In this document: one piece after another, positions 1-64,000 of the stretch
Layout: each line of letters starts with the position of its first letter
Numbering within the stretch: the first letter of the stretch is position 1
From: Escherichia phage PECP20
Direction: 5' to 3' (one strand)
Sequence record: OQ873415.1
Length of the DNA: 64,000 nucleotides
Made by a program: the position numbers and the translations under genes
Notes under the pieces: generated by a model
What the model saw: only the letters and a program-made list of their open reading frames with translations
What the model was told of the DNA's origin: nothing
The model's database searches: none

Positions 1-972
1 AATACGGTTTTCATCCACGCCTTTGTTATTTTTCAGAACTAATAGGTTCTCTACTTCTAAGTGCCACATCGGATAATACGCTGTAGCAGCACCACCACGA
101 ATACCACCTTGAGAACAAGATTTTACTGCAGTTTGGAAATGTTTCCAGAATGGAATAACACCCGTATGTCGAACTTCACCCATACCGATCTTAGAACCTT
201 CTGCACGAAGCATACCAACGTTGATACCGATACCAGCTCGTTTAGAAATATATTCAATAATTGATGCTGAAGTTTTGTTAATAGATTTTAACGAATCACC
301 AGCTTCAATAACTACACAACTAGAGAACTGGCGAGTTGGAGTACGAGCACCTGCCATAATTGGAGTAGGCAACGAAACTTGATGAGTAGAAACGGCATCA
401 TAAAAACGAATAATATGTTTCAAACGGCCATGAGTTTCGTCTTGATGTAAGGCCATACCAATGGCCATGATAGCAAACTGTGGAGTTTCATAAATCTTCC
501 CAGTTGTTTTATCTTTAACCAGGTATTTTTCTTTAAGCTGCATAGCACCAGCATAAGTCAGATCAAAATCTCGCTCATGTTTAATCCGAGAATCAAGATA
601 AATGATTTCTTCTGCAGAATATCTAGACAACAACTCAGGATCATATTTGCCTTCATTAACACAATACGAGATATGGTCGATAAAAGCAGGAGGTTCAAAC
701 TGACCATACACATCTTTACGAAGTGCAAACATTAATCCTTTAGCGGCAACATATTGATAATCAGGTTCTTCGACAGAAATCGAGTTAGCTGCAACTTTAA
801 TACAAATCTTCTGGATATCTTTGGTGCTCATCCCATCAACCAGATGAGTCTTAATTTCTTCATACAATTCGTATGGGTCGATTTGTGTTCCTTCACACTG
901 CCAAGTTAAGACTTGAATAATTTTCTGTGCATCAAAATTTTGGGATACCCCACTGCTCTTAGTTACTTGCAT
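1..972 (-). CDS. nrdA: Ribonucleotide reductase large subunit NrdA, N-terminal ~324 codons; 3' end lies beyond window start
   Basis: Minus-strand frame open from window edge to ATG at 972; translation MQVTKSSGVSQNFDAQKIIQVL... matches T4 NrdA N-terminus as recalled; position upstream of td as in T4. Confidence 0.9.
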   Translation of the reverse strand, partial: MQVTKSSGVSQNFDAQKIIQVLTWQCEGTQIDPYELYEEIKTHLVDGMSTKDIQKICIKVAANSISVEEPDYQYVAAKGLMFALRKDVYGQFEPPAFIDHISYCVNEGKYDPELLSRYSAEEIIYLDSRIKHERDFDLTYAGAMQLKEKYLVKDKTTGKIYETPQFAIMAIGMALHQDETHGRLKHIIRFYDAVSTHQVSLPTPIMAGARTPTRQFSSCVVIEAGDSLKSINKTSASIIEYISKRAGIGINVGMLRAEGSKIGMGEVRHTGVIPFWKHFQTAVKSCSQGGIRGGAATAYYPMWHLEVENLLVLKNNKGVDENRI

Positions 973-1059
973 ATATTCCTCAGTATAGGTTGATAGACAT
1001 TACTCCAAACGGGATAGTATTTATCCCGTTAATTTATTATACACTTTTAAACTGAAGCG

Positions 1060-1314
1060 TTAATTATTCTTAGCAATAATTTCTTTGTATTCTTTAGGTG
1101 TCAAGACTGTGATATTGAAATAAACCAACGGTTCTTTTTCCATACCGTAACCACCACAAAATTCACGATATTCATAAATTCGTTCGTGTGAATGACAAAT
1201 GAATCGTTCACCTTTAACTGTGATTTCACTATTCGGTGAAGGGATATCCAGTTCACTTGGATTTTTCATTTCAAAAATTGTGGTGCCATATGAATTAATA
1301 AAACGTAAAATCAT
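1060..1314 (-). CDS. hypothetical small protein (T4 nrdA.1/nrdA.2 position)
   Basis: ORF track 1060..1377; internal ATG at 1314 chosen because it abuts td stop (TAATATG); no recognisable motif. Confidence 0.35.
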   Translation of the reverse strand: MILRFINSYGTTIFEMKNPSELDIPSPNSEITVKGERFICHSHERIYEYREFCGGYGMEKEPLVYFNITVLTPKEYKEIIAKNN

Positions 1315-1315
1315 T

Positions 1316-2176
1316 TTATACCGCCATTTTAGCTTTGATAGCTGGATGTGATTCGTAATTTTTAAGAATGAAATCACTCGGATTCATATGCTCTGTTACC
1401 CAATGAAGCTGTAATGTCGTGCTCCAATCAGAGAATCCTTCAGGCCAATCAATTTTAAGTTCACACAGTTCTTTAGGCTCACGACGAAGAACTTCTTTGC
1501 ATTGCTCAACATGGTTGCTGTAGATATGCGTGTTGCCGCCTGAGAACACTAAATCACCTGGGATAAGATTACACATCTTAGCCACAATATGCGTCAAGGC
1601 AGCGTACGAGGCAATGTTGAACGGCAGGCCCAAGAAAACATCTACACTGCGTTGATACCATTGTAAATCAAGATGTCCATTACGCACATTAAATTGATAG
1701 AACATATGACAAGGAGGAAGAGCCATTTGGTCAATTTCGGCAGGGTTCCAGGCAGAAACAATTTGACGACGATCAGTTGGTAATTTTTTAATACGGTCGA
1801 TTGTTTCAACTAATTGGTCCACACCACCGAAATCACGCCATTGTTTACCATATATAGGACCAAGTTCACCACTATGATAACCAAGGTCTTTTGCCTGATT
1901 TTCGTAATTATCGTCCCAAATAGTTTTACCTTCAATTAGACTACCATGAGTACGAAGACGTAATTCATTAACATTAGTAGAACCGGACATGAACCACAGT
2001 AACTCGGCAATACAAGCTTTCCATGCTAATTTCTTAGTTGTTACTGCAGGGAATCCTTTAGTCAGGTCCCAACGTAATTTAGTTCCGAACAGGGCAATTG
2101 TTCCTGTGCCTGTACGGTCGTCTGTTTCGTAGCCATTTTCTAGGATATCATTAATCAGGTATTGGTATTGTTTCAT
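1316..2176 (-). CDS. td: Thymidylate synthase, uninterrupted reading frame
   Basis: 286 aa; ThyA motifs (LPPCH-type active-site Cys region, QRSVDVFLGLPFN, DRRQIVSAWNP); same size as spliced T4 td product; ATGA overlap with frd. Confidence 0.95.
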   Translation of the reverse strand: MKQYQYLINDILENGYETDDRTGTGTIALFGTKLRWDLTKGFPAVTTKKLAWKACIAELLWFMSGSTNVNELRLRTHGSLIEGKTIWDDNYENQAKDLGYHSGELGPIYGKQWRDFGGVDQLVETIDRIKKLPTDRRQIVSAWNPAEIDQMALPPCHMFYQFNVRNGHLDLQWYQRSVDVFLGLPFNIASYAALTHIVAKMCNLIPGDLVFSGGNTHIYSNHVEQCKEVLRREPKELCELKIDWPEGFSDWSTTLQLHWVTEHMNPSDFILKNYESHPAIKAKMAV

Positions 2177-2760
2177 TTATATACGCTCTCAGTAATTTCG
2201 GTGAGTTCATCGATTCTGTAGTAATGAGATTCTACCATAGAACGTTGAAGCATAATATCTTGGATGAAATCTTTATCAAGTTGAACATCGGAATTAACAC
2301 GACATTTCTTAATGATTTTAGTCATCACAATTTCATCGGCATAAGGCAGTGCTTGTTTTAATAAGGCAGGACCGCCGATAACAGATACATCAACATGTTC
2401 AGTAGAAAGTTTAAACGGTACGTCTGTTGAAGGGCTGAACAAGTTAATTTCACTACCAGTCACCAGGGTAATAAATTCTGCTTGGGTGATATAGAACCGT
2501 GCAAGTTCATCAGTTTTAGTCCTAGGCAGTTTTCTGGCCATATCAGTGACAACCACATGAGTACGATCTGGTAGTAGACGAGGTAATGATGCAAAAGTCT
2601 TAGCACCCATAACCAATACAGTGTTTTTAGTGCGAGCAACAAAGTTACTCATATCTTGTTTGATATGCTTCCATGGAAGTCCATCACCTAATCCAAAAGC
2701 ATATTCCAGTTTATCATCAACTGTTTTAGATGGTGCGCATGCGAATACTAATTTAAGCAT
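2173..2760 (-). CDS. frd: Dihydrofolate reductase
   Basis: 195 aa, T4 frd-sized, located between td and gene 32 as in T4; DHFR-like N-terminus (GLGDGLPW). Confidence 0.85.
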   Translation of the reverse strand: MLKLVFACAPSKTVDDKLEYAFGLGDGLPWKHIKQDMSNFVARTKNTVLVMGAKTFASLPRLLPDRTHVVVTDMARKLPRTKTDELARFYITQAEFITLVTGSEINLFSPSTDVPFKLSTEHVDVSVIGGPALLKQALPYADEIVMTKIIKKCRVNSDVQLDKDFIQDIMLQRSMVESHYYRIDELTEITESVYK

Positions 2761-2762
2761 TT

Positions 2763-3074
2763 TTATTTCCTCAGATTTTTCTTAACAACCTTCCAATCAG
2801 CTTTGAACATTTCAACGTCAGAGTGGCAAATCCAGAATCCTGCACTTTCACCATCTTCATAGAGTGGACATCCATCACATTCTTCGTTCCAACCCATTTC
2901 ACGTAAAGCTTCTTCAGCTTGTTCAAGGAGTTCAGCGTCTTTACCGACGATGTTGAAGTACCATTTACCTCTAACTTCAGAATCTTTGATGCTCTGACGT
3001 TGCAATCTCATTTTATTCTCCTTCACTTTTGATTTGATAGGGCTACTATAACATAACCCTATCTGATTGTACAC
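2763..3074 (-). CDS. hypothetical protein (frd.1/frd.2-like position)
   Basis: 103-aa ORF tightly packed between frd and next ORF; contains CDGC/ICH Cys-His pairs; no assignable function. Confidence 0.5.
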   Translation of the reverse strand: MYNQIGLCYSSPIKSKVKENKMRLQRQSIKDSEVRGKWYFNIVGKDAELLEQAEEALREMGWNEECDGCPLYEDGESAGFWICHSDVEMFKADWKVVKKNLRK

Positions 3075-3466
3075 TACTTTTTAAAAGTTTTTTGCAAAAG
3101 TTCGATGATTTCGTCGACGTTGGTTTCATCTACGATACAATGGATTTTTGTTACACCTAAAGTTATACCTTCGTTAGTAGTTTGAGGCTTTACTAAATCT
3201 ACCTCAGTAAAGTATTTGAACTCGTCAGGATAAATCTCAAAATAAGTTCCAATTTCACCACCGGCAGAACATACAGTACCATCTTCCATAGTTACACTTA
3301 CTACGTTTGGCGTATCGCTATCATAATCAGGTTCCATTCCGTTTACAACAAAACTAGGCCCATGGAGTTCAATCAATTTTAACATCTTAGCGTTATTATG
3401 TGGTGCTTCTTGAACAAAGTCGTCTTTAAATAAAGGGTTAATGATATAAGATTTTCCGATTTCCAT
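3074..3466 (-). CDS. hypothetical protein (frd.3-like position)
   Basis: 130-aa ORF, 1-nt stop/start overlap with downstream ORF; early promoter upstream. Confidence 0.5.
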   Translation of the reverse strand: MEIGKSYIINPLFKDDFVQEAPHNNAKMLKLIELHGPSFVVNGMEPDYDSDTPNVVSVTMEDGTVCSAGGEIGTYFEIYPDEFKYFTEVDLVKPQTTNEGITLGVTKIHCIVDETNVDEIIELLQKTFKK

Positions 3467-3495
3467 TTTGATTTCCTCATGTTGTTGATAGGTCT

Positions 3496-3524
3496 ATACT
3501 AACACATCCATGGAAGAAGTAAAC
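3496..3524 (-). promoter_or_regulatory. Early promoter upstream of ORF 3074-3466
   Basis: Minus strand GTTTAC ...17 nt... TAGTAT; same gataggtctata start-region motif. Confidence 0.45.
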
Positions 3525-3555
3525 AACTTTTTCGGCAATTTACAGATACTCAAAA

Positions 3556-3573
3556 GGGAGACCGAAGTCTCCC
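3556..3573 (-). terminator. Rho-independent terminator after gene 32
   Basis: Minus strand GGGAGAC-UUCG-GUCUCCC followed by UUUUG, immediately after stop. Confidence 0.65.
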
Positions 3574-3579
3574 GATTTA

Positions 3580-4482
3580 TTATAGACCAGCTAACAGGTC
3601 ATCGAGGTCGCCATCATCAGAGGATGAGGTAGAGCTCATGAAGTCATCTTCAGTTTTTGCAGAACTAAAGGCTTCCATGTCTTTATCAAAATCGTCAAGG
3701 TCAGAAGCAACTTTATCTGCAACAGAAGCTGCTGCGGCTGCTGCACCACCAAGAGCGGCAGTACCAAGAACCTTAGCGAAAGATTCATTTAATTTTTCAA
3801 AGGATTTGAACTGGTCTTTAGCCGTCAAAGTAGTAAGGTCTACCATCTGGTCATATAGTTCTTTCTGGAATGCTTCGTCATTAATACGAGGAATTTCAGA
3901 TTGACCCAAGAATTTAGATTCGTCGTAGTTGCTAAAACCAGAAACCTGCTTAGCTTTCAGAACGAAGTTAGCACCTTCAAACGGACAAGTAACATCAACT
4001 GGAGTTTCACCCATTTCGGTATCAACTGCAATCATTGCATTGATTTTGTCCCAAATCTTTTTACCGAAACGATATTTAAATACTTTACCTTCGTTATCTG
4101 GAGCTTGAGGGTCTTTAACAACCAGAATATTAGCCCAATAAGAAGTTTTACGTTTCAGTTGAGAATATTCAGTTTTGTTGGTATTGTACAGGTCATTTTT
4201 ACTAATGTACTGACATACAGGACAAGAGTCGTAATCACCATGTGTAGAAGAGCAATTTTCAATATACCATTTACCATTTTTCTTGAAACCGTGGTTAACA
4301 AGAATTGCAAATGGTAGTGCATCATCAGTTTTTGCTGGCAAGAAACGAATTACCGCTTGACCATTACCTGATGCATCTAGCTTCAGCTTCCATTCGCCTT
4401 TATCTTCTGAAGAGAAACCTTTGTTACCGTTCAGTTTAGCCATTTGAGCAGCGAGGTCAGCAGTAGATTTACGTTTAAACAT
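3580..4482 (-). CDS. 32: Single-stranded DNA-binding protein gp32
   Basis: 300 aa; [23 protein letters not shown]... zinc-binding Cys/His cluster and acidic Ser/Asp-rich C-terminus as in T4 gp32. Confidence 0.95.
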
Positions 4483-4556
4483 TATATTTACCTTTATTTA
4501 AATTATTTAATTTATTTACAGTTGGTTGCTACGACACTTATACCTCGTAGCTGGTA
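4483..4556 (-). promoter_or_regulatory. Gene 32 translational operator: 5' hairpin/pseudoknot region plus A/U-rich (UUAAA/UAAA)n tract
   Basis: Minus-strand leader ...CCAGCUACGAGGUAUAAGUGUCGUAGCAACCAACUGUAAAUAAAUUAAAUAAUUUAAAUAAAGGUAAAUAUAAUG; stem GCUACGA/UCGUAGC (4528-4534 / 4545-4551). Confidence 0.6.
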
Positions 4557-4561
4557 TGATT

Positions 4562-4569
4562 TATTTATA
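4562..4569 (-). promoter_or_regulatory. Late-type promoter (TATAAATA on minus strand) upstream of gene 32
   Basis: Plus-strand tatttata = minus TATAAATA, ~80 nt upstream of gene 32 start. Confidence 0.5.
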
Positions 4570-4598
4570 AAGTAATTTTAACACACAAGAAATAAAGC

Positions 4599-5252
4599 TT
4601 AATACTTACATGATTTGATTGTTTCTATGAACAATTTCTTAGCAGCATTTCCATCGATTTGAAGTATTTTTCGATATGCCTTTAATTTGGTAGAATAATT
4701 TTGCCAGACTAAATTGTCGGTGAGTTCGTCGTGCTTATCTATAATATTCAAGAATGAATCCAACAACAAGAAGGTTTCAAATGAAATTATATTGCTTTGT
4801 AGCAATTTAAATATGTAGCTCGACTGAACTTTATTATTATAATCAAATATCTCTTGAAGCGCACTAACTTCCACTTTCTTACTGAAATAGTAGATGTTAC
4901 GTACATCTTCAGCAAACGTCTCCTTGGCTTGTTTGAGACGTCCAATATATTCCCTATAGAAAACTAATGCATCAGCGTCTGATATCTCACCAATCCACGC
5001 ATCTTGGTTAGCAACTAAGTTACTGATGAATATCAAGGTGAGTTCCTTTAACTTATATTTCTCTGCTAGTTTCTCAAAGAAATATTTATCTCGGCGTTTT
5101 TGATACGCATTATCCGAAACACGCATGCACCAGTTATATTTGATTACGTCATACCGACCATTAAAATGTTGTTTGCACATCAAGTATAGTTTGTATACCG
5201 ATTTTCCGTTAATATAACGTTCTCCGTCAGGAGGCATGCGTATTTTAATCAT
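4599..5252 (-). CDS. 59: Helicase loader gp59
   Basis: 217 aa, identical length to T4 gp59; position between 32 and 33. Confidence 0.85.
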   Translation of the reverse strand: MIKIRMPPDGERYINGKSVYKLYLMCKQHFNGRYDVIKYNWCMRVSDNAYQKRRDKYFFEKLAEKYKLKELTLIFISNLVANQDAWIGEISDADALVFYREYIGRLKQAKETFAEDVRNIYYFSKKVEVSALQEIFDYNNKVQSSYIFKLLQSNIISFETFLLLDSFLNIIDKHDELTDNLVWQNYSTKLKAYRKILQIDGNAAKKLFIETIKSCKY

Positions 5253-5587
5253 AATAAGAAATCTAACGTATTAGTTTTTTCGCCACGAGCAACTGATGGG
5301 CGAAGCATGTTTTCGTCAATTGCTTCGCTTGTAATTTTTTCAACAATTCCTGTAGGAATAAATTTAGCAAATTGTGTTTCTGGAATAGAATTTTCTTCCA
5401 AGAAAGCAGTTGTTGCTTCTAAATAAGACATACCAAATTGTTCAACCATGGATTCGATAATGAATCCGTTTTCTTGGCGGTCAAGCAATTTAGCGATATC
5501 ATCTTTATCGTGTTTTACTGCTAATTCTTGTTCAGATAAACCGGTCTCATCAACCGGTTTAATATCACTTAGTGAAAACTGTGTCAT
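5249..5587 (-). CDS. 33: Late transcription co-activator gp33
   Basis: 112 aa (T4 gp33 is 112 aa); acidic; ATGA overlap with gene 59. Confidence 0.8.
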   Translation of the reverse strand: MTQFSLSDIKPVDETGLSEQELAVKHDKDDIAKLLDRQENGFIIESMVEQFGMSYLEATTAFLEENSIPETQFAKFIPTGIVEKITSEAIDENMLRPSVARGEKTNTLDFLL

Positions 5588-5834
5588 AAAGCTCGACTAC
5601 CTCTTCGTTTTCAGCTTCAAATTGGTCACGAGCATCTTTATGATAAAGAGCTAACAAACGATTAAACATTTTTCCATCGACACCAAGCTCTTCTTTAGCA
5701 CGAGTACGAATGTCTTTAATCAGTTCATTATAACCAGAAATTTTAAGTTTGTTATCGGAAGCTTCCTTGACTAGTTTAGCCAGTTCTTCACCATGCACAT
5801 CTTGATTAAATTCAACTGCTTCTTTCTTAGCCAT
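5565..5834 (-). CDS. dsbA: dsDNA-binding protein DsbA (late transcription enhancer)
   Basis: 89 aa as in T4; position between rnh and 33. Confidence 0.75.
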   Translation of the reverse strand: MAKKEAVEFNQDVHGEELAKLVKEASDNKLKISGYNELIKDIRTRAKEELGVDGKMFNRLLALYHKDARDQFEAENEEVVELYDTVFTK

Positions 5835-5841
5835 GTTTACC

Positions 5842-6759
5842 TCAGAATTCGTTAATTACACTTGTTAATTTAGAAAGACCCGATTTTACAAAGTATGAAT
5901 AAATCTTGCCTTTAGGTTGTTGTTTATACGAGTTATAATACTCTATAATGGTTGAAGCAATATTATCAGGGATATAATCAAAATCAATGAGAACCAAATT
6001 TTCTTGATACCGTTTATATTCTTCTGCACTTAATAATACTTCAGCTTGAGAACGGTCATTGGCAATTGCTTCAATAATCGTTGTTTTCATGCTTGGAGTT
6101 CGTTCGCCTTCAACTCGAGTAAACCAGAAGTCACCACGAACTCGAACAGACGCAACACCATCTTTACGGTCGCCTTTAAGAATTTTAGTCATGCAATCAA
6201 TTTCAGCAGAACCATTCTTAATTTTAACCCATTTTTTCTGCGGTGGCGACCACTGTTTAACGTTAGGGTACTTGTGTAATTGTGTAAAGTCACCATCTGA
6301 TGCAACAATACACACCTTATGACCAGCTAATGACAAATATTTAGTTAATACACCGATATGGTCATCCGCTTCGTATTTGTCAATATCCATTACAACGTAT
6401 GGCATATATTTCTTAATCTCATCAACAACTTGATGAAGTGCAGTAAAATATCCTTCCCAATCCCACTTTGAAGCTTCACGATCGGTTTTACGATTTTTCT
6501 TATAATAGTAAGCAAAGTCACGACGCCAATATCCAGAAGTAGCGTTATCCATGCACAATACAAATTTTGTATAACCTTGCTTACGGAACATCACTACGTT
6601 TTTACGAATTGAATTCAAGACTACATGGCGAACCATCGGAACAGTAATTTTATCACCGTCTTCAAAGTTGTTTAATGCAGCTGCCAATGCAATGTTACTA
6701 AAGTCGGCAAGTGCAATACCTTCTTTGTAATCTTCATTCAACATCATTTCTAAATCCAT
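5842..6759 (-). CDS. rnh: RNase H / 5'-3' flap exonuclease
   Basis: 305 aa as in T4; FEN-family acidic motifs (VLCMDNATSGYWRR, CIVASDGDF). Confidence 0.9.
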   Translation of the reverse strand: MDLEMMLNEDYKEGIALADFSNIALAAALNNFEDGDKITVPMVRHVVLNSIRKNVVMFRKQGYTKFVLCMDNATSGYWRRDFAYYYKKNRKTDREASKWDWEGYFTALHQVVDEIKKYMPYVVMDIDKYEADDHIGVLTKYLSLAGHKVCIVASDGDFTQLHKYPNVKQWSPPQKKWVKIKNGSAEIDCMTKILKGDRKDGVASVRVRGDFWFTRVEGERTPSMKTTIIEAIANDRSQAEVLLSAEEYKRYQENLVLIDFDYIPDNIASTIIEYYNSYKQQPKGKIYSYFVKSGLSKLTSVINEF

Positions 6760-6837
6760 ATGAACCTCTTGTTCAGTTAGTCAACTTGGACTATAGTAAC
6801 ATACTAGTTCGAAAGCGTAAATAGTCTTTTACTCGTT

Positions 6838-6845
6838 TATAAATA
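6838..6845 (+). promoter_or_regulatory. Late promoter TATAAATA for gene 34
   Basis: Exact TATAAATA 35 nt upstream of ATG, followed by SD AAGAGGA. Confidence 0.7.
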
Positions 6846-6879
6846 GTAAAATAGAACACATAATGATAAGAGGACTACC

Positions 6880-9800
6880 ATGGTTGACATCAAACGTAAG
6901 TTCAGGGCCGAAGATGGTCTTGACGCAGGCGGTGATAAGATAGTTAACGTTGCGCTTGCTGACCGCACAGTTGGCACCGATGGCGTGAACGTTGACTTTT
7001 TGGTGCAAGAAAACACCGTACAGAATTATGACGATACGCGCGCGTATACAAAAGATTTTATTGTTCTTTATGATAATCGTTTTTATCAAGCTTTAAGCGA
7101 TATTCCAGCTCCGGCAGGCCCTTTCTCTTTGGCTAAATGGAAGGCAACTCGTACAGATGCAGAATGGATTACAGTTCAAGGCGGAGATTTCCAATTATCA
7201 GTAGGTAACTCTATTGCGGTTGATACTTCAGCTGGCACTGATATTAATTTCACTTTGCCTAAAAATCCTTTAAATGGCGATACAGTTATTTTGTCTGATA
7301 TTGGCGGTAGAGTAGGCTATGTAAAAGTTCAAATTACTGCAGAGGCTCAAAGTATTGTAAACTTTAGAGGACAACAGGTTCGTTCAGTTTTAATGACGCA
7401 CCCAAAATCTAAAATGGTCTTCATTTTTAGCAACCGCCTATGGCAAATGTATGTTTCTGATTACGAACGTAATGCAGTCACAGTAACTCCTGCTAAGCCA
7501 TATCAGGCGCAACCTAACGATTTTATCATTCGACGTTTTACATCAGCCGCTCCTATTAATATTACATTGCCTCGCAATGCTAATAATGGCGATATTATTA
7601 ATTTAGTTGATTTAGACAAATTAAACCCGTTATATCACACAATTGTCAAAACTTACGATGATACAACTTCTATACGAGAAGCCGGTGTTCATGTAGCAGA
7701 AGGACGTAATACTGCGGAAGCATTCTTTGTTTATGATTCTGCTAATAGCTTATGGCGTGTTTGGGAAGGTGACCAGAAATCTCGTTTACGTATAGTTCGT
7801 AATGATACTGATTTACGCCCTAATGAAGAAGTTCTTGTTTTTGGAACTAATAATGATACAATCTCGACGGTAAATCTTACTTTGCCTACAGATATTTTGT
7901 CTGGTGATACTGTTAAAATATCGTTGAATTATATGCGTAAAGGGCAAACTGTAAAAATTAAAGCTGCTGAAGGCGATACAATTGCTAGCAGTATTTCTTT
8001 ATTACAGTTCCCAAAACGTTCAGAGTATCCACCTGATGCACAATGGGTTTCTGTTAGTGAGCTGGAATTTAATGGCGATACTTCGTATGTACCTGTACTT
8101 GAGTTAGCTTATATAGAAGATTATTCATCTGAAACAAAATATTGGGTAGTTCAGCAAAACACTGTAACCGTCGAACGAGTCGATGCATCGAGCAATACAA
8201 CTCGAGCTCGTTTAGGTGTTATTGCTCTTGCTTCTCAAGCGCAAGCAAATGTCGATTTAGAAAATGCTCCTGGTAAAGAACTTGCTATTACTCCGGAAAC
8301 ATTAGCAAATCGTACAGCAACTGAAACTCGTCGTGGTATTGCTCGTATTGCAACAACTGCACAAGTTAACCAGAATACCGATTTTGCATTCCAAGACGAC
8401 TTGATTATTTCTCCTAAGAAATTGAACGAACGTACAGCAACTGAAACCCGTAGAGGTGTTGCTGAAGTTGCAACTCAGGATGAAACTAATGCTGGCATAG
8501 ATGATACCACTATTATTACTCCTAAGAAATTGGATGCCCGTCAAGGTTCTGAAGTTTTATCTGGTATTGTAAAATACACATCTACGACTGGTACTACAGC
8601 GGCTACTGTTCGTGGTAATGCTGGGACTAACGTTTATAACAAAGCCGTAGATAATTTAACTATTTCTCCAAAGGCTCTTGACCAGTATAAAGCTACCCCT
8701 ACTCAACAGGGCGCAGTAATTCTTGCTATTGAAAGTGAAGTTATCGCTGGTGAATCACAAACCGGTTGGGCTAATGCTGTAGTGACCCCTGAAACACTAC
8801 ATAAGAAAACTTCTACTGATGGACGTATTGGTTTAATTGAAATTGCTACGCAAGCAGAAACTAACACTGGAACTGATTATACTAGAGCAGTAACGCCTAA
8901 GACGTTAAATGATAGGAAAGCTACGGAAGGATTATCCGGCATAGCCGAAATTGCTACGCAAGTTGAATTTGATACTGGAACTGACGATACTCGTATCTCG
9001 TCTCCACTGAAAATTAAAACTCATTTTGATTCTTCTGACCGTACCAGTGTTAATTCTGATTCCGGACTTATTGAAGAAGGAACCTTGTGGAACCATTATA
9101 CTCTTGATATTTCTAAAGCAAATGAAACACAACGTGGTACACTTCGCGTAGCGACTCAGGCAGAATCTAATGCCGGAACTTTAGATGATGTTCTTATTAC
9201 TCCTAAAAAACTTTTAGGGACTAAGTCCACTGAAACGTCTGAAGGCGTGATTAAGGTTGCTACTCAGGCTGAAACTGTAACAGGAACTTCTGCTAATACT
9301 GCTGTATCGCCTAAGAATTTAAAATGGATTGTCCAGGATGAACCAACATGGGCTGCTACTACGGCAATTCGTGGATTCGTTAAAACTTCATCTGGTTCTA
9401 TTACATTCGTTGGTGACGATACTCAAGGTAGTACCCAGGACCTGAATCTTTACGAGAAAAATAGTTATGCTATTTCTCCATATGAATTAAACCGTGTACT
9501 TGCTAACTATTTGCCATTGAAAGCTAAAGCCGTAGATAGTAATCTGTTAGATGGTCTAGATTCTCTTCAGTTCATCCGTAGAGACATCGACCAGACGGTT
9601 AATGGTTCTTTAAGTCTTACTAAACAGACCAACCTGAGTGCTCCTTTAGTATCTACAAGCACTGCTTCTTTTGGTTCCGAAGCATCTGTTACTCGTAGAT
9701 TAACTCTTAATGACTCTAGCGGTTCCGAAATAGTTTTCACTAAAGGAACTCAATCTCTTAGTAATAAAGAGAATTTCGTTGTTAGAGCATGGGGTAATAG

Positions 9801-10713
9801 CGCTACAGATGGTGCCCGTGATACAGTATTTGAAGCGGGTGACGAAACTGGATACCATTTCTATTCTCAGCGCGCTTCTGATAATAAAGTATCATTTAAT
9901 ATTAATGGAACACTTTATTCAACAGGCATTGTTTCTACAAATGGATTAAACGTTACAGGTGTTTCTACCTTTACCGGGCCTATTAGTGCTACAGGCGAAA
10001 TTGTTTCTAGTTCTCCTATTGCATTCAGAGCTATTAACGGTAACTATGGTGTTATGCTTTATAATGCTGGTAACAGTTCTTATATTGCATTAACTAACTC
10101 AGGTGACCAGACCGGGACGTTTAATAACTTACGCCCGATCACGATTAACAATGCCACAGGCCTAGTTCGTCTTGACAACGGTGTTCAAATCACAAGTGGT
10201 GCAACAATAACTACCGGTGGGTTAACTGTAAATAACAGGATTATTTCTAACGGCGTTAAAACTGCCACGGTTTATACCGATAAACCAACAGCTTCTACTG
10301 TAGGTTTTTGGTCTATTGACATTAACGATTCTGCTGTATATAGCCAATTCCCTGGATACTGGACGCGTGATAACAAAGGTAACCGTGACCAAGAAATTAA
10401 ATATCCTGGTACTTTGACTCAATTTGGTAATAGCTTAGATTCGCTTTATCAGGATTGGATTTGTTATCCTACAGGTGCAAATGGTGGTAGTATTCGTTAT
10501 ACTCGTACCTGGCAGAAAAATAAAGATGCTTGGACTTCATTTGCAATGGTATTTGATAGTGGCAACCCACCTTCACCTAGCGATGTCGGTGCTATCCCGT
10601 CTGATAATGCTGTTATTGGAAACCTTACTATTCGAGACTTCTTACAATTAGGAAATGTGAGAATTGTTCCAGACCCGGTTAACAAAACAGTTAAATTTAT
10701 ATGGGTTGAATAA
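6880..10713 (+). CDS. 34: Long tail fibre proximal subunit gp34
   Basis: 1277 aa; late promoter TATAAATA at 6838-6845 and SD AAGAGGA upstream; internal ~36-40-aa repeats typical of T-even fibre proteins. Confidence 0.95.
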   Translation: MVDIKRKFRAEDGLDAGGDKIVNVALADRTVGTDGVNVDFLVQENTVQNYDDTRAYTKDFIVLYDNRFYQALSDIPAPAGPFSLAKWKATRTDAEWITVQGGDFQLSVGNSIAVDTSAGTDINFTLPKNPLNGDTVILSDIGGRVGYVKVQITAEAQSIVNFRGQQVRSVLMTHPKSKMVFIFSNRLWQMYVSDYERNAVTVTPAKPYQAQPNDFIIRRFTSAAPINITLPRNANNGDIINLVDLDKLNPLYHTIVKTYDDTTSIREAGVHVAEGRNTAEAFFVYDSANSLWRVWEGDQKSRLRIVRNDTDLRPNEEVLVFGTNNDTISTVNLTLPTDILSGDTVKISLNYMRKGQTVKIKAAEGDTIASSISLLQFPKRSEYPPDAQWVSVSELEFNGDTSYVPVLELAYIEDYSSETKYWVVQQNTVTVERVDASSNTTRARLGVIALASQAQANVDLENAPGKELAITPETLANRTATETRRGIARIATTAQVNQNTDFAFQDDLIISPKKLNERTATETRRGVAEVATQDETNAGIDDTTIITPKKLDARQGSEVLSGIVKYTSTTGTTAATVRGNAGTNVYNKAVDNLTISPKALDQYKATPTQQGAVILAIESEVIAGESQTGWANAVVTPETLHKKTSTDGRIGLIEIATQAETNTGTDYTRAVTPKTLNDRKATEGLSGIAEIATQVEFDTGTDDTRISSPLKIKTHFDSSDRTSVNSDSGLIEEGTLWNHYTLDISKANETQRGTLRVATQAESNAGTLDDVLITPKKLLGTKSTETSEGVIKVATQAETVTGTSANTAVSPKNLKWIVQDEPTWAATTAIRGFVKTSSGSITFVGDDTQGSTQDLNLYEKNSYAISPYELNRVLANYLPLKAKAVDSNLLDGLDSLQFIRRDIDQTVNGSLSLTKQTNLSAPLVSTSTASFGSEASVTRRLTLNDSSGSEIVFTKGTQSLSNKENFVVRAWGNSATDGARDTVFEAGDETGYHFYSQRASDNKVSFNINGTLYSTGIVSTNGLNVTGVSTFTGPISATGEIVSSSPIAFRAINGNYGVMLYNAGNSSYIALTNSGDQTGTFNNLRPITINNATGLVRLDNGVQITSGATITTGGLTVNNRIISNGVKTATVYTDKPTASTVGFWSIDINDSAVYSQFPGYWTRDNKGNRDQEIKYPGTLTQFGNSLDSLYQDWICYPTGANGGSIRYTRTWQKNKDAWTSFAMVFDSGNPPSPSDVGAIPSDNAVIGNLTIRDFLQLGNVRIVPDPVNKTVKFIWVE
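8287..9324 (+). repeat. In-frame tandem repeats (~8 units of 36-40 aa) inside gene 34
   Basis: Recurring units I(T/S)PK.L...(T/S)TE..(R/S)G(I/V)A.(I/V)ATQ.E.N.GTD; DNA-level near-identity e.g. cgtacagcaactgaaac at 8311-8327 and 8431-8447. Confidence 0.8.
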
Positions 10714-10721
10714 GAGGTTAT

Positions 10722-11846
10722 ATGGAAAAATTTATGGCAAGGTTTGGACAGGGATACGTCCAAACGCCGTTTTTATCGGAAAGCAATTCAGTTAGATTTA
10801 AGCTAAGTATAGCGGGTTCATGCCCGCTTTCAACAACTAATCCGTATATTTTGTTCCAAAACGAGCCTTTAGGGTTGCAGTCTTTTGGTATTGGACTAAA
10901 TGTTAGGGTGATAAATCCGGAAAATGGAACTATAGTTGATAGTAAATTATACAATTTTGCGCCTACAAATAATGCAACTTCAGCTGCATTTATTTCGTTT
11001 GTTAATACATACGCGGATAATTTCATTTTCGCATTTATTTCTAATAACAAATTTAATTTGCCACCAGAAATAATTGAATGGTTTAAAGCTGCTGGGAGTT
11101 CAGTTATACCGTCAATTGAAGTTGCTAGTCTTGTTGATATTTCATATTCAGCGTTTTATGTTTCAGGTAAAAATACTATTGCATTAGAACACATAAAATA
11201 CAGTAATAAGAAAACAATTTCTGATTACGCAACCCCATTAGATATTGTATATGACTCTATTGCTGATATAGGTGCTACCGGCTATCCTAGACGTACATAT
11301 GAAGCTTTAGAAACGTTTTTATCTCCTGTTGGAGGAACTAACAATGAAATAAAAAGGATGCCTACGTCATCCCTTGTTACTCCTATCGCAAACTATGGAT
11401 TAAAGCCTGCAGATTTTCTTTATTTGAAATTTCAATTAATGGCTGATGAAGAATTATTAGAGGAAGGAACCACAAGACTTTCAATTCGTTTCTTTAAGTC
11501 TCCATCTAGCTCTCCTATATCATCTAAAGATATAAACTTTGATGGAACTGCCGGGGAGTGGAAGTTATATGAAGAATACGTTGAAATACCAGCTGAAGCT
11601 GATGGCTTTACAGTATATTGTTACCGTACGGCCTCAGTCGGTCAAGGTGGACTAAGAAATGTTATTTTCACTGAAGTATCATGTAACGGAAGTATAGCAA
11701 AACCCGCCGAGTTTGGCCTAAACGGTATTCGTGCTAATTACATCGATGAATCATTAATCGGTAATGATATAATGGACTTGCCTACCCAGTTATCTAACGA
11801 CACAGGTAAGGTATTTGGGCAGGAATTTAAAGAGTACACAGAATAA
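10722..11846 (+). CDS. 35: Long tail fibre hinge connector gp35
   Basis: 374 aa (T4 gp35 372 aa); follows gene 34 with 8-nt spacer. Confidence 0.85.
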   Translation: MEKFMARFGQGYVQTPFLSESNSVRFKLSIAGSCPLSTTNPYILFQNEPLGLQSFGIGLNVRVINPENGTIVDSKLYNFAPTNNATSAAFISFVNTYADNFIFAFISNNKFNLPPEIIEWFKAAGSSVIPSIEVASLVDISYSAFYVSGKNTIALEHIKYSNKKTISDYATPLDIVYDSIADIGATGYPRRTYEALETFLSPVGGTNNEIKRMPTSSLVTPIANYGLKPADFLYLKFQLMADEELLEEGTTRLSIRFFKSPSSSPISSKDINFDGTAGEWKLYEEYVEIPAEADGFTVYCYRTASVGQGGLRNVIFTEVSCNGSIAKPAEFGLNGIRANYIDESLIGNDIMDLPTQLSNDTGKVFGQEFKEYTE

Positions 11847-11865
11847 AGGAGACTTCGGTCTCCTT
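11846..11865 (+). terminator. Stem-loop/terminator after gene 35
   Basis: AAGGAGAC-TTCG-GTCTCCTT followed by TT; directly followed by gene 36 late promoter. Confidence 0.55.
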
Positions 11866-11871
11866 TTCGCG

Positions 11872-11879
11872 TATAAATA
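11872..11879 (+). promoter_or_regulatory. Late promoter TATAAATA for gene 36
   Basis: Exact TATAAATA immediately after terminator hairpin and 27 nt upstream of gene 36 ATG. Confidence 0.7.
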
Positions 11880-11905
11880 CTTTAATATTAATAAGGAGAC
11901 ACGAA

Positions 11906-12562
11906 ATGGCCGATTTAAAAGCCGGAAGTACAGTTGGTGGTTCCGTCATATGGCATCAAGGCAATTTTCCTTTAATGCCAGCTGGCGATGACATCCTATA
12001 TAAAACATTTAAATTATACACCGAATATAACAAGCCAAAAGCGGCTGATAACGATTTCGTATCTAAAGCAAACGGTGGGACATATCTCAAAAAGGTAATC
12101 TTTAACGAAGGTGTTGCAGTCAAAACAGCAGATGACCAAACGAATGGTATTTTTTCTGGTGGTGGTGACGCCGCGACATTCGACCAAACAAACATGGATA
12201 TTGTTTCGTGGTATGGTATTGGGTTTAAATCATCTCAAGGTACAGGTGAAAGAACCGCTGTAATTGATACTCGCACCGGTAATATAAGTTCTAAAGGCGT
12301 TATTGAAGCATCTCAATTCAGAGCCACAACGTTAGCACCTTTAAATAATTACGACCTTACTCGCAAAGATTATGTTGATAGTCAAATAAATACAGTTAAT
12401 GCTAATGCAAACAGTCGTGTACTCCGTTCAGGAGATACGATGACCGGCGCGCTAACCGCCCCAAACTTTTTCTCACAGAATCCTGCATCTCAACCCTCGC
12501 ATGTTCCACGATTTGACCAAATTGTTATTAAGGATTCTGTTCAAGATTTCGGCTATTATTAA
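11906..12562 (+). CDS. 36: Long tail fibre distal connector gp36
   Basis: 218 aa (T4 gp36 221 aa); own late promoter TATAAATA at 11872-11879. Confidence 0.85.
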   Translation: MADLKAGSTVGGSVIWHQGNFPLMPAGDDILYKTFKLYTEYNKPKAADNDFVSKANGGTYLKKVIFNEGVAVKTADDQTNGIFSGGGDAATFDQTNMDIVSWYGIGFKSSQGTGERTAVIDTRTGNISSKGVIEASQFRATTLAPLNNYDLTRKDYVDSQINTVNANANSRVLRSGDTMTGALTAPNFFSQNPASQPSHVPRFDQIVIKDSVQDFGYY

Positions 12563-12570
12563 GAGGACTT

Positions 12571-15500
12571 ATGGCTACTTTAAAACAAATACAATTTAAA
12601 AGAAGCAAAACTGCAGGAGCACGTCCTGCCGCTTCAGTATTAGCCGAAGGTGAATTGGCTATAAACTTAAAAGACCGTGTACTTTTTACTAAAGATGACC
12701 AAGGAAATATTATTGATCTAGGTTTTGCTAAAGGTGGTAGTATTGACGGGAATGTTATTCATACTGGCAATTACAACCAAACTGGTGATTATACTTTAAA
12801 TGGCGTCTTCACACAGACGGGTAATTTTAATTTAACTGGTATTGCTCGAGTAACTCGCGATATTATTGCCGCCGGGCAGATTATGACTGAAGGCGGTGAA
12901 CTTATTACAAAAAGTTCAGGCACAGCACATGTTCGTTTTTTCGATAACAATAGTCGCGAACGCGGAATCATTTATGCCCCGGCTAATGATGGTTTAACTA
13001 CACAAGTACTTAATATCAGGGTTCAAGACTATGCCGCTGGTAGCGAAAGCACTTATGCATTTTCAGGCAGTGGACTATTTACTTCACCTGAAGTATCAGC
13101 ATGGAAATCTATTTCGTCTCCACAAATTCTAACCAACAAAGTCATTACTAATAATAAATCTACGGGTGATTATGACATCTATTCGATGGCAGACAATGTT
13201 CCATTGTCTGAAAGCACTACTGCTATTAATCATCTTCGTGTCATGCGTAATGCCGTTGGTTCTGGTATTTTCCATGAAGTTAAAGATAATGATGGAATAA
13301 CTTGGTATAGTGGAGATGGATTAGATGCTTATCTTTGGTCATTTACCTGGAGCGGCGGAATTAAATCAAGTCACTCAATTTCTATCGGTTTAACACCAGG
13401 TAATAAAGATTATTCAATATTAGGACCATCTAGCATTGCTTTAGGAGATAATGATACTGGATTTAAATGGCATCAAGACGGATATTATTTCAGCGTTAAT
13501 AATGGAACAAAAACGTTTTTATTTAATCCTAGCGAAACAACTAGCCTAAGAAAATTTGTAGCTGGATATTCTACTAATGGAACCGATTTAACTACTCCTC
13601 CAACTGAAAACTATGCTCTTGCTACTGTTGTGACATATCACGATAATAACGCGTTTGGAGATGGTCAGACTCTTTTGGGATATTATCAAGGCGGTAACTA
13701 TCATCATTATTTCCGCGGCAAGGGTACTACAAACATTAATACTCACGGCGGTTTGTTAGTTACTCCTGGTAATATTGACGTTATTGGCGGTTCTGTAAAT
13801 ATAGATGGTAGAAATAATTCTTCTACACTAATGTTTAGAGGCAACACAACAGGATACAGCTCGGTTGATAATATGGATATTAAAGTTTGGGGTAATACGT
13901 TTGTTGATCCAAGCGGAGGTATCCGTAAAAACATTATGGAAATTTCTGATGCAACTAGCTGGATGAGCTATATTCAAAGACTTACTACTGGCGAAGTAGA
14001 AATGAACGTTAATGGTTCATTTGAATCATCTGGTGTTACTGCTGGAGATAGAGGAGTTCACACAACAGGTGAAATTTCATCTGGAGCAATGAATGCACTT
14101 CGCATTTGGAATGCAGATTATGGAGCCATTTTTAGACGTTCAGAAGGTAGTCTTCATATTATTCCAACTGCTTACGGTGAAGGCAAAAATGGTGATATCG
14201 GTCCACTTCGCCCGTTTAGTATGGCTTTAGATACCGGTAAAGTTACTATTCCAGATTTACAATCAAGTTACAATACGTTCGCAGCGAACGGCTATATTAA
14301 ATTTGTTGGTCATGGCGCTGGCGCAGGTGGATATGATATTCAATATGCCCAAGCGGCTCCTATTTTCCAGGAAATTGATGATGATGCTGTAAGCAAATAT
14401 TATCCTATTGTTAAACAGAAGTTTTTAAATGGTAAAGCCGTTTGGTCTTTAGGTACTGAAATTAATTCGGGTACATTCGTTATTCATCATCTGAAAGAAG
14501 ATGGATCACAAGGCCATACGTCTCGTTTTAATCAAGACGGTACTGTTAACTTCCCAGATAACGTTTCTGTTGGCGGCGGTGAAGCTACTATTGCTCGCAA
14601 TGGTAATATCTGGTCTGATATCTGGAAAACGTTTACTTCTGCCGGTGATACTACAAATATTCGCGATGCTATTGCGACTCGTGTTTCGAAAGAAGGCGAC
14701 ACGATGACCGGCACTCTTTGGATTAATAAAGATGCCGCTGGAATAGTTCTTAATCCTCCTTTGACCAGTGATTCATCATTTATTCGTTCTGATACGGCCG
14801 GGGCCAATAATTGGTATATTGGTAAAGGCGGTGCCGACAATGGTCTAGGTTTTTACAGTTATGTTACACAAGGCGGTGTATATATAACAAATAACGGAGA
14901 AATATCACTTTCTCCTCAAGGCCAAGGAACATTTAATTTTAATAGAGACCGCCTCCATATAAACGGTACACAATGGGCCGCACACCAGGGCGGTGGTTGG
15001 GGAAATCAATGGAATCAAGAAGCACCGGTATTTGTAGATTTTGGTAATGTTGGTAATGATAGTTATTATCCTATTATTAAAGGAAAATCCGGTATTACTA
15101 ATGAAGGATACATATCTGGTGTAGATTTTGGTATGCGACGCATTACTAATACATGGGCACAAGGTATTATTCGTGTAGGTAATCAGGAAAACGGTTACGA
15201 CCCACAAGCTGTATATGAATTCCATCATAACGGTACTTTTTATGCTCCAAGCTTACTTAAGAGCAGTAGAGTATCAGCTGGTGGTGGTGACCCTGCATGG
15301 GGCGGGCCGTGTATTGTACTTGGAGATAACGATACCGGTTTGCTTTGGGAAAACGATGGTATTTTCAACGCATATGCAAACGGCCAAGGTGTGTTTAGTT
15401 TTAGACCTGGTTTAGCTCAGACATTCGGTGATGTTAACTTCCACTGTAATGCAGGTATGTATGTTCGTGATAACATTGATGTTAATGACGTTTATATTCG

Positions 15501-15822
15501 TTCTGATATTCGTTGTAAGTCGGAAATTAAGCTTATTAAGAACGCTCAAGAGAAATCTAAACTATTGGGCGGTTATACTTATCTGCTTAAAAACTCTGTT
15601 ACAGACGAAGTTAAACCGTCCGCAGGTTTAATTGCTCAGGAAGTTCAAGAAGTATTACCTGAACTTGTTTCTGAAGATAAAGAGACCGGACTGCTTCGTT
15701 TGAACTATAACGGTATTATTGGTTTAAATACAGCTGCAATAAACGAGCATACAGATGAAATCAAGGAATTGAAATCTGAAATTACCGAATTGAAAGCATT
15801 AATTAAATCATTGATAAAATAA
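12571..15822 (+). CDS. 37: Long tail fibre distal subunit gp37 with C-terminal intramolecular chaperone (peptidase S74-like) domain
   Basis: 1083 aa; N-terminus MATLKQIQFKRSKTAGARPAASVLAEGELAINL typical of gp37/gp12 family; C-terminal SDIRCK motif and coiled-coil tail resembling auto-cleaving chaperone domains. Confidence 0.9.
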   Translation: MATLKQIQFKRSKTAGARPAASVLAEGELAINLKDRVLFTKDDQGNIIDLGFAKGGSIDGNVIHTGNYNQTGDYTLNGVFTQTGNFNLTGIARVTRDIIAAGQIMTEGGELITKSSGTAHVRFFDNNSRERGIIYAPANDGLTTQVLNIRVQDYAAGSESTYAFSGSGLFTSPEVSAWKSISSPQILTNKVITNNKSTGDYDIYSMADNVPLSESTTAINHLRVMRNAVGSGIFHEVKDNDGITWYSGDGLDAYLWSFTWSGGIKSSHSISIGLTPGNKDYSILGPSSIALGDNDTGFKWHQDGYYFSVNNGTKTFLFNPSETTSLRKFVAGYSTNGTDLTTPPTENYALATVVTYHDNNAFGDGQTLLGYYQGGNYHHYFRGKGTTNINTHGGLLVTPGNIDVIGGSVNIDGRNNSSTLMFRGNTTGYSSVDNMDIKVWGNTFVDPSGGIRKNIMEISDATSWMSYIQRLTTGEVEMNVNGSFESSGVTAGDRGVHTTGEISSGAMNALRIWNADYGAIFRRSEGSLHIIPTAYGEGKNGDIGPLRPFSMALDTGKVTIPDLQSSYNTFAANGYIKFVGHGAGAGGYDIQYAQAAPIFQEIDDDAVSKYYPIVKQKFLNGKAVWSLGTEINSGTFVIHHLKEDGSQGHTSRFNQDGTVNFPDNVSVGGGEATIARNGNIWSDIWKTFTSAGDTTNIRDAIATRVSKEGDTMTGTLWINKDAAGIVLNPPLTSDSSFIRSDTAGANNWYIGKGGADNGLGFYSYVTQGGVYITNNGEISLSPQGQGTFNFNRDRLHINGTQWAAHQGGGWGNQWNQEAPVFVDFGNVGNDSYYPIIKGKSGITNEGYISGVDFGMRRITNTWAQGIIRVGNQENGYDPQAVYEFHHNGTFYAPSLLKSSRVSAGGGDPAWGGPCIVLGDNDTGLLWENDGIFNAYANGQGVFSFRPGLAQTFGDVNFHCNAGMYVRDNIDVNDVYIRSDIRCKSEIKLIKNAQEKSKLLGGYTYLLKNSVTDEVKPSAGLIAQEVQEVLPELVSEDKETGLLRLNYNGIIGLNTAAINEHTDEIKELKSEITELKALIKSLIK

Positions 15823-15827
15823 TAAAA

Positions 15828-15841
15828 GGGCCTTCGGGCCC
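15828..15841 (+). terminator. GC stem-loop between genes 37 and 38 (no U-tract; possible RNA stabiliser or weak terminator)
   Basis: GGGCC-TTCG-GGCCC 5 nt after gene 37 stop, followed by SD GGAGG of gene 38. Confidence 0.4.
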
Positions 15842-15852
15842 TGGAGGTTTAT

Positions 15853-16632
15853 ATGGCAGTAGTAGGAATCCCTGGTTGGATTGGGACTTCAGCCGTTGCT
15901 GAAACGGGACAAAGATGGATGACGGCTGCTTCAAGGGAACTTCGTTTAGGAAACCCTTCATGGATGTCCCAATTCGCGGGCCGTTCAAGAGAAATAATTC
16001 ACACACTTGGAGCAGACCATAACTTCAACGGTCAATGGTTCCGAGATAGATGTTTTGAGGCAGGTAGTGCACCTATAGTGTTTAATATCACCGGAAATTT
16101 GGTATCATATAGTAAAGATGTTCCATTATTCTTTATGTATGGCGATACGCCAAATGAATATGTTACTTTGAATATTCATGGTGGAGTTCATATGTGGGGA
16201 CGAGGTGGTAACGGTACTGTAAACGGAAACCCAGGCACTAATGGTGGCGATGTAATCCAAAATGATATCGGCGGAAGACTTCGTATTTGGAACTATGGTG
16301 TTATTGCATCAGGCGGTGGCGGAGGTGGTGCAGTGTCATTACAGAATAGCTGGGCGCCAAATGCTACAGCAGGTGGCGGTGGTGGTAGACCATTTGGCAT
16401 CGGCGGAGGTGGAGTTAATTGGCCGGGTGGTAATGCTAGTTATGACGCCCCGGGCGGGGCCGGTTACACTTCCCAATTCGGCGGAGGCAATGGCGGTGAT
16501 GCTGGAGGTCGTGGCGGAGATGGATGGGGTAATCACTTATCTAGATCTGGCGGTGGTGCTCCTGGCAGAGCAGTATTCGGAAGTTCACCGTCATGGGGTG
16601 CTACAGGCACAATCTACGGCTCCTGGATTTAA
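15853..16632 (+). CDS. 38: Tail fibre adhesin gp38, T2-type with glycine-rich motifs
   Basis: 259 aa; conserved N-terminus [11 protein letters not shown]...[46 protein letters not shown] followed by poly-Gly motifs and C-terminal GSWI, as recalled for T2/T6 gp38. Confidence 0.85.
16192..16560 (+). repeat. Glycine-rich motif region of gp38 adhesin (poly-GGN/GGT codon runs)
   Basis: Protein segments [36 protein letters not shown] separated by short variable segments. Confidence 0.8.
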
Positions 16633-16650
16633 ACGATAATACCTCTCAAT

Positions 16651-16658
16651 TATAAATA
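16651..16658 (+). promoter_or_regulatory. Late promoter TATAAATA for holin gene t
   Basis: Exact TATAAATA 20 nt upstream of ATG 16678, SD GGGAGG. Confidence 0.7.
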
Positions 16659-16677
16659 TTGATAAATGGGAGGTAAT

Positions 16678-17337
16678 ATGGCAGCACCAAAAGTATCATT
16701 TTCGCCTAGTGATATTTTATTTGGGTTGCTAGACCGCATTTTCAAAGATAACGCCTCTGGAAATATTCTTATTTCAAGAGTTGCTGTTGTAGTTCTTTTG
16801 TTCCTAATGGCACTAATATGGTACAAAGGGAATATTTTTATGGATTATTACGTGAGGTCGAAATATGATACTTACACAGAAGTAATTCAAAAAGAAAGAA
16901 ATACACGATTTGAATCTGCGGCTTTAGAACAACTACAAATAGTCCACGTCACATCAAGGGCGGATTTTAGTTCGGTGTATTCTTTCAGACCTAAAAATCT
17001 AAATTATTTCGTCGACCTTATTGCGTATGAAGGTAAGTTACCTAGCACAGTAACTGAAAAATCTATGGGAGGATTTCCTGTTGATAAAACGACAGCAGAA
17101 TATTCGGTCCATTTAAGTGGACTTCACTTTACTTCTAAAACAGATTTTGCTTTCTTACCTACCAAATCAAAAACTCCGGAACTGGCGTATATGTATAGTT
17201 GTCCTTACTTCAATTTGGATAACATATATGCGGGAACTGTTTCTATGTATTGGTATAAGGGATCGGATGTGCTAAATGAAGAACGCTTGGCTGCAATATG
17301 CAACCAAGCAGCAAGGATATTAGGGCGGGCTAAATAA
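16678..17337 (+). CDS. t: Holin T
   Basis: ATG at 16678 gives 219 codons beginning MAAPKVSFSPSDILFGLLDRIFKDN, near-identical to T4 holin N-terminus as recalled; single TMD; late promoter at 16651-16658. Confidence 0.9.
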   Translation: MAAPKVSFSPSDILFGLLDRIFKDNASGNILISRVAVVVLLFLMALIWYKGNIFMDYYVRSKYDTYTEVIQKERNTRFESAALEQLQIVHVTSRADFSSVYSFRPKNLNYFVDLIAYEGKLPSTVTEKSMGGFPVDKTTAEYSVHLSGLHFTSKTDFAFLPTKSKTPELAYMYSCPYFNLDNIYAGTVSMYWYKGSDVLNEERLAAICNQAARILGRAK

Positions 17338-17610
17338 TTAGTTGTTAGAATACATCGTCAAATGGCGATAAATATTTTCAAAACCTTCATTGAATTCACT
17401 AATCAGTGTTTTCTTTTCTTCGGCAGTTAAATTTGTAATTAGTTTTCTGAACGAATTCTGATTTAGCTGCCGACCATCTTTTTTAATTCCAATCTCATTC
17501 AAGAATCCGATGAAATTTGCTCGGTCTTCAACAATATCTTCCCTAGAGAATTTAATCAAAATAGAAGCAATAGTAATAATTTCACGTACGATTTCAATGT
17601 CTTTATTCAT
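17338..17610 (-). CDS. asiA: Anti-sigma70 factor AsiA
   Basis: 90 aa; MNKDIEIVREIITIASILIKFSREDIVEDRANFIGFLNEIG matches T4 AsiA closely. Confidence 0.9.
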   Translation of the reverse strand: MNKDIEIVREIITIASILIKFSREDIVEDRANFIGFLNEIGIKKDGRQLNQNSFRKLITNLTAEEKKTLISEFNEGFENIYRHLTMYSNN

Positions 17611-17656
17611 AACGTTTTATTCATTCCACTTAATTGTTAGGAGTATAGTACCATTA

Positions 17657-17818
17657 TCAGTGTTGATTGTAAACGGCTTTTTCTACACTTTTAACGTAAT
17701 CAGTGTAGTCTTCCTGTTCGTACGAGTGTAAGGCCAAGAACGTGGCTAATAGTTCATTATAGACTAAAGCCTCACGCTCACGTTCTGCCTCTACTACGTT
17801 CTGAAGATTATGGCTCAT
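17657..17818 (-). CDS. hypothetical small acidic protein
   Basis: ORF track 17657..17872 trimmed to internal ATG abutting upstream stop; overlaps asiA early promoter region. Confidence 0.3.
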   Translation of the reverse strand: MSHNLQNVVEAEREREALVYNELLATFLALHSYEQEDYTDYVKSVEKAVYNQH

Positions 17819-17819
17819 A

Positions 17820-18107
17820 TCATTCCTTATAACTATCAATGTAGTCCTGTATGTCAAAGAACGACATTTCATATTCTAGGACATTAAGAGCCCGTTCTTC
17901 AGTATAGTCAGAACCAAAGACGATAGTGATTTCACCAGGCTTCATATGATTGAAATCAACGCTAAAAGGAATACGAGAACATACTTCGTCTGCCATATCT
18001 ACGATAACACTACGACACACTTCTCGGTTAACCTGATAAAGCTCTGCAAGTTCTTCACAACGAATAACAAGTTCAGTGGCAGGATTTTCTTTGATTTTAG
18101 TAAACAT
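17820..18107 (-). CDS. arn: putative anti-restriction protein Arn-like (acidic small protein)
   Basis: ATG at 18107 gives 95 aa (T4 Arn 92 aa); highly acidic C-terminal half; position between asiA and motA as in T4. Confidence 0.4.
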   Translation of the reverse strand: MFTKIKENPATELVIRCEELAELYQVNREVCRSVIVDMADEVCSRIPFSVDFNHMKPGEITIVFGSDYTEERALNVLEYEMSFFDIQDYIDSYKE

Positions 18108-18190
18108 AGTCTTTACCCTTATGTTTTTGTTTACGCTTAGATTGAAGTTCTGATTTCTTCTTGTCCTTATGGACAGAAGCCTTATTGAAA

Positions 18191-18409
18191 TCATGTTTTG
18201 CTACAAGATTGTTCATAATGATTTATAACCTCGTTTAAACATTTGTCTGTGAAAGAAAACTTTTTAGCCACAGAACATTCGATAATGTGCTCTTTCAAAT
18301 CTTTAGAGTCAGTATAACCCATCTCAGTAATAAAGTGGCGAATTAAAGCTTTATTCTTATCATTAACAGAATTAAAATAATCTGCTTTAGAATCAATTAT
18401 TCTCATCAT
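18191..18409 (-). CDS. hypothetical protein (arn.x position)
   Basis: 72-aa ORF in tight overlapping array. Confidence 0.4.
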   Translation of the reverse strand: MMRIIDSKADYFNSVNDKNKALIRHFITEMGYTDSKDLKEHIIECSVAKKFSFTDKCLNEVINHYEQSCSKT

Positions 18410-18674
18410 CTAATTTCCTTAATTGATATTGCAACGAGCTAATAATTTCTTCGTTCATTTTAATATACATGTCACGCAAGAAAGGTTTTAACCCATCACG
18501 AATAATTGCTAACGTATCACCTTTACATAAATTAACCAAATAAGGATGATCTAAAGCGTCCCAACCAGGCTGATTAGCATACATACCATAGTTTTCTTCC
18601 ATCATATGATTAAGACGTTTGATATCTTGGATACGTGATTCAATAGCATCTTTCTGGAGTTGTTTAATATTCAT
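18393..18674 (-). CDS. hypothetical protein (arn.x position)
   Basis: 93-aa ORF; 1-nt overlap with next ORF. Confidence 0.4.
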   Translation of the reverse strand: MNIKQLQKDAIESRIQDIKRLNHMMEENYGMYANQPGWDALDHPYLVNLCKGDTLAIIRDGLKPFLRDMYIKMNEEIISSLQYQLRKLDDENN

Positions 18675-19135
18675 TAATAAAGGTCCTCTGAATAAAGTTC
18701 TTTCTCACTTCCGCCACGTTCAATACGTACCTGTCCAGCATACGTTGCAATAATCATTGCTTCTTCACGTGTCCAGTAATTAGAGTATTGGTCAATAAAG
18801 CCTTGGTCGTCACCACAAACTTGTTGCGAGACTAATTGAGGACCGACTATGTCAAGTACTTCAGCCATATCTTTAGAGTAATGACGAACTCCAGGAATAA
18901 CCAGAGTTCCACCACTCTTCAATTTAAACCTATTAGCTGCACATACTATAACACGTTGAACTTTTTGGTCATTGTTCCAATAGCACGTTTGCCAACAGAT
19001 TTCAGGAACTTCATTCATTATATCATCAGCAGAATAATTATAACCGTAGGACTGGAATTTTTCTGCTAGACTTTCAGGAGTCTCACGAGACAAGGCTAAA
19101 TCTAATAGCTCTAAACGTTCTTTAAATGATTTCAT
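18674..19135 (-). CDS. hypothetical protein (arn.x position)
   Basis: 153-aa ORF; ATGA overlap with upstream ORF. Confidence 0.45.
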
Positions 19136-19461
19136 TTAAACCATTCCTTAATACGTTGCCAAATAGATTTTTGTGCTTGTTTATTTACACCAATCGAACG
19201 AATAACCGGTTGTGACTGCTGATATTCTTTATAATCTTCTTTATAGATTTCGTAAGCTGCATCAACAAATGAACTGATCGCTGCCATGTAGTTTTTACGA
19301 AGGCCAAATGGCGCGTCATTATTTTCACGAATAACCGTATATTGGCCTGCTTTAATCTTTACAATTGTCCCTAAATAAGCCCCGTGGTACCAAATATCCC
19401 ATCCTTCCTGAGTAGGTTCTGCACATTTACGAAGTTCGTTAATAATATTCAGCTTATTCAT
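19132..19461 (-). CDS. hypothetical protein
   Basis: 109-aa ORF immediately downstream of motA. Confidence 0.45.
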
Positions 19462-19471
19462 TATGTATTCC

Positions 19472-20104
19472 TCACAGTACGTTAGTTACAAGGGTAATGA
19501 TTTCTTTGGACACATTAGGGAAGTCAATGTAAGTATATTTACCACCGATTTTAATCTTAACATCATTTTCAAGAGAAGTAAACAGCTTTGATTCAGTTTC
19601 TGACATGTTGTATGCAAAGATTCTAAGAGCGCCATCTCGTCGAATTTCAATTTGGCGAATGCCTAGAACTCGTTTAGCGAATCGAACTTCTAAGTTACTA
19701 CGGTTTTCACCAATTTCTTTAACTTCAACTTTATCTTTAATATTTTCAAAAACAAAGTTCGCTAGTTCATGCATTTCAGGAGTAACTCCACGTGCTTTTC
19801 TGGTGTTACGTTTCTGGAGAAGTTCTGGAGCATTTTCTTGAGCAAATAGGTCTGCAGCTTTTTGGATAATATCCATTGCTTCGCCGGTTGCCACAAGTCC
19901 ATCACCGGATTTTTCGACTAAACCTTTTTTAATCAATACACCAATGTTAGAGTTAACAACCGATGCATTGTATTCCGCTTTCAGAGCTTCACGGACATTG
20001 GCAGCAGTGGTGAAGTTGTTCTTAATGATATAAACCATTATTGCAGCAGTTTTTTCATTCAGAGCGTTTTCAGAAGCTTTGATGATGTAAGTAACTTTAG
20101 ACAT
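19472..20104 (-). CDS. motA: Middle-transcription activator MotA
   Basis: 210 aa (T4 MotA 211 aa); N-terminus MSKVTYIIKAS...; early promoter at 20141-20169. Confidence 0.85.
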   Translation of the reverse strand: MSKVTYIIKASENALNEKTAAIMVYIIKNNFTTAANVREALKAEYNASVVNSNIGVLIKKGLVEKSGDGLVATGEAMDIIQKAADLFAQENAPELLQKRNTRKARGVTPEMHELANFVFENIKDKVEVKEIGENRSNLEVRFAKRVLGIRQIEIRRDGALRIFAYNMSETESKLFTSLENDVKIKIGGKYTYIDFPNVSKEIITLVTNVL

Positions 20105-20140
20105 TTTATTTCTCCAAATTAGTATTTGTTTGATAGGTCT

Positions 20141-20169
20141 ATAATATCATGTTTGAAGCAAAAGTAAAC
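20141..20169 (-). promoter_or_regulatory. Early promoter upstream of motA: -35 GTTTAC, 17-nt spacer, -10 TATTAT
   Basis: Near-duplicate of the 20462-20490 promoter including flanking ttgataggtctataatatcatgtttgaagca. Confidence 0.55.
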
Positions 20170-20206
20170 TTTATTTTGGGCTCTTTTTCAAAAGCCCTGG
20201 TAAAAT

Positions 20207-20422
20207 TTACAAACTCATTTCTTTAATAAGGCTAATAAGTTTTGCCTTTTTAGAACGAAGCTTTTCTAAATGATGTCCATTTGAACCGCGAACCACTAAA
20301 GAATTGATTTCAACTTCTAAGAAATTTAATTCTTCAACAAGTGCTTTACGGAGAGCATTCATACCAGGTTTAACTTTACCGAAACGAGTAGTTGTGTTTT
20401 GGGTTAATTTCATTTTAGACAT
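20207..20422 (-). CDS. hypothetical small basic protein (motA.1 position)
   Basis: 71 aa, Lys/Arg-rich; own early promoter at 20462-20490. Confidence 0.45.
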   Translation of the reverse strand: MSKMKLTQNTTTRFGKVKPGMNALRKALVEELNFLEVEINSLVVRGSNGHHLEKLRSKKAKLISLIKEMSL

Positions 20423-20461
20423 TTTATTTCTCCAATTTGGTTGTTTTGTTTTGATAGGTCT

Positions 20462-20490
20462 ATAATATCATGTTTGAAGCACATGTAAAC
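20462..20490 (-). promoter_or_regulatory. Early (sigma70-type) promoter: -35 GTTTAC, 17-nt spacer, -10 TATTAT
   Basis: Minus strand GTTTACatgtgcttcaaacatgaTATTAT; upstream of ORF 20207-20422. Confidence 0.55.
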
Positions 20491-20517
20491 TGTTTTGTGA
20501 GAAAAAAATGCACAAAA

Positions 20518-20533
20518 GGGAGCTTCGGCTCCC
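20518..20533 (-). terminator. Rho-independent terminator after gene 52
   Basis: Minus strand GGGAGC-CGAA-GCUCCC followed by UUUUGUG. Confidence 0.6.
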
Positions 20534-20609
20534 TAATCATGTTTGTCCAACCAATACAGCCAAATCACTAGTGCAGCTATTGCACCGAGAAATCCTAAGG
20601 CTAGGGCAC

Positions 20610-21935
20610 TCAAAGTGCCTCCAAGTCTTTAGTGTACTCTGACACAACATCAGTAGACTTCCAATACTCATTTTCTTCTTTCTTAGCTTTAGCTTCTTCT
20701 GCTAGTTTACGTGCTTCGTCAGAAGTGATATGGAAGATGTTAAGACCTACCAATTTATCGATATGTTCTTTATACATTTCGATTTGTGCTAGCTCTTCAG
20801 TCAAAGCTTTACGAGTCTTGCCTTGAATCACAATTTCGCCACTGATAACTTTTTTGATGAAGTGTGCCTTAGCAAAAGCCAGTTTAAATGCTTTTTCAGA
20901 TTCAATGATTTTGTTATCAATACGTTTCTGAACGTAAGTCTTACGGACTTCAACAAAATCTTTGATTAAGTCCACTACGTTATCGTAGACCGTTAATTTA
21001 CCCTTTTCATTAATCACTGTGATGTTTTGTGAACGACGTTCGATGAGACTAAAATCTTTCATGATTTTTTCATGACGTAGCTCTTCATCATCAGGAAGCG
21101 AGTACTCTTTACGGAACTTCACCTTAAACCCAAAACCGTGTTCACCACAATCATCTTCCCATGAGATTAGACCTTTGTCTTCCAACGGGTCAAGAACCTT
21201 ACTCACATACGTTTCACGGTCGAATTTATATGGGATTTCAGTTATCTGCATTTGAGTGCGAGATGTGAACTTATATGTTCCGTGAATCTCATAACGCCCA
21301 TCAACTTCATGCACTTCACCGCGGAATTCCGGGAATTCAACTTTTGGTTTAGTGACATTTTTACCTTGAAGAGCTTGTAATACAGCCTTTTTGACCGATT
21401 TAAAACTATGAGGCAGAATATTTGTTGCGTAACCGGTTGCAATACCAGAGACACCGTTCAAAAGAACTGTCGGAATAATAGGAAGATAGAATTTTGGTGG
21501 AACGTGTTCTTTATCTTCATGAGCTGGAGCATATTCGGTATCTTTATAGACATTATAGAAATTTTTGCTTACACGAGCAAAAATATAACGAGATGCTGCA
21601 GCTTTTTGGACTGTTCGAGAACCAAAGTTGCCTTGACCATCTAATAGTGGATAGTTGTTATTCCATGTGTTAGCCATCAATGCACCTGCATCTTGTGCAG
21701 AAGATTCACCATGGTGATAACCTAAATCTGCAACACCGCCTGCAATTGACGCAAGTTTATGAAATTTTTCTTTATTACCACGAGCCAAATCTAATGCACG
21801 ATGAACCACAAAACGTTGAACCGGCTTAAATCCATCAATCATGTTTGGGATTGCACGGTTTTCAACGGTGTACATAGCATATGCTAAGGCTTCGTTATCA
21901 ATAATACTTTTTAGATTACGAGAATTCAATTGCAT
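20610..21935 (-). CDS. 52: DNA topoisomerase II medium subunit gp52
   Basis: 441 aa (T4 gp52 442 aa); GyrA-like N-terminal region with YAMYTVENRAIP... and active-site Tyr context. Confidence 0.9.
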   Translation of the reverse strand: MQLNSRNLKSIIDNEALAYAMYTVENRAIPNMIDGFKPVQRFVVHRALDLARGNKEKFHKLASIAGGVADLGYHHGESSAQDAGALMANTWNNNYPLLDGQGNFGSRTVQKAAASRYIFARVSKNFYNVYKDTEYAPAHEDKEHVPPKFYLPIIPTVLLNGVSGIATGYATNILPHSFKSVKKAVLQALQGKNVTKPKVEFPEFRGEVHEVDGRYEIHGTYKFTSRTQMQITEIPYKFDRETYVSKVLDPLEDKGLISWEDDCGEHGFGFKVKFRKEYSLPDDEELRHEKIMKDFSLIERRSQNITVINEKGKLTVYDNVVDLIKDFVEVRKTYVQKRIDNKIIESEKAFKLAFAKAHFIKKVISGEIVIQGKTRKALTEELAQIEMYKEHIDKLVGLNIFHITSDEARKLAEEAKAKKEENEYWKSTDVVSEYTKDLEAL

Positions 21936-21939
21936 ATTT

Positions 21940-22080
21940 TCACCATATTAATGAACGAATAACCATTATAACATCTGAAATGAAAAGCACTACTTGGATT
22001 AGTCCAAACATCACACCGTAGTACAGAATCGTAAACAACAACAAGAGCCCGAAGGCTCCTGCTAAGATTTTCTTAATCAT
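21940..22080 (-). CDS. small hydrophobic protein (46 aa), T4 ac/stp position
   Basis: Hand-translated: MIKKILAGAFGLLLLFTILYYGVMFGLIQVVLFISDVIMVIRSLIW; ATG overlaps upstream stop (TAATG); below ORF-track size cut-off. Confidence 0.35.
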   Translation of the reverse strand: MIKKILAGAFGLLLLFTILYYGVMFGLIQVVLFISDVIMVIRSLIW

Positions 22081-22226
22081 TACTCGCCTTTTAACACGTT
22101 AAGAAGAGCTAAGACCGCTAAGGTACCTTGTGATACGGCCTGTTGAAATACCGTTGTTTCGCCTGTAACTAAAGTGTTAACGAATAAAAACGACCAACAC
22201 AACAATGCAATAATCCATGATACCAT
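22080..22226 (-). CDS. small hydrophobic protein (48 aa), T4 ac/stp position
   Basis: Hand-translated: MVSWIIALLCWSFLFVNTLVTGETTVFQQAVSQGTLAVLALLNVLKGE; below ORF-track size cut-off. Confidence 0.35.
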   Translation of the reverse strand: MVSWIIALLCWSFLFVNTLVTGETTVFQQAVSQGTLAVLALLNVLKGE

Positions 22227-22278
22227 TTTAATTACCTCACAAATAAATTAAAGGCCTAACTTAATAGGCCTGTATAAA

Positions 22279-22725
22279 TTAGTAACTCTGCAGAATAAAT
22301 TTGAAATTATCTGCCAGAAGACGGTTCATTTCAGTGAGTGTTTGATATTCTGATGTATGGTTGCGAGTGAATGCCAGAGCCAATTGACCTTTACCATAAC
22401 CAGTAGTCAGGGGTTTCATGTTCTTGGCTGAAACAAAGATTACGTCATATTCAATATTATTAGTGCCCATGGTACGGGCTAGTTGCGAACGGCCTTGACG
22501 AATGTGAGAAAGAATTGCATCCAACCCTTGTTTAGAACGTTGACGTCCTACAAAGAATCGTGCTGCTACTTGTCGCCAGTCAGATGAACCTTTAACAAAG
22601 AAGTAAAAACCTTCACGAGAACGAAACTCTTTAGAAACTTCAGAACCGTATTCGCCATTACGAACTACTGCAACAACTTCACCGCCAACTGCCAGAAGGT
22701 CTTTACGAGTTAAATATTTGGACAT
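22279..22725 (-). CDS. ndd: Nucleoid disruption protein Ndd
   Basis: 148 aa; C-terminal half (RQRSKQG...SHIRQ.RSQLART...[38 protein letters not shown]) matches T4 Ndd as recalled. Confidence 0.8.
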
Positions 22726-22801
22726 GCTAATTTCCTCAATTGATTAATGTTTTTGTAATCCATGAGAGCATTATACTCTGCTCTCAAGAGTTTGTACAAT
22801 T

Positions 22802-23017
22802 TTATTCGGCCATATCAGAACGTTCAAAAAGCTCTTCAACAGTTAAACATTCAGTGTCATCCTCGATAAAGAATCGGGTCCAACACGTTGGGGCGATGCA
22901 GTTATGAGTTTGTCCAGCTATAGAAGCTACACGAATAAGCTGCTGTCCATTATTCAGGACAAATTTTTCACCAATTTCAACATCTTTAAAAAGCTTAGCC
23001 ATTTTTGTATTCCTCAT
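22802..23017 (-). CDS. hypothetical protein (ndd.x position)
   Basis: 71-aa ORF with its own early promoter (23032-23061). Confidence 0.45.
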   Translation of the reverse strand: MRNTKMAKLFKDVEIGEKFVLNNGQQLIRVASIAGQTHNCIAPTCWTRFFIEDDTECLTVEELFERSDMAE

Positions 23018-23252
23018 GTTTAAGTAGGACTACTATACCATAATCCTACTGTGTTGTAAACAATTAAATTACATTAAAATATGTTAAAGCCAACCATGTT
23101 CCAGTGAACGAACATGCAATGTAAAAACCGTATCACAAAATGTTCTTAGTACAATAAGAAGTGCATTTTTCATAAGTACCTCAACACAATTGAAAATATT
23201 ATACAAATCATTGGGATACTAAGCAACCATATTCCTATCCACATTTTAGAGC

Positions 23253-23516
23253 TCATATCTCAACTTCCGTGAGTTCCATATATCCTTTGTTGATAACCTC
23301 TTTAAGGTCTTTAGAAAGAATAACACCAAAATGGTCGTTCATATGTCCATTAACTAAACGAGTTATTTCGGCTTCAGATGACATATAAGGCACGTCTGAG
23401 TCCCAATGAGATAGACCTAAATGGGTATAAATCATCCCTTCGTCATCTGCCGTGTTGTACATTGAAACAAATTCGCCTGTTACTTTATGTTTTGCGTAGA
23501 AAAATTTAAATTTCAT
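23253..23516 (-). CDS. hypothetical protein (ndd.x position)
   Basis: 87-aa ORF with its own early promoter (23544-23572). Confidence 0.45.
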   Translation of the reverse strand: MKFKFFYAKHKVTGEFVSMYNTADDEGMIYTHLGLSHWDSDVPYMSSEAEITRLVNGHMNDHFGVILSKDLKEVINKGYMELTEVEI

Positions 23517-23584
23517 GATGTTATCCTCTTTTAGATAGGACTACTGTATCATAGTCCTACTTAGTTGTAAACACTTTTATGAAA

Positions 23585-24142
23585 TTAAAGATGAAGATAC
23601 CACCCGTTGTAGTTGCTCTTGCGGACGATTTTCTTTAGGTCTTCATGGTCTCCCACGAACTTTATAGAATAAGAGAAGACGTCAGGTGAGGTTTCTTTGA
23701 CATTCAATATAATAATACAGTCAGCGACTCGATGATTAAGGAAGGGCCCTATGTTGATTCCGTTGCCACCCGGATAATCACCACTGTATCCTGTGGTAAC
23801 AGAAATCCATTTAGAATCCATCTGATGTGTCTTGACTTCGACACGCAACCCGCAGTATTTAGGATGAGCTAACACGTCCCATGCATACGTATACGGGTCT
23901 TCTACATCTTCAATACCTTTATTAACATATCCGTCTAGCCAATTTGCTACTACATACTCTGCAAAGACTGCAACCTTACAACGTCGAACTACATCTTCTT
24001 TGTTTTGGTCAGGATTTTGGCTCAACGAATATCGAGCAGTGTCAGCAATCTTCACCTTCATTTCACTAGTCAAAAACTCATTCGACAGGATAAATGTCGG
24101 AAGATTCTTCAGCCTCAACAGTCCCAAGTTCGTCTTTACCAT
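23585..24142 (-). CDS. denB: putative endonuclease IV DenB
   Basis: ORF track 23585..24205; internal ATG at 24142 gives 185 aa = T4 DenB length; position between ndd and rIIB; identity by synteny only. Confidence 0.55.
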   Translation of the reverse strand: MVKTNLGLLRLKNLPTFILSNEFLTSEMKVKIADTARYSLSQNPDQNKEDVVRRCKVAVFAEYVVANWLDGYVNKGIEDVEDPYTYAWDVLAHPKYCGLRVEVKTHQMDSKWISVTTGYSGDYPGGNGINIGPFLNHRVADCIIILNVKETSPDVFSYSIKFVGDHEDLKKIVRKSNYNGWYLHL

Positions 24143-24365
24143 AGATACCTCTGATGTGTAGTTCGCCAAAATAAATGCGGTCTCCTTCTTCAAGATATTC
24201 TGCATCTACAGGCGGGATTTCAATAACAACTTCGTCGCATTCTAACCAGCCGTAGTGTGCATCACCAGGATGTTTTACCAATTTAGCACAATAAACTGAT
24301 TTACACTTATGATGACCACGAAGATTAGCAATTTTGGATTCTGATACGTCAAATGGATGAATCAT
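24078..24365 (-). CDS. hypothetical protein (denB.1-like position)
   Basis: 95-aa ORF between rIIB and denB; overlaps denB start. Confidence 0.4.
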   Translation of the reverse strand: MIHPFDVSESKIANLRGHHKCKSVYCAKLVKHPGDAHYGWLECDEVVIEIPPVDAEYLEEGDRIYFGELHIRGIYGKDELGTVEAEESSDIYPVE

Positions 24366-24385
24366 AATTACCCCTAAAGAAAAAA

Positions 24386-24401
24386 GGGGACCGAAGTCCC
24401 C
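24386..24401 (-). terminator. Rho-independent terminator after rIIB
   Basis: Minus strand GGGGAC-UUCG-GUCCCC followed by UUUUUUC. Confidence 0.65.
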
Positions 24402-24406
24402 AATTA

Positions 24407-25342
24407 TTATTCTGCAAATAATTCAGTAACGTCTGAAATTACTTCATAACGACAAGTACGCATCTTAGCATCACCGTAGTCAACCGGGATGGATACAACA
24501 TCACGTGGATGAACTTTAACCTTAACAACTTTATCTGAGCTTGAACCAAAGTGGCGAATATAAGATTTAGCACAAACATGGAGACCGCGAGAACAGGTTT
24601 GAGTATCATCGTCGTTAACTCGAGTACGAGGCATTGAAACAACTTTACCTGGGGAGTTATCAAATGTACCACTATAGCAGTCTAAATAGTCCTTACGAAC
24701 TACTTTCCATGCATAGAAATACCCATCTTCAGTGATTTCAATATCGTTTGCAACCAAGAAGTCGAATAAACGTTGTACAGCTTTTTCGCTTGGGTTTTCT
24801 AACAGGTTTTCAAGGAACGGCAGATAGAATTTAAAGTCTTCGCCTTTTTCCATAGAATCAATAATACGATTAACCAGGCCAGAACGAATCTCTATACCTT
24901 GATAAAATAAACTACCACCTTCAATAACAACATTACCATCAACAAACTTACTAATAGCTTTCTTGATGTTAATAAGTTCGACAGCTTTACTAAGGTTTCC
25001 TGCGACCAGATTAGCTTTAATTTCTTCAAAATTTGCATGACTTGATGGGGTCGCATTGTATGCTACGCGTCCTTCAATAATTGAAATAAATTTAGATGAC
25101 GCGTTCCATACGATTTCTGGACGATGTCCGCCAATAATAGGTTCATCATTTTCTTGGACTTGTTCTTCGTCTTCAAATTCAGCGGCTTTCTCTTCAGCTT
25201 TAAAATTCTTAACAATCTTACGAAGAGTGTCAGTGGAAATATTGAAGTAATCAGCAATTTCCCGACGGGTCCATTTGCCTGATTCAACCAGGCCGTAAGC
25301 TTCTAACTGTTCTTCTTGGGACAAGCATTTGATATTGTACAT
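24407..25342 (-). CDS. rIIB: rIIB protein
   Basis: 311 aa (T4 rIIB 312 aa); immediately downstream of rIIA; terminator hairpin follows at 24386-24401. Confidence 0.85.
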   Translation of the reverse strand: MYNIKCLSQEEQLEAYGLVESGKWTRREIADYFNISTDTLRKIVKNFKAEEKAAEFEDEEQVQENDEPIIGGHRPEIVWNASSKFISIIEGRVAYNATPSSHANFEEIKANLVAGNLSKAVELINIKKAISKFVDGNVVIEGGSLFYQGIEIRSGLVNRIIDSMEKGEDFKFYLPFLENLLENPSEKAVQRLFDFLVANDIEITEDGYFYAWKVVRKDYLDCYSGTFDNSPGKVVSMPRTRVNDDDTQTCSRGLHVCAKSYIRHFGSSSDKVVKVKVHPRDVVSIPVDYGDAKMRTCRYEVISDVTELFAE

Positions 25343-25351
25343 AATGTTTCC

Positions 25352-27565
25352 TTATTTGGCCGCTTCCACGGCCTTCATGAATTTAACGATTTGAGCGACC
25401 TGTTCTTTAGAAAGAGTACCACGTCGTCCCATGTATTCTGACACAATATGATAATTGGTTTCGAATTCAATAACCATTTTATCATCATTATCGTAAGCGT
25501 TATCTTTAAGCTTATCGAAAATTTTAGCACATAGTTCTAACTTTTTATTCAGTTCTCTGTTAGTAGCACCTGAGAATCGATTCCATCCCCAACGATTATT
25601 TACTGTTGAGAGTTTTGCAAAATCTTTACTGATTTCTTTGTTTTTAAAGCTAAAATACTTACTAAGGAAGTTAAGCTCTTCATTACGAGTAATATGATTC
25701 AAATAAGGTTGAGCTCTACGACTTGGTGATACATACTCATCATAATCTACTTTATCGATTAGCATAATATAGTCGTTAATTGATTTTTCAAACAAACACT
25801 CTACTTCACCAAGTTTACGAACTTTCTTAGCAATCTGTTGGCGAACTACAGTGAACTCTTTAATACCTGACAAATCGGCAATACGAGTCAAGAAATTAGA
25901 ATCATAGTTCAACCAACCTTTATCTGCGTCAAGACATTCAGCATTAGAACGATTACGAACTATAGCATAACCTTGGATTTCATCTGCTTCACTTGCCGAA
26001 ATAAAGAGGTCTTCTGATACCCAAACATCGTTTTCATTCTTAAAGAATCGATGAGCACTTGGCGATTTAGGACGAGGCTCATTAGTCCGTTTCCTGACTT
26101 CAATCCATGGCTTAACGATTTGTAAAAGCTCTGAAGTCTTGTACATGTTAATGTTGTCGCCATCAAAGATAACTTTAAGGCGTTCCAGAAGTTTCATTGC
26201 ATCTTCGTCTGTAGGGTCAACGAATAGTACACTTTTACCAAAACCGCGTGGAACTTTACCAGTTAATTTAACCTCGTCTTTAGACATTTCAATTGAATTA
26301 AGAGCTCGCATTAATGGAACGCGTCCCTTAACGTCGTCAATAACAATTTCAACGTTTTTAATGTTAATGCCAATCAAACTGTTAATTGAAATGGTTGTCG
26401 TTGAGCTACCACTTTCACGAATACGACGAAGACGAGGGGATTCAACGATATCGTATACGACGCCAAGATTACACCACTCAGGCCCCATTTTAAAACGTTT
26501 GTACAACTCAGAATAAGTTAGTTGTTCTTTAGAGTATTTCAGTGATTCAATATTGGACCCGGCCTTTTCCATGTATTTACGAGCGGTATAGCCAAGAGAA
26601 TCAATTTCACGGAACACATGGCGTGGGTATTTACAATCAATCCATTTCTTAGAATCTTCAGCGAACAATTTAGCATCGATTTCTGCAACACGTTTATGGA
26701 TATTTGCTACTGTACGTTTATCAAATGACAATGCTTCACGAGACGGGGCTACATCTAGTTCACCCATAGGGAATTTAATATAAGCTGTAGTGCATCGCGT
26801 CATCATCCATGTTTGTTCTTTAATAACACTTCCGATCGGATATACAATACCACCATAAACAGCCATGATATTACCACGTTCACCCCATGGAGCTTCCTTG
26901 GCCAAATATACATCGTCAAATTCCGGGAAGTATTTGATATCTTTAACACCACGAACTTCTGCAATATCACCTAGAGGACGCATAACATATGCAATTTCGG
27001 ATGCAAACTTTTCAAAATCTTCCGGGTTAACCGGTACGACTACTTCTACACCCGTACGGTCATCAGGACCCATCTTATCTACAAAGGTCGGCTTAATTTG
27101 TGGACCCGTGTCATCTTGGTAGATTACGTAACCACGAACTTCACCATTGTGATAAGACGTAAGGTTAAACGTATCGGTATATGCTAGCGGAGCTTTAGAG
27201 CCGAGTCCGAATCCACCGATGAAATCGTTACTCGATGTTTTAGTTGAAGCAAAATATGAGTTATAGATTCCTGGCTCTTCGTCATTACCTCTAATGGTGA
27301 AATCACTCATACCAGGACCAAAGTCTCGAACTACAAAACGTGGGTCTAAACGACCTGGAGCCTGAACAATAAACTTATCAGTGCAACCGTTAAGAATTTG
27401 TCCATCGATACAGTTTGTAATTAATTCACGTACACAAGCCAATTCTTTGTTTGTATAAAGGTCATTAGACAAAATCTTATAAACTTTGCTATTGCCTTGA
27501 ATAGTGAATGCTGTGCTCTTACCGCCTGAACCAATAATCGTTTCTTTAGCCGTTTCAATAATCAT
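25352..27565 (-). CDS. rIIA: rIIA protein
   Basis: 737 aa; N-terminus MIIETAKETIIGSGGKSTAFTIQGN and GHKL-ATPase-like region as in T4 rIIA. Confidence 0.9.
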   Translation of the reverse strand: MIIETAKETIIGSGGKSTAFTIQGNSKVYKILSNDLYTNKELACVRELITNCIDGQILNGCTDKFIVQAPGRLDPRFVVRDFGPGMSDFTIRGNDEEPGIYNSYFASTKTSSNDFIGGFGLGSKAPLAYTDTFNLTSYHNGEVRGYVIYQDDTGPQIKPTFVDKMGPDDRTGVEVVVPVNPEDFEKFASEIAYVMRPLGDIAEVRGVKDIKYFPEFDDVYLAKEAPWGERGNIMAVYGGIVYPIGSVIKEQTWMMTRCTTAYIKFPMGELDVAPSREALSFDKRTVANIHKRVAEIDAKLFAEDSKKWIDCKYPRHVFREIDSLGYTARKYMEKAGSNIESLKYSKEQLTYSELYKRFKMGPEWCNLGVVYDIVESPRLRRIRESGSSTTTISINSLIGINIKNVEIVIDDVKGRVPLMRALNSIEMSKDEVKLTGKVPRGFGKSVLFVDPTDEDAMKLLERLKVIFDGDNINMYKTSELLQIVKPWIEVRKRTNEPRPKSPSAHRFFKNENDVWVSEDLFISASEADEIQGYAIVRNRSNAECLDADKGWLNYDSNFLTRIADLSGIKEFTVVRQQIAKKVRKLGEVECLFEKSINDYIMLIDKVDYDEYVSPSRRAQPYLNHITRNEELNFLSKYFSFKNKEISKDFAKLSTVNNRWGWNRFSGATNRELNKKLELCAKIFDKLKDNAYDNDDKMVIEFETNYHIVSEYMGRRGTLSKEQVAQIVKFMKAVEAAK

Positions 27566-27577
27566 ATTTTTCTCTCA

Positions 27578-27778
27578 TCACAAGTTACGTTTAAAAATTT
27601 CTGCTACTTCAAGAAGTTCTTCTTTAGTAGCTGTATCGGTTTGTATTTTATATCGAATTTCTTTAAAGCGTTCTTTAAAGGACTCTGCTGATTCGATATC
27701 AAAAAATCTTTGGATAAGCCGGAATTCCCGGAGCACTGCTTTATCAAAAAGTTCCAAGTCCACGTTATACGTTCTCAT
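27578..27778 (-). CDS. rIIA.1-like small protein
   Basis: 66 aa, position immediately upstream of rIIA. Confidence 0.55.
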   Translation of the reverse strand: MRTYNVDLELFDKAVLREFRLIQRFFDIESAESFKERFKEIRYKIQTDTATKEELLEVAEIFKRNL

Positions 27779-27870
27779 AATATTCTCTTCAGTAGATTCC
27801 TAGGGCACTATTACTAAAGACCATATAATCTATCATCTTATGTGTAATAGTGCCTCAGGCGATTCAGGAT

Positions 27871-28971
27871 TTACGCTGTGAAGATTTTATCCCACATCGC
27901 AACAACTGCATCTCGGTTATACTTCTTCCATACGGCTTCAGCACGTTTAACTCGAGCTTCGTATGTGTCAGTGAATTCTAATACAGCTTTTGTGTAAAGC
28001 GCAACTACTTCTTTCTTAGGAGTAGAGGAATCAATTTCTACACGCACAGTATCTGGGTCATATTCGAATGTCGCGTGCGGATAATCCTTAAAAACTAACT
28101 GAATCACAGGGACACCTTTAGAGATGGCTTCAATAGAACTATTCTCTACCGTACCCGTGTCAGGACACGTATTGATAAGTGCTTTAGCTGTTTTAAGACG
28201 TTCCATGATTTCACTGTGTGGAGCATCAATAATAACAGGATACTTAGCCGGTGGTGCCCATTTACTAGGACAGTATCCTGCACCATTTTCGCCTAGTGCT
28301 TTAATCGCTTCAAGAGCAACATCAGTACGACGCATTTTAGTGTCATAACGTTGTGCACTAATAATCAGATCAGTCGCCGGAAGAACTTCAGGTTTCTCAT
28401 TCAAACAAATAACCGGATAATCTTCGGCTTCAAACAACGGATTTGCTCGCCAATAATCATAATCAATTTTGTCAGTCAGACCTGAAGTCATATAACAATA
28501 TTTGCGTTCAAATTCACGGAAGGCTTTAGTAGGAGCATAACTCTTACCACCGTTCTTATGAATTTGAATAGTCTGGTCCCAAATTTGAACAATACCACGA
28601 GATACCGGTTCAAATGGTGTTGCCATAAAATTCTTATGAACTTTAGAGAGACCTGCGTCTTTAATTGCCTGAACGGTTAGTTTGGTCGGTTCCATTGTAA
28701 CAACGAAATCGTACTCATTAATGCCGGCTAGTTCAACAATCTTACGAGCCATAGTATAACTCATACCTAGACTGAATTTAGTCAGATGACCAACAGGATG
28801 ATGATTAACCTTCCAATCACCAAATGTGTCATTATCAAAACCGATATAATCAATATCGGCACCGATAGAAACTAAATATTTCAACACATTTAAATGTACT
28901 GCTTCAAGACCACCTTGTACACGTTCAGGATTAAATGGGACTGCACGAGATGGGATAAACATAACTTTCAT
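27871..28971 (-). CDS. putative GT-B fold glycosyltransferase (candidate DNA hmC sugar transferase)
   Basis: 366 aa; C-terminal donor-binding motif PDTGTVENSSIEAISKGVPVI matching the E-x7-E / EAxxxGxPVI signature of GT-B (GT4-like) enzymes; occupies the gene 60/mobA slot of T4. Confidence 0.6.
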   Translation of the reverse strand: MKVMFIPSRAVPFNPERVQGGLEAVHLNVLKYLVSIGADIDYIGFDNDTFGDWKVNHHPVGHLTKFSLGMSYTMARKIVELAGINEYDFVVTMEPTKLTVQAIKDAGLSKVHKNFMATPFEPVSRGIVQIWDQTIQIHKNGGKSYAPTKAFREFERKYCYMTSGLTDKIDYDYWRANPLFEAEDYPVICLNEKPEVLPATDLIISAQRYDTKMRRTDVALEAIKALGENGAGYCPSKWAPPAKYPVIIDAPHSEIMERLKTAKALINTCPDTGTVENSSIEAISKGVPVIQLVFKDYPHATFEYDPDTVRVEIDSSTPKKEVVALYTKAVLEFTDTYEARVKRAEAVWKKYNRDAVVAMWDKIFTA

Positions 28972-28997
28972 AATTAAGCCTTATTAAAATTAAAATG

Positions 28998-29015
28998 AAG
29001 CTCCTAAAGGAGCTT
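28998..29015 (-). terminator. Stem-loop overlapping gene 39 stop, followed by U-rich tract
   Basis: Plus text aagctcc-taaa-ggagctt; separates gene 39 from the glycosyltransferase gene. Confidence 0.4.
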
Positions 29016-30831
29016 AGGACATCCATTCTTTACGAAGTTCTGAATCATCACCCAACAACATTTCAAAGAGTTCTTTCCAATTTTCAGGAAGTTTAACTAC
29101 GTCGTACACAGGGTTCTGAATCATTTCACGATACTCTGACTTTTCAAGGGAGCCTAATCCCTTGATGTATCGAATACTATGCTTAGGCAGTGTATCTTTA
29201 ACTTCTTCATACTCAGCTACAGTATAAAACCATTTTTGAGTTTTGCCAATTTGTGCAATAATTACAGGTGTTTTAACAAAGCGAATACGTCCTTGTTCAA
29301 ACAATTCAGGCCAATTACTAAAGAAAGCAAGCAAAGCCGGATAGATACTTCCAAGACCGTCATGATCGGCATCGGTCATAATTGCAATATTACGATAGTT
29401 CGTATTCTCTGCCTTTTCACCAAGAATAAGACCTGTGATAGCACAGATATCGAATAACTCTTTGTTCTTCATCATATCAGCATATGACATACCCCAGCTA
29501 TTCATCACCTTACCACGTAATGGGAATCCACCGTGTAGTTCACGGTCACGAACATCAATGAGATATCCAATTGCCGAATCACCTTCTGTTAAGAACAATG
29601 TCGTATCTGCATCTTTACCACATTGGTTAGCTTTAATATGCTTATGAACCTTAGCTTTAGTTGCCTTTTTAGCTGCTTTAGTTTCTGCAGCCTTTTCTGC
29701 TGCCAATTTACGAGCTAATGCTGCTTCAACAATAGGCATAATCAAGGCTTCGTTTTTAAGAAGTGCCTGGGCAATTTTCTTAGCATCTAATTGGATATGA
29801 TTACGAATATCACCATACGTTGACGTTAAACGTTCTTTAGTCTGAGAATCAAAACGCATGTTGCTCATGTCTCGAATAAACATCAACATTGTGAGGCATT
29901 CTTTAACACGAGCTTTAGTGACTTCAATACCCTTATATTTCTTTTTAATACCTGGCAAAAGATGTTCGCAGATATCATCCATTACACATTCAACATGATG
30001 ACCACCATTTTTAGTATGGATGTTATTCACATAAGTTAAATGACGGAAGCCATCTGGTGATGTTGTGAATGCTATAGAGACTTTATCATTTTCTTGAATG
30101 ATGTTATCTTCACCAAATTGTTTAGCAAATCGTTTAAAATTACCATCGACCTTTTTACCATTAAATGTGAACTTGATATCAGGATAAACGACTGCCAATG
30201 TTTGAAGTCGATCTAAAGTAATATCTAAATAAATTTGAGATAAATTATGCTCTTCAAATGAAGTGAAATCAGGAGTGAAGATTACTTTAGTGCCTTTACC
30301 TTTAGATTTCTTAGAAGACCATGATTTGTTTTCCATTCCGTTTGAACAGTTAACAGTGATTTCATTTTCGCCATCTGACGTGATGCCTGTAAACAACGTA
30401 GAGAAGATATTAGTTAAACTACTCCCGACGCCGTTCATACCACCAGTCTTGCGTTCAGAGTCATCACCAAAGTTACCACCGGCCTTTGGAATAGTCCAGG
30501 CTGCTACAGGCCCAGGAATTTGTTCACCTGTTTGGTCGGTAACTAAACCTTGAGGAATACCACGTCCGTTATCTTCCACCGAAACTTGATTATTTTTAAT
30601 TTGCACATCAATTTTATTTGCAAACTTAAATGATGTACGAATAGCTTCATCAACCGAGTTGTCAATAATCTCATCGATTAATTTAACCAGGCCAGGAACA
30701 TATTCAACTTGTTGATATTTACCAAACAAAAAACGCTCGTGGGCTTCTTTAGCAGAAGAACCAATATACATACCACTACGTTTCTTAATATGTTCTACAT
30801 CTGACAATACCTTAATTTCATTTTTAATCAT
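29014..30831 (-). CDS. 39: DNA topoisomerase II large subunit, unsplit 39+60 fusion
   Basis: 605 aa single ORF; GyrB-like ATPase N-terminus plus TOPRIM/C-terminal region that in T4 is encoded by separate gene 60. Confidence 0.9.
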   Translation of the reverse strand: MIKNEIKVLSDVEHIKKRSGMYIGSSAKEAHERFLFGKYQQVEYVPGLVKLIDEIIDNSVDEAIRTSFKFANKIDVQIKNNQVSVEDNGRGIPQGLVTDQTGEQIPGPVAAWTIPKAGGNFGDDSERKTGGMNGVGSSLTNIFSTLFTGITSDGENEITVNCSNGMENKSWSSKKSKGKGTKVIFTPDFTSFEEHNLSQIYLDITLDRLQTLAVVYPDIKFTFNGKKVDGNFKRFAKQFGEDNIIQENDKVSIAFTTSPDGFRHLTYVNNIHTKNGGHHVECVMDDICEHLLPGIKKKYKGIEVTKARVKECLTMLMFIRDMSNMRFDSQTKERLTSTYGDIRNHIQLDAKKIAQALLKNEALIMPIVEAALARKLAAEKAAETKAAKKATKAKVHKHIKANQCGKDADTTLFLTEGDSAIGYLIDVRDRELHGGFPLRGKVMNSWGMSYADMMKNKELFDICAITGLILGEKAENTNYRNIAIMTDADHDGLGSIYPALLAFFSNWPELFEQGRIRFVKTPVIIAQIGKTQKWFYTVAEYEEVKDTLPKHSIRYIKGLGSLEKSEYREMIQNPVYDVVKLPENWKELFEMLLGDDSELRKEWMS

Positions 30832-30853
30832 GTTGTCTCCTCGTTATGAAGGT

Positions 30854-30880
30854 ATTCTATCATCCGAAATCTAAAGCAAA
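30854..30880 (-). promoter_or_regulatory. Middle (MotA-dependent) promoter for gene 39: MotA box TTTGCTTTA, 12-nt spacer, -10 TAGAAT
   Basis: Minus strand TTTGCTTTAgatttcggatgaTAGAAT; matches (a/t)(a/t)(a/t)TGCTT(t/c)A consensus; ~20 nt upstream of gene 39 ATG. Confidence 0.45.
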
Positions 30881-30882
30881 AA

Positions 30883-30894
30883 GGGCCGAAGCCC
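30883..30894 (-). terminator. Terminator hairpin whose U-tract overlaps the MotA box of the gene 39 middle promoter
   Basis: Minus strand GGGC-UUCG-GCCC followed by UUUUUGCUUUA. Confidence 0.5.
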
Positions 30895-31317
30895 TTATTT
30901 AAATTTAATTTTCTGAAGTGCATCAATTGCAGCCAAACGCCCTTGTTCACTTTTAACCGTAATGACCACATCACCTGATACGATCACTGAACCATCAACA
31001 AATTCTATAGAGCCTTTTTTGAAATCGACAGCTGTATCTGATTCCGGAACTTCTTCAAAGAATTTAAATTCTGCACCATAAATCAGAATATCACCTTGCA
31101 TACTAATGATTGTACGTCCAGGTCCATCGGTTTCAGCGGCAATCATTGAAACACCGTAGCCAATCATCTCTTCTACAATAAAATCTCTTGATAATAAAAC
31201 TGTATGCAGAGTAGTGTTAAGACGTTTACCAGTTGTATTAAGAATTCTCAAGAAATTATCTTCTTGACCTTTGATAATACGATATTTCTTACCAACTTCA
31301 AAACCTTTAAAAGCCAT
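30895..31317 (-). CDS. hypothetical protein (39.1/goF region)
   Basis: 140-aa ORF; terminator hairpin directly after stop. Confidence 0.5.
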   Translation of the reverse strand: MAFKGFEVGKKYRIIKGQEDNFLRILNTTGKRLNTTLHTVLLSRDFIVEEMIGYGVSMIAAETDGPGRTIISMQGDILIYGAEFKFFEEVPESDTAVDFKKGSIEFVDGSVIVSGDVVITVKSEQGRLAAIDALQKIKFK

Positions 31318-31319
31318 AA

Positions 31320-31499
31320 TTATCCCTTCTTAAGTAAGTCGTAAAAACCACCATTCACATGTTTAGGAGCAGAAACCCGACGAGTAGACAGACGATGACA
31401 TTCAGGGCAAACATCGTTTTCTCGTTCAGAAATCCTTTTAATTTTTTCATATTCATGGCCACAATCTTCAGATTGACATTTATAGTCGTATAACGGCAT
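31320..31499 (-). CDS. small zinc-ribbon protein (59 aa)
   Basis: Hand-translated: MPLYDYKCQSEDCGHEYEKIKRISERENDVCPECHRLSTRRVSAPKHVNGGFYDLLKKG; CxxC...CxxC; not in ORF track (below size cut-off). Confidence 0.45.
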   Translation of the reverse strand: MPLYDYKCQSEDCGHEYEKIKRISERENDVCPECHRLSTRRVSAPKHVNGGFYDLLKKG

Positions 31500-31501
31500 T
31501 A

Positions 31502-31924
31502 TTATTCCTTAAAATGTGCTTTCAACATTTGATACAAAGACCATGCCTGGTCGTTATTTTCGATAGTAACTTTCATTACTGGGAATTCTGTGAAATCTTC
31601 TATCTGTTCTTGCTCTTCAGATGCTTGATATGGATTTCCAACTTCATCAAAAAACTCTGCTTCACTAGTAGAGAGCCAGATAAAGTTTTCATCAAGAATA
31701 TCACCACCAGTTGCGTATCCAACCATGCCAGTAGATGTCACAATTTTAGTAGGTCGTCCAAGATGGTCAACATCTAATACTTTAAATGGTTCCATGCCAA
31801 GACGTCGTGCATAAATCCCATTATCAGTGTGGTTTTTAATAAACTCTTCTTGGGCACGTTTATCTTTAAATTGGTACCATGAGTTAACGCGGAATTTATT
31901 AGCCATTAGTAAGTTTCCTTCCAA
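31502..31924 (-). CDS. hypothetical protein
   Basis: 140-aa ORF, coupled to flanking ORFs. Confidence 0.5.
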
Positions 31925-32178
31925 TAAGTTGTACCGTTTTCAGTGATTTCACGGAAGATACCATAGATAGGCATTTCATCACCGAGTTTTTCGTAAACGT
32001 AAACCACTTCAGTGTAGCATAAAAATTCAGTCCAGTTTTTCTGTACAACAACTAAATCAGGATTAAACAGAACATCTTCAAACTCATCGATGTTTGAATC
32101 AGTAGTTACGTTTTTAATGATTTGACGTTTCATAATATTCTCCTCTTGTTTTGATAGGTCTATAGTATCATAGACCAT
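31906..32178 (-). CDS. hypothetical protein
   Basis: 90-aa ORF with early promoter at 32161-32190. Confidence 0.45.
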
Positions 32179-32190
32179 AGTTGTTGTACA

Positions 32191-32715
32191 TCATTTTAGC
32201 AAAATAAAATCAACTTGTTCTGCCAATGAACGTCTAAACATTAATTGACAACTTCCGAGGATGAAATCAGGTGCTTCATAGACCGCGATGTAGTATCCTT
32301 TAGCTTTCAAGAGTTCAACATCCACCTGGTCATCAAACCATGCATAAACCGCGTCAACGCTTTCAAATCCAAAATAGAACCCTTGAGCCCAATCTTCACT
32401 CAATTCAAATGTGTACTCAATTCTATGGTATCTTAAGATATTTTGTTCAAGAAGTTTGTCTTCATTTACTGTAGGACGATTAGGGACATTATAGTTGTCG
32501 CCGTGATGGTAGAAGTTACCTGAGATTATTCCATGTTTATCAAGGAACTCCCATGTTTCTTCAGAGTTGTCAGTGCCAGACCAACCGTAAGGTGAGCGTG
32601 GTTCTTTATTCCAAGAGGTTTCCCAAATTCTGACGGCTTTACCGTCTTCGATAGCAATTCCTGGTAATGATTCACGTTGAGTACAAAAACTACGTTCTAC
32701 GCGGTAAACTAACAT
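32191..32715 (-). CDS. hypothetical protein
   Basis: 174-aa ORF, Trp-rich. Confidence 0.5.
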   Translation of the reverse strand: MLVYRVERSFCTQRESLPGIAIEDGKAVRIWETSWNKEPRSPYGWSGTDNSEETWEFLDKHGIISGNFYHHGDNYNVPNRPTVNEDKLLEQNILRYHRIEYTFELSEDWAQGFYFGFESVDAVYAWFDDQVDVELLKAKGYYIAVYEAPDFILGSCQLMFRRSLAEQVDFILLK

Positions 32716-32774
32716 ATTATTCTCCTCTGGTTAATATGGTTATAATATCAAAACCAGAGGAGAAGTAAACAACT

Positions 32775-33194
32775 TTATGCGAAAGCAGCTGGGCTATATT
32801 TTTTAATTTGGAATTCAGGAACTACCATGAACTGTCCAGCGAAAACGATGTTATAAAGCTTAACACCATCTTCTACCCAACGGTCGCTAATAAAACCAGC
32901 AATTTGCTTAGTTTTCCATGGCGTTCCATCAGTTGCCGCAGCAATAGTGAATTCATGGTCTTTTTCAACAGAAACTGATCTGCATAGTCCCCATTTGAAC
33001 GCTTTTTCTTCCGGTTCAATGAATTGGCCTGAGACATAGCCAATGTTACCATCGGCGTCACGAACTTTAACTTCATTACGTCCAAAAACCGGATCGCTCA
33101 CAGAAAGAACTTCAACCAACTTCCCGGCAACTTTAGAGCGAGAAGCAACAGATACATATACGTAATCACCTGTAGAGAGATTTACAATATTCAT
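32775..33194 (-). CDS. hypothetical protein, member 1 of tandem paralogue triplet
   Basis: 139 aa; shares SRSK.AGKLVEV, FKW.LC and GFISD.WVEDG.KLYNIVF.G.F.VV motifs with next ORF. Confidence 0.5.
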   Translation of the reverse strand: MNIVNLSTGDYVYVSVASRSKVAGKLVEVLSVSDPVFGRNEVKVRDADGNIGYVSGQFIEPEEKAFKWGLCRSVSVEKDHEFTIAAATDGTPWKTKQIAGFISDRWVEDGVKLYNIVFAGQFMVVPEFQIKKYSPAAFA

Positions 33195-33203
33195 AATAAT
33201 TCC

Positions 33204-33689
33204 TTAAGCTTTACGAGGAGACACATAGCGAGTGATTTCAGATTCTTTAACAACTCGGAAGTCACCTAAGAATACGATATTGTATAACTTTTCACCATCT
33301 TCTACCCATTGGTCACTAATGAAGCCACACATAGTATCAGTTTTGCTTGGATAACCGTATTCATCGATGAAGTCAAATTCTTTATCAGTCTGGAATTCAA
33401 CACCTTTACACAAGGCCCATTTGAACTGTGCATTAGGCTCTGTGGATTCAACTTTTTCTCTTGAAGCAAAAGCACCACTCACAGGAGTTTCCAAGAACTT
33501 TGCACGAACATAAGCAAATTGGGTTTCCATTGACCCAAGACTAGGAATAATACGAACTTTTACCTCAGAATCTTCATCTTTAACACCTTCTTTAAGTTGA
33601 ATACTTACAACTTCGACCAATTTTCCTGCTGCTTTAGAACGAGATTTGTTAGATACGCGAACGATTTCACCAATAATACCAAGATTCAT
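33204..33689 (-). CDS. hypothetical protein, member 2 of tandem paralogue triplet
   Basis: 161 aa; same motifs as 32775-33194. Confidence 0.5.
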   Translation of the reverse strand: MNLGIIGEIVRVSNKSRSKAAGKLVEVVSIQLKEGVKDEDSEVKVRIIPSLGSMETQFAYVRAKFLETPVSGAFASREKVESTEPNAQFKWALCKGVEFQTDKEFDFIDEYGYPSKTDTMCGFISDQWVEDGEKLYNIVFLGDFRVVKESEITRYVSPRKA

Positions 33690-33750
33690 AATTTTCTCTC
33701 TTTGTTTAAGTTGAATTCATTATACTCCATCCGTCCTTGGATGTACAACA

Positions 33751-34245
33751 TTAATTAAGGATATTAACCACAGCACTACGTGGAACTACACTAAAATCAC
33801 CTGCATGAACAACGTTCAGAAGTTCAACACCGTCTTCAATCCACTGATCAGTCACCCATCCATTTACTGGACCAGCGAATGGGCGTCGAATTGAAACATA
33901 TTTACACAACAAATCGGTAGGCTCAATAGGCTTAATCAGAGTACCGTACATACAAGCGATATCCATATCAATACAGATATCTTTAACGGGTTCTACTTCT
34001 TCAATCAACAGTTCAAAGTCGGTGCTTGGAAGGGCGGTGGTAGAAATTGTACCATATGAATTTTTAATTTCTAAGAATAACCAAGGGCCTTCAACTTGTT
34101 TGATGAAGTTAACAATAGTGAAACTATTACCTTGAGTGGCACCTAAAATTTCGCAAAACTTTTCATAAGCTCGCACTGAAGCACTGTACCAGTTGATTTG
34201 TTTTTCGTCTTTCAGGATATAAGTAGCCGTAGTATTGATATTCAT
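33751..34245 (-). CDS. hypothetical protein, member 3 (divergent) of tandem paralogue triplet
   Basis: 164 aa; shares C-terminal GWVTDQWIEDGVELLNVVHAGDFSVV with the other two. Confidence 0.5.
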   Translation of the reverse strand: MNINTTATYILKDEKQINWYSASVRAYEKFCEILGATQGNSFTIVNFIKQVEGPWLFLEIKNSYGTISTTALPSTDFELLIEEVEPVKDICIDMDIACMYGTLIKPIEPTDLLCKYVSIRRPFAGPVNGWVTDQWIEDGVELLNVVHAGDFSVVPRSAVVNILN

Positions 34246-34276
34246 AATGTTTTTCCTGTTTGGTTAAGATAGAAAG

Positions 34277-34306
34277 ATTATACTCCAACCATCCTTGGTT
34301 GTAAAC
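34277..34306 (-). promoter_or_regulatory. Early promoter upstream of ORF 33751-34245
   Basis: Minus strand GTTTAC ... GTATAAT (plus text attatact ... gtaaac). Confidence 0.45.
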
Positions 34307-34311
34307 TGATT

Positions 34312-34989
34312 TTATCGCTGTTTTACACTTAACGGGTCAGGATTCTCAGGGACATCTTCAAGGCCAAGCGCATAACGCTGAGCATATTTTAACATCAAAA
34401 TATCTTTAGCACAATCATGAACACTATCATGGGCAACGAATCCTTTTAGCGTACCCATTGGTAACGGACACATACTTAATCCTCGCGTCAACGAGTAAGC
34501 TTCGATTGCCGTACGAATATCGCGTTGAGCCCAGAATTTAACCGGTTCTAATTTATCAGTATCAATATCTGGTTCAAGAACACCTTCATCACGATAGAGG
34601 TCACGAATCAAATCGACCAAGATTGGGAAGTCAAAACTCATACCACGGCACCACATTTGTGATTTCCATTGGTCAACTTTATTAGCTCGACAATAATCTA
34701 AAAAGATTTTAATGCCATCAAGCGTAGTGACATCGTCTTCAGATGGGGCCAAGTTTTTACGTGCTTCAGCCGATTGTTCTTTCCACCATTTCATGGTGGA
34801 TTTAGCGAAAACTCGCTTCCCTTTTTGAGAAGCTAAATTAAATTTAATTCGCTTACCTCGTTGAACAAGTTCTTCGAATGATTCAACAACTTCAGGGTCT
34901 GAATTATATGCAATAACCGCAAGGTCAATAACAGCCGCTTTTGATGTATTGCCGAATGTTTCAAAGTCTATAATAACATCAGTGCTCAT
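34312..34989 (-). CDS. dexA: Exonuclease A (DEDDh 3'-5' exonuclease)
   Basis: 225 aa (T4 DexA 227 aa); N-terminal IIDFETFG motif and C-terminal H-x4-D motif. Confidence 0.8.
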   Translation of the reverse strand: MSTDVIIDFETFGNTSKAAVIDLAVIAYNSDPEVVESFEELVQRGKRIKFNLASQKGKRVFAKSTMKWWKEQSAEARKNLAPSEDDVTTLDGIKIFLDYCRANKVDQWKSQMWCRGMSFDFPILVDLIRDLYRDEGVLEPDIDTDKLEPVKFWAQRDIRTAIEAYSLTRGLSMCPLPMGTLKGFVAHDSVHDCAKDILMLKYAQRYALGLEDVPENPDPLSVKQR

Positions 34990-34998
34990 AATTTTCTC

Positions 34999-36312
34999 TC
35001 AAATAAAATGGACGTCAAAACGACCACGAGTTGTGCCGACATACAATAGCTGTTTAGCTAATTCTGAATCGGCATAATGGATACACGGTGTATAAACAAA
35101 GGCCGTGTCAACAGACATACCCTGAGCCTTATGGAAGGTTGATACAGGTAGCGCCTTCACCTTAGTGAACATGCGTTTAGCATCCCAGAATTTACTCCAT
35201 GGAGCTTTACCACCTTTATTCCAGAATTTGTATGTTTCTGCGGTCTTAGCCAAAAACAAATTGAATTTATAAAGCTCTTCTTCGGAAGAAATAACCTTTA
35301 TATCCTCGCGGACGTATTCTTCATCATCCCCATATGTTTCTACTGTAAGATTCCAGTATCGTATCATATATTCGCCTGAAACACCACGTGCTTTAACGAA
35401 TGTAGACGTTTCTACAGCATCTCGAATACGAACGAATTGCCCGTTATTGAAAAGCATTTCGGTCATATTTTTGCCATCTAGCTTATACGTCTTGGTAAAC
35501 GGCTCTTGTAGAACAATGACTTCGTCTTTAATAAATGGCTTTTCTGTTTCAAGAAGTTTTCGGCGAATAATTGAATTTAACTTGTCCACCGACTTATTTG
35601 TGAATGCCATCATTCGATTTTCGAAAAGGTCTTCAGGAGTTTTAACGACATTAAAATAGTTCATCATATACGATTTAAGGTCTGTATATCCATGAACACC
35701 GTGCCCATCAACTACTTTATCATAAATCCATTTGCCATTACGAATATCAGTCGCAACATCAATAATTGGTGCATTGCTACGTTTAACTTCTGTAAGGTTG
35801 CATTGCACGAAGTCTTTGTGAGTGAAGAAAGGACTTAGATACGCAGTGGATTCGCCTGGGTCTACCGGACGAATCTGGCATCGGTCACCAATTCCAATTA
35901 CTGTGCACCATTTAGGGATACTAGCTAACATTATTTTAAACAGAGAACGGTCACACATTGATGCTTCATCAAATAACAGTACACGACACAAGGCTAAGTC
36001 GGGAACCTTTTTCTGTTCAAATAATACGTTTTCTTCGTATGTAGTTGGGTTGATTTTAAGAATGCTATGAATAGTCGATGCTTCTTGACCCGCAAGTTTG
36101 CTTAGAACCTTTTTAGCAGCATGTGTAGGGGCTGCTAAAATAATACCTGATTCTCCGGCAGAAATAAGGGCTTCAACGATGAATCTAGTAAGGGTTGTTT
36201 TACCTGTACCAGCAGGCCCGTTAATAGTTACGTGATGTTTCTTTTCTTTAATAGCTTTCATAACAACGTTGAAGGCGTTTTTCTGGCCTTCGGTCAAATC
36301 ATCAAATGTCAT
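34999..36312 (-). CDS. dda: DNA helicase Dda (SF1B)
   Basis: 437 aa (T4 Dda 439 aa); Walker A GPAGTGKTT, N-terminus MTFDDLTEGQKNAFN. Confidence 0.9.
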   Translation of the reverse strand: MTFDDLTEGQKNAFNVVMKAIKEKKHHVTINGPAGTGKTTLTRFIVEALISAGESGIILAAPTHAAKKVLSKLAGQEASTIHSILKINPTTYEENVLFEQKKVPDLALCRVLLFDEASMCDRSLFKIMLASIPKWCTVIGIGDRCQIRPVDPGESTAYLSPFFTHKDFVQCNLTEVKRSNAPIIDVATDIRNGKWIYDKVVDGHGVHGYTDLKSYMMNYFNVVKTPEDLFENRMMAFTNKSVDKLNSIIRRKLLETEKPFIKDEVIVLQEPFTKTYKLDGKNMTEMLFNNGQFVRIRDAVETSTFVKARGVSGEYMIRYWNLTVETYGDDEEYVREDIKVISSEEELYKFNLFLAKTAETYKFWNKGGKAPWSKFWDAKRMFTKVKALPVSTFHKAQGMSVDTAFVYTPCIHYADSELAKQLLYVGTTRGRFDVHFI

Positions 36313-36620
36313 CGTAAAGTCCCTGCAATTGGAATACTAACAATACGGCCAGTATCTAGAATTCGTTGATACAATCTTTGCGTCTCCGCATCTAGTTTAA
36401 TGTGTTTCATTTCAAGCTTATTAAACCAGAACTTACGCGGAGTTTCGACCATTCTTAGAACTCCCATTTTTAAATCTGTTTTATACTGTGTTTTCAAAGT
36501 ATCGAAAACTTTATCTGCAATATCCTTTCTAAAAAATACTGCAGGACGATGTTCATCAAGTGGAACTGGGACAGTAAATCCTTCCATATCTCGATAAACT
36601 ATTGCATATACATAAACCAT
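36309..36620 (-). CDS. hypothetical protein (dda.1 position)
   Basis: 103-aa ORF, ATGA overlap with dda. Confidence 0.45.
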   Translation of the reverse strand: MVYVYAIVYRDMEGFTVPVPLDEHRPAVFFRKDIADKVFDTLKTQYKTDLKMGVLRMVETPRKFWFNKLEMKHIKLDAETQRLYQRILDTGRIVSIPIAGTLR

Positions 36621-36622
36621 AA

Positions 36623-37369
36623 TTAACCTTTAATCAGTTGGAATAATGATGCGCTAAGTGGTAGGCCACGTTTCAATTTTAATTTACCAATGAAACCAAT
36701 CTTTTCAAAACGTTGCAGACCTTGGATAACTTTATCATATGTATCGAAAAGCGATTCAGCGTCAGTTAATTTAGTTTTAGTTTTCCAGTCAGAGCCTTTA
36801 AGAAGAACGTTGAGTTTAGTAAGTTCATGGCCTTCTGCTTGATGCGAGCCATTAATGCGTGCTTTCAAAGCAACAATTCTAAGTTTAGATTCGTTAGATA
36901 AAGGTTGATTTTTCATCATGTTCGTCATATGCTTAACACGATTTTCACGTTTTGCTCGGATTTTTAAAATAGTATCATAAACCTTTTTGATTTGGGCCCA
37001 TTTCTTCTCGTCGAGATTAAGTTTCTCTACTTTACGGGCAGAAGGATTAGCGATACGCCTTGCAATGGCATCACGTTTCTCGATAAGTTCTTCTAATGTT
37101 AAATCGGAACGAGCCGTGTTATATTTTTTCTTAACTGGGATAACATTACCTTTAATGTAGCCGATATCGTTATCAAAACGTTCTAAGGATAATTTCTCAC
37201 CTTCAACAGAGTTATTGAAAGATTCACCTGAGTAAGCGCAGACCTTTTGATCAAGAATGTTTTTAAGGTAATTAAAGTCTAAGTTAAAATCCTTAGAGCG
37301 TCTCTTCGCAGAAGCTCTGGTGTGGTCAAGACGACGATTGATTTTGTTAATTTTATTATTTGATAACAT
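36623..37369 (-). CDS. srd: Srd-like protein (by position)
   Basis: 248 aa (T4 Srd 250 aa), between dda.1 and modB as in T4; basic, Lys/Arg-rich. Confidence 0.45.
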   Translation of the reverse strand: MLSNNKINKINRRLDHTRASAKRRSKDFNLDFNYLKNILDQKVCAYSGESFNNSVEGEKLSLERFDNDIGYIKGNVIPVKKKYNTARSDLTLEELIEKRDAIARRIANPSARKVEKLNLDEKKWAQIKKVYDTILKIRAKRENRVKHMTNMMKNQPLSNESKLRIVALKARINGSHQAEGHELTKLNVLLKGSDWKTKTKLTDAESLFDTYDKVIQGLQRFEKIGFIGKLKLKRGLPLSASLFQLIKG

Positions 37370-37426
37370 AATATTTTCCTCTGTCTTACGGACGTTAAGG
37401 TCATTTAGCTGATAAGCTTATAATAT

Positions 37427-37448
37427 CATGCCCTCAGGTAGTGTACAC
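37427..37448 (-). promoter_or_regulatory. Early promoter-like element upstream of srd-like gene
   Basis: Plus text cttataatatcatg...gtgtacac; same family as other early promoters. Confidence 0.4.
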
Positions 37449-37522
37449 TCTTTTTTCGTAAAATGCTTTAATTTTTTATGTGTTATAATGGTTCTGAGTT
37501 CCATCCGGTTATTCCAATCCAG

Positions 37523-38131
37523 TCAGTAACCGACAATAGACAGATTCCAGATTGTATAATTTCCATCTTGAATAATAGAATCTACACGCAGTGTAGTCCC
37601 TATAGGGAGCATAAATTCACATTCGTCAGATATAAGTCTAGCATTAGACCGTCTTGTCGCTTCAGGGAAAGCTCCATTGAACTCACAAGATGGCGCAGCC
37701 AGAATCATGTTAAGCATATGTTCACGGAAGTTGAAAGCAAATGGTGCATCTTTGATGCAGAACATATTAAATGTTCCGTAAAAATTATACGAAGCAAAGT
37801 TACGTGCTACACCGAACACTGGACTAAAGCTCATTACTCTGTCAAATTTAATAATACTACCAATGCCTTTATCATCGAGTGTGGCCATAGTTTTCTTAGA
37901 GATTCCACGATACATTGTCTCAGGAACAGAAGACGTCCAATTTCTACGAACAATTGCACTTAAATCTTGTTGGATGCTATCAGGCTTGTTTTCCATACAC
38001 TGCCATAGTACACTTTGTTCAATGTCGCTGAATTGACTATCAATTTCGTACTGCAATTCATCTTGATATTCAGGGCATTGAGCACGACGAACCATTTCTT
38101 CAATTTCACACTCGTTATACGGCATAAACAT
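37523..38131 (-). CDS. modB: ADP-ribosyltransferase ModB
   Basis: 202 aa; R-S-E triad context (MYRGI ... SFS ... ECEF) typical of Alt/Mod ARTs; position as in T4. Confidence 0.6.
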   Translation of the reverse strand: MFMPYNECEIEEMVRRAQCPEYQDELQYEIDSQFSDIEQSVLWQCMENKPDSIQQDLSAIVRRNWTSSVPETMYRGISKKTMATLDDKGIGSIIKFDRVMSFSPVFGVARNFASYNFYGTFNMFCIKDAPFAFNFREHMLNMILAAPSCEFNGAFPEATRRSNARLISDECEFMLPIGTTLRVDSIIQDGNYTIWNLSIVGY

Positions 38132-38188
38132 TTAGGTTTCTCCTGTGGTTGATAAAGGTATAGTATCATCATCGGAAGAGTTTGTACA

Positions 38189-38770
38189 CTAAAAATTCAA
38201 CATTTTCAAATGAATGATTTTGTATAACCGAGATAAAGGGTCATATTCTAAGTCTTCAATTTCTACAATCTCAAATCTAGAGATACCTGAGACCATGTAT
38301 TCTTGTTCAGATTCAATCATATCTAGGACGTCAACACGTTTTTCTTCCATAACATGCTTAGGGTTCTTTCCGGCGAGTACAATGTTAACCATGTTTTGGT
38401 AGTAATCGAAAATGAACGGAGCATTCCTGAGACTAAGAATAGTGTACGTTTGATATTCCCAACTCCCAGAGAACTGTCTGGCCGTACCAAAGTCTGTTGT
38501 AAACGATGTTACTCGTCCAGGAGACCAATGGCATCCTACAGATAACAATGAAAGATGTTCTACTTCTTCTGGAGTTACACCACGGTAGAGTTCTACTGGT
38601 ACTGTAGAAGTCATATGCTTACGAACAAGACGGTCTAATTCATAGTGGAAATCTGGGTCTTCCTTATAATCAGTGCAAGCCCAGAGAATGTTTTGTTCTT
38701 GTTTAGTGAATTTATCATCAATTAGTGCTGCGAGATATTCGCGTTCTTGAAGTTCAGATTGACATGTCAT
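38189..38770 (-). CDS. modA: ADP-ribosyltransferase ModA
   Basis: 193 aa; LYRGV ... TSFTT ... EQEYMV motifs; paralogous to modB. Confidence 0.6.
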   Translation of the reverse strand: MTCQSELQEREYLAALIDDKFTKQEQNILWACTDYKEDPDFHYELDRLVRKHMTSTVPVELYRGVTPEEVEHLSLLSVGCHWSPGRVTSFTTDFGTARQFSGSWEYQTYTILSLRNAPFIFDYYQNMVNIVLAGKNPKHVMEEKRVDVLDMIESEQEYMVSGISRFEIVEIEDLEYDPLSRLYKIIHLKMLNF

Positions 38771-38986
38771 GATAGACCTCCATTTAAAGATAAGCCTATC
38801 ATAACACGAGAGGAGGGAATGTAAACTACTTTTTAAGCTTTCCTACTAAAGGTCCATCAGGGCCAGGTTGTTCTAACATGAATAACGATGCTTTAAAAAG
38901 CAATGTTAACCCTTTCACCATTCGATACCATGTCTCAAAGTCTTTTTCCTTGATTTCTAGTAAGAATTTCTCTTTAAATTTCTCTT

Positions 38987-39175
38987 TCATTTCCAAGGAC
39001 TCCATGGTGGAGGGTCGTCATAATAAGAGGCAAGGTCTTTCAGGGCTTCAACAGGTAAACTAAAGCCGTGTCGTTGTATAATACTATCTAGTTCATCAAC
39101 AAGTTCACTACGATGCACTTTAGGAGCCTTGACTTCAGGCTCATCAAACATACTCATAAGGTCCATCTTATTCAC
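38987..39175 (-). CDS. hypothetical small protein
   Basis: 62-aa ORF, modA.x region. Confidence 0.35.
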   Translation of the reverse strand: MNKMDLMSMFDEPEVKAPKVHRSELVDELDSIIQRHGFSLPVEALKDLASYYDDPPPWSPWK

Positions 39176-39632
39176 CTAAATAAAAACTAGCAGGTTCAGA
39201 GAATGTTTCTAGTGCTACACCTTTTGTCTTAAAAAATTTCCAAATAGCTCGTTGCAAATGGATTAAATCTGCTAATGATGTAATAAAGTATTTTTTGGCA
39301 AAATACGTATGGTCTCGCTTTTCAAACAGGTCTAAACGCTTTTCAGGATTCACATAAACAGCATTTTCTGTAGATTCATAACCTAAGTCCTTTATGCCTT
39401 CTTCAAGACTAAACGGAGAATTTTTAGAATGAGTAATAGCTCCAACTCGCTCTACACGAATTTTGTAACCTTTAGGAATCTGCAATTTGCAGAATTCTTC
39501 TACGATATATTGCGGATTATTTAGACTTTTGTTAATGAGAATAGCTATTTCTAGTGGAGTCTTATCTTCTACTGGTATATGTTTAAATGACTTGGCTTCA
39601 AGCAAATACATTTTAAATAACATAGCATCCAT
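39168..39632 (-). CDS. hypothetical protein
   Basis: 154-aa ORF; upstream small ORF stop overlaps its ATG. Confidence 0.45.
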   Translation of the reverse strand: MDAMLFKMYLLEAKSFKHIPVEDKTPLEIAILINKSLNNPQYIVEEFCKLQIPKGYKIRVERVGAITHSKNSPFSLEEGIKDLGYESTENAVYVNPEKRLDLFEKRDHTYFAKKYFITSLADLIHLQRAIWKFFKTKGVALETFSEPASFYLGE

Positions 39633-39810
39633 TATAATTTCCTCGATGGTTCACCCATATAAAGTTTTACAATACGTTCGCCTTCATCTTCGACGAGCTT
39701 TTCTTCATGTTTCTGGAATTCTTTAGCCATATTCTCTTCAAGAACATCTAACCAATCTTCTGGTCCGACTCCATCATTCCAGCTTTTAAACCATTTTACT
39801 ATTCTGTTCA

Positions 39811-40122
39811 CTAATCACAACTCCCAGAGTCCGAACTACAATCGGAATAACTTGAACCAGAATCTCCAGACCAGGATGATACGTAAGAATGATTATAACT
39901 TGAAGAGTTTGAAGCAGACTTAGGACGAATAACTTCTTCCATCACGCCGTCACCAATATATTCCCAACTTTTTTCATGTGTATCAGGAATAGGCATCATA
40001 CCTTCGCCTGGTTTAACAACAAATAACTTCTTCAGCATCGTAAGCATTAATTGTTCCTCGAACAAAACGAACACCACCATCATCCCAACGGATTTCGGCA
40101 TTAAATTTGACGTCTTCACCAT
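39811..40122 (-). CDS. hypothetical protein with Ser-rich low-complexity C-terminus; true start uncertain
   Basis: ORF track 103 aa; C-terminus KSASNSSSYNHSYVSSWSGDSGSSYSDCSSDSGSCD; overlaps upstream ORF in another frame. Confidence 0.3.
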   Translation of the reverse strand: MVKTSNLMPKSVGMMVVFVLFEEQLMLTMLKKLFVVKPGEGMMPIPDTHEKSWEYIGDGVMEEVIRPKSASNSSSYNHSYVSSWSGDSGSSYSDCSSDSGSCD

Positions 40123-40240
40123 CCATCATGAATGAGTGTACGACTACGTCATCATAATATCCAAGACCGTATTTCAGCGAAACTTCTTGTGCAATCAAAG
40201 CGCCTAATGTGTTATTAGGTTTAATCCAACGATTTAACAT
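40013..40240 (-). CDS. hypothetical small protein
   Basis: 75-aa ORF ending in CC; overlaps 39811-40122 ORF. Confidence 0.3.
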   Translation of the reverse strand: MLNRWIKPNNTLGALIAQEVSLKYGLGYYDDVVVHSFMMDGEDVKFNAEIRWDDGGVRFVRGTINAYDAEEVICC

Positions 40241-40314
40241 ATTGTTCTCCTCTTGAGTAAGTAAGAATATCTTAACATAGTTTTTAGTGGATGTAAACTC
40301 TAGAAACGAAAAAA

Positions 40315-40332
40315 GGAATCCCGAAGGATTCC
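40315..40332 (-). terminator. Rho-independent terminator after soc
   Basis: Minus strand GGAAUCC-UUCG-GGAUUCC followed by UUUUU. Confidence 0.6.
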
Positions 40333-40341
40333 TTAAATTAT

Positions 40342-40578
40342 TTAACCACTTACTGGTGTAGGGGTAAACATTGCAGCGTTCTTAGTACGCCAATCTGCTG
40401 CGTCAGTCACCACAGTAGTGTAAGCAGCTTTTTCAGACGGGAAAGTCTGATAATGAGAATCTGCAATCCGATGTTCGTTTGAATAAATCTCAAACGGAAC
40501 AGAAACTTCCATACCTTTAACTTCTTTGCCTTCACCAGCAGGATGCGTAAAGGTTTTGATGTTTACATAACCACCCAT
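40342..40578 (-). CDS. soc: Small outer capsid protein Soc
   Basis: 78 aa; GYVNIKTF ... HYQTFPSEKAAYTTV matches T4 Soc as recalled. Confidence 0.8.
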   Translation of the reverse strand: MGGYVNIKTFTHPAGEGKEVKGMEVSVPFEIYSNEHRIADSHYQTFPSEKAAYTTVVTDAADWRTKNAAMFTPTPVSG

Positions 40579-40623
40579 AATTAACTCCTTTGTTGTTTAA
40601 TTACAGGTGTATTTATAACTTAA

Positions 40624-41145
40624 TTAGTAACCATTATCCTGACGTTCAAAGTTGTGTTGGTTTTTCAAGTAGTAAAGTTTAAAGATTTCTTCAGCAGAAA
40701 GACCAAGACCTTGGAACATATTTAGAACGAAATGCAGAATATCAATCATTTCAAATTTAATTTCAAGCTGGTCTTCAGGAGACAGTTCATCGATACGACG
40801 ATTTCGATATTCAGCATGTTGTGCTTTCCATGGCTTCCATACACTGCTAGCGGCTTTTTCACCATTGCTCATACCACCAAGTGAAGTCAGCAGTTCACGG
40901 AATTCATCATCAATATAATCTTTCTGATTACGCAGCCAATCAACAACATCACCAGCAGTAGCCAATTCATCAGGATGTTTGTTATGTTCAGGCTTGTCAT
41001 TTGCCAGACGAACCTGTAAAGATTTCTGCATATCAAGCATTACCTGCAGTGGGTCTTTATCTTCGTGAATCAGAGCATTAAAATAAGCTTCTTCTGCTTT
41101 ATCAACACCAGAAATAAGTTGTGAACATTCATTAAAGTGCGCCAT
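40624..41145 (-). CDS. 56: dCTP/dUTP pyrophosphatase gp56 (MazG-like)
   Basis: ATG at 41145 with SD AAAGGAAAAATA upstream gives 173 aa (T4 gp56 171 aa); MazG-type E-rich motifs. Confidence 0.8.
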   Translation of the reverse strand: MAHFNECSQLISGVDKAEEAYFNALIHEDKDPLQVMLDMQKSLQVRLANDKPEHNKHPDELATAGDVVDWLRNQKDYIDDEFRELLTSLGGMSNGEKAASSVWKPWKAQHAEYRNRRIDELSPEDQLEIKFEMIDILHFVLNMFQGLGLSAEEIFKLYYLKNQHNFERQDNGY

Positions 41146-41233
41146 TATTTTTCCTTTCAATTCAGTATAAGAGAGTTAATTCTAACATTAATTTTATAAA
41201 GCGTAATAAATAATAGGTAACTAAGGAGATATT

Positions 41234-41431
41234 ATGTTTAAACTTCCATCGTTAATCAACGCTATTAAAGGCAATAAAAAGAAAACTGCTATCGCCGCAA
41301 TAGTTGTAGGTGGCATTATTTCATGGAACTTCGGGATTGCACCATTGTTAGTTGCCCATGGTATTATAGTTCCTTCTGTTCCATTGGATACTGTAGTTGA
41401 TTTGGCCTTTGCTATTATAGGGCTTGTTTAA
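41234..41431 (+). CDS. small membrane protein (65 aa) on opposite strand between genes 56 and 61
   Basis: Strong SD TAAGGAG 7 nt upstream of ATG; two hydrophobic segments; no minus-strand ORF of comparable size in this gap. Confidence 0.4.
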   Translation: MFKLPSLINAIKGNKKKTAIAAIVVGGIISWNFGIAPLLVAHGIIVPSVPLDTVVDLAFAIIGLV

Positions 41432-42450
41432 ATCTTCGAATAACGAGATAATCTCATTTTAGCATGCAACCCACTTGAAATATTCTGTTTCATATATTCT
41501 AAAATTTCTTGTGGTGTTGCATTTTCTTTCATTACCATATCATTCACATCCTTTGAACTCCATGGAGCTCGGTCCCAGAACATAACACGTTCGCCTGCAT
41601 CTACTAATCGCTTCATACGAGCTATAGTATCCGGATGCCTAGGTTCATTATCCATCACCCATACCCGACGTTCTTTAAATGGTACCACATCTAAATCTAT
41701 TGAACCGCCTGTAATAGCGATTGCATTGGGTATGAATAAACTATCAATAGGGCCTTCCATTACCCAGACGTCTCCTTCCTTAACACGTTCAACACCATAA
41801 ATTTTTGTTGCAGACTCAAACGCTTTAATAGTTATATATTTCTGAGGAGCATCTTTGCGAAGTGCACGTCCTTGAAATGACTCAGCCTTCCCGTCTTTAT
41901 TAAAAATAGGAATCACTAAACGCGGTTCTGGAATCTCTTTCTTATACGTGCCTGGTTGAATCTTGTTGACCAATTTAGGCCATTCTAATGTGAACCATAA
42001 TCTGTTCCACGATTCTTTAGGAATACACCGAGACTTAACATATTTCACAATAGGATGCTCTTCAGGCAACTTGTCCAGACGAGAACAAGACGGCAAAGAA
42101 TTTATAGTCTTTTTCTCCGGTTCTGGTTTATGTTCAGGAACCTTTTCAATCTTTGGTTCCATTCTAGCTTTTTCTTTACGAACTTCCATTAGATATTCAC
42201 GATAAAGCTCTTCGTCATACTCTTTTAAGTATCCGGAAATCGTATTATGATATTGACAGTTATAGCAATGCACATTACCTGGAGTACCGCCATAATACCA
42301 TCCGCGGGCTTTCATTGCATCTGTCTGAGAGTCGCCACAAACTGGACAACGAAACGTTAATTTAAATGTGCTTGAATTATTGATTTGTCTAAAACGAGGT
42401 AGGTGAGAAAACGCACGATAAGCAAATTCATTATCTATCCATTCAGCCAT
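41428..42450 (-). CDS. 61: DNA primase gp61
   Basis: 340 aa (T4 gp61 342 aa); N-terminal zinc ribbon CPVCGDS...CYNC and TOPRIM region. Confidence 0.9.
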   Translation of the reverse strand: MAEWIDNEFAYRAFSHLPRFRQINNSSTFKLTFRCPVCGDSQTDAMKARGWYYGGTPGNVHCYNCQYHNTISGYLKEYDEELYREYLMEVRKEKARMEPKIEKVPEHKPEPEKKTINSLPSCSRLDKLPEEHPIVKYVKSRCIPKESWNRLWFTLEWPKLVNKIQPGTYKKEIPEPRLVIPIFNKDGKAESFQGRALRKDAPQKYITIKAFESATKIYGVERVKEGDVWVMEGPIDSLFIPNAIAITGGSIDLDVVPFKERRVWVMDNEPRHPDTIARMKRLVDAGERVMFWDRAPWSSKDVNDMVMKENATPQEILEYMKQNISSGLHAKMRLSRYSKI

Positions 42451-42489
42451 AGTATTCTCCAGAGGCCTTAAATTAATAAGGCCATCATA

Positions 42490-42984
42490 TCACAACTTAT
42501 TGATATTTACTTTAATTCGCTTTCTTTTCTTGGAAGGAATTTGTTCTGGACCTTTATTTACGACTGCACCTGTAGTTGTTCCTGATGCAATAGCTTGAGG
42601 GCTGCCACCTGAATCACCGGCCACCATATCCTCAAATAAAGGGAGTTCTTTAAATATTTCTTTCTGCTGTTCTTCCGTAATGTTATAGCGTGAAGCTACA
42701 GCACTCCAGGCAGACATCATTGAGGCCATTCCATTAAGACCTGGAACAGTACTCATCATTCGCTTCATTGAACGAACTGAAGCGTGAAAAGGTGTATAAG
42801 CCGCTTTCTCTTCGGGAGTAGAAGGACGTTTAAGAACACTTCCACGTTCGTCGATTATTTTGGCTTCGTACGCTTTCCATTCGGTAAAAGGTTTTTGCAT
42901 TAGTCGAATAAACTTATATGCGTAAACAGAATCTATTGCAGTGTTAATAATACCCATAGGTACCTCCTGAGTATATTTAATCAA
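42490..42984 (-). CDS. hypothetical protein (61.1 position)
   Basis: 164-aa ORF. Confidence 0.45.
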   Translation of the reverse strand: MIKYTQEVPMGIINTAIDSVYAYKFIRLMQKPFTEWKAYEAKIIDERGSVLKRPSTPEEKAAYTPFHASVRSMKRMMSTVPGLNGMASMMSAWSAVASRYNITEEQQKEIFKELPLFEDMVAGDSGGSPQAIASGTTTGAVVNKGPEQIPSKKRKRIKVNINKL

Positions 42985-43174
42985 TCACAAAGATCGCTTT
43001 ATCACCGTTCGCATCTGTGACTTCATATGTAGTGTCTTCATAGTGTGGAATATTCCAAATTACACCATCATTAGCTTTTACGCTAATATGGTATTGGTGT
43101 TTTGAAACAACTTCATAATCTTCAAAACTTGTAAAAACACTAATTTTAGAACCAGTGCAAATTGCAGTAGTCAT
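42977..43174 (-). CDS. hypothetical small protein
   Basis: 65-aa ORF in overlapping array. Confidence 0.35.
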   Translation of the reverse strand: MTTAICTGSKISVFTSFEDYEVVSKHQYHISVKANDGVIWNIPHYEDTTYEVTDANGDKAIFVID

Positions 43175-43175
43175 T

Positions 43176-43835
43176 TTAACCTCGATTCATAAATGCATTA
43201 AATATTTGGTCATCAACAGAAATTTCTAATTCGGCTTCAATTGCTTCAGCCTTTTCTTCAGGTGGTAATTCGTATCCACACACTACAATTTTTTCATCGA
43301 TATCAAAATATACAGAAGCAATACGATTAATGTTACTTTCAGTTAAGTCTAAATCAACATCAACATCTTTTTGACCTACACTTAAAGGATAACTAATACG
43401 GGTTATTTTATTATCTTTAACAAAGAGTCCACCAACATACTCTGTACTACGTTTGAAGTTTACACGTTTCCGAATTGAAAGATATGATACATCTTTACCG
43501 TGAGCTCGGCTCATAGGACATAATGAATAGCTAGAATAAGAGATGTCAAATCCTACACCTTCAATATGAGCCAACGTGTCATGAGTAAACCAATTATAAT
43601 CATATGCCAAATCCATTAAATTATAATATGTGAAAGGCACTGGATTAACATCATATGTTGTACCTTTAAAATCAGCCCAGGCAACGATTTCGTTATCTTT
43701 AACAATTACAAAAATTACACCAATATGGTATCCGTTATTATTTTCATTCGGCGTTATATTATAACATTGTGCATTAGGAAATTTACCATATTTAAATGGT
43801 GCGTTTTTGTGCATGTAATAAATCATATTATTCAC
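43176..43835 (-). CDS. hypothetical protein (61.2 position)
   Basis: 219-aa ORF. Confidence 0.45.
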   Translation of the reverse strand: MNNMIYYMHKNAPFKYGKFPNAQCYNITPNENNNGYHIGVIFVIVKDNEIVAWADFKGTTYDVNPVPFTYYNLMDLAYDYNWFTHDTLAHIEGVGFDISYSSYSLCPMSRAHGKDVSYLSIRKRVNFKRSTEYVGGLFVKDNKITRISYPLSVGQKDVDVDLDLTESNINRIASVYFDIDEKIVVCGYELPPEEKAEAIEAELEISVDDQIFNAFMNRG

Positions 43836-44121
43836 CTGTGATTTCGGTTACGATATCTTTGTTATCGAAATTAGGGTCACAATACAAAACATAGTTGTAC
43901 TGCATGATACCGCCAGACTTAAGTTGTTCAACAACTTTATTAACCATATTAGGACGGTCTCGTTTAGTGATGTTCATGATATCAGAGAAGATTTGTTGTT
44001 CAACATCTTCTTGATTTGCAGTCATTGACCACTCACAGAGGTCTTTATCATAACCTGCTGTAACTGGAGCTGGTGCACATGATACTGCGAGTAAGATTGC
44101 TGCCAATGATAACTTTTTCAT
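43828..44121 (-). CDS. sp: Spackle periplasmic protein (superinfection exclusion; lysozyme inhibitor)
   Basis: 97 aa with signal peptide; AGYDKDLCEWSMTA ... KRDRP ... QLKSGG.MQYNYVLYCD.NF.NK.I matches T4 Sp as recalled. Confidence 0.75.
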   Translation of the reverse strand: MKKLSLAAILLAVSCAPAPVTAGYDKDLCEWSMTANQEDVEQQIFSDIMNITKRDRPNMVNKVVEQLKSGGIMQYNYVLYCDPNFDNKDIVTEITGE

Positions 44122-44150
44122 TTTAACTCCTTAGTTGATTTGATAGGACT

Positions 44151-44180
44151 ACTATACTATAGACCATCTATAATGTAAAC
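44151..44180 (-). promoter_or_regulatory. Early promoter upstream of sp
   Basis: Minus strand GTTTAC ... TATAGT with gataggactactata motif. Confidence 0.45.
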
Positions 44181-44184
44181 AAAT

Positions 44185-44433
44185 TTATTCTTTTTCGCGA
44201 ATAATAATTACTTGTTGAGGCTGCTGAGCAGATTTCTTTTCGGCAACGATAGACCAAATTAAAGTTCCAATCCAACCAATCATCGTCCAGTTAAAGAGTA
44301 AAGATACAAAGAAGATTGCTGTTGTGCTTTTTGTGCCACGAATAAGTGCGATTACCCAAGGCAACATGTAAATGATGATTGAACCAATACCTGCGATTAA
44401 AACTGCCACTGAACTAGCTACGAATAATTCCAT
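44185..44433 (-). CDS. small integral membrane protein (61.4 position)
   Basis: 82 aa, two predicted TM helices, Trp-rich. Confidence 0.45.
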   Translation of the reverse strand: MELFVASSVAVLIAGIGSIIIYMLPWVIALIRGTKSTTAIFFVSLLFNWTMIGWIGTLIWSIVAEKKSAQQPQQVIIIREKE

Positions 44434-44494
44434 GTTAATTTCCTCTTGATTTGTTATGTTTATAATATCTCGTTTTAACTTTGGCGTAAACCAA

Positions 44495-44863
44495 TTAATT
44501 AAATTTGTTTAAACGTTCAATACACTGGACGTAGTTATTCGCGATTTGTTTCTGGGAAGGCTCTTTGCCAGTTGTTTCAACATAGCGAATGAATGCGATT
44601 TCAGTAGCCTGTAAGCAATGTTCTTTAACGCGTTGTTCTTTTGACAATGCTACAGTATCAGAGTCACGATAACGTTGAGCATGGGCATCAGCTTGAATCA
44701 TTCGATTACCTACAGTAACCGGGTCTTCCACTTCGACTTTAGGTTGGTTGTACTGTTTAACATTCGGGTTATAAATCAATTGGCCAACATTATTAGGGAT
44801 AAAGCCATGAGCACCACATCCAGTTAATCCGAATACCATTGCTAAAGCTATTAATTTTTTCAT
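44495..44863 (-). CDS. putative lipoprotein
   Basis: 122 aa; signal peptide with lipobox LTGC. Confidence 0.5.
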   Translation of the reverse strand: MKKLIALAMVFGLTGCGAHGFIPNNVGQLIYNPNVKQYNQPKVEVEDPVTVGNRMIQADAHAQRYRDSDTVALSKEQRVKEHCLQATEIAFIRYVETTGKEPSQKQIANNYVQCIERLNKFN

Positions 44864-44923
44864 TTCAATTTCCTCTGTAGTTGATAGAAAGATAGTAACA
44901 CAGTATGTGGTGCTTGTAAACAG

Positions 44924-45136
44924 CTATTTTAAACTTTTGCGAAATTTGCGTTTTTCTTGACGAATCTGTCGTTTAGTCGGACGTACAGCAAATTTAACGA
45001 AGTCCACTTTGCCGTGTGGAAACTTTTCAGATGCTTCACAGTCCATCATTAGTTCCCATCCTTCTAGAATAAGAGCTTTCCATTGTGTAGTTGATGCAAA
45101 TTCGTATGTTGATGGTTTAAACACAGTTGAATACAT
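44924..45136 (-). CDS. hypothetical small protein
   Basis: ORF track 44924..45175 trimmed to internal ATG abutting dmd stop. Confidence 0.35.
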   Translation of the reverse strand: MYSTVFKPSTYEFASTTQWKALILEGWELMMDCEASEKFPHGKVDFVKFAVRPTKRQIRQEKRKFRKSLK

Positions 45137-45137
45137 A

Positions 45138-45329
45138 TTATCCTCTGAAATCAGCTTCAAAAACTTTCTCGTCATTAATAAATGCTTTAACTAATGCATT
45201 GTTCACTTCAGCAAGTTGTACCGTAACCCACTCGATTTCTTCGCGATCACCTGATAATATGATATCTTTAGTGAACATCTCGCCGCTTTTAAACCAGCCA
45301 ATAAAAGTAACTTTAGTTAATTTGCTCAT
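45138..45329 (-). CDS. dmd: putative Dmd-like antitoxin (inhibitor of RnlA/LsoA-type host toxins)
   Basis: 63 aa from ATG at 45329 (ATGA overlap); GWFK...MFTK...AEVN.ALVKAFI.D.KV.EAD.RG resembles T4 Dmd as recalled; correct map position upstream of gene 41. Confidence 0.45.
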   Translation of the reverse strand: MSKLTKVTFIGWFKSGEMFTKDIILSGDREEIEWVTVQLAEVNNALVKAFINDEKVFEADFRG

Positions 45330-45643
45330 ATTTCCTCGCAAAATGCCCATTCAGCATGATAAACTGTAGCACCTTTAGTATCATTCATTTGAACTACATC
45401 TACCGGAGAAATTACTCGATAGAGACGTGGTTCACCTCCATAAGAGCGTGCTGCTCGTCCTGCGTAAATCTTTGCTAAACCGATATCTTCAGTAAAGAAT
45501 ACACGATTCAAGTTTTTCTTACGTCCGGTTTCAGACAGAACTCCTGTTTCTTCAGGAGGACAAAGCATGTTTTCGATTTTAGCTGAACTACTTGAACCGT
45601 GATAAAAAATCTTAAATTCTGCTTTACAATCGATGGTTTTCAT
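45326..45643 (-). CDS. hypothetical protein
   Basis: 105-aa ORF with early promoter at 45668-45698. Confidence 0.4.
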   Translation of the reverse strand: MKTIDCKAEFKIFYHGSSSSAKIENMLCPPEETGVLSETGRKKNLNRVFFTEDIGLAKIYAGRAARSYGGEPRLYRVISPVDVVQMNDTKGATVYHAEWAFCEEI

Positions 45644-45698
45644 TTTGTTCTCCAGTAGTTGATAGGTCTATAATAACACAACTACTGGAGAAGTAAAC

Positions 45699-46073
45699 TT
45701 AAAAACGTAATTTAGATATATCTGCGTTGATTTCGTTTTGGTTTGCGTCGTATGCAATTAAACGAACCGCTTTAGATGGGTCATTCAATGCATAGAAATG
45801 ATGGAACATTGCTCGAACGATATCACCATTTACGAGTTCTACCTGGATAGGAGAACCTTTTTCGAGTTGGAAATGTTCATAAGCTTTGATGGTTCGCAGA
45901 TAATCAAGTTTTTGATTTCCAGCTCCAACTATTTGTACGATACGTTTGCCCATGTTTTCCATACGAGATACAATAGTTTTAGGAGCAAGAATAACGTAGG
46001 TTGCCAGTGGAGAAACTACTTCAACAGTTGTGTTTTCGGTGATTGCAGTAAAAATTGCTTGAGACATATTCAT
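45699..46073 (-). CDS. hypothetical protein
   Basis: 124-aa ORF with early promoter at 46104-46132. Confidence 0.45.
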   Translation of the reverse strand: MNMSQAIFTAITENTTVEVVSPLATYVILAPKTIVSRMENMGKRIVQIVGAGNQKLDYLRTIKAYEHFQLEKGSPIQVELVNGDIVRAMFHHFYALNDPSKAVRLIAYDANQNEINADISKLRF

Positions 46074-46136
46074 AATGTTTTCCTCTTGGTTGGTGTAAGT
46101 TCATCATATCATGCCTAGAGGAAGATGTAAACCCCG

Positions 46137-46158
46137 AAAGGAGACCGAAGTCTCCTTT
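46137..46158 (-). terminator. Terminator after gene 41 (bidirectional-looking: A-run/stem-loop/T-run)
   Basis: Plus text aaaggagac-cgaa-gtctccttttt. Confidence 0.6.
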
Positions 46159-46161
46159 TTA

Positions 46162-47604
46162 TTAAAATTTTAACTCATTGGCTAAGCTATCTAGGTCAGC
46201 ACGTGTTGCTTTGGCTTTACCTACGCGTTCCGTACGATTCACCTCTGCCTGACGCATCTGAGCACCTGCGTTTTCATTTACCGTGTTAGGTGTGTTCATG
46301 CCTTCTTGCTCAATCTCAACCCATTTCTGATTGCCTTTACGTACACCCATCAAGAACTTGTTCCACTTATTCTTATCACCGTATCGTGATTTGATTTGTT
46401 TGATAAGTTGTTGTTCAGCTTGTGCAAGTTCTTCGGTTTCAATTACAGCCAACATGAAATCTGCCGTTGCTGGTAAACCTGCTGATTCTGCGATATCACT
46501 CATGTTCATGTCTGAAGCATCCCATGCTGCACGTCCTACTTGAGCTGCAGTCCATAGAACTGTTTCAGATTCTACTGCTAATGCACGAAGTTCTTCTGCG
46601 ATAGCTTTAACTAATGTGTAGCTATTTTCAGTGTAAACTCTGATACGACAAGACCCACAAATACCTAAGTAATCGACTATGATTACAGACGGCACAAAGT
46701 TCTTCTTGAGTTTCAATTCATTAAGCAATGCACGGAATGTATTAGCATTAGCTCCACCAGTAGGATACTGTTTGACTACTAAACGTCCTAATGTTGATTT
46801 TGAACGCCATTTTTCCATCTTGGCTTTATATTCAGCATAAGATACATTACCATCATCGATATCATCGAGTGATACGTCAAGCATGTTTGCATCTATACGC
46901 TTAGCACAAACTTCTTCAGCCATTTCCATGGAAATATAAAGAACATTATGTCCTGTTTGAAGATAATCTGCAGCAAGTGAACAAAGGCCTAAAGATTTAC
47001 CAACGTTAACACCAGCCATTAAAACGTTCAGTGTACCTGTTTCTGCACCGCCTTTGGTGATTTTATTCAAAATGTTTAATTTGAACGGGACCTTACGTGC
47101 TTTATTTAGATAAGAAAGCCAGCGTGCTTCATAGTCTTCCATCCAGTCATGACCAACATAACTATCAAACGAAATTGAAAGTGCTTGACGCATAATATCA
47201 GGAATAGCTCCTACGTCAGGCATTTTCTTGTTACGTTGTTCTGGAGGTAGTTCAGCATTAGACTGAATCTCAATGATTTTGGATGTAGCATTATACATCG
47301 CTTTTTGCTGGACATATTTCTCAGTTTCTTTAACCAACCATTCGTGGTCTTCAGGAGTATCAGCCAATTTTTCAATTAGGTCCGAAGTTCCTTTATATTC
47401 GGCTTCAGTTAAAGAACTGTTATCTAAAGCCACCTTTAATGCATTGATAGATGGCATTGCATTATATTCGTTAACGTGGCTCTTTATAATTTTAAAGACA
47501 TTTTTTGCCGGTCCACGCTCAAAATACTCAGAATCCATATAAGGCCAGACCTTAGAAAAATAAGCCTGGTCATATACTAGATGAGACAAAATAATTTCTA
47601 CCAC
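46162..47604 (-). CDS. 41: Replicative DNA helicase gp41 (DnaB family)
   Basis: 480 aa (T4 gp41 475 aa); Walker A GVNVGKS, RecA-like core. Confidence 0.9.
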   Translation of the reverse strand: MVEIILSHLVYDQAYFSKVWPYMDSEYFERGPAKNVFKIIKSHVNEYNAMPSINALKVALDNSSLTEAEYKGTSDLIEKLADTPEDHEWLVKETEKYVQQKAMYNATSKIIEIQSNAELPPEQRNKKMPDVGAIPDIMRQALSISFDSYVGHDWMEDYEARWLSYLNKARKVPFKLNILNKITKGGAETGTLNVLMAGVNVGKSLGLCSLAADYLQTGHNVLYISMEMAEEVCAKRIDANMLDVSLDDIDDGNVSYAEYKAKMEKWRSKSTLGRLVVKQYPTGGANANTFRALLNELKLKKNFVPSVIIVDYLGICGSCRIRVYTENSYTLVKAIAEELRALAVESETVLWTAAQVGRAAWDASDMNMSDIAESAGLPATADFMLAVIETEELAQAEQQLIKQIKSRYGDKNKWNKFLMGVRKGNQKWVEIEQEGMNTPNTVNENAGAQMRQAEVNRTERVGKAKATRADLDSLANELKF

Positions 47605-47613
47605 GATAACTCC

Positions 47614-47955
47614 TTAAAAGAATTTAAATTTTTTCTTGGTCCGTTCATTAAAAGCTTGTTGTACTTGCATTGTAACACATTTTTCAACATGTGGTGCAAG
47701 TTCTGCTTTTCTGTCCTGGTCAAGAACTGCAAAGTCCATTACGATTTTACCATCAACCCAGTCTAGTTTTGTAATATAGACTATATGATGAGAACCATCT
47801 TCAAGTGTAATCAGAATCTCTTGAATGACATTTTCCATTGCTGAACGGATAATTTTAAGAGATTCATTAAACACTCGTTCTTTGCGAATGTCTTCCCCTT
47901 CCGAAGAAGGGGATTCATCAACGATTTCTAGATTTAAATCATCGAGATTATTCAT
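47614..47955 (-). CDS. 40: gp40-like head assembly protein (by position)
   Basis: Internal ATG at 47955 gives 113 aa (T4 gp40 ~114 aa); lies between uvsX and 41. Confidence 0.5.
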   Translation of the reverse strand: MNNLDDLNLEIVDESPSSEGEDIRKERVFNESLKIIRSAMENVIQEILITLEDGSHHIVYITKLDWVDGKIVMDFAVLDQDRKAELAPHVEKCVTMQVQQAFNERTKKKFKFF

Positions 47956-49120
47956 CGAAATCTTCCATTTCGTCAAGGTCGTTTTCAATATCTGCTGCAG
48001 ACGGAGCATCAGAAGCTTTAACCGGAACTTTAGTTGTTGCTTTGCAATTAATAAGGTCGTTAACAGCGTCATCAACTTCTTTAATAGAAGAGATAGCGCC
48101 TAGTTTATATTTAGTTTCAATTGCATCTCGGAAAGGTTTGTGTTTAAACAACGGTCCCCAGAATTCTACACAATCAGTAGCTTTAGCACGCCACGATTTC
48201 TCTTCACGAATCATTTCACCTGTTTCTTCGTCAAGGAATTCACGAGCATACCAACCAGCTTTAGGCTTAACAACAAATCCAATTTCAGTTGCCATTTCTA
48301 ACAAGCCACTGAATGGATCGATACCGCCGTCAAAATTAACCGTGATTGGGAAAGTAGATTTCTCTTTAACTGTACGAGATTTTTCTGCTTTCAACGTGAA
48401 GTCATAACCGGTCAATTCTGTACCTTCTTTAACCTGACGTTTAGAGATAAAGAATACAGTGTTAGCAGAGTAAAGAATACCTGTACCACCACCCATAATC
48501 TCTTTAGGATATAGTCCGCCGATTTCCATTGCTGTATGGTTGATTGCAACACACGGAATATCTTTAATAGTCAGATAAGGAGTCACAATACGGAACAGAG
48601 ATTTAAGTGCCTTAGCACGAGACATATCACCTACGACTTTCTCGTTCAATGCATCTTCGGTTTCTTTCTTAGATGCAGTATTACCGATTGAATCGATAAA
48701 GATAATAACTTTATCACCGCGTTCAATAGCGTCAAGCTGATTAGTCATATCAACTTTAAGTTGTTCTACAGATTGAATCGGAGTATGAACTACACGGTCT
48801 AAATCAACACCCATTGAACGAAAATAAGATTCTGAAGCACCGAATTCCGAGTCATAAAACAAACAGATTGCATCTTTATATTTCTTCATATACGCTGCAA
48901 CCATAGTCAGCCCAAACAATGTTTTAAAGTGTTTAGAAGGAGCAGCAAAAATAGTTAAGCCTGATTGCAATCCTGCATTCAGAGCACCACCTAGTGCGAT
49001 ATTCAACATCGGAATACGAGTAGGGACTTCATCACGATTATTAAACAGCTTAGACTTAGTCAAGTCTGCAGTCATTTTAGAAGTAGAAGCTTTAATCAGA
49101 CGAGATTTTAAATCAGACAT
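47948..49120 (-). CDS. uvsX: Recombinase UvsX (RecA/Rad51 family)
   Basis: 390 aa (T4 UvsX 391 aa); Walker A and acidic C-terminal tail. Confidence 0.9.
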   Translation of the reverse strand: MSDLKSRLIKASTSKMTADLTKSKLFNNRDEVPTRIPMLNIALGGALNAGLQSGLTIFAAPSKHFKTLFGLTMVAAYMKKYKDAICLFYDSEFGASESYFRSMGVDLDRVVHTPIQSVEQLKVDMTNQLDAIERGDKVIIFIDSIGNTASKKETEDALNEKVVGDMSRAKALKSLFRIVTPYLTIKDIPCVAINHTAMEIGGLYPKEIMGGGTGILYSANTVFFISKRQVKEGTELTGYDFTLKAEKSRTVKEKSTFPITVNFDGGIDPFSGLLEMATEIGFVVKPKAGWYAREFLDEETGEMIREEKSWRAKATDCVEFWGPLFKHKPFRDAIETKYKLGAISSIKEVDDAVNDLINCKATTKVPVKASDAPSAADIENDLDEMEDFDE

Positions 49121-49218
49121 TGTATTTTTCCATAGGCATCATTATATTTTACTCATGTTTAAAAGATAAGACGATTATATACTAAGGGTTATACAGCATT
49201 TAAAACTTTAAATGGCTC

Positions 49219-49767
49219 TTAACGAGCCCATTTGATGATTTCTGTAATCAAACCATTACGTTCGCTTGCATTAAATCCTATAATTTTGTTAGCACCATCA
49301 TGATTAAGTAATTGATACGTTTGGATTTTGTTATGAATTGCAAACTCTTCAAAATGTGAAATGACTGTATTAAAACCGAATGAAGACAAAGTAATAAGGT
49401 CGTCTTCAAAACTTTCAGTCATTTCATTACGTGTTAAAATAATTGTGAACACATCATGGTTTTGGCAAAGACGAACATAGTCCTGTTCATAAACATCAAG
49501 AACAGAGTCCGCATCTTGCCGAATACGTCCATAAACCCAGTTACTAATATATCCACGGTCTAACAGATAAATCTTAGTAGGGTCTAAATAATTCAACATC
49601 GTTTCGAAACAGCCAACTTCATTTCGAGACTTAACATCGAAACGTCCATCAACTGTTCGTTTAGGAAAATCAATCTTTACATATCTTTCACTAATTTCCA
49701 TTATGTCATTAATGAAAGTTGTTTTACCAGCATTATCTGGGCCGTCTACTAAAATAATTTTAGCCAT
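49219..49767 (-). CDS. P-loop kinase-like protein (unknown substrate)
   Basis: 182 aa; Walker A GPDNAGKTT at residues 9-17; size and layout of small nucleoside/nucleotide or sugar kinases; not a T4 gene at this locus. Confidence 0.5.
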   Translation of the reverse strand: MAKIILVDGPDNAGKTTFINDIMEISERYVKIDFPKRTVDGRFDVKSRNEVGCFETMLNYLDPTKIYLLDRGYISNWVYGRIRQDADSVLDVYEQDYVRLCQNHDVFTIILTRNEMTESFEDDLITLSSFGFNTVISHFEEFAIHNKIQTYQLLNHDGANKIIGFNASERNGLITEIIKWAR

Positions 49768-49768
49768 T

Positions 49769-50668
49769 TTATTCCTCGATTACGACATCTTCGTATTTAG
49801 GTATATTATATGGTGAAGAAATTAAAGCATTAAAGTAGATGAACTCACCAAGACCTGGATGGAATACTTCTTCAGGATTTTCGAAATATTGAATCTTCGG
49901 GCGTCCTTTAAGAATTTGATAGTACTCAGTTTTAGTTGGTTTAAAAATTCGAATCAGCGCTTCTTCAGGATACTTATTTCTGTCGAAGCTATTATTTGGA
50001 TCGGTTATATAAAGCGGTTGACCTAATTGAATTGCACATTCAACCACTTGTTCAAAACGATAACATGGGTCACTAATTCGAAATGGATGAAAAATACCAT
50101 CTAGATGAATAGGAGCCAAATCACCTACAAGACGCTGCATGATGGAAGGACGTATAACTTTCTGAGTTACGATAATCTTATTACCATCTGCACCTGCGTT
50201 AACCAGCACTTCTTTTTGACGTTCATTCAACACGGTAGTTTGAAGTGAACGATTAACTGACAACATATCGGTTTTTAAGAATTCGTCAATATAAAAACGT
50301 TGTTTATTAGGGTCTGCAGTGATATTGAAATTGAATTCTACATCAAAAGCGCCGCCATAACCAGTGATATCTGTGATTAGAAAATCACAATCATAATAAT
50401 CAATTAATGAATCAACCACAAATTCATTTTCAGTCCAGAAATATTTACGAGTGTTATACGCGTTATCTTTATACCATAATGGAACAAACTTAAATTCTGG
50501 GAAAAGACGTTCGCATTCTTTAATATCAGATGCATTACGTGGATATGTAATCACATCACCCGGATTAGCACGGTGCAAATGAAGTTGGAAGTTGCCATCC
50601 TTAAGGATAGCATACTGTCCAGTTTCATAAGACCGCATACTCAAGATTGGTACGCGGAAAATAGCCAT
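49769..50668 (-). CDS. hypothetical protein occupying T4 beta-gt locus (possible transferase)
   Basis: 299 aa; no confident motif (a DCD tripeptide after a hydrophobic stretch could be a DxD); translationally coupled to flanking genes. Confidence 0.45.
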   Translation of the reverse strand: MAIFRVPILSMRSYETGQYAILKDGNFQLHLHRANPGDVITYPRNASDIKECERLFPEFKFVPLWYKDNAYNTRKYFWTENEFVVDSLIDYYDCDFLITDITGYGGAFDVEFNFNITADPNKQRFYIDEFLKTDMLSVNRSLQTTVLNERQKEVLVNAGADGNKIIVTQKVIRPSIMQRLVGDLAPIHLDGIFHPFRISDPCYRFEQVVECAIQLGQPLYITDPNNSFDRNKYPEEALIRIFKPTKTEYYQILKGRPKIQYFENPEEVFHPGLGEFIYFNALISSPYNIPKYEDVVIEE

Positions 50669-51384
50669 TAGTCAAGGAATCCTTTAACATAATCAAAATC
50701 ACGTTCAAACACATGGGCGCTTACCATGGTATGAGTATAATCACCAACTTCTACACCGCATTCGTTAGCGATATAATGAAGTAATTTTCCTTGGAGATAA
50801 AAATCCAACTGCATAACAACAGCACAGTTCTGAGAACGCATATGACAGTGGGTATAAAGCTTACCATCACGAATATAATAAGTTACTGAGTCAGTACATG
50901 GATATTCAAGTGTTTCGTCCGAATCAAGCAAAGCCTGATCAGAACTTTCTAGAATTTGGAACACAACTCTTCGAGAGTTAGGTTTTTCTTTAAGTTCTTT
51001 TAGAAGAGTTGGTAATTGGGCCGCAATGCGAGGGCCATAGAAAGTGTTGAAGTTCGCCGGCAAAACATCTGATTTTGGTTTAGAAATAAATTTAGCGACA
51101 TTAGGATATGCCTTAAACGCTTCTTCTGCGTTGGTACCACCAGAAATCATAAACTTCCAGAAGTCTTCGGCATATTCATAAGAGATGCGGTTAATACGTG
51201 GGTCGGTCATTTTGAATGATGATGGAGTGTCAACAACTACTGTCATAGACCCAATTTCATTACAACGTCCAATACGAGAATCAGTTACGAATTCGGGGTT
51301 TTCTAAAATTTCACGATTGACTGCTTTAAATGCGGTTTGAAAATCTGCGGCTTTGATATATTTCATTGTGTTATGTTTTCCCAT
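50668..51384 (-). CDS. 42: Thymidylate-synthase-fold pyrimidine hydroxymethylase, gp42-like (dCMP hydroxymethylase)
   Basis: 238 aa; motifs NSRR, PCTDS (catalytic Cys), MRSQN and C-terminal SAHVFERDF parallel T4 gp42 NPDSRRG / MCTNT / MRSND / SLHVYSRHF as recalled. Confidence 0.6.
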   Translation of the reverse strand: MGKHNTMKYIKAADFQTAFKAVNREILENPEFVTDSRIGRCNEIGSMTVVVDTPSSFKMTDPRINRISYEYAEDFWKFMISGGTNAEEAFKAYPNVAKFISKPKSDVLPANFNTFYGPRIAAQLPTLLKELKEKPNSRRVVFQILESSDQALLDSDETLEYPCTDSVTYYIRDGKLYTHCHMRSQNCAVVMQLDFYLQGKLLHYIANECGVEVGDYTHTMVSAHVFERDFDYVKGFLD

Positions 51385-51426
51385 GTTTACCTCAATACAA
51401 TTTATTATATACTCAATTCATAAAGC

Positions 51427-51666
51427 TTATTTGAATTTCTTGACAATGTTGATATAACGTAAAGCTTCAGAATCTATACTTCCAAGAACACTATGAAGGA
51501 ATGCATCAGTGTAGTATTCCAATTGAACAGGTTCTTTAATCACTTTAGCCGCTTTGGTTTCAAACAGGCCCATAAGGGCCTTTTTAAGAATTTGTTCGTT
51601 AGTGTTCAGTTTCATAGTCAAAATCTCTTCGTTAAGTTTATAATTAAAACTTTTTCTAGAAATCAT
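51427..51666 (-). CDS. hypothetical small protein
   Basis: 79-aa ORF, coupled to upstream gene (ATGA-type overlap). Confidence 0.35.
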   Translation of the reverse strand: MISRKSFNYKLNEEILTMKLNTNEQILKKALMGLFETKAAKVIKEPVQLEYYTDAFLHSVLGSIDSEALRYINIVKKFK

Positions 51667-52823
51667 TCCGGGTACCTCAAAGCGTCATCAGAGTTAGTTA
51701 TATCAATAATAGATATGGAGTTTTCTGCTAACCCGTTTTTAGATAATTGACGTTTATAATACCTTTCACAATATGTACACGTTGACCCACAGATTTCATT
51801 AGCACAATCAAAATCTGGATGTCTGAACCACCTTTTTTCTAAAAAGCCATCTAACAAAGAGGTTTCAATATTTACTGTATGTGAAAACTCAGTCTCATTT
51901 TCAAGAGTGAAAATAGTCTCTAAAGGCTTCCACAGTTCTAACAAATTACCTTCAAACTTTTCAGAAGCGTATGCTTCAAGAACTTTCAAAATGTAGTCTG
52001 TGCTACCTGTACGTCCTGAAACTTTGAATTGAGTGATACCAATATCATTATAAAGTTTCAAATCTTGAGGACGAACAAAACGAGTTCTCAACCAGTTAAA
52101 TGGGTCTGTATCACGAGCTTTAATACAGTGCTGCATAGGATATCCATTTAAGGATTTAGCATCATCAGCGGTAACATCAGTACTATGGAAAATATAGCAA
52201 GAGTCACGATAACTACAATGTGTTGTATACCCTTTACCAGCATTAGAACAGAACTCATTTACAAGAACTTCAAATATTATATTGTTCTTATTGCAAAACT
52301 CTGCTGCACGCTTCAGGAAAGAAACTGAACGGTTCTTATGAATTCCGCAACAGACCTTTTTGATGTTATATTGGTCATGTAAGTATTTGATTTGAGTTAC
52401 CGCATCGACATGTAGAATTGTTGAAACTTCAATCTCAATATCTTTATTGACTTCACGAACAATTTCCATAACAACAGGGTTAGCGATAGTAATACGCCAT
52501 ACGCCTATTGACCAAAGATACTGAACATAATCCTGAATAGCTTTCTTCTTCCACTCAACTAGTTCTCTTTTTGAACCAGGATTTATCGTGTTGAGTGTAT
52601 AGTTAAAGCAAATACCTAATTCGTTACAACGTTTAACGTAGTCTTCTAACATCTTTTTGTCAACGTCAGGAAGCCTAAAATCAGGTCTGGCTGCTACAAA
52701 AGCCATTTCTCTTGTAGAGCCATATACTTCGTTTATCAAGCTATTAGGATAGGTTTTATTGAGCTCTACGATTTTATCAAGAAGAGCTAAATCAAAATTC
52801 GTTCCGATTTTAAAAGTATTCAT
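51663..52823 (-). CDS. Cys-rich putative metalloenzyme (possible Fe-S enzyme, U32-like?)
   Basis: 386 aa; many Cys including C-terminal CANEICGSTCTYC (C-x4-C-x3-C-x2-C) and HCSYRDSC resembling the U32 signature CxSYxxxC; assignment speculative. Confidence 0.45.
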   Translation of the reverse strand: MNTFKIGTNFDLALLDKIVELNKTYPNSLINEVYGSTREMAFVAARPDFRLPDVDKKMLEDYVKRCNELGICFNYTLNTINPGSKRELVEWKKKAIQDYVQYLWSIGVWRITIANPVVMEIVREVNKDIEIEVSTILHVDAVTQIKYLHDQYNIKKVCCGIHKNRSVSFLKRAAEFCNKNNIIFEVLVNEFCSNAGKGYTTHCSYRDSCYIFHSTDVTADDAKSLNGYPMQHCIKARDTDPFNWLRTRFVRPQDLKLYNDIGITQFKVSGRTGSTDYILKVLEAYASEKFEGNLLELWKPLETIFTLENETEFSHTVNIETSLLDGFLEKRWFRHPDFDCANEICGSTCTYCERYYKRQLSKNGLAENSISIIDITNSDDALRYPE

Positions 52824-52879
52824 TTTTTTGCATCTCGCGTTAATTGATGCGATGGTTTTTGCAGGTCTTACTTAAATTA

Positions 52880-53281
52880 TTATAGATTTGGTTTATATGA
52901 TTTAAATGTTTCGAATTCGCCTTTATTCATAAGAGCTTTGAATTCGTCAGGACGCATAGCTTTGTCGTCGATAATCCAATCATATACTGGTTTATGTGTT
53001 AGCAAATTATGGTACTTCAAACCAATGTTTTCCAAGTTCTGAATCAGACTTGGGAGAATGTCAATTGCTATACGACCAGGACCTACCGACTTCATACCAC
53101 GGGCAGTGTAAAGCGTTATGGTATGCCCTGCATCATACAGGGCATTAATGGCAGACACCATTTCGACGTCTGGTTTGAAGTTCACGTAATCACGATTGTT
53201 ATTCCACTCTGTTATACAATCATCGACATCAAAACAAAGATTAAGCATGTTTTCTACACGGTGCATTAGATTCGTTCCCAT
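52880..53281 (-). CDS. putative HAD-superfamily phosphatase-like protein
   Basis: 133 aa; N-terminal FDVDDC (DxDx motif I-like) followed by TLYTARG; weak. Confidence 0.4.
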   Translation of the reverse strand: MGTNLMHRVENMLNLCFDVDDCITEWNNNRDYVNFKPDVEMVSAINALYDAGHTITLYTARGMKSVGPGRIAIDILPSLIQNLENIGLKYHNLLTHKPVYDWIIDDKAMRPDEFKALMNKGEFETFKSYKPNL

Positions 53282-54951
53282 TGATGAGTGATATCGCCGC
53301 CGATTGGACGATAGGAAACACCAGTTTCTTTATCAGTTAGTACCCATTTACCAGGATTTTTTGTAATCAGAGTAGCCGTTACAGGTTCTGCTACGTCATA
53401 ACTAATAGAGCCGTCTTGAAGTACACGGCCCATGTTACGTAATTGCTTAGTCAGAAGTTCCATACCTTTATAATATGCGGCAACCGCTTTAAGTGGATTA
53501 TTCTTGAAATAACCACCTAATGCAATCCAGATAATTGCTACTGCCAAATGATGATACTCGTTAAACGAACTCATCTTTCCATATTTGTAAACTAATGGAT
53601 TGATGTTAATAGTCAAATTACAAGTTGTTTCATCAATAGTAAACTGACCCCAGGTCGGATTAGCATTGAATTCATCATAACCTGAAACAGCATAAAGCAC
53701 TTTAGCTTCATCATACAATTTTGGCCCGTAAATCTTGGTTTCACCAAAATATCCACGAGGGTCGATAAACTTGACTTCGCCGTTATCGGTAATCATAGTA
53801 TTACTGAAGTTCGGGTCACCATGAATAACAGAGTACTGTCCCTGAGAACGGTTATGATAACGAATAAGATGTTCTAAAGCTTGTTTCAACATTGGCTTCA
53901 GACGTCCAATCTTAGTGTAGTTCACATGTGTGATTTTACCAAATGAATCAATCAATGGCTGAATGCTTTCACAACGATCAATAACTTTCGTATAGAACTC
54001 TTTAGTGAAATCACGGCGAACAGTTTCAGGACTTACAAAATAAGTGTCCGTGCTGAATTTCAGTGCATCTAAAATTGCATCAACAATTTGTGGACGAGCA
54101 AGACTTGATTTGGATTTAATATATTCAAATGCCGGCTTACCTTTAATACGTTCCATTTCAAAATTATTTTCATTTACCGAAACTAACTGAGGAACTGAAT
54201 CTGATTTCACTTTCAAATACCATGAAATCTCATCTTTTTGAAGAGCTCGACCTTGTTCGGTTAACGCGAATTTAGTTACAGTTTCTTCGCCAATTTCAAC
54301 TGCATTAAAACTACGATTCAGTTCACGAACTTCATGAGCCTTTTCAAGTTTAGGCATATCACCTAAATCAATTAGATTCATAAGCTCTGATTTATTGAAT
54401 GCACTGCCGTAAAGGAATTCTACGAAATCACGACCTTTGCAGTATTCGTGAATTTCCTCATCAGTAGAACCCATGTAGAATTCCCAGTCTTTGAACTGAT
54501 AAATTCCTACAACATTACCACCTGTTGAACCTACGTTAGTGATATTTTCACCATCGAAATTATATCGACATTCATCACCCTTAACATAGATTGCGTTAAC
54601 ATTCCAAGACCATGAACCAAAGTCAGGAATAATATCACACCAGTTAACAATTACGTTATGGCCATCTAAATCTTTGTATAATTTAGCAAGAGCATAAGCA
54701 GAACCATACGCTTCATCAACTGTACGAATAGTCACATTGAACCCTTCTTGCTCGCAATAAGCTCGAACAGTTTCAGCAAATTTTGAATGAACTACTACAA
54801 TAATTTCATCTGCGCCAAGGTCAGAATAAATTGTATACAAATTGCTCAGAATAGTGTCTTGTTTATAGTTAACAAGCACCTTAGGAATATGGTGAGTAAT
54901 TGGATATAAACGAGTTGCTAATCCAGCACCAAGAATAACAGCTTTTTTCAT
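53266..54951 (-). CDS. Bifunctional sugar-1-phosphate nucleotidyltransferase (N-term) / APH-like anomeric sugar kinase (C-term)
   Basis: 561 aa; N-terminal MKKAVILGAGLATRLYPIT (G-x-G-T-R-L nucleotidyltransferase motif); C-terminal VIHGDPNFSNTMITDNGEVKFIDPRGYFG (HxDxxxxN catalytic loop plus IDxR of choline-kinase/APH fold). Confidence 0.6.
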   Translation of the reverse strand: MKKAVILGAGLATRLYPITHHIPKVLVNYKQDTILSNLYTIYSDLGADEIIVVVHSKFAETVRAYCEQEGFNVTIRTVDEAYGSAYALAKLYKDLDGHNVIVNWCDIIPDFGSWSWNVNAIYVKGDECRYNFDGENITNVGSTGGNVVGIYQFKDWEFYMGSTDEEIHEYCKGRDFVEFLYGSAFNKSELMNLIDLGDMPKLEKAHEVRELNRSFNAVEIGEETVTKFALTEQGRALQKDEISWYLKVKSDSVPQLVSVNENNFEMERIKGKPAFEYIKSKSSLARPQIVDAILDALKFSTDTYFVSPETVRRDFTKEFYTKVIDRCESIQPLIDSFGKITHVNYTKIGRLKPMLKQALEHLIRYHNRSQGQYSVIHGDPNFSNTMITDNGEVKFIDPRGYFGETKIYGPKLYDEAKVLYAVSGYDEFNANPTWGQFTIDETTCNLTININPLVYKYGKMSSFNEYHHLAVAIIWIALGGYFKNNPLKAVAAYYKGMELLTKQLRNMGRVLQDGSISYDVAEPVTATLITKNPGKWVLTDKETGVSYRPIGGDITHQWERI

Positions 54952-54992
54952 GTTGAAGTCCTCATTGGTAAGTAGGTGTATTGTACACTATT

Positions 54993-55136
54993 CTAGTTAA
55001 AGCATTCATACTTTGCCTGTAGACCAATCATAATCCATCCAATTACAAGTGTTGGAATCATTACTGGAGCCGTTAAGCCCCAGTAGATAGTCATGGCAAG
55101 CATCAATAGTAAAAGTCCTATTGTTATTGCTTTCAT
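54993..55136 (-). CDS. small hydrophobic protein (47 aa)
   Basis: Hand-translated: MKAITIGLLLLMLAMTIYWGLTAPVMIPTLVIGWIMIGLQAKYECFN; ATG overlaps stop of SIS gene; possible Imm-like membrane peptide. Confidence 0.3.
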   Translation of the reverse strand: MKAITIGLLLLMLAMTIYWGLTAPVMIPTLVIGWIMIGLQAKYECFN

Positions 55137-55768
55137 TGTTCGCCTCGTAACATGGCACCTAGTGCACCACCAGGGTGGAACTTAAGGAAGTCATTAGAGG
55201 TAAATCCACGTTCAGACGAAAGGTTGATAGCAAACGTATCGATAAGCGCTAACAACAATGTAGTGGACATGGTCGGAGCCAGAGAATTCTCATCAACCTC
55301 TACCGCGATGCCTGTACAGAACGTATAATCAAAAAGAGCTTCGTATTCTTGCGGAATGTCAGGGTTACAATGTAACAGAATCTGTTTAACCTGAGGACGA
55401 ATCATACGAAGATGTTTAGCAACACCTATCATTTCTTCAGTCTTACCAGAACGACTGATGTGAACTAATACATCATTAGGTGCAATAAATCCTGCGTCGC
55501 CATGAGAATAATGCCCGGTGTTCAAATACATGCTAGGAATACCTAGTGAAGCAAAAGTCTCGGAAGCTTTAGTTGCGATATTAGCGTTCTTACCAACACC
55601 TGTAATAATTACTCGGCTTTCATAATTACTCAGTCCAGGGCGACGAAGAGTTTCAAGAATAGCATTATATCGGGCAGAGTTTTGACTAATTACTTTAGCC
55701 ATAGTGGCAAGAGATGAAGCTTGTTTTACGATTGCGTCAATAGCGATAGTGATTGGTGTAGTTTTCAT
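55133..55768 (-). CDS. SIS-domain sugar-phosphate isomerase (arabinose-5-phosphate isomerase KdsD/GutQ-like, no CBS domains)
   Basis: 211 aa; ITGVGKNANIA...HGDAGFIAPNDVLVHISRSGKTEE...APTMSTTLLLALIDTF...FLKFHPGGALG parallels the KdsD SIS domain motifs as recalled. Confidence 0.65.
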   Translation of the reverse strand: MKTTPITIAIDAIVKQASSLATMAKVISQNSARYNAILETLRRPGLSNYESRVIITGVGKNANIATKASETFASLGIPSMYLNTGHYSHGDAGFIAPNDVLVHISRSGKTEEMIGVAKHLRMIRPQVKQILLHCNPDIPQEYEALFDYTFCTGIAVEVDENSLAPTMSTTLLLALIDTFAINLSSERGFTSNDFLKFHPGGALGAMLRGEQ

Positions 55769-55808
55769 ATTTCTCTCATTTAATTAGTTTACCGTCCATG
55801 GCATTATA

Positions 55809-58520
55809 TCAAAAATCGAACATATCGAACAGAGATGCTTTCTTCTCGTAATCGAGTTTCGCTGCTGATGTGAATCCTTCAAGTGGTTTAATAAATGTCT
55901 TCTCAAGGAGAACAGTGTAGTCCATCCAATGAAGTACGTCGTCTTTAATTAAATCTGTGATTTCAGTACCAGAAGGCCATGCGATACATTTATCACCGAA
56001 CGGGTTTCCATCACGTAAAGGCAGAACGTATACCTTTTCGCCTTCTACAACTTGTGGAGCATCAATATTACCTTTGATAGCTCTGTTATATGTCAGAATT
56101 CCACGAATATGGAACGGGCATTTAGGACCAGGGAATCCACCAACGTCATATTTAGCAATGTTATTCGCAGAAGATACTGACGCGATGCTAATATAATTCA
56201 ATTGACGGAATTCTTTTTCAAACTCTTTAAAATATTCTTGTAATGATTCTTCACCTTCTTGAAGCATACGACGAATACATTCTTTAAGAGCTTTCTGTAC
56301 TGCTTTAGGGGTCGAAGATTTCTGTGTTTCGAGACCCATGATTTTGAGTTTAGGCTCAGCGTATCTGGTTCCTTCCATATCCCACACGTTTAATGCATAA
56401 CGTTTCTTACCAGTCCAGAATCCACCAATACCTTTAGAACCGAGTGGAGGACCAGCAATAGCTTCTCGGTCCATGAACATCAAATGTTGCTTATTATTCA
56501 TGTATTCACACATTTCACGGAAACCTCTATCAATAGCCGGTTCCATACGTTCACGAGCGAACTTATCTAAGAAGTCTACCCAATGGTTGGTATCACGGAA
56601 TTTAGATTCACCAACCTTATCAATAATTTTATCTGCAGATACGTAAATAGAGTCTGTATCACCATAAAGAACGAAAGCTTCACCTTCTGTACCACAAACT
56701 TCGTTCAGATATTCATTAACTTTACGTTCAATCCACTGTAAAGCCATTTGACCAAATGTTGTGATTGCAGTTGCATTACGCAAATCGTAATAACGGAACC
56801 AAACGTTACCAAGTGCACCATAAAGCGAGTTGATGAGCAATTTACGGTTAATTTGTGCAGTCATACCTGCAACTTCAGTACGTTGAGCTCTAAACAACAT
56901 TTCATTAAGAGATTTAGCAGACAACTTTTTAATCTTTTCTTTAATCTCATCGCTGAAGTCGAAACGATAATCAACATCTAATGGTTCGTCAACAGAAAGA
57001 TTAGGATTATGCAACGCCTCTTTAATTATTTCACCATTACGTTGAGCCGCAAGCATGTAACCTTTATGTTCTTTACGTTGATTAAAGACCTTAGTGATTT
57101 CAGTTGGAACTACACCATCACGGTCTTTATAATACATCATGCCATTAGGAGAACAACTGTACACATCTGAAGGACGTTCAGCGATTGCGTTAATATAATC
57201 ATGCAGTGGAGCTACTTTAAACGTTCCTGCTATTGTTTCCGGGCTAATATTCACTTGGCGAATAATACTTGGATACAGGGATGTAAGGTCGAAACTCATT
57301 ACATATTTGTATCGATTTGGAATAGGTTCCTTAACAAAAGCGCCAGGATAAGGTTGAACCGGGTGAGAACGACCTTGTGGAATCACCTTGTTCTGCTCTT
57401 TAAGGCTATTAAAAATAATAGCATCCCATGTTTTAATTGGGCTAAACACAGATTGAATCTGTATCTTAGCATAATAACCCATGTCCAAACTCAAGTTGAT
57501 GAACTGACGCTTAGCATCAATTTGCAATACACGATACACGTCGATAATGTTATAAGAAATATATCGTTGGTGATTGCTTTCACGAAGCTTAGAAATAGGG
57601 CCGTCATATTTCAGTTTACCAACGTTCAATTCAAATTCTGAAATGTAATCCAGAGAATACGACGGTTGATTGGTAAAAGAGAATTTTTTGTAAAGGTCAA
57701 TGTAATCAAGAACAGAGATACCGAACAATGTAATGATTTCACGAGAACCATACATGTTTTCGATAACTTTAACACGAGTTTTACGATGTGGTGATAAACG
57801 TTTTGCTGTGGATTCACCAAAAATATTCTTGATTCTGTTATACACATATGGAATATCAAATGACTCAACGTTCCATCCAGTCAAAATGACAGGAGTTTTC
57901 TGTTGCCAGAAGTTGAGATATTCCATCAACAATTCTTTTTCGTTATCGAACGGCATATAAATGATTTTATCGATAATTTCGGATGGAACTTCATCACCAC
58001 CTTGTTCTTGAAGCTTAGCAGCGATTTCAATAGACCATTCTTCTACATTACCATATGGAGAATTCAATAGATCAAATACGTAGAACCTGTCGTCAATTGA
58101 GTCATAATGAGTGATAGCATCAATCGGATGTTTTGCTTGTGACGGCTCAGGGAACCCATCCGGAGATGTTACTTCGATGTCGAAGTTAGCCACACGAATT
58201 TTTGTATGGTCGTATTTGATTTCATAGTTATAAGTGTCAGACAAATACGCCAATTTGAAATCGTCCATGCCAAGTGCTTCAAGTCCGATATCTTCCATGC
58301 GTTTAATCCATTGGGAGGCATCACGCATATTAGCGAACAACTTACGAGTACACGGCTTACCGTAGATATCGAAATATTTCGTAGCCTGACTTTCTGGACA
58401 ATGTGCAAACAACGATGGCTTATACTCTACTTCACGAGTACGTTCACGGCCATTAGAATCGATGTAACGTTCAAAAATTGAATCACCAATCTGTTCAACC
58501 GTTAAGTAAAATTCTTTCAT
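55809..58520 (-). CDS. 43: DNA polymerase gp43 (family B, with 3'-5' exonuclease)
   Basis: 903 aa; N-terminus MKEFYLTVEQIGDSIFERYIDSNGRERTREVEYKPSLFAHCPESQATKYFDIYGKPCTRKLF and exo motif NFDIEV match RB69 gp43 as recalled; pol motifs SLYPSII, YGDTDS. Confidence 0.95.
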   Translation of the reverse strand: MKEFYLTVEQIGDSIFERYIDSNGRERTREVEYKPSLFAHCPESQATKYFDIYGKPCTRKLFANMRDASQWIKRMEDIGLEALGMDDFKLAYLSDTYNYEIKYDHTKIRVANFDIEVTSPDGFPEPSQAKHPIDAITHYDSIDDRFYVFDLLNSPYGNVEEWSIEIAAKLQEQGGDEVPSEIIDKIIYMPFDNEKELLMEYLNFWQQKTPVILTGWNVESFDIPYVYNRIKNIFGESTAKRLSPHRKTRVKVIENMYGSREIITLFGISVLDYIDLYKKFSFTNQPSYSLDYISEFELNVGKLKYDGPISKLRESNHQRYISYNIIDVYRVLQIDAKRQFINLSLDMGYYAKIQIQSVFSPIKTWDAIIFNSLKEQNKVIPQGRSHPVQPYPGAFVKEPIPNRYKYVMSFDLTSLYPSIIRQVNISPETIAGTFKVAPLHDYINAIAERPSDVYSCSPNGMMYYKDRDGVVPTEITKVFNQRKEHKGYMLAAQRNGEIIKEALHNPNLSVDEPLDVDYRFDFSDEIKEKIKKLSAKSLNEMLFRAQRTEVAGMTAQINRKLLINSLYGALGNVWFRYYDLRNATAITTFGQMALQWIERKVNEYLNEVCGTEGEAFVLYGDTDSIYVSADKIIDKVGESKFRDTNHWVDFLDKFARERMEPAIDRGFREMCEYMNNKQHLMFMDREAIAGPPLGSKGIGGFWTGKKRYALNVWDMEGTRYAEPKLKIMGLETQKSSTPKAVQKALKECIRRMLQEGEESLQEYFKEFEKEFRQLNYISIASVSSANNIAKYDVGGFPGPKCPFHIRGILTYNRAIKGNIDAPQVVEGEKVYVLPLRDGNPFGDKCIAWPSGTEITDLIKDDVLHWMDYTVLLEKTFIKPLEGFTSAAKLDYEKKASLFDMFDF

Positions 58521-58568
58521 TTAATTTCCTTTAGACGAGTTATTGTCTTTTGTTTGTTGATGAACTTA

Positions 58569-58588
58569 TTATACTCCAAATGGGACCG
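58569..58588 (-). terminator. Stem-loop after regA, upstream of gene 43
   Basis: Minus strand AAUGGGAC-UUCG-GUCCCAUU followed by UGGAGUAUAAU. Confidence 0.5.
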
Positions 58589-58601
58589 AAGTCCCATTGC
58601 T

Positions 58602-58970
58602 TTAATTACCAATTGTATATTTTGCTTTCAAAGTCCAGTCATCTTTCTGTTTAAAAGAGATAACACGGAAGTTATTAGTCAGGCTAAATAGATCTTCACG
58701 AGCAGAGTCTTCAATAACAATTAACCCCCAGTCTTCAAGCAACTGGGCAATCGAATCACGTCGCTGATAGTCTTCACCGTCGATATCAACTTGTCGTCCG
58801 TCCATACGCAGCATTTCTTTAAAGTGGACGATGTAGTATTTACCTTGCTTTTGGAGGATATGACAGGACTGATAAAGAACTTTATCCTTGTTATTAGCGA
58901 TGCCCATACGGGTCAGAGTCTCTTTGACTTTCAGAAAATCTTCGGGGTTCTTCAATTTAATTTCGATCAT
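58602..58970 (-). CDS. regA: Translational repressor RegA
   Basis: ATG at 58970 gives 122 aa beginning MIEIKLKNPEDFLKVKETLTRMGIANNKDKVLYQSCHIL, matching T4 RegA. Confidence 0.85.
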   Translation of the reverse strand: MIEIKLKNPEDFLKVKETLTRMGIANNKDKVLYQSCHILQKQGKYYIVHFKEMLRMDGRQVDIDGEDYQRRDSIAQLLEDWGLIVIEDSAREDLFSLTNNFRVISFKQKDDWTLKAKYTIGN

Positions 58971-58972
58971 TT

Positions 58973-59536
58973 TTACCATTCCAATGCTAATTTTTTAAAT
59001 TGTTTTTGTTCTTTCACATTTTTTGTAACTTCTTTGAGAAACTCATCAGTGACCATGGCCTTCAGTTCTTTAAGGACTATTGGCAGCTTGTTATTTTTTT
59101 CAAGGAGCCGTTTATACTCGGTGGCATCATTCATGTTGATTGTGTAATGTTTCATCAACAATTTGATAACTAGTAACTCTGAAGTGTCTTCGACTAGTTT
59201 AGCCCATTTAGAGAATCGACGACCACGCGGAATTGCCGCCATCATATAGTTGAAGTGCGCTTCATCACTTAATTCAGAACCGACTAAGTTCATCATGTAA
59301 ACAGCTGGCATACATTCCGGGAACTGGGATAATGAGTTCTCAACCATAAATTTTGAGTAGTCGACCTGAGCAATTGACATAGATTTCTTTTCATTAATAG
59401 CATTAACGATTTTAAAGAATTCATTCTCAGGTTTTTCTTTAAACATATCAGCACATTTTTGAATCGCATCAGCGTCATTAGACTTCCATGCAATTTGGTG
59501 CTCGTTAAGCTGGACGTCATCATCGAATAAGTTCAT
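58973..59536 (-). CDS. 62: Clamp loader small subunit gp62
   Basis: 187 aa, identical length to T4 gp62; between 44 and regA. Confidence 0.8.
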
Positions 59537-59537
59537 A

Positions 59538-60500
59538 TTATTTCCAAGTCAGTTCGCAGGTCAGTTGAAGAAGCATATACATAACATGTAATTCAATATT
59601 ACTTGCTAGTCCATGAAACTTATTATTTTCGCCTGCAATTTCGTAAAGCGAAATAATACTTTTACCAGGTGCAACTTGGTCATAACATTCTGAAACTAAT
59701 TTATCGATGAACCATGAATAATCTGCAGCATATTTTGGAGCTAATGCACGAAGTTGTTTGATATCTTTGTTCTTCATTGCTTCGATAACATCAGAGACTG
59801 TGCCACGATCATTGGTTACAATCGACAAAATACCCGCATCAAGAACACCTTTAGACGAGTACTGGTCTAATTGACCAATTGTACGACGAAAGTCTGGGAA
59901 GTTCTTTTTAACCAGAGCTGCAACAACTTTCATATCAGCGATTTCGATATTTTCGTTCTTACAGATTTCAACCATGCGATGAATCATTTTCTTCATCATT
60001 GAGATTTTATCTTCTTCAGTCGGACGACCGAATTCGATAACTCGACAACGGCTACGTAATGGTTCAATAATTCCATCAATATTGTTAGCAGTGATAATAA
60101 TAGAGCAGTTACTAGAGAATTCTTCCATAAACGTACGAAGGTGACGTTGTGATTCGGCAAGGCCACTACGGTCAAATTCATCAATAACAATAACTTTCGG
60201 CTTGCCTTCCATTGAGACTGAACGAGCGAATGCAGTTAACGGACCACGCACAAAATCAATTTTACAATCAGAACCGTTGACGAACATCATTTCAGCGTTG
60301 ATATCGTTACATAATGCTTTTGCTACGGTTGTTTTACCGGTACCAGGAGATGGAGAGTGTAAAATAATATGAGGAAGTTTTCCTTTAGTAACCAAAGACT
60401 TGAATGTTTCATGGTCGTAGGCAGGCAGAATACATTCGTCAATGGATGAAGGACGATATTTCTGTTCTAGAATGTGTTCTTTGGAATTGATAGTAATCAT
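59538..60500 (-). CDS. 44: Clamp loader large subunit gp44 (AAA+)
   Basis: 320 aa; Walker [14 protein letters not shown]-type motif (SRCRVIEF). Confidence 0.9.
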
Positions 60501-60575
60501 GTAATTTTCCTCATTATCATTAATCTGGAGGATTTCTCCTCCATAATCGTACTACATTAAACGTAAAGCTTTGTC

Positions 60576-61262
60576 TTAGAAGTCGTGAGTAGAATCGGCT
60601 TCCATTGCAATAACATAACTTACTTGAGAGCTTTCAAACTTGGCTGCAACTTTATCACCAGCTCCCCACAACATTACTTTATAGTTACCTGGCTGGATTT
60701 TCATATTAGCCATATTGATTACGAAGTTAAAGTTGTTAGAACCGTCATAATCGGTAAGAGTCAAAGAATACTTAGGACGAGTTAGTCCAGAATCTTCAAC
60801 TTTATTGTAACCATTGATAACAATTTTACCATCTTTATTTGTAATAGCAATTGTATCAATCTGGAGACCACGTGAAACTCGAAGCAATTGTTGAAGGTCT
60901 TCAGCTTTAATTTCAGTAATCACAGAAGCCACCGGGAATTGAATTGGCTTATTAGGAAAAACAATAGTGCTCTTGTCGGCAGCAGGCCAATAAACTGTGG
61001 AACGTGTATCTGCAATTTTAATATTGCCATCGGTGTGCATTGAAATTTCAGCATCATCAGACACTAGACTCAAAATGCTTAAGAAGCTATTCAAATCATA
61101 AAGTGCTACGTCAAAATCAATTTCATCAGAGATATTTGCTTCCGCATAAGTGGTGCCATTAACTGCACGGGTCATAATAAATTTACCTTGACTCAGCAGA
61201 ATACCGGAGTTAATAGAGGCAAAGTTTTTCAGAATAGCGATAGTATCTTTAGACAGTTTCAT
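60576..61262 (-). CDS. 45: Sliding clamp gp45
   Basis: ATG at 61262 (SD GAAAGGAAAT) gives 228 aa beginning MKLSKDTIAILKNFASINSGILL and ending ALEADSTHDF, as T4 gp45. Confidence 0.9.
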   Translation of the reverse strand: MKLSKDTIAILKNFASINSGILLSQGKFIMTRAVNGTTYAEANISDEIDFDVALYDLNSFLSILSLVSDDAEISMHTDGNIKIADTRSTVYWPAADKSTIVFPNKPIQFPVASVITEIKAEDLQQLLRVSRGLQIDTIAITNKDGKIVINGYNKVEDSGLTRPKYSLTLTDYDGSNNFNFVINMANMKIQPGNYKVMLWGAGDKVAAKFESSQVSYVIAMEADSTHDF

Positions 61263-61304
61263 TTTATTTCCTTTCAAGACAATTCAAAGTTTATAACAAA
61301 TTTA

Positions 61305-61721
61305 TTATGCAGCAACCATCTGCTTTTTAATAGCTTCAGGCAGTGATTCAATATATTCTGGAATTTTAGAAGCAACAATTTCGCCGGCTGCAATTAATTG
61401 TTCGTCGGCATCAACACAGTAGAAATCTTCCAGACGCTCAGAACCGTCTTTATCAAGAACGATTTTTCCACCTGCTTCAATAGAATCTTTATAGTGCTTA
61501 CGCATCAGATGAATCCACATATCAGATACATCGTTATCAATAAAACCATAAATCATAAAACGAGTTTCTTGTGGCAAAGATTGAAGCTTTTTAGCACTTG
61601 CGTCATCACAATGCAGGACCCATGCTTTACGAACACGATTATGGTTATGCGGGTTAGCGTCAGTACGGATAGAAGTAACTTTCAGATCAGCAGCAGTGAA
61701 ACCTTTAGCAGTAGTAAACAT
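61305..61721 (-). CDS. rpbA: RNA polymerase-binding protein RpbA-like (by position)
   Basis: 138 aa (T4 RpbA 129 aa) immediately upstream of gene 45. Confidence 0.55.
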   Translation of the reverse strand: MFTTAKGFTAADLKVTSIRTDANPHNHNRVRKAWVLHCDDASAKKLQSLPQETRFMIYGFIDNDVSDMWIHLMRKHYKDSIEAGGKIVLDKDGSERLEDFYCVDADEQLIAAGEIVASKIPEYIESLPEAIKKQMVAA

Positions 61722-61733
61722 ATTATTTCTCTC

Positions 61734-61934
61734 TTATTCGTAGAAGTCAGTAACTGTCCATGCGGAATTGCGATTAGACATTATTTTATTATACTCATCT
61801 TTAAAAGCAGATTTGAGCATTTGTTCAGTAACAATATGTTCTTCACCTGAAAACGTATTGGTCAAAACATATTTTTTAATTTCAGGGACAACGAGAAGAT
61901 GTTGTCCGGTTGAATACTCCATGTTGTTCTCCAT
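61734..61934 (-). CDS. hypothetical small protein (45.2 position)
   Basis: 66-aa ORF. Confidence 0.4.
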   Translation of the reverse strand: MENNMEYSTGQHLLVVPEIKKYVLTNTFSGEEHIVTEQMLKSAFKDEYNKIMSNRNSAWTVTDFYE

Positions 61935-61976
61935 TTAATTTGATGTGGTCATTATAACCACATCGTGTTAAAGCGT

Positions 61977-63665
61977 TTATGAAACAGTCATCACAGTAAA
62001 TCGTCCAACTTTGCTCATTTGAAGATGTTGTCCATAAGCTTGTGGGTCATGGTCTCTGTGACTAATTATAAACACGTTTGCATCGGTTAGAGAGTTAAGA
62101 ATTGTTGAAATAGCTTTAATACCTTCAGAATCAGTCGCGGAATCCATGACTTCGTCCATAATTAATGTATTGATTCTAACACCAGAGACTTTTTCAGCAA
62201 TATCTCGCCATGTAAACAACAATGCGATATCGATACGTGCCTTTTCACCTTGACTAAATGAAGCATAACTGAACTCTTCACGGCCACGTGATTTTATAGA
62301 TTCATTGAATTCTTCATCAATAGAAAACACGTAATCGGCTTCCATGATTTTAAGATAATGGTTAATCTGCTTGTTGAACAGAGGCACATATTTTTTAATG
62401 ATAGCACCTTTAATACCAGAATCTTTTAACATATCTGTGATAATACCACGATGGTATTTTTCAAGAACGATATCTGATTTTGTTTTAATGATTTTATCAA
62501 GTTCTTTTTGAAGCAAAGCTATCTCATCGGCATGGTCGATAAATTCTGCCGAGGCTTGCTCTATTGCAGCTTTAACTTTCTTAGCTTTATCAATAGTGGC
62601 AATCATTGCTTGTTTCTTGGTACGAATATCAGATGCAAGGTCCTGCTTAGTCTTAACATTAGCTCTATATTCGTCCACTAGGACACTCAGATTATCTCTG
62701 TGACAGGTAAGTTGCTCGAATGAGTGATTACATTCATGAAGCTTATCGGTAATCTTAGAGACAATAGGATCACCCTGGTGCAACTGTGATGCACAAGTAG
62801 GACATGTACCGCCATCATGATACATCTTAATAACTTTGTTATATGAGTCAATTTTAGATTTAATCAAGAATGCTTCTTGTCCTATCTTGTTGAATGCCTC
62901 AGTAGGGTCTTCGTCAAGAACGATATTAAGTAGACGCTCATTGGCTTCTTCAATTTCTGCTTTTAATGAACGAGCTTCTTTGGCTAGGTCGTCATACATA
63001 TTCTGTAGACGTGCTACATTATCGCCAGATAATTTCTTTTGGCGTTCGATATTCTCGTTATAAATCTTAATTTGTTGGATAACACCATCTTTCTTGGCAT
63101 CGAGAACTTGTCCCTGGGAATTAAGTTCTCGAACTTGAGACTTATTGATTTTATCCATTTCAGCGAGTGTTCCAACTTCTAATAAGTCTTCAACAAGCTT
63201 TCTGCGAGCAGGGGTGCTAAGAGCCATGAAAGGGGTATACCCTGCCGTCCCAAGCACAACGATCTGTTTAAAAGACGCGTATGACATTCCGATGCTACGT
63301 TCAAATTCTTCTTGGAAGTCACGACTGCTGGCAGATTCATCAAGACGAACACCGCCAACGGAGATTTCGAAAATATTGGGCTTTTGGCCACGTTTAATGA
63401 AGTATTTTTTATCATCAAATTCCATCCAAAGCTCAACTAAGAGCTCTTTCTTGTTCGTGCTATTAATGATTTGTCCTTTCTTAACATCACGAAATGGTTT
63501 ACCGAAAAGTCCGAAAGTAATGGCTTCTAACATCGTAGATTTACCACCGCCATTTTTACCAGTGATTAATGTCTTTTGGACTTTATCTAATTGGATATCA
63601 ATAGGATTCCCACCTACCGACATGATGTTTTGATAACGAACACGATTTAATTTAAATGATTTCAT
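61977..63665 (-). CDS. 46: Recombination endonuclease subunit gp46 (Rad50/SbcC-like ATPase)
   Basis: 562 aa (T4 gp46 560 aa); Walker A GKNGGGKST, zinc hook CPTC, signature/Walker B region near C-terminus. Confidence 0.9.
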   Translation of the reverse strand: MKSFKLNRVRYQNIMSVGGNPIDIQLDKVQKTLITGKNGGGKSTMLEAITFGLFGKPFRDVKKGQIINSTNKKELLVELWMEFDDKKYFIKRGQKPNIFEISVGGVRLDESASSRDFQEEFERSIGMSYASFKQIVVLGTAGYTPFMALSTPARRKLVEDLLEVGTLAEMDKINKSQVRELNSQGQVLDAKKDGVIQQIKIYNENIERQKKLSGDNVARLQNMYDDLAKEARSLKAEIEEANERLLNIVLDEDPTEAFNKIGQEAFLIKSKIDSYNKVIKMYHDGGTCPTCASQLHQGDPIVSKITDKLHECNHSFEQLTCHRDNLSVLVDEYRANVKTKQDLASDIRTKKQAMIATIDKAKKVKAAIEQASAEFIDHADEIALLQKELDKIIKTKSDIVLEKYHRGIITDMLKDSGIKGAIIKKYVPLFNKQINHYLKIMEADYVFSIDEEFNESIKSRGREEFSYASFSQGEKARIDIALLFTWRDIAEKVSGVRINTLIMDEVMDSATDSEGIKAISTILNSLTDANVFIISHRDHDPQAYGQHLQMSKVGRFTVMTVS

Positions 63666-63910
63666 ATGTATTCTCTTCGAATGAAGTCCTCTACATATTT
63701 TAACATGTCATTTCTATCAGCAAAATATTCATCTAGTTCTGCATACATAACAACACCTGGTGCGTACTCACAGGTAACATACATTGTTCCAAAGAAACGA
63801 GGAGTTGATTCCTCGTAATTCTCAGTCCATTCAACGATACCAATATAACCGTCGCCAATACTAAATTCGTGACGATGGATTTCATAGTCAGTCTTCGTCA
63901 TTATACGCAT
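63662..63910 (-). CDS. hypothetical small protein (46.1 position)
   Basis: ORF track start at 63916 is a TTG; first ATG at 63910; ATGA overlap with gene 46. Confidence 0.4.
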   Translation of the reverse strand: MRIMTKTDYEIHRHEFSIGDGYIGIVEWTENYEESTPRFFGTMYVTCEYAPGVVMYAELDEYFADRNDMLKYVEDFIRREYI

Positions 63911-64000
63911 CCTCAATACACGCTTCAGCCATTTTAAGAATAGAGCCAGGAGTATCGTTGTCCATTATATTAAAGCTAAATTCAATAGCCCAGTCGGTGC
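63888..64000 (-). CDS. 3'-terminal fragment of upstream ORF, possibly gene 47 (Mre11-like) or 46.2
   Basis: Open minus-strand frame from window edge to TGA at 63888-63890 (...ILKMAEACIEDAYNDED*); too short to identify. Confidence 0.3.
   Translation of the reverse strand, partial: TDWAIEFSFNIMDNDTPGSILKMAEACIEDAYNDED

Follow-up and report, generated by a model that had tools for sequence, protein, structure and literature searches.

Early promoters and stem-loop elements of T4-type phages

The early promoters of phage T4 are defined by an UP element, a -35 element, a TGn motif and a -10 element, together with additional consensus positions (PMC2988021, PMC1524935). Nolan et al. (2006) predicted 58 early promoters in RB69 and reported a preference for C at positions -3 to -1 in three phage groups (PMC1524935). 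The RefSeq records of T4 and RB69 hold no promoter features, and hence no mapped starts, and a literature search on T4 transcription-start mapping by RNA-seq returned nothing beyond 2010 reviews.

The closest known kind of element is the PeSL (promoter-early stem-loop) cassette of RB49/phi1, T4/PST and KVP40/nt-1 (Arbiol 2010, PMC2839356; Comeau 2014, PMC4122927), in which an AT-rich region, a sigma-70 early promoter, a stem-loop and a Shine-Dalgarno (SD) sequence with ATG are repeated many times before small early ORFs and are associated with ORF indels between close relatives. Stems placed between the -35 and -10 elements or overlapping the -10 fall within its definition (PMC2839356, PMC4122927). 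The class is also characterised by mini-circles that recombination between flanking cassettes excises. These two papers describe no RB69-like PeSLs, and RB69 has no mentions in the 2010 paper. A further precedent is offered by the hairpins of T4 e, soc, 49 and I-TevI (PMC3014915), where the 5' arm of an inhibitory helix lies upstream of the start of an internal promoter, long transcripts being masked and promoter-proximal ones open. Our search for SD-masking hairpins at early promoters likewise yielded nothing beyond 2010 reviews. Cleavage by RegB has been reported to be blocked by RNA structure.

A family of predicted early promoters in a Mosigvirus

The DNA analyzed here, referred to as the window, is a stretch of 64,000 nucleotides from Escherichia phage PECP20 (OQ873415.1), a Mosigvirus sequence with 99.5% identity to Shigella phage Shf125875. 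In a relaxed scan, we found a family of 22 early-promoter-like sites on its minus strand and none on its plus strand. All 16 sites listed in the original prediction, which had proposed a family of near-identical early promoters, are present on the minus strand with the pattern it described and with coordinates agreeing within about 2 nt; the scan added six members, with -35 elements beginning at 3074, 6822, 32770, 37448, 40298 and 44491 (sites are named below by this base). The strict pattern GTTTAC-N17-TATNNT has six matches against 0.26 expected, five of them on the minus strand, and none of 100 shuffles reached six. With a two-block weight matrix and leave-one-out (LOO) scoring, 17 of the 22 sites score 21 to 41 bits and the remaining, weak scorers (46132, 22799, 6822, 33748 and 40298) 5 to 15 bits, while random Markov sequence scored with the same matrix peaks at 11.8 on average and at 19.2 at most. 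A generic sigma-70 consensus scan of the window showed no enrichment (65 matches against 64.4 expected); the family is visible solely with the phage-specific consensus, the generic scan being without power. The heptamer CTATCAA occurs 24 times against 12.3 expected, eight of these at the family's promoters, and an Rfam scan of the whole window matched no family. Eleven of the sites are the following; the others are given with the stems and the motA region.

3485 to 3524, minus strand: predicted promoter of frd.2, after the gene 32 terminator; RB69 has the extra ORF245c before frd.2
6782 to 6822, minus strand: weaker predicted promoter of rnh; divergent upstream neighbour; without embedded stem
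17634 to 17674, minus strand: predicted promoter of asiA; divergent upstream neighbour; without embedded stem
33708 to 33748, minus strand: weaker predicted promoter of motB; LOO 12.6; RB69 Pe:8387 (score 6.2)
34266 to 34306, minus strand: predicted promoter of motB.1, from scan and weight matrix
37409 to 37448, minus strand: predicted promoter of srd, from scan and weight matrix
38149 to 38189, minus strand: predicted promoter of modA, from scan and weight matrix
40258 to 40298, minus strand: predicted promoter of mrh.2; without embedded stem
44451 to 44491, minus strand: predicted promoter of imm; RB69 Pe:19331
44881 to 44921, minus strand: predicted promoter of imm.1; Shf125875 homology breaks inside the promoter
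46092 to 46132, minus strand: weak-scoring predicted promoter of the ORF041c-like gene, after the gene 41 terminator; LOO 6.5; RB69 Pe:20971

The sites share a fixed order of elements, namely, an A-rich UP region, GTTTAC, a spacer of 17 to 18 nt, TGn, TAnnnT, AGNCCT, an invariant A and TCAA, with the family consensus ..aaaAa..GTTTAC...TG.TAnnAT. In this consensus the A tract, which lies around -40 to -44, carries about 0.9 bit of information and the TG 1.2 to 1.3. The invariant A stands 7 nt after the -10 at every one of the 22 window sites, whatever the variation in the adjoining bases, and an SD sequence with ATG follows 25 to 40 nt after the -10 in 21 of them. All 22 are co-oriented with, and upstream of, orthologues of T4 early genes: motA, asiA, modA, modB, srd, motB, ndd, imm, sp, cef, mrh.2, frd.1/.2, rnh and small early ORFs. 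A scan of the window found no family site in the late tail-fibre block or in the replication block at 46 to 64 kb. The orthologous T4 promoters at motA, upstream of denB and upstream of ndd.4 read GTTTAC...TACTAT...CTATCAAC.

Comparison with RB69 shows that 21 of the 22 sites each have their own counterpart, with order and spacing preserved, among the early promoters predicted by Nolan et al. (2006). The two sets share the UP A tract, GTTTAC, TGn, TAnnnT and C-rich positions -3 to -1 (PMC1524935), and they face the same genes in the same orientation. The differences are that the window phage has one extra copy, a duplicated promoter in the motA region, and lacks the ORF245c context of Pe:146013; embedded stems are not mentioned in the published description of the RB69 promoters (PMC1524935).

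With the PeSLs, the window sites share the AT-rich region, the early promoter and the SD with ATG, the stem-loop at a subset of sites, the many repeats before small early ORFs and the association with ORF indels. On the basis of this anatomy, the orientation and position of the sites and the RB69 correspondence, which uphold the reading of them as an early-promoter family, they are most likely sigma-70-dependent early promoters, belonging to a T4-type phage like RB69 and arranged in repeated PeSL-type cassettes. The unmodified host RNA polymerase would bind the A-rich UP element, the -35 GTTTAC(A), the TGn extended -10 and the TAnnnT -10, and would initiate at the invariant A 7 nt downstream of the -10. 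AGNCCT would then be the discriminator (-6 to -1) and TCAA the first transcribed bases. The original prediction had the -10 followed by a conserved transcribed leader: most of that block would not be transcribed, and with +1 placed at the A, (A)TCAA is the sole leader part of the conserved start block.

Inverted repeats embedded in the promoters

The original prediction also noted inverted repeats spanning the -10 at several sites, and the example it cited is present, at 23536 to 23559 (TAGGACTA...TAGTCCTA). Far from being incidental, such repeats exceed chance, covary and form two ordered classes. When each spacer is paired with its own downstream sequence, the duplex energy is -9.98 kcal/mol, against -7.02 +/- 0.51 when the pairs are permuted (0 of 20,000 permutations), an excess driven by about seven to nine sites. 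Of the 22 window promoters, only about 7 to 9 have a convincing stem, and neither of the two motA-region copies is among them. In class A, a spacer TCTCCnnnnn pairs with nnnnnGGAGA, which is the SD sequence. In class B, the spacer pairs with positions -6 to +6, and the 3' arm ends a median of 7.5 nt before the SD. The sites with stems or shorter complementarities are as follows.

45659 to 45698, minus strand: predicted promoter of the RB69ORF040c-like gene (ATG 45643); class A stem at 45648 to 45692, spacer TTCTCCAGTAGTTG / SD-containing CAACTACTGGAGAA; MFE -22.1, z -4.1, SD inside the stem; duplex -22.9; RNA from +1 only -1.0
32731 to 32770, minus strand: predicted promoter of motB.2 (ATG 32715); class A stem at 32720 to 32764, TTCTCCTCTGGTT / SD-containing AACCAGAGGAGAA; MFE -22.7, z -4.6, SD inside the stem; duplex -22.4; RNA from +1 unstructured
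3034 to 3074, minus strand: predicted promoter of frd.1; class B stem at 3036 to 3063, GATAGGGTTAT / GTAGCCCTATC, its loop and 3' arm holding the -10; duplex -16.9, fold z -4.3
23021 to 23061, minus strand: predicted promoter of ndd.1; class B stem at 23023 to 23050, AGTAGGATTAT / GTAGTCCTACT; z -3.0
23532 to 23572, minus strand: predicted promoter of the RB69ORF270c-like gene; class B stem at about 23535 to 23560, the example cited above; z -2.4
22759 to 22799, minus strand: weaker predicted promoter of ndd, TTGTAC ... TATAAT; class B-type stem at 22763 to 22786, TGAGAGCA / TGCTCTCA (-14.4); LOO 5.3; RB69 Pe:165022
44140 to 44180, minus strand: predicted promoter of spackle (61.3); imperfect class B stem
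38787 to 38826, minus strand: predicted promoter of modB; spacer CCTCC complementary to SD GGAGG (5 bp)
32151 to 32191, minus strand: predicted promoter of cef; short stem GGTCTAT/ATAGACC across the -10

The helices at 45698 and 32770 are of 13 to 14 bp with GGAG in the 3' arm, and a class A stem also occurs in T4 itself, upstream of ndd.4. Two further class A candidates, at 46132 (7-bp complementarity TTCCTCT/AGAGGAA reaching the SD) and 3524, are complementary by eye and were counted as weak, the MFE fold being without them. The 5' arms lie at about -30 to -17, and the putative +1, 7 nt after the -10, falls between the arms.

For comparison, we collected 250 unique family members from 995 kb of IMG/VR T4-type contigs, using a pattern that required AGNCCTATC in at least one site per locus. 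Many of these sequences are orthologues, so that the counts are not independent events and p values are optimistic; with this proviso, stems of at least 9 occur in 16.4% of the 250 members against 2.2% of mismatched pairs, and stems of at least 11 in 8% against 0.3%. The set holds 25 class A stems, and 27 class B stems were examined. In alignments chosen for stems, paired cells make up 92% in class A against 38 to 57% when the arms are slid, with changes on both sides at five pairs, and in class B both-side changes occur in 10 of 11 pairs, none of 500 shuffles reaching any of five measures. Bias from this selection is avoided solely by two comparisons, one between stems and terminators (below) and one on sites selected by the 5' arm TCTCC alone (n = 31): the next 5 nt are exactly complementary to the bases before GGAG in 15 of them and the next 4 nt in 20, against a null of 0.2 to 1%, and five different 5-mers are so matched. 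In the fixed-register stem core, G:U outnumbers A:C 28 to 10, as expected for sense-strand RNA, though this is no more than suggestive because the sequences are related; inside the best local stems, where internal mismatches are too few for a verdict, the counts are 4 and 1.

Stems, terminators and read-through RNA

Embedded stems and upstream terminators tend to exclude each other. Among the 50 family members with a terminator-like hairpin within 90 nt upstream, an embedded stem of at least 9 occurs in 2%, against 20% of the 198 without such a hairpin (Mann-Whitney p = 3.6e-6, optimistic for related sequences). In the window, terminator-like hairpins precede 3524, 20490 and 46132, and 40298 by eye only; at several sites, 20169 included, a terminator and a convincing embedded stem are both missing. 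The near absence of embedded stems where a terminator already precedes the promoter points to an action on read-through RNA. Moreover, since the 5' arm lies in the spacer, RNA from the site's own promoter is without it, and only read-through RNA from upstream can fold the stem.

From this arrangement we infer the functions of both classes. About a third of family members have a stem with its 5' arm in the promoter spacer, and this hairpin probably silences RNA that comes in from upstream. In class A, read-through RNA would be untranslatable at that cistron, the SD GGAG(A) being the 3' arm, and the promoter's own transcript would remain open. The same read-through RNA would be protected from RegB cleavage at GGAG, because RNA structure is reported to block RegB, and the SD region at 45698, GGAGAACAAAA, matches the published strong RegB site GGAGRAYARAA. 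Less certainly, class B stems might act on upstream transcripts by attenuating them or by stabilising their 3' ends, or might impede the access of ribosomes. Class A resembles the e, soc, 49 and I-TevI hairpins of T4 in masking long transcripts and leaving promoter-proximal ones open, although here the likeness is one of geometry and folds. Those hairpins have a late internal promoter and delay expression, whereas the early promoters here would confine translation to an immediate-early burst; the present arrangement also recurs at many genes with covarying arms, its masking being predicted from sequence. Measured against literature other than older subscription papers, the spacer-SD covariation and the mutual exclusion of stems and terminators may be new results.

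The most serious alternative, possible yet clearly the less probable reading, is that the embedded stems terminate or attenuate upstream transcripts, as Arbiol et al. proposed for PeSLs, and are not translational or RegB masks. One RB49 stem-loop matched the rrnB T1 terminator in lowering reporter expression (PMC2839356), the mutual exclusion just described is what two devices doing the same job would show, and class B stems do not touch the SD. The stems of PeSLs are likewise often placed between the -35 and -10 or across the -10, or are replaced by a terminator just upstream, as in a subset of sites here. The stem sequences, however, are TCTCCn5/n5GGAGA and GATAGGnCT/AGnCCTATC here, where RB49 has G-run/C-run. 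Nor are the stems built like canonical intrinsic terminators, as a U run follows none of the 27 class B stems (0 to 3 T in the next 8 nt) and class A stems have loops of about 30 nt and are followed by AACAAAAUG-type sequence. Termination would also leave unexplained why the class A 3' arm is always the SD GGAG. With no U tails and half of the stems masking the SD, the published terminator role fits them poorly, although the mutual exclusion suggests a related one.

The motA-region duplication and probable cassette recombination

The extra promoter relative to RB69 belongs to an insertion next to motA.

20451 to 20490, minus strand: distal motA-region promoter (predicted); -35 GTTTAC at 20490 to 20485, -10 TATTAT, putative +1 A at 20455; 44.4 bits, LOO 40.3
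20130 to 20169, minus strand: proximal motA promoter (predicted), directly upstream of motA (ATG 20104); equivalent to RB69 Pe:162713
20105 to 20422, minus strand: ORF cassette of the motA region, 318 to 321 bp, comprising a 71-aa ORF (20207 to 20422), a small hairpin and one promoter copy

The distal copy is preceded by the gene 52 terminator, GGGAGCCGAAGCTCCC and a T run, and would drive the 71-aa ORF. The original prediction described the two copies as near-duplicates of about 35 nt upstream of motA and motA.1. They are nearly identical (41 of 43 positions from the -35 to +11), but the repeat extends to about 80 nt, the copies being identical again over TTGGAGAAATAAAATGTCTAAA. The label motA.1 has to be given up: the 71-aa ORF is not the orthologue of T4 motA.1 and is instead a cassette ORF whose presence varies; its annotation is PhAPEC2_246-like in Shf125875 and orf253 in JS98. 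The ORF-plus-promoter cassette is absent in RB69 and mar005P1 and present in JS98, and in T4 motA likewise has a single promoter. Its junction is not exactly placeable, since it lies inside the repeat. In JS98, one motA-region copy matches the other exactly, and both differ from the two Mosigvirus copies; from these sequences, the two copies evolve in concert. We rejected the notion that the single motA promoter of mar005P1 is the plain deletion product of a two-copy state, as its spacer is proximal-like and its leader distal-like, the opposite of that expected; this mix implies a history involving conversion or exchange.

Elsewhere, ORF245c of RB69 sits between the promoter Pe:146013 and frd.2 in an indel bounded by the repeated leader/SD, and at the imm.1 promoter homology to Shf125875 breaks at the start motif CTATCAAC, the sequence upstream being replaced. 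In all, the boundary of three ORF-level differences from close relatives falls within a repeated promoter or leader. As long near-identical direct repeats, the cassettes probably serve as crossover points. The indels at segH, at soc.1/.2, in a gp37 segment and in the frd region are not at promoters, so not all plasticity here is cassette mediated.

Against this stands that promoters sit at every gene boundary in these regions, which could partly account for indel boundaries at promoters.

This mobility bears on a second, rather unlikely alternative, namely, that the near-identity of the sites, start-region motif included, is a functionless by-product of recent duplication or gene conversion among mobile promoter cassettes. 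The concerted evolution of the motA-region copies, directly seen between JS98 and Mosigvirus, and the indels and replacements bounded in repeats are what it would predict. Against it, T4, Dhakavirus and Mosigvirus promoters retain CTATCAAC and an A equally far from the -10 although their spacers and leaders have diverged, the putative +1 A is invariant at all 22 sites despite varying neighbouring bases, and the preference for C at -3 to -1 holds in three phage groups (PMC1524935). Together, motif conservation, the invariant A and the C preference make selection on initiation likely as well.

Operators, the start block and other promoter classes

The early-promoter reading with stems acting in RNA also has to be set against an action of the inverted repeats on double-stranded DNA, as cruciforms or as palindromic operators for, e.g., an early-promoter shut-off factor. 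The repeats straddle the -10 and start site, the classic operator position, and the early-promoter shut-off mechanism is unknown (PMC2988021). We nevertheless regard this as improbable: the arms differ between promoters of one genome in a compensatory manner (GGG/CCC, GGA/TCC, GGT/ACC, CAGTAG/CTACTG and CTCATG/CATGAG), so that what is preserved is pairing and not a recognition sequence. The tolerance of G:T over A:C (28 to 10) is strand specific and unexpected for a cruciform or duplex operator, loops of 6 to 30 nt disfavour cruciform extrusion, and a DNA operator does not predict that stems should be missing where a terminator lies upstream.

The start block itself, AGNCCT-A(+1)-TCAA(C), lies outside the sigma-70 consensus; here it occurs at early promoters only, and T4, Dhakavirus and Mosigvirus all retain it. 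A speculative idea, to which we give slightly less credence still, is that it is the cis-target through which T4-type early promoters are shut off about 3 min after infection or are stimulated in an Alt-dependent way; if so, its role would go beyond that of a good initiation context or a by-product of cassette homogenisation.

That the sites are MotA/AsiA-dependent middle or gp55-dependent late promoters is scarcely credible: a Mot-box-like TGCTTCA does stand in the spacer of both motA-region copies (TGCTTTA in JS98), but it was rejected as a middle-promoter element for lying 7 nt from the -10 against the published 11 to 13 (PMC1524935), no such heptamer is found at the other 20 sites, every site has a -35 GTTTAC 17 to 18 nt from its -10, the late motif TATAAATA is in none of them and the downstream genes are T4 early genes.

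Implications for T4-type phages

As predicted early promoters, the sites add 22 early transcription units to the annotation of this Mosigvirus window, and the motA-region duplication is explained as a cassette insertion. The cassettes mark sites of accessory-gene swapping, a help to both comparative genomics and phage engineering. Taken together, the covariation of spacer and SD and the mutual exclusion of stems and terminators suggest that T4-type phages routinely insulate small early genes from upstream transcription, either by termination or by folding the read-through RNA such that the cistron would be neither translated nor cut by RegB. If true, this would tie PeSL cassettes to post-transcriptional control and would provide a testable rule for why some early proteins appear only in the first minutes of infection.

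Genomic setting of the motA-region promoter pair

At 99.5% identity, the region around the flagged interval (20139-20490) matches Shigella phage Shf125875 and further genomes of Mosigvirus, the RB69-like T4-type phages. According to the Shf125875 annotation, the interval is the junction of gene 52, a small ORF, and motA, with the following features:

19472-20104, minus strand, motA
20207-20422, minus strand, 71-aa ORF

The window begins at td/frd; the tail-fibre genes follow, then the early region asiA-motA-ndd-rIIB-rIIA, and last the replication block of genes 41-43-45. Downstream of rIIB, a perfect GC-rich hairpin at 24386-24401 (GGGGACTTCGGTCCCC) has T runs on each strand and resembles a bidirectional terminator. 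Several segments differ from Shf125875. The homing-endonuclease gene segH (about 680 bp), which fills the gene 59/gene 33 gap of that phage, is absent from the window (5249-5253); its soc.1 and soc.2 (about 380 bp) are reduced to 36 bp (40625-40661), with the junction away from early promoters; and the frd region (2179-2778) spans 600 bp versus about 1230 bp in Shf125875, which adds an RB32ORF229c-like ORF. In the gene for the distal long tail fibre (gp37), the stretch 13148-13435 finds no megablast match in Shf125875 and is probably a host-range hypervariable region.

A family of predicted T4-type early promoters with a phage-specific consensus

All 16 minus-strand sites of the original prediction were recovered with the pattern claimed for them. 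The strict pattern GTTTAC-N17-TATNNT occurs 6 times (0.26 expected), and a relaxed scan of the window retrieved 22 convincing members, every one of them on the minus strand. Named, as throughout, by the first base of the -35 element, the additional members are 3074, 6822, 32770, 37448, 40298, and 44491. Aligned on the -10 element, the consensus comprises an A-rich tract, GTTTAC(A), a 17- to 18-nt spacer with a terminal TG-n, TAnnAT, and A-G-n-C-C-T-A-T-C-A-A. In leave-one-out scoring with a two-block weight matrix, 17 sites reach 21-41 bits and five weak ones (46132, 22799, 6822, 33748, and 40298) 5-15 bits; in random sequence of the same composition, the maximum averages 11.8 and peaks at 19.2. 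A generic sigma-70 scan of the window gave no enrichment, indicating that the signal is a property of the phage-specific consensus. CTATCAA occurs at twice its expected frequency, with the surplus located at family promoters.

Each of the 22 sites is followed, 25-40 nt downstream, by a Shine-Dalgarno (SD) sequence and ATG, in the same orientation as a T4 early-gene orthologue or small early ORF; the downstream genes are frd.1, frd.2, rnh, asiA, motA, ndd, ndd.1, ORF270c, cef, motB.2, motB, motB.1, srd, modA, modB, mrh.2, sp, imm, imm.1, ORF040c, and ORF041c. No site precedes the late tail-fibre genes or falls within the replication block at 46-64 kb. Nolan et al. (2006; PMC1524935) used the T4 consensus to predict 58 early promoters in RB69 and noted the GTTTAC element, A-richness from -40 to -44, and that C is favoured at -3 to -1; their coordinate list includes 13 sites at 6.8-21 kb and 8 near the genome end. 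These match the window sites one for one in order and spacing (e.g., window/RB69: 3298/3296, 2495/2496, 262/261, and 511/512 bp), the sole window site without a counterpart being the second motA-region copy. In T4 itself, motA is preceded by the orthologous promoter, and denB and ndd.4 by similar ones, each with TACTAT, six bases, and A-TCAAC, and Hinton's review describes T4 early promoters as UP/-35/TGn/-10 plus further consensus regions (PMC2988021). The downstream early genes, the RB69 match, the T4 promoters, and this anatomy agree in supporting, at the sequence level, the early-promoter reading originally proposed.

The A at the seventh position past the -10 element is invariant (22/22). 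From the usual 7-nt distance between the -10 element and the start, we infer that it is +1, in which case AGNCCT would be an untranscribed discriminator and only (A)TCAA would remain of the "conserved transcribed leader" first described. We assign a low probability to the early-specific start motif being the target of the unexplained shut-off of early promoters.

Two classes of stems embedded in the promoters

The inverted repeats noted at several of these promoters were borne out when each spacer was paired with its own downstream region and then with those of the other 21: the matched mean energy is -9.98 kcal/mol versus -7.02 +/- 0.51 for permuted pairs (0 of 20,000 permutations), an excess driven by 45698, 32770, 3074, 22799, 23061, 23572, and 46132. 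For a wider sample, IMG/VR was scanned for GTTTAC-N17/18-TANNNT-AGNCCTATC, giving about 120 loci (995 kb) in which the weight matrix identified 250 unique family members. Stems of at least 9 pairs occur in 16.4% of these (mismatched pairs, 2.2%) and stems of at least 11 pairs in 8% (0.3%). By position, stems of at least 8 pairs divide almost evenly into two classes (25 and 27 unique), both with the 5' arm in the spacer. At some promoters (T4-type contigs L004, L021, L040, and L107) both classes are nested in one long hairpin of the form TCCTTG-A-GGGCTAT ... ATAGCCC-TATCAACA-CAAGGA.

The 5' arm of a class A stem starts one or two bases past the -35 element and is typically (A/T)TCTCC plus five variable bases, while the 3' arm consists of the complement of those bases followed by GGAGA, the SD sequence. 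The variable bases covary (CAGTAG/CTACTG, CATTAG/CTAATG, CTGTAG/CTACAG, CTCTAG/CTAGAG, CTCATG/CATGAG, and CTCTGG/CCAGAG). Across 18 promoters chosen for having stems, 92% of alignment cells are paired versus 38-57% with the partner slid, two-sided changes occur in 5 of 11 pairs, and no shuffle reaches the covariation score. Because that set had been picked for stems, the test was rerun on 31 promoters selected only by the 5' arm (TCTCC at spacer positions 2-6): the next five bases are exactly complementary to those preceding GGAG in 15, and the next four in 20, against a null of 0.2-1.1%. Promoters 45698 and 32770 form helices of 13-14 bp with the SD within the stem (-22.1 and -22.7 kcal/mol; z, -4.1 and -4.6), whereas their RNAs begun at +1 are unstructured (about -1 kcal/mol). 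The arrangement exists in T4 itself: on the minus strand of NC_000866, at about 166750-166807, the early promoter upstream of ndd.4 contains a class A stem of 10 bp with CTGTTCTTCC in the spacer and GGAGGAACAG at the SD.

In class B, the 5' arm lies mid-spacer (e.g., GATAGGnCT) and the 3' arm is the start-region motif AGnCCTATC (-6 to +6), leaving the -10 element in the loop. Covariation with the spacer is seen both at the motif's variable base (GGG/CCC, GGA/TCC, and GGT/ACC) and at flanking pairs (GATAGG/CCTATC, GGTAGG/CCTACC, and AGTAGG/CCTACT). Over 31 aligned promoters, two-sided changes occur in 10 of 11 pairs, all five measures exceed those of every shuffle, and controls with the partner slid fall far lower. 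Folds in the window include 3074 (z, -4.3), 23061 (-3.0), and 23572 (-2.4). The median distance from stem end to SD is 7.5 nt, and none of the 27 unique stems is followed by a U run.

The stems are likely to act on read-through RNA

Three lines of evidence suggest that the molecule that folds is read-through RNA from upstream rather than duplex DNA. First, the arms keep pairing but not sequence, and differing variants coexist within one genome, which argues against a protein operator. Second, the class B core has 28 G:U-type versus 10 A:C-type pairs, a strand-specific bias, albeit among sequences that are not independent. Third, among members with enough flank, those with a terminator-like hairpin and T run within 90 nt upstream (n = 50) have an embedded stem of at least 9 pairs in 2% of cases and a mean best stem of 5.38 (null mean, 5.49), versus 20% with such stems where no such hairpin and T run lie upstream (n = 198; Mann-Whitney p = 3.6e-6, Fisher p = 0.001). 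Within the window, promoters past divergent genes (17674 and 6822) or terminators (20490 and 40298) have no stem, and the six strongest stems each directly follow a co-directional ORF. As the stem matters only with incoming upstream transcription, and the promoter's own transcript cannot form it, the stems are most simply a device acting on read-through RNA.

On such RNA, the class A hairpin would mask the SD, and the cistron would be translated solely from its own early promoter, i.e., during the immediate-early burst. This SD-masking logic has been shown by experiment for T4 e, soc, 49, and I-TevI (PMC3014915); there the promoter inside the hairpin is late, whereas here it is early, and the timing effect would be reversed. 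RegB cuts GGAG in early SD regions, with strong sites matching GGAGRAYARAA, and is blocked by RNA structure. The SD region of 45698, before the ORF040c-like gene (45648-45658; GGAGAACAAAA), matches this strong consensus exactly; the class A hairpin may thus also spare long transcripts cleavage by RegB at internal early SDs. Of class B stems we can only say that they are selected and act on read-through RNA; they may attenuate upstream transcripts, as in the promoter-early stem-loop (PeSL) proposal, protect the 3' end of the upstream message, or hinder ribosome standby binding.

Duplication and probable exchange of the cassettes

The two motA-region copies are alike at 41 of 43 positions from the -35 element to +11 and share the SD, ATG, and first two codons. 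Only one promoter separates gene 52 from motA in RB69, mar005P1, and T4; the 71-aa ORF is missing from RB69 and mar005P1, a difference of 318-321 bp with its junction within the repeat. Counting Dhakavirus, where identity is about 74%, 93 phage records carry the ORF, and in JS98 it lies between two promoter copies mutually identical over 41 nt. At shared positions, the JS98 copies depart from both of those in Mosigvirus (CTTT versus CTTC and TACTAT versus TATTAT). As they match each other yet differ from both Mosigvirus copies, sequence comparison indicates that the two copies evolve in concert.

Similar boundaries are seen elsewhere. RB69 ORF245c, missing from the window, is bounded by ATCAACAA-TGAGGAAA-AAAATG repeats, and ahead of the imm.1 promoter the window has a different segment from that in Shf125875, the two genomes becoming homologous again at CTATCAAC; both differences have a boundary in a promoter or leader repeat. 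None of the segH, soc.1/.2, gp37-segment, and frd-region differences is at a promoter.

On the minus strand, a MotA-box-like heptamer, TGCTTCA, also occurs in both motA-region spacers (20154-20160 and 20475-20481), at a distance of 7 nt from the -10 element downstream. JS98 has TGCTTTA in the same place, and the T4 motA promoter spacer has AAGCA, the inverse of TGCTT. A middle promoter would need a longer spacing to the -10 element; the presence of a MotA box in motA's own early promoter could point to autoregulation.

Relationship to PeSL cassettes

In PeSL cassettes, a sigma-70 early promoter is combined with an AT-rich region, a stem-loop, and SD/ATG; copies recur ahead of small ORFs in plastic regions and have been implicated in the shuffling of ORFs, with the stem most often between -35 and -10 or across -10 in RB49/phi1 and just upstream of the promoter in T4/PST (Arbiol et al. 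2010, PMC2839356; Comeau et al. 2014, PMC4122927). The promoter family itself is already known from the T4-type early promoters and the RB69 predictions, and its composite architecture matches these cassettes; the published terminator role suits the present stems poorly, since they lack U tails. The papers covered here give no account of PeSL-type cassettes in RB69-like phages, of regular spacer pairing with the SD or start motif through compensatory variants, or of embedded stems and upstream terminators excluding one another. All three may have been described earlier in the older T4 literature (Liebig and Rueger 1989; Wilkens and Rueger 1994; the 2003 genome review).

Judged from sequence, then, the family consists of T4-type early promoters arranged as PeSL-like cassettes. 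The modest addition made here is the covarying promoter-embedded stems and their apparent tie to read-through RNA.

Follow-up and report, generated by a model that had tools for sequence, protein, structure and literature searches.

The two small coupled reading frames that lie between ndd and gene 52 in Escherichia phage PECP20 (sequence record OQ873415.1, of which a 64,000-nucleotide stretch, hereafter the window, was analyzed) are very probably the Mosigvirus versions of ac and 52.1, two non-essential T-even genes for inner-membrane proteins, set within a putative early/middle regulatory scheme. We demonstrate the identity and conservation of these genes, the overlap that joins them, the excess stability and position of a hairpin inside 52.1, and the sequence of a promoter in the same gene. 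Both ac and 52.1 are ordinary, already annotated T-even genes; their annotation in T4 and RB69 goes back about twenty years and the promoter prediction to 2006, so that they carry little weight as a discovery. What is modestly new is that the hairpin in 52.1 occupies a conserved position across lineages in which its sequences are unrelated, and that it persists in loci without the ORF. The locus is also an instance of signal packing, as a gene of 141 nt additionally holds the hairpin, a middle promoter and the ribosome-binding site of the next gene.

The list of ORFs and a reading of the sequence place the region on the minus strand, on which all features given below are encoded, with the order ndd, ac, 52.1, gene 52. 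The upstream neighbor, ndd (22279..22725, 148 codons), encodes the nucleoid disruption protein and opens the early transcription unit; it matches the Pfam family Phage_T4_Ndd (E 2e-89) and phrog_1102 (E 1.4e-56). The downstream neighbor, gene 52 (20610..21935, 441 codons), encodes a subunit of the T4-type DNA topoisomerase II and matches phrog_551 (E 4.7e-217) and Pfam DNA_topoisoIV (E 2.6e-78). Between them lie ac (22080..22226; 48 codons, ATG start), coding for the acridine-sensitivity determinant Ac, which is annotated as "acridine resistance protein", and 52.1 (21940..22080; 46 codons, ATG start), coding for gp52.1, a conserved small hydrophobic protein (DUF7396). The size of an ORF is by itself no evidence for a gene here, since the same 5-kb stretch is overlapped by 62 ORFs that reach 25 aa or more; ac and 52.1 are judged to be more than chance because of their conservation, namely their profile matches, their presence in many phage records and their third-codon-position substitutions. 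A preliminary description of this DNA, made by hand translation, had reported coupled frames of 48 and 46 codons and held that a lack of conservation in related genomes would tell against them; both frames are present in the ORF list, and both are conserved in relatives as genes for small hydrophobic proteins.

Over the 401 bases around ac and 52.1 the window shows 100% identity to Escherichia phage CCU7. Identity to many Mosigvirus (RB69-like) genomes is 95-98%, and several of their records label this spot "acridine resistance protein". HX01 and RB69 annotate Ac and gp52.1 at the same coordinates relative to ndd and gene 52, and the RB69 annotation shows the same overlap of 1 nt between the two genes. 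The order in the T4 record is ndd-stp-ac-52.1-52. By these sequence comparisons the window belongs to an RB69-like Mosigvirus that carries ac and 52.1 and is without stp.

In a profile search Ac matches phrog_2501 with an E-value of 4.5e-22, residues 2-48 being covered. It is 98% identical to the annotated Ac of HX01, 70% identical to that of RB32 and 32-37% identical to T4 Ac (BLASTP: 37% over 35 aa, E 2e-7), so that the earlier comparison of one of the two frames to T4 ac was well placed; tblastn recovers an Ac match in 243 phage records. The core of the protein, C-W...V-F-x-Q-A-x-x-Q-G, is kept in T4 Ac. Its G34 is invariant in a four-sequence alignment and is the equivalent of T4 G38, at which a G38R substitution results in acridine resistance (bioRxiv 10.1101/2025.06.30.662393). 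At the codon level Ac is under purifying selection as a protein, with a pS of 0.81 and a pN of 0.20 in the comparison with RB32, and with 9, 5 and 24 differences at the three codon positions. An AlphaFold2 model computed without an alignment consists of two helices, at residues 2-21 and 25-47 (pLDDT 78), in agreement with T4 Ac, for which a model with two helices has likewise been reported (bioRxiv 10.1101/2025.06.30.662393). The first of these contains the one strong hydrophobic span, which is N-terminal, and the second helix is less hydrophobic.

The window protein thus shares with T4 Ac its place after ndd and before 52.1, its size class (48 versus 51 aa), its predicted two-helix build and the core including the resistance glycine. 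It differs in that it is without the four N-terminal residues of T4 Ac, and in that the overlap of ac with 52.1 is 8 nt in T4 but 1 nt (TAATG) in the window. Taking sequence, position and predicted build together, the 48-aa ORF is a member of the T4 Ac family (phrog_2501). In T4, loss of ac results in acriflavine resistance (bioRxiv 10.1101/2025.06.30.662393; also cited in PMC13250531). Expression of Ac sensitizes E. coli, and a preprint reports that the infected cell accumulates acridines through T4 Ac, for which a block of AcrAB-TolC efflux has been proposed (bioRxiv 10.1101/2025.06.30.662393). The proposal that Ac disables a host efflux pump makes this protein of current interest; we propose a comparable acridine- and efflux-related role for Ac of the window by analogy to its T4 counterpart, to which it is only 32-37% identical.

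The second frame, which the preliminary description had set beside T4 stp, is 52.1 instead: its product is 70% identical to T4 gp52.1 (E 5e-18) and scores 79 bits against the Pfam family PF24129 (DUF7396), for which the cut-off is 27 bits (E 3e-22), with residues 1-46 aligned to profile positions 1-46. It also matches phrog_3595 (E 3.9e-22), and tblastn recovers it in 723 phage records. Searches of NCBIfam and of PDB sequences returned nothing usable for either Ac or gp52.1. Like its T4 counterpart, gp52.1 of the window has 46 aa, is encoded immediately before gene 52, separated from it by 4 nt, has a start codon overlapped with the preceding ORF and has a MotA-type promoter embedded at the same place. 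The two differ at residues 7-19, which are unrelated in sequence; the RNA that encodes them forms one long C(UUCG)G hairpin in the window and two shorter tandem hairpins in T4. The 46-aa ORF is accordingly classed, by profile score, position and selection, as gp52.1, a member of DUF7396. The pair is therefore ac and 52.1, with stp absent, and of the earlier interpretation the half concerning ac is supported and the half concerning stp is not.

The product of 52.1 is hydrophobic over all 46 residues, and AlphaFold2 without an alignment renders it as one helix (residues 2-45, pLDDT 96), which would fit either one long helix or a hairpin of two spans. The designation of both peptides as single-TM, as they had been described, is hence only approximate, given the weaker second helix of Ac and the continuous hydrophobicity of gp52.1.

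The 3' third of 52.1 contains a putative MotA-type middle promoter for gene 52 (21965..21989), in which the box TGCTTTT is followed after 12 nt by TATAAT, and from which transcription would be expected to start near 21958. The MotA consensus is (a/t)(a/t)(a/t)TGCTTtA, located about 12 bp upstream of a -10 element of the form TAnnnT. The element in the window resembles MotA/AsiA-dependent T4 middle promoters in its TGCTTTT box, 12-nt spacer and TATAAT -10; it differs from them in that its box ends in T where the consensus has A, and in being known here from sequence. Across the window, 14 matches to the pattern TGCTT-N14-TANNNT were counted where 4.05 would be expected, and none of 100 shuffles contained as many as 14. 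In 12 of 13 lineages the promoter element lies at the identical place, with the -10 ending 25 nt before the end of the ORF. The equivalent in RB69 was predicted in 2006 by a profile HMM (Nolan et al., Pm:164206; PMC1524935 supplement), and the promoter is therefore not new.

Two further candidates for promoter elements were considered and set aside. A sigma-70-type promoter directly after the hairpin, annotated at the equivalent place in phage Lutter, has no convincing -10 here and was dropped; T4-type phages do not conserve a MotA box (TGCTTTA) that lies in the tail of the first T4 hairpin, and the box 50 nt further on is preferred. At its very end 52.1 would also provide the ribosome-binding site of gene 52, as the last codon and the stop codon, UGG UGA, form the Shine-Dalgarno-like sequence GGUGA (21940..21944). 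The stop codon (TGA, 21942..21940) is followed by AAAT and then by the ATG of gene 52 at 21935, and hence the earlier statement that the second frame ends at the start of gene 52 is accurate to within these 4 nt.

Such a concentration of signals raises the question of whether 52.1 is a protein gene at all, or a regulatory spacer that stays open by chance and whose conservation belongs to the DNA signals. We regard the latter as quite improbable. It would account for the fact that the hairpin, the MotA box, the -10 and the ribosome-binding site fill much of the 141 nt, and that relatives without the ORF have a shorter spacer, which does not code for protein but keeps a hairpin and, in some of them, a sequence resembling a promoter. 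Furthermore, in every lineage the MotA box and the -10 supply the codons for the best-conserved residues of gp52.1, (V/L/M)LF and V(I/M)(M/V/I/L); because the motif (V)LF-ISD-VIM coincides with these two elements, part of the conservation of gp52.1 may be that of the promoter, and its apparent conservation as a protein should be read with this caution. Against a mere spacer stands the peptide YYGVMFGLIQ, encoded between the hairpin and the MotA box: the window and T4 share it without a single amino-acid change, although synonymous differences affect 7 of its 10 codons, implying that the protein is also under selection. Likewise, codons 20-46 compared with T4 give a pS of 0.65 but a pN of 0.06, and all 34 loci that possess the frame keep it open over 44-46 codons, with a product that is hydrophobic along its whole length and a start overlapped with the preceding ORF. 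Even the variable N-terminal part, in which the sequence changes, remains a predicted hydrophobic helix. Over the whole ORF the differences from T4 are distributed as 10, 9 and 24 among the codon positions; by these codon comparisons gp52.1 is under purifying selection as a protein.

The T4 deletion saDelta9, which removes 52.1 together with ac, stp, ndd, ndd.1-6 and denB, leaves a viable phage, as the spacer alternative would allow, with a yield that is 50% of wild type; with this deletion phospholipid synthesis is no longer stimulated after infection (PMC6071114). Retaining 52.1 as a protein gene, we suppose that gp52.1 is a membrane peptide of low abundance, the gene of which doubles as a regulatory spacer before gene 52. 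It could conceivably anchor the membrane-associated gp52 subunit to the membrane.

Stp is the activator of the host PrrC anticodon nuclease, and in T4 it is a tiny early gene of the interval between ndd and gene 52, located between ndd and ac. Position is all that would recommend either of the two ORFs as its counterpart, an identification whose probability is practically nil and which is refuted by sequence. Stp has 26 aa, is hydrophilic rather than a membrane peptide, contains the sequence ...GVFGR and is near-invariant where present; neither ORF bears any similarity to it, and a motif search of the six frames of the 64-kb window yielded no stp-like motif. In RB69, the type Mosigvirus, there is no stp between ndd and ac. 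Moreover, in the window the 52-nt spacer between ndd and ac is filled by a terminator-like hairpin (22252..22271; AGGCCU-AUUAAG-UUAGGCCU followed by UUAAUUUAUU), which was detected by the terminator scan and corresponds to the RB69 TransTerm terminator "ac<--ndd" (PMC1524935 supplement). In this place T4 has stp with a CUUCGG hairpin of its own, GGCGUC-UUCG-GACGCC, encoded by the 3' end of the gene.

From IMG/VR we collected 48 gene 52 loci and classified the small ORFs of their ndd-52 intervals. The members of this interval are a family of 57-60 aa, stp, Ac (43-52 aa), a family of 52-55 aa and gp52.1, and they occur in differing combinations among the loci; the window has the minimal set, Ac and gp52.1. 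In each of the 34 loci that have 52.1 it is the last member and adjoins gene 52. In more distant phages the set is replaced by another family of small ORFs or by nothing. The comparative view gained is that of a modular cassette of genes for tiny, predicted hydrophobic proteins plus stp, in which 52.1 is the constant last member.

The joining of 52.1 to whatever precedes it is equally constant: in 34 of 34 loci an overlap of 1, 4 or 8 nt joins its start to the stop of the small ORF before it, independently of the family to which that ORF belongs. In the window the overlap is the sequence TAATG (22078..22082), as the preliminary description had noted, with the ac stop TAA at 22082..22080 and the 52.1 ATG at 22080..22078 having 1 nt in common, an arrangement that points to translational coupling. 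Upstream of 52.1 there is no Shine-Dalgarno sequence in T4 and only AAGG in the window, and for this reason reinitiation is the likely route into 52.1.

The hairpin inside 52.1 spans 22039..22064 (nt 17-42 of the ORF) and has its core at 22045-22058. A GC hairpin in the second ORF had been described previously at 22046-22059; it is real, with its coordinates to be shifted by one base. On the plus strand the core reads GAGCC (22045-22049), CGAA (22050-22053) and GGCTC (22054-22058), and in the mRNA GAGCC-UUCG-GGCUC, with the UUCG loop closed by C:G and a stem that is extendable to 11 pairs (22064..22039). Its folding energy is -17 kcal/mol (z = -3.8), a stability matched by 0 of 200 dinucleotide shuffles. 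The terminator scan flagged it as terminator-like. Its U-rich tail is UUGUUGUUGUUU after the 5-bp core and UUGUUUACGA after the 11-bp stem, the U-run being broken by G; this tail counts for little as evidence of termination, since U-richness is expected from membrane-helix codons.

Could the hairpin itself, then, be a functionless by-product of the Gly, Ala and Leu codons of a region that codes for a membrane helix? We disfavor this reading and consider it very improbable. When the same peptide was recoded synonymously 2000 times with the codon usage of each phage, the native hairpins of the window and of T4 were stabler than all recodings (p 0.0005 in both), and L024 (p 0.0035), L035 (p 0.0085) and L015 (p 0.012) were outliers too. 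Consistent with a by-product, there is no excess stability in L020 (p 0.16) and L012 (p 0.31), nor in L011 and L032, which have no hairpin in this comparison, and strong internal hairpins are also found in another small-ORF family of the cassette. However, folds reaching -10 kcal/mol are found in none of 18 Ac ORFs, which resemble 52.1 in composition, as against 22 of 27 52.1 ORFs. In 12 T4- and Dhaka-type sequences, which have two tandem hairpins, 100% of 156 cells are paired, with one compensatory pair; all variation in these stems keeps the pairing, and shifted registers are 24-60% paired. Within the T4 group the synonymous sites of the stem are either invariant or still pairing, whereas those of the loop vary, and RB69 alters the loop to UUAG and retains the stem.

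The placement of the hairpin is shared even where its sequence is not. Its center lies at nt 26-32 of the 52.1 ORF in several lineages with unrelated sequences, such as GCAGGAGCC-UUCG-GGCUCUUGU in the window, GGGCUA-UUCAU-UAGCCC in T4, GCGGCC-UUAGU-GGCCGC in L020, GUGGCAGC-UAUU-GCUGCCGC in L024 and UAGCCAUC-CUUGU-GAUGGCUA in L035. In five lineages the distance from the A of the 52.1 AUG to the beginning of the hairpin is 17-22 nt. This spacing raises the possibility, which we consider doubtful, that the hairpin is a device of translation rather than of termination: facing the front of a ribosome placed on the 52.1 AUG, it would set the ratio of Ac to gp52.1, either by retaining at the overlapping start those ribosomes that have just finished ac or by restricting new initiation. 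The weak or absent Shine-Dalgarno sequence of 52.1, which makes reinitiation likely, and the universal stop/start overlap are in keeping with such a device. However, the L015 hairpin is displaced by about 25 nt toward the interior of the ORF. Of the eight loci in which no 52.1-like ORF is present, five carry a hairpin between genes, 20-70 nt upstream of gene 52; a start codon nearby is therefore not needed, and the hairpin is tied to the position before gene 52 rather than to the ORF. It also speaks against this device that similar hairpins elsewhere in the window are intergenic, some of them followed by U-runs. The transcribed strand of the window has eight C(UUCG)G hairpins, six of which are outside ORFs of at least 60 aa, several with U-runs; the hairpin in 52.1 is itself counted among these six, as 52.1 falls below the limit of 60 aa.

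The first description of UUCG hairpins came from T4 mRNA (PMC4371310). The hairpin of the window resembles the C(UUCG)G hairpins and intrinsic terminators of T4 in its extra-stable tetraloop, its C:G closing pair, its G+C-rich stem and its U-rich 3' sequence; it differs from them in lying inside a translated ORF, 17 nt after the start codon, and in its U-tract being broken by G. For RB69, TransTerm gave hairpins after ndd and after gene 52 only (PMC1524935 supplement), and our literature search found neither an earlier description of a hairpin inside 52.1 nor mapped T4 transcript ends at this locus. The phages Lutter and fPS-90 carry the annotation "terminator" within this short region of their own genomes. 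A search of Rfam over 21500-22800 with E-values up to 1 gave only a chance snoRNA match, leaving the hairpin without an Rfam family. From these features we infer that the 52.1 hairpin is a candidate partial intrinsic terminator or a stabilizer of 3' ends. A terminator placed within an ORF would leave 52.1 messages incomplete, a waste that only partial termination would limit.

The signals of the locus suggest an order of events in which early transcripts would begin upstream of ndd, where an early-type promoter match (22798..22770) is equivalent to the RB69 prediction Pe:165022, cross ndd and be thinned at the hairpin that follows it. The remaining transcripts would allow translation of ac from its own Shine-Dalgarno sequence, GAGG (22235..22238), 8 nt upstream of the start codon, and ribosomes finishing ac would restart on the 52.1 AUG, which overlaps the ac stop. 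Next, the hairpin that begins 17 nt into this gene would end or stabilize most early transcripts, thereby closing the ndd-ac unit. Gene 52 would be driven mainly by the MotA/AsiA-dependent middle promoter within 52.1 and translated from the ribosome-binding site formed by the last codons of 52.1. Elsewhere in the window, at 30896..30854, a hairpin is likewise followed by a middle promoter.

An unlikely elaboration of this scheme is that 52.1 is a translation-gated switch, with a start that would receive its ribosomes solely from completed translation of the small ORF before it. If so, translation tightly coupled to transcription would block the hairpin and permit early readthrough into gene 52, and untranslated transcripts would stop at the hairpin. 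It is an old observation that delayed-early transcription in T4 requires protein synthesis, and such a switch would supply a concrete cis element for this requirement.

Comparison of loci L011-L034 (gene 52-region loci of related phages from IMG/VR) shows that T4-like phages have, between ndd and gene 52, a modular cassette with at most five tiny genes, whose members are a 57-60-aa family, stp, Ac, a 52-55-aa family and gp52.1. Most adjacent cassette genes in these loci are joined by a stop/start overlap or directly abut each other. Nine of the ten distinct sequences of the 57-60-aa family fold internally into strong hairpins (-12 to -16 kcal/mol), whereas none of the 18 Ac ORFs contains one.

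The 3' end of the T4 stp gene (4006-4086 of the T4 locus, L004) encodes a perfect CUUCGG hairpin, GGCGUC-UUCG-GACGCC, which lies in frame and is read as G-V-F-G-R. Likewise, the hairpin within 52.1 of the window is in frame and read as G-A-F-G-L, with the UUC of the loop forming a Phe codon in both cases. A C(UUCG)G hairpin with a stem of 5 bp or longer occurs at eight places on the transcribed (minus) strand of the window, with 5' ends at 58598, 47913, 46158, 40334, 30896, 24401, 22064 and 3573; six of the eight do not fall within any ORF of 60 aa or longer, and U-runs come after several of them. The one with its 5' end at 30896 (30896..30881, -) directly precedes a MotA-type promoter match (30878..30854, -), and this layout, spanning 30896..30854, matches that found within 52.1. 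Over the whole window, the pattern for middle promoters, TGCTT-N14-TANNNT, has 14 matches (9 on the minus strand) against 4.05 expected from shuffles, and none of 100 shuffles reached 14.

The ac allele of the Tequatrovirus RB32 (L055, DQ904452; 883-1038) is much nearer to the Mosigvirus allele than is that of T4, the amino-acid identities of the two Ac proteins to that of the window being 70% and 37%, respectively; the GenBank note on the RB32 allele reads 'more similar to RB69'. This suggests exchange of ac alleles between the genera.

Downstream of gene 52, a 26-aa hydrophobic ORF (20533-20613, minus strand; product MSALALGFLGAIAALVIWLYWLDKHD) begins with a TTG start overlapping the gene 52 stop codon. 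Its counterpart in HX01 is annotated as hypothetical (D299_gp206), and in T4 its position after gene 52 is occupied by motA.1. Directly after this ORF lies a hairpin with a U-run (20517-20534, -), which corresponds to the RB69 terminator 'motA<--52' predicted by TransTerm (PMC1524935 supplement), and the next signal is an early-type promoter match at 20462-20489 (-).

Follow-up and report, generated by a model that had tools for sequence, protein, structure and literature searches.

In the DNA of phages RB69, NP, Bas46 and Bas47, arabosyl groups are carried on 5-hydroxycytosine (PMC13326640; PMC13390438; PMC12923530). Restriction enzymes and certain CRISPR systems are blocked by arabinosylated 5-hydroxycytosine, a recently characterised hypermodification that also bears on therapeutic phages. 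By NMR, RB69 DNA contains β-D-Araf-(1→3)-α-D-Araf ether-linked to C5 of 5-hydroxy-2'-deoxycytidine; mono- and di-arabinosylated cytidine occur in Mosigvirus NP at a ratio of 1:4, and Bas46 and Bas47 are doubly arabinosylated. The sugar in DNA of the RB69 type is arabinose; glucose is absent (PMC6024577; PMC13326640). [quoted passage not shown] Deletion of the Bas46 arabinosyltransferase Aat renders the phage sensitive to a plasmid-encoded defence system (PMC13216743).

For RB69, it has been proposed that the first (α) transferase is gp46:47 and that gp3 follows as the second (β) one (PMC13326640), and the same two-enzyme layout was described in Mosigvirus NP (PMC13390438). RB69 gp3 (ORF003c) had been put forward in 2018 as 'the' arabinosyltransferase, with a similarity to the T4 α-glucosyltransferase reported from HHpred comparisons with deeper profiles (Thomas et al., 2018; PMC6024577); the structure of a near-identical orthologue with UDP followed in 2025, and gp3 was placed in the 5-hydroxycytosine arabinosylation pathway in 2026. 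The most direct biochemical evidence comes from Acinetobacter phage DLP3, in which gp76 and gp77 together transfer a third Araf from UDP-Araf onto mono/di-arabinosylated RB69 DNA in vitro; plain 5-hydroxycytosine DNA was acted on by no DLP3 transferase, and gp79 was inactive (PMC13326640). The same authors consider that the first transfer may take place either on the nucleotide or on DNA.

The locus between rIIA.1 and gene 39

We analysed a stretch of 64,000 nucleotides from Escherichia phage PECP20 (OQ873415.1), referred to here as the window. An ATG-initiated open reading frame on the minus strand (27871-28971) encodes a protein of 366 amino acids and, as a preliminary description of the sequence had it, lies between rIIA.1 (27578-27778; Pfam T4_RIIA1, E = 2e-30), on the rIIA side, and gene 39, encoding the large subunit of topoisomerase II (29014-30831; DNA_gyraseB, HATPase_c and Toprim domains; phrog_543). 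Over this stretch the DNA is the same as that of Escherichia phage CAU_ECP01 (100% identity), and matches at the DNA level were obtained in 179 phage records, mainly Mosigvirus. The encoded protein is identical to RB69 ORF003c/gp3 (RB69p003; NP_861693) at 363 of 366 residues, and the RB69 gene occupies the same locus. The gene is thus RB69 ORF003c/gp3 in another Mosigvirus isolate, already known and in itself no new biology.

The T4 gene order at this locus is rIIA, rIIA.1, 60, 60.1, mobA, 39, with no gene of this kind, which agrees with the preliminary description. The further statement that the transferase stands in place of gene 60 does not hold: residues 493-605 of the gp39 encoded in the window share 89% identity with T4 gp60 in its C-terminal region, which means that genes 39 and 60 form a single fused gene here. 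In Dhakavirus VR5 and Serratia phage CBH8, the gap between rIIA.1 and gene 39 contains two small open reading frames and no transferase. The GC and GC3 contents of the 366-amino-acid gene are like those of the neighbouring genes, and horizontal acquisition as judged by compositional bias was rejected.

The 42-nucleotide gap between gene 39 and the transferase gene contains no clear independent promoter. A short hairpin on the minus strand (28998-29015) overlaps the gene 39 stop codon and is followed by AAGG and the transferase ATG; its fold is not significant (z = -1.1). A strong stem-loop on the same strand (27803-27859) lies in the 92-nucleotide spacer that runs from the transferase stop codon to rIIA.1, with a ΔG of -28.5 kcal/mol and z = -4.4, none of 200 shuffled sequences folding equally well.

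Identity and fold of the 366-amino-acid protein

The profile of phrog_8302, labelled 'unknown function' in PHROG, covers residues 1-366 of the 366 (E = 1.6e-222). A sequence profile search of the PDB gave one match (E = 2.6e-195), corresponding to entries 9IQZ and 9IR0, described in Foldseek as 'phage HY126 glycosyltransferase' in the apo form and with UDP, respectively (98% identical; released 2025-07-16). The closest structural neighbours after HY126 were GT4-type GT-B enzymes (BshA, PimA, WaaG, GtfA and MshA). The protein has the two Rossmann-like domains and the C-terminal nucleotide-sugar site of the GT-B class, and the earlier glycosyltransferase call is borne out both by this fold and by the near-identity to the HY126 crystal structure. 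The AF2 model reached a pLDDT of 62, with residues 115-188 of the N-terminal domain below 50, and the ranking of folds beyond the self-match rests mainly on the C-terminal domain. We attribute the mediocre model to limited alignment depth, the phrog_8302 family being small and restricted to phages.

Family databases had little to add. Scans with Pfam, NCBIfam and PADLOC gave no match for the protein, those with Pfam and NCBIfam not even at E = 1, and the protein together with six family members hit no Pfam family at E ≤ 1. It accordingly lies below the gathering thresholds of PF00534 and PF13692, the families of CAZy GT4 / Glycos_transf_1, and is connected to Glycos_transf_1 only through the bridging protein P0017 (PF00534, 34.6 bits), with an hhalign probability of 94% over 83 columns. 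Comparison of its profile with those of the T4 α- and β-glucosyltransferases by hhalign gave probabilities of 0.3% and 0.2%, respectively, neither enzyme was among the top structural matches, and the HHpred link to the T4 α-glucosyltransferase reported in 2018 was not reproduced by our profile comparison.

The preliminary description had recognised a donor-binding motif with an E-x7-E pattern at the end of the protein. The motif PDTGTVENSSIEAISKGVPVI is present (28102-28164, minus strand), as is its EAxxxGxPVI part; it occupies residues 270-290, 76 residues short of the C-terminus, and the strict E-x7-E pattern is missing. The sole E-x7-E in the protein is the unrelated pair E86-E94, and the protein therefore lacks the EX7E signature of CAZy GT4. 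When aligned to P0017, Thr272 takes the position of the first Glu, with a one-residue insertion; what is kept of the GT4 motif is the second Glu (E281) together with the EAxxxGxPVI part. Residue E276 is invariant in the family alignment, but is offset. Judging from these alignments, PDTGTVENSSIEAISKGVPVI represents the EX7E region of GT4 enzymes in a variant form.

The sugar cluster and a second GT-B protein

All genes of the sugar cluster, at 49.2-55.8 kb of the window and 21 kb from the 366-amino-acid gene, are on the minus strand. They encode a thymidylate-kinase-like nucleotide kinase (49219-49767; phrog_761), corresponding to RB69 gp45 and DLP3 gp78 (PMC13326640); a GT-B-fold protein of 299 amino acids (49769-50668; phrog_3891; no Pfam match), homologous to RB69 gp46:47; a 5-hydroxy-dCMP synthase of the thymidylate-synthase family (50668-51384; Pfam Thymidylat_synt), homologous to RB69 gp48; a small open reading frame (51427-51666); and a U32-like protein (51663-52823). 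These are followed by a HAD-like phosphatase (52880-53281; phrog_1238), the equivalent of RB69 gp51 and HY126 AfhF, which converts Araf-1,5-P2 to Araf-1-P (PMC13326640), and by a nucleotidyltransferase/kinase of 561 amino acids (53266-54951), the equivalent of RB69 ORF53_52c and HY126 AfhE. The latter protein matches Pfam NTP_transferase in its N-terminal part and, weakly, kinase families in its C-terminal part; the bifunctional enzyme makes UDP-arabinofuranose (PMC13326640; PMC6024577). The last gene encodes an arabinose-5-phosphate isomerase (55133-55768; Pfam SIS; phrog_5670), the equivalent of RB69 gp55.

The window thus encodes two GT-B proteins, of 366 and 299 amino acids, which are unrelated at the sequence level. 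That no T4-type α- or β-glucosyltransferase occurs in the window was stated earlier and agrees with our tblastn searches (E > 1); the 299-amino-acid GT-B protein had been missed. Its AF2 model, built from an alignment of 40 sequences, is a confident GT-B fold (pLDDT 94.7), and its best PDB matches in Foldseek were MshA, UDP-GlcNAc 2-epimerases and other GT-B proteins, the HY126 transferase among them. The gene directly adjoins that of the hydroxylase, and we regard its product as the best candidate for the base-proximal α-arabinosyltransferase. A UDP-xylose pyrophosphorylase activity was reported for the Thanatos homologue of this protein (PMC12838424); should this be its true role, the first transferase would have to be another protein. 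The isoelectric points of the transferases were uninformative with regard to DNA binding.

The modified base

In the preliminary description, the acceptor was hydroxymethylcytosine (hmC). The thymidylate synthase (ThyA) homologue of the window shares 25% identity with T4 gp42 and has RSQN where the T4 enzyme has RSND at the D169 position; the D169N exchange is the signature of 5-hydroxy-dCMP synthases (Lee et al., PMC13326640). This gene is the only member of the ThyA family in the window, which leaves no candidate there with the Asp of a hydroxymethylase. It matches PDB entries 9IQC and 9IR2, structures of the HY126 enzyme, at 534 bits; the two entries seem to come from the HY126 series that also includes 9IQZ and 9IR0. 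As relayed in PMC13326640 from He et al., the HY126 homologue contains flavin in its crystal structure and is a dCMP 5-hydroxylase that uses molecular oxygen. The base specified by the window is 5-hydroxycytosine and not hmC, and the ThyA homologue is not a hydroxymethylase of the T4 type.

Distribution and copy number of the transferase family

Against 1.84 billion representative proteins, an exhaustive search with HMMER gave only 16 matches at E ≤ 1e-3, of which 10 were clear members (E ≤ 1e-10); word-indexed homologue searches, including one with the profile, recovered only 5-6 clusters. By tblastn, the 366-amino-acid protein was found in 211 phage records that fall into two groups only: Mosigvirus-type phages of Escherichia and Shigella (~155 records), with at least 95% identity and one place each, and phages of Acinetobacter (55 records), with ~42% identity and two places each. 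An identical set of records was recovered when a divergent family member was used as the query. In a metagenomic T4-like contig, a divergent member of the family adjoins dsbA and ligase genes.

The 299-amino-acid transferase has a wider distribution (350 phage records), which also includes phages of Klebsiella, Serratia, Enterobacter, Proteus, Yersinia, Edwardsiella and Pectobacterium as well as Dhakavirus. No member of the 366-amino-acid family was found in the records from Serratia, Klebsiella, Enterobacter, Proteus, Edwardsiella and Dhakavirus, where the gene for the 299-amino-acid protein is present. Conversely, phrog_8302 occurred only in Mosigvirus-type and Acinetobacter records, and these also contain the cluster transferase. 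The number of family members is zero in cluster-only phages (Thanatos, one pentose), one in the di-arabinosylated Mosigvirus phages and two in the tri-arabinosylated DLP3; from this survey of records, copy number tracks glycan length.

Proposed role in glycan extension

We consider it likely that the 366-amino-acid protein is a chain-extending β-1,3-arabinofuranosyltransferase that adds the second sugar after the cluster-encoded steps. The pathway would begin with the ThyA-like hydroxylase, predicted to make the 5-hydroxy-dCMP that is incorporated into DNA at replication. The 299-amino-acid GT-B protein encoded in the cluster would place the first α-D-Araf on 5-hydroxycytosine, and the 366-amino-acid protein, a putatively soluble, GT4-like GT-B enzyme, would bind the UDP-arabinofuranose made by the cluster in the same window and move a second arabinofuranose onto O3 of the first sugar. 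The expected product is β-D-Araf-(1→3)-α-D-Araf-O5-cytosine, the di-arabinosylated base of RB69-type virions. The most likely function is therefore that of a UDP-Araf:arabinosyl-5-hydroxycytosine-DNA β-1,3-arabinofuranosyltransferase, which would extend a DNA-linked glycan rather than attach a sugar to the base. Placement in the DNA-sugar pathway of the cluster, as suggested earlier, is supported by membership of the same PHROG as the DNA-active DLP3 gp76 and gp77. The acceptor and the step assigned in the preliminary description are probably wrong: the ThyA homologue has the D169N exchange of 5-hydroxy-dCMP synthases, and the enzyme that attaches the sugar to the base is probably not this one, since the 299-amino-acid GT-B protein is present in all arabinosylating lineages and the 366-amino-acid family is absent from the cluster-only ones.

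We infer that the 366-amino-acid protein itself carries out the second, β-1,3 step, and does so alone. Two observations run counter to this. DLP3 gp76 and gp77 are active only as a pair, but Mosigvirus has a single member of the family; and both transferases resemble enzymes of the retaining kind, as judged by their closest structural neighbours, although the anomeric configuration changes from the first linkage to the second. If both steps draw on the same donor anomer, either the 366- or the 299-amino-acid enzyme must invert on a scaffold of the retaining type. A self-sufficient and mechanistically unusual furanosyltransferase, in which the variant motif (Thr272 and the invariant Glu276) goes together with the setting of the β-1,3 linkage, by this enzyme alone, on a sugar of duplex DNA, is a reading that we hold to be doubtful. 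Inversion on a retaining-type scaffold, if true, would constitute a new stereochemical solution for the extension of a DNA glycan.

That the 366-amino-acid enzyme instead performs the base-proximal step, adding the first arabinose to 5-hydroxycytosine in DNA while the 299-amino-acid protein does something else, would fit the proposal of ORF003c as 'the' arabinosyltransferase (Thomas et al., 2018; PMC6024577) and the choice of its orthologue as the transferase crystallised by the HY126 group; the Thanatos study, moreover, assigns pyrophosphorylase and not transferase activity to the homologue of the 299-amino-acid protein, a family without demonstrated first-step activity in vitro. This assignment seems unlikely to us, because the 366-amino-acid family is missing from many lineages with the full cluster, some of them in genera for which arabinosylation of the DNA has been reported, its copy number scales with the length of the glycan, the DLP3 paralogues work on previously arabinosylated DNA but not on 5-hydroxycytosine DNA, and the 299-amino-acid protein has a confident GT-B fold of its own. 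An acceptor other than DNA (for example a protein, host LPS or capsule, or a small molecule) is brought to mind by the neighbours beyond the phage orthologue, which act on lipids, polysaccharides, small thiols and proteins, by the 21 kb that separate the Mosigvirus gene from the sugar cluster, and by the divergent member beside dsbA and ligase genes. We consider this very unlikely, given that the family is confined to phages that also carry the 5-hydroxycytosine/UDP-Araf cluster and that both DLP3 paralogues are encoded inside the cluster and are active on DNA in vitro. In the preliminary description, matches to LPS or polysaccharide transferases only were to speak against a role on DNA; such matches are literally what the searches gave, but they are not a valid refutation, as activity on DNA was shown for paralogues of the protein.

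That the 366-amino-acid enzyme is a T4-like glucosyltransferase with hmC as its acceptor is suggested by the shared GT-B fold, by the published HHpred similarity to the T4 α-glucosyltransferase (PMC6024577) and by GenBank entries in which Acinetobacter homologues are labelled 'putative DNA alpha-glucosyltransferase'. Such a function is nevertheless extremely improbable: the profile comparison with both T4 enzymes was without signal, the phage makes 5-hydroxycytosine and not hmC, RB69-type DNA has arabinose but lacks glucose (PMC6024577; PMC13326640), and the DNA chemistry found in RB69, NP and Bas46/47 already contradicts it. We thus retain extension of the DNA-linked glycan by a second arabinose as the preferred function.

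Comparison with related glycosyltransferases

No difference of substance separates the 366-amino-acid gene from RB69 gp3 and the HY126 glycosyltransferase, which are the same gene. DLP3 gp77 and gp76 resemble it in their full-length match to phrog_8302, their identity (43% and 41%, respectively) and the motif TGTVE(N/H)xSxEA. Unlike the Mosigvirus gene, those of DLP3 are two tandem paralogues, 58% identical to each other, which sit beside the kinase gene within the cluster. The step reconstituted for DLP3 is also a different one, namely the third, β-1,5-linked sugar, whereas Mosigvirus has one copy and stops at two sugars. With the retaining GT-B enzymes of the GT4 type (PimA, BshA, WaaG, MshA and GtfA) the protein shares the two-Rossmann architecture, a UDP-sugar as donor and the C-terminal EAxxxGxPVI helix, whose Glu binds ribose; it differs from them in having a sugar on DNA as the acceptor and a furanose donor (both predicted), and in the replacement of the first Glu of EX7E by Thr.

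The T4 α- and β-glucosyltransferases are likewise phage GT-B enzymes that use a UDP-sugar and act on modified cytosine in DNA after replication. They differ in their glucose donor, in the hydroxyl of hmC as acceptor and in genomic position, and have no detectable sequence kinship with the 366-amino-acid protein. In T2 and T6, a second-step β-α-glucosyltransferase makes gentiobiosyl-hmC. If the 366-amino-acid enzyme adds the second sugar as predicted, this enzyme is its closer functional analogue than either of the T4 glucosyltransferases.

The second sugar is expected to alter the set of host nucleases and defence systems to which the DNA is accessible. Knowing the enzyme that sets glycan length would explain the difference between Mosigvirus phages (two sugars), Acinetobacter phages (three) and the remaining lineages (one), and would make the modification state predictable from the genome sequence alone. 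A practical outcome of this analysis is the correction of annotations for the 366-amino-acid gene, the 299-amino-acid transferase and the hydroxylase. The first goes by 'hypothetical protein' in the majority of the ~200 deposited genomes, and the other two are mislabelled as 'RNA polymerase binding protein' and 'hydroxymethyltransferase', respectively.

Enzymes of the sugar cluster

The ThyA-family gene of the cluster (50668-51384, minus strand) is labelled 'deoxycytidylate 5-hydroxymethyltransferase' in the source record. Because its product carries the D169N signature (RSQN) and scores 534 bits against the crystallised enzyme of phage HY126 (9IQC/9IR2), its sequence indicates that it makes 5-hydroxy-dCMP, not hm-dCMP. 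Also within this Mosigvirus sugar cluster lies a U32-peptidase-like gene (51663-52823, minus strand; 386 aa), described in PMC13326640 only as a 'sugar or heterocycle reductase' and having no counterpart in the cluster of Acinetobacter phage DLP3.

The 299-aa cluster protein (49769-50668, minus strand), annotated in deposited genomes either as 'hypothetical' or as 'RNA polymerase binding protein', is confidently predicted by structure modelling to adopt a GT-B fold (pLDDT 94.7). The roles given to its family conflict, PMC13326640 proposing the protein as the first arabinosyltransferase whereas PMC12838424 describes the homologue in Shewanella phage Thanatos as a UDP-xylose pyrophosphorylase.

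Both this protein and the 366-aa transferase (27871-28971, minus strand) most closely resemble retaining GT-B enzymes. RB69 DNA has an alpha linkage at the first sugar but a beta linkage at the second; given a single anomer of UDP-arabinofuranose as donor, one of the two transferases must invert.

The transferase locus and its variants

A strong stem-loop (27803-27859, minus strand; dG -28.5 kcal/mol, z = -4.4) with an 11-bp core stem lies in the spacer that separates rIIA.1 from the stop codon of the transferase gene. No T-run follows it, and a terminator is annotated in this region in some deposited records.

In Escherichia phage LH01 (PP434429; positions 301-1400 of locus L010) the transferase is divided into two ORFs of 275 and 58 aa, the break, which falls near the donor-binding motif, being a frameshift or else an artefact of sequencing. 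If real, it would constitute a natural null allele, for which mono-arabinosylated DNA is predicted. Shigella phage JK45 (NC_054940; positions 301-1904 of locus L011) encodes an intact transferase followed downstream by a partial duplicate of 136 aa.

The T4-like JGI metagenome contig Ga0489998_000752 (positions 3040-4224 of locus L006) encodes a divergent member of the family, 394 aa long and 34% identical, which adjoins DNA ligase and dsbA genes; the variable slot holding the transferase family thus differs between T4-like genomes. A putative family member is likewise present in a single record that bears the label 'Tegunavirus'.

Follow-up and report, generated by a model that had tools for sequence, protein, structure and literature searches.

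Very probably, the topoisomerase II large-subunit gene described here is a normal gene that was never invaded, encodes the large (GyrB-like) subunit of a type IIA topoisomerase of the T4 family and is carried by an RB69-like (Mosigvirus) coliphage. It lies in a stretch of 64,000 nucleotides from Escherichia phage PECP20 (OQ873415.1), which was analysed as a whole and is called the window below. The unsplit gene is real, ordinary and already known: phages T2, T6, RB14 and RB69 have it, and it is annotated '60plus39' in several genomes. In T2 and T6 the unsplit form has been known since the late 1980s, when gene 60 was studied. As a discovery it carries little weight, and its value is that of a reference gene. 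Positions 29356-29412 of the window mark the exact empty target for the mobA/bypass cassette of other lineages, in a genome that makes its topoisomerase without translational recoding.

The large-subunit gene, its protein and its neighbours

The original prediction was a single 605-aa ORF. The list of open reading frames gives one at 29014..30831 on the minus strand, beginning with ATG, and re-translation of this interval returned 605 codons with one terminal stop and no internal stop. At the base composition of the window, where each codon has a stop probability of 0.07, the chance that a frame stays open over 605 codons is about 9e-20 for each start position. The frame is preceded by a Shine-Dalgarno sequence and carries all the expected domains on one chain. 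The prediction held on this point. The features of the locus, and the gene for the partner subunit, are as follows.

29014..30831, minus strand: topoisomerase II large-subunit gene, gp39-type ('60plus39'); single frame, Pfam, PHROG and T4 alignment
30837..30842, minus strand: Shine-Dalgarno sequence GAGGAG, 5 nt before the ATG at 30831; read directly from the sequence
30262..30693, minus strand: GHKL ATPase domain, aa 47-190; Pfam PF02518 (HATPase_c) and motifs
29677..30087, minus strand: transducer domain (DNA_gyraseB), aa 249-385; Pfam PF00204 and QTK loop
29572..29586, minus strand: TOPRIM catalytic glutamate motif EGDSA, aa 416-420; T4 counterpart on gp39
29356..29412, minus strand: empty MobA homing site, codons 474-492 (A/ENTNYRNIAIMTDADHDG/); T4/RB14 comparison, with element boundaries from Manning & Atkins
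29356-29373, minus strand: TOPRIM DxDxD motif DADHDG, aa 487-492; within the empty MobA site
29020..29274, minus strand: TOPRIM-associated C-terminal domain, aa 520-604; Pfam PF16898 at 28.2 bits and gp60 alignment
28998..29015, minus strand: terminator-like hairpin over the stop codon (AAGCTCCTTTAGGAGCTT, then a T-rich run); terminator scan
30881..30896, minus strand: terminator-like hairpin between a 140-aa ORF and the topoisomerase gene; terminator scan
20610..21935, minus strand: partner gene, gp52-type topoisomerase II medium subunit, GyrA/ParC-like, 441 aa; PF00521 (E = 2.6e-78) and PHROG 551

Terminators are annotated in Enterobacteria phage ATK48 at the same two places as the hairpins at 28998..29015 and 30881..30896. 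The terminator scan also reported an intragenic hairpin at 29431-29448, just upstream of the MobA site. We took this one as chance, because the same codons of RB14 (ATT TGC GCA ATC ACT GGA) cannot form a hairpin.

PHROG 543, 'DNA topoisomerase II large subunit', covers aa 1-605 of the protein (E = 1e-286), and the solved T6 topoisomerase II chain 8ylu_C likewise matches over the full length, 1-605, with 1160 bits. The chain has every motif that an active type IIA B subunit should carry: in the GHKL domain the N-box EIIDNSVDE (54-62), DNGRGIP (87-93) and the ATP lid GGMNGVG (130-136); in the transducer the QTK loop (aa 330-332); and in TOPRIM, complete on one chain, EGDSA (416-420), PLRGK (437-441) and DADHDG (487-492). 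The TOPRIM_C model (PF16898) scored 28.2 bits, just short of the 29 set as its curated cut-off, and Pfam did not report its Toprim model. We regard the sub-cut-off TOPRIM_C score as a matter of profile sensitivity, because the TOPRIM motifs are there and the match to solved phage enzymes runs over the full length. The NCBIfam models for GyrB and ParE matched end to end with scores far under their curated cut-offs, and the protein is therefore a homologue of both and an equivalog of neither.

The gene is translated conventionally from its strong Shine-Dalgarno sequence. The resulting chain of 605 residues combines a GHKL ATPase, a transducer, a complete TOPRIM and a C-terminal domain, and two such large subunits, together with two gp52-type subunits encoded 7 kb away, would form, as in T6, an A2B2 enzyme that uses ATP to pass one DNA duplex through another. 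By homology with the T6 enzyme (8ylu; PMC11461880), the ATPase domains are expected to dimerise the large subunit, which would sit on the gp52 dimer and supply the TOPRIM metal site, with the gp52 tyrosine cleaving DNA. Enzymatic activity and subunit stoichiometry are here presumed by analogy. The 82% identity to the RB14 '60plus39' protein suggests that the subunit, with gp52, would perform the ATP-dependent relaxation and decatenation that have been demonstrated for the T6 and T4 enzymes (PMC11461880).

Several neighbouring genes deserve mention in their own right. Between the topoisomerase gene and rIIA.1, an interval without a gene in T4 and RB14, the window has a 366-aa ORF (27871-28971, minus strand). 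This ORF had no Pfam or NCBIfam match and matched PHROG 8302 (unknown function) at full length, and by position, length and presence in phage Shf125875 it corresponds to RB69 ORF003c/gp3. The RB69 protein has been proposed to be a GT-B DNA arabinosyltransferase (PMC6024577) and is listed as 'beta-arabinosyltransferase 2' (PMC13326640). Upstream of the topoisomerase gene, a 140-aa ORF (30895-31317, minus strand) belongs to PHROG 622 (unknown function), has a weak C-terminal resemblance to goF, and by position corresponds to RB32ORF005c of RB14, annotated there as similar to RB69ORF005c; in this interval T4 has gene 39.1 and RB14 has both. The ORF next upstream, at 31320-31499 (minus strand), is that of a 59-aa zinc-ribbon protein, 39.2/FmdB-like according to the annotation of related records. 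Further along, three consecutive ORFs at 32775-34245 on the minus strand (139, 161 and 164 aa) share the C-terminal motif ...GFISD[RQ]WVEDG.KLYN[IV]VF.G.F.VV... and look like tandem paralogues of the motB/motB.1 region; related records call them 'transcriptional regulator'. An Rfam scan of the whole 64-kb window at gathering thresholds gave no match. Positive GC skew is confined to about 8-18 kb, the region of the long plus-strand ORFs (6880-17337), which by position are probably tail-fibre genes; the rest of the window has negative skew.

The junction against T4 gp39 and gp60

T4 reference proteins were taken from NC_000866 (gp39, 516 aa; gp60, 160 aa with the gap removed), and their alignment located the junction, as the original prediction had proposed. 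Residues 1-474 of the window protein align with gp39 1-473 (375/474 identical, 79%), and residues 473-605 with gp60 27-159 (115/133 identical, 86.5%). The two alignments abut with no extra residues, in the order ...LILGEKA/ENTNYRNIAIMTDADHDG/LGSIYP..., the junction itself reading ...GEKA/ENTNY..., and the C-terminal domain at aa 520-604 is the equivalent of the C-terminal part of gp60. The T4 segments without a counterpart in the window are gp39 474-516 (a 43-residue tail), the N-terminal ~26-30 residues of gp60, and the intergenic DNA (60.1 and the mobA pseudogene). Rather than being divided within TOPRIM into two genes, the ORF runs on as one continuous frame of 605 codons.

The T4 split falls inside TOPRIM, between the EGDSA glutamate and the DxDxD motif. 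In T4 the EGDSA glutamate stays on gp39 and DxDxD moves to gp60, which puts the TOPRIM metal site on two polypeptides (bioRxiv 10.1101/2022.08.31.505936); unlike T4, the window has both motifs on one chain. The original prediction had placed the ATPase part and the TOPRIM/C-terminal part in one frame. Their continuity is confirmed, but the location of the split that it implied has to be corrected, since T4 is cut within TOPRIM and not at the boundary between ATPase and TOPRIM.

Where T4 has its take-off site, the window has GAC GGT CTT GGA in frame, with GGT as codon 492. In T4 the take-off codon Gly46 is GGA, followed by TAG and the 50-nt gap, whereas in the window GGT is followed by the in-frame CTT. 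Searches of both strands of the whole 64-kb window found neither the T4 50-nt gap, allowing up to 12 substitutions, nor the core of the take-off hairpin, allowing up to 4. The remaining parts of the element were sought by tblastn against the whole window with queries from phage HY01, which has an intact element: MobA (272 aa), the C-terminal extension (CTE) and the unique part of the N-terminal extension (NTE). The best MobA match had E = 1.6, with no MobA-like gene in the 64-kb window, and nothing was significant for the three queries together, whose best hits (E 0.014-1.6) were scattered and lay outside the topoisomerase gene. These results agree with the prediction that there is no gene 60 split, no bypass and no mobA, and no residual bypass sequence turned up anywhere in the window.

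Manning & Atkins described the MobA element as a unit of ~1.1 kb that enters at aa 466-473 and ends just after D490/G491 in RB14 numbering, deleting 55-75 nt and supplying in their place a diverged version of its own (HomR), along with the CTE, the NTE and the bypass cassette (bioRxiv 10.1101/2022.08.31.505936). Of the HY01 sequences, just the HomR part of the NTE had a match in the window, at 29356-29415, which is the parental sequence that HomR imitates. Throughout the insertion zone, the gene in the window and the uninvaded '60plus39' gene of RB14 (605 aa) are colinear at the level of single codons: GEKA-ENTNYRNIAIMTDADHDG-LGS in the window corresponds to GEKA-ENLNYHNIAIMTDADHDG-LGS in RB14.

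Relatives, direction of change and the empty site

The 3.9-kb locus is ~98-98.6% identical to that of phage ATK48 (Mosigvirus, RB69 group), and about 150 Mosigvirus records with the same annotation cover at least 80% of it at 95-99% identity; the protein of phage vB_EQ1 is 100% identical to that of the window. Over a 171-nt segment at the junction (29300-29470), all 162 matching phage records are uninterrupted, RB69 itself (NC_004928, gene 39; 97.1% identity) among them. One relative, Escherichia phage p000v (Mosigvirus, NC_055781), has a 265-aa free-standing homing endonuclease with NUMOD3 directly after the topoisomerase stop (2015-2812 of its locus, minus strand). Its topoisomerase gene is intact at 606 aa, and both the endonuclease family and the intergenic mode of insertion differ from those of T4 mobA; the window has no endonuclease at this place.

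A homologue of the large subunit was found in 2202 phage records, from which 60, evenly spaced, were sampled. The match was in one piece in 58 of the 60, the exceptions being T4 and CT01. Among the one-piece records were RB14, RB43 and Aeromonas phages 31 and 65 (all '60plus39'), as well as Vibrio, Agrobacterium and Campylobacter phages. The T4-type cassette occurs at full length in about 41 records, and divergent copies are found in Salmonella, Proteus, Acinetobacter and Shewanella phages. Outgroups also span the junction in a single alignment: Streptococcus pneumoniae ParE (query 7-604), yeast Topo II (7-603) and human Topo II alpha (10-571). According to published analysis, the mobA element is a secondary insertion, with unsplit parental genes beside every mobA-invaded clade (bioRxiv 10.1101/2022.08.31.505936). 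Because the outgroup alignments, the phage sample and the published analysis agree, we consider the continuous gene to be the ancestral as well as the majority state. Colinearity with RB14, alignment of the outgroups across the junction and the published secondary insertion all support the ancestry. The original prediction had called this state presumed ancestral; the ancestry stands, but 'presumed' undersells a well-documented majority condition.

The question then arises why no RB69-like genome carries the cassette. The gene may be intact because the RB69-like lineage is actively refractory to MobA homing, either through a divergent target or through arabinosylated cytosines that block nicking or recombination, and not simply for want of an encounter with the element so far, although we regard this as improbable. 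None of the 162 Mosigvirus-type junctions is occupied, a count without statistical force, since genomes so closely related do not represent independent cases; the same limit applies to the about 41 full-length T4-type cassettes set against the 578 records in the band of 80-90% protein identity, in which T4 and RB14 lie. Target divergence is an unlikely barrier, because the 48-nt target zone (29356-29403) is identical to the element HomR at 35 of 48 positions, close to the 36 of 48 of RB14, and polymorphisms of such order are reported not to block MobA nicking (Bonocora et al. 2011, as cited in bioRxiv 10.1101/2022.08.31.505936). The cytosine arabinosylation of RB69 and its failure to recombine with T4 are candidate barriers: RB69 is reported to carry arabinosylated cytosine and to exchange no DNA with T4 (PMC6024577), and a putative arabinosyltransferase gene lies immediately downstream of the window gene (27871-28971). 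Arabinosylated cytosines or a recombination barrier might conceivably stop MobA nicking or homing in the RB69-like lineage, but we would not expect it. If it were so, this would explain an empty site in every sequenced member as against the minority of T4-type phages that were invaded, and the window gene would be a natural test substrate for DNA hypermodification as a limit on the spread of homing endonucleases.

A much weaker case can be made for secondary re-fusion ('hit and run'), in which a mobA element first split the gene and its later excision brought back a single ORF. Such cases have been described for an Aeromonas phage clade, where single ORFs keep CTE/NTE insertions at the site (bioRxiv 10.1101/2022.08.31.505936), and no trace would remain after a perfectly clean excision, or if the gene had been repaired from an uninvaded relative in the same infection. 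The published hit-and-run genes retain CTE/NTE-homologous insertions, whereas in the window gene the gp39-like and gp60-like parts abut directly, no such insertion is found at the MobA site, the length is that of the colinear RB14 gene, the CTE and NTE queries gave nothing significant, and the same uninterrupted junction recurs in all 162 matching relatives. The absence of CTE/NTE residues already largely refutes re-fusion, which we consider very unlikely. Because the gene is colinear with RB14 and has no CTE or NTE match, we conclude that the MobA site is empty without a scar, and not re-fused. We infer that the site was never occupied, although an ancient loss so precise that the parental sequence came back would look the same. 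The mobA homing-endonuclease element, the source of the T4 split and of the 50-nt bypass gap, would thus never have inserted here, and it is for this reason that no recoding is needed.

An artefact of sequencing or assembly, by which a gene that is really split or frameshifted was made to look continuous, has next to no credibility, although artefacts in public records do occur at this locus (e.g. phage CT01), since about 150 independently sequenced genomes have the same uninterrupted 3.9-kb locus at 95-99% identity, one of them with an identical protein, and the frame keeps 605 open codons with conserved motifs throughout. Shigella phage CT01 (OK018184) was considered as a second type of split gene and rejected, its insert being E. 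coli chromosomal DNA. The gene appears split at about 2545-3383 of the CT01 locus; the insert is ~570 bp of ycaP-ycaO that are 99.7% identical to E. coli and present in 5426 of the 5426 E. coli genomes searched, and it is flanked by a duplicated stretch of the gene of ~180 nt. Chimeric assembly of the public record, rather than a mobile element, is the most likely source of the CT01 split.

Comparison with known systems

The closest counterpart of the never-invaded gene is gene 39 of RB69 and its equivalents in other Mosigvirus genomes (ATK48, Shf125875, vB_EQ1, JS09), which are the same gene at the same position and differ only by point substitutions. The gene order is also common to the window and Mosigvirus: goF/39.2-like genes, the 140-aa ORF, the topoisomerase gene, the ORF003c homologue, rIIA.1 and rIIA.

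The gp39 of T2 and T6 and the '60plus39' protein of RB14 are likewise single chains of 605 aa with the same domain order and a colinear MobA target, forming an enzyme with gp52 only; cryo-EM structures are available for the T6 gp39 enzyme (PDB 8ylu and others; PMC11461880). The window and RB14 are 82% identical in protein and 76% in DNA. They differ by one 1-residue indel at aa 300, far from the junction, and by a C-terminus that is one residue shorter. The 366-aa ORF003c homologue that separates the topoisomerase gene from rIIA.1 in the window has no equivalent in RB14, where this interval is without a gene. At a greater distance, bacterial GyrB and ParE and the N-terminal halves of eukaryotic Topo II have the GHKL-transducer-TOPRIM architecture and the catalytic motifs in common with the window protein, at ~30% identity or less.

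T4 shares the flanking genes with the window, namely 39.2, goF and cef upstream and rIIA.1 and rIIA downstream. In contrast, it carries the ~1.1-kb element, composed of the 43-aa C-terminal extension of gp39, mobA/60.1, the ~30-aa N-terminal extension of gp60, the replaced target zone and the 50-nt gap, whereas the window gene is free of every one of these parts.
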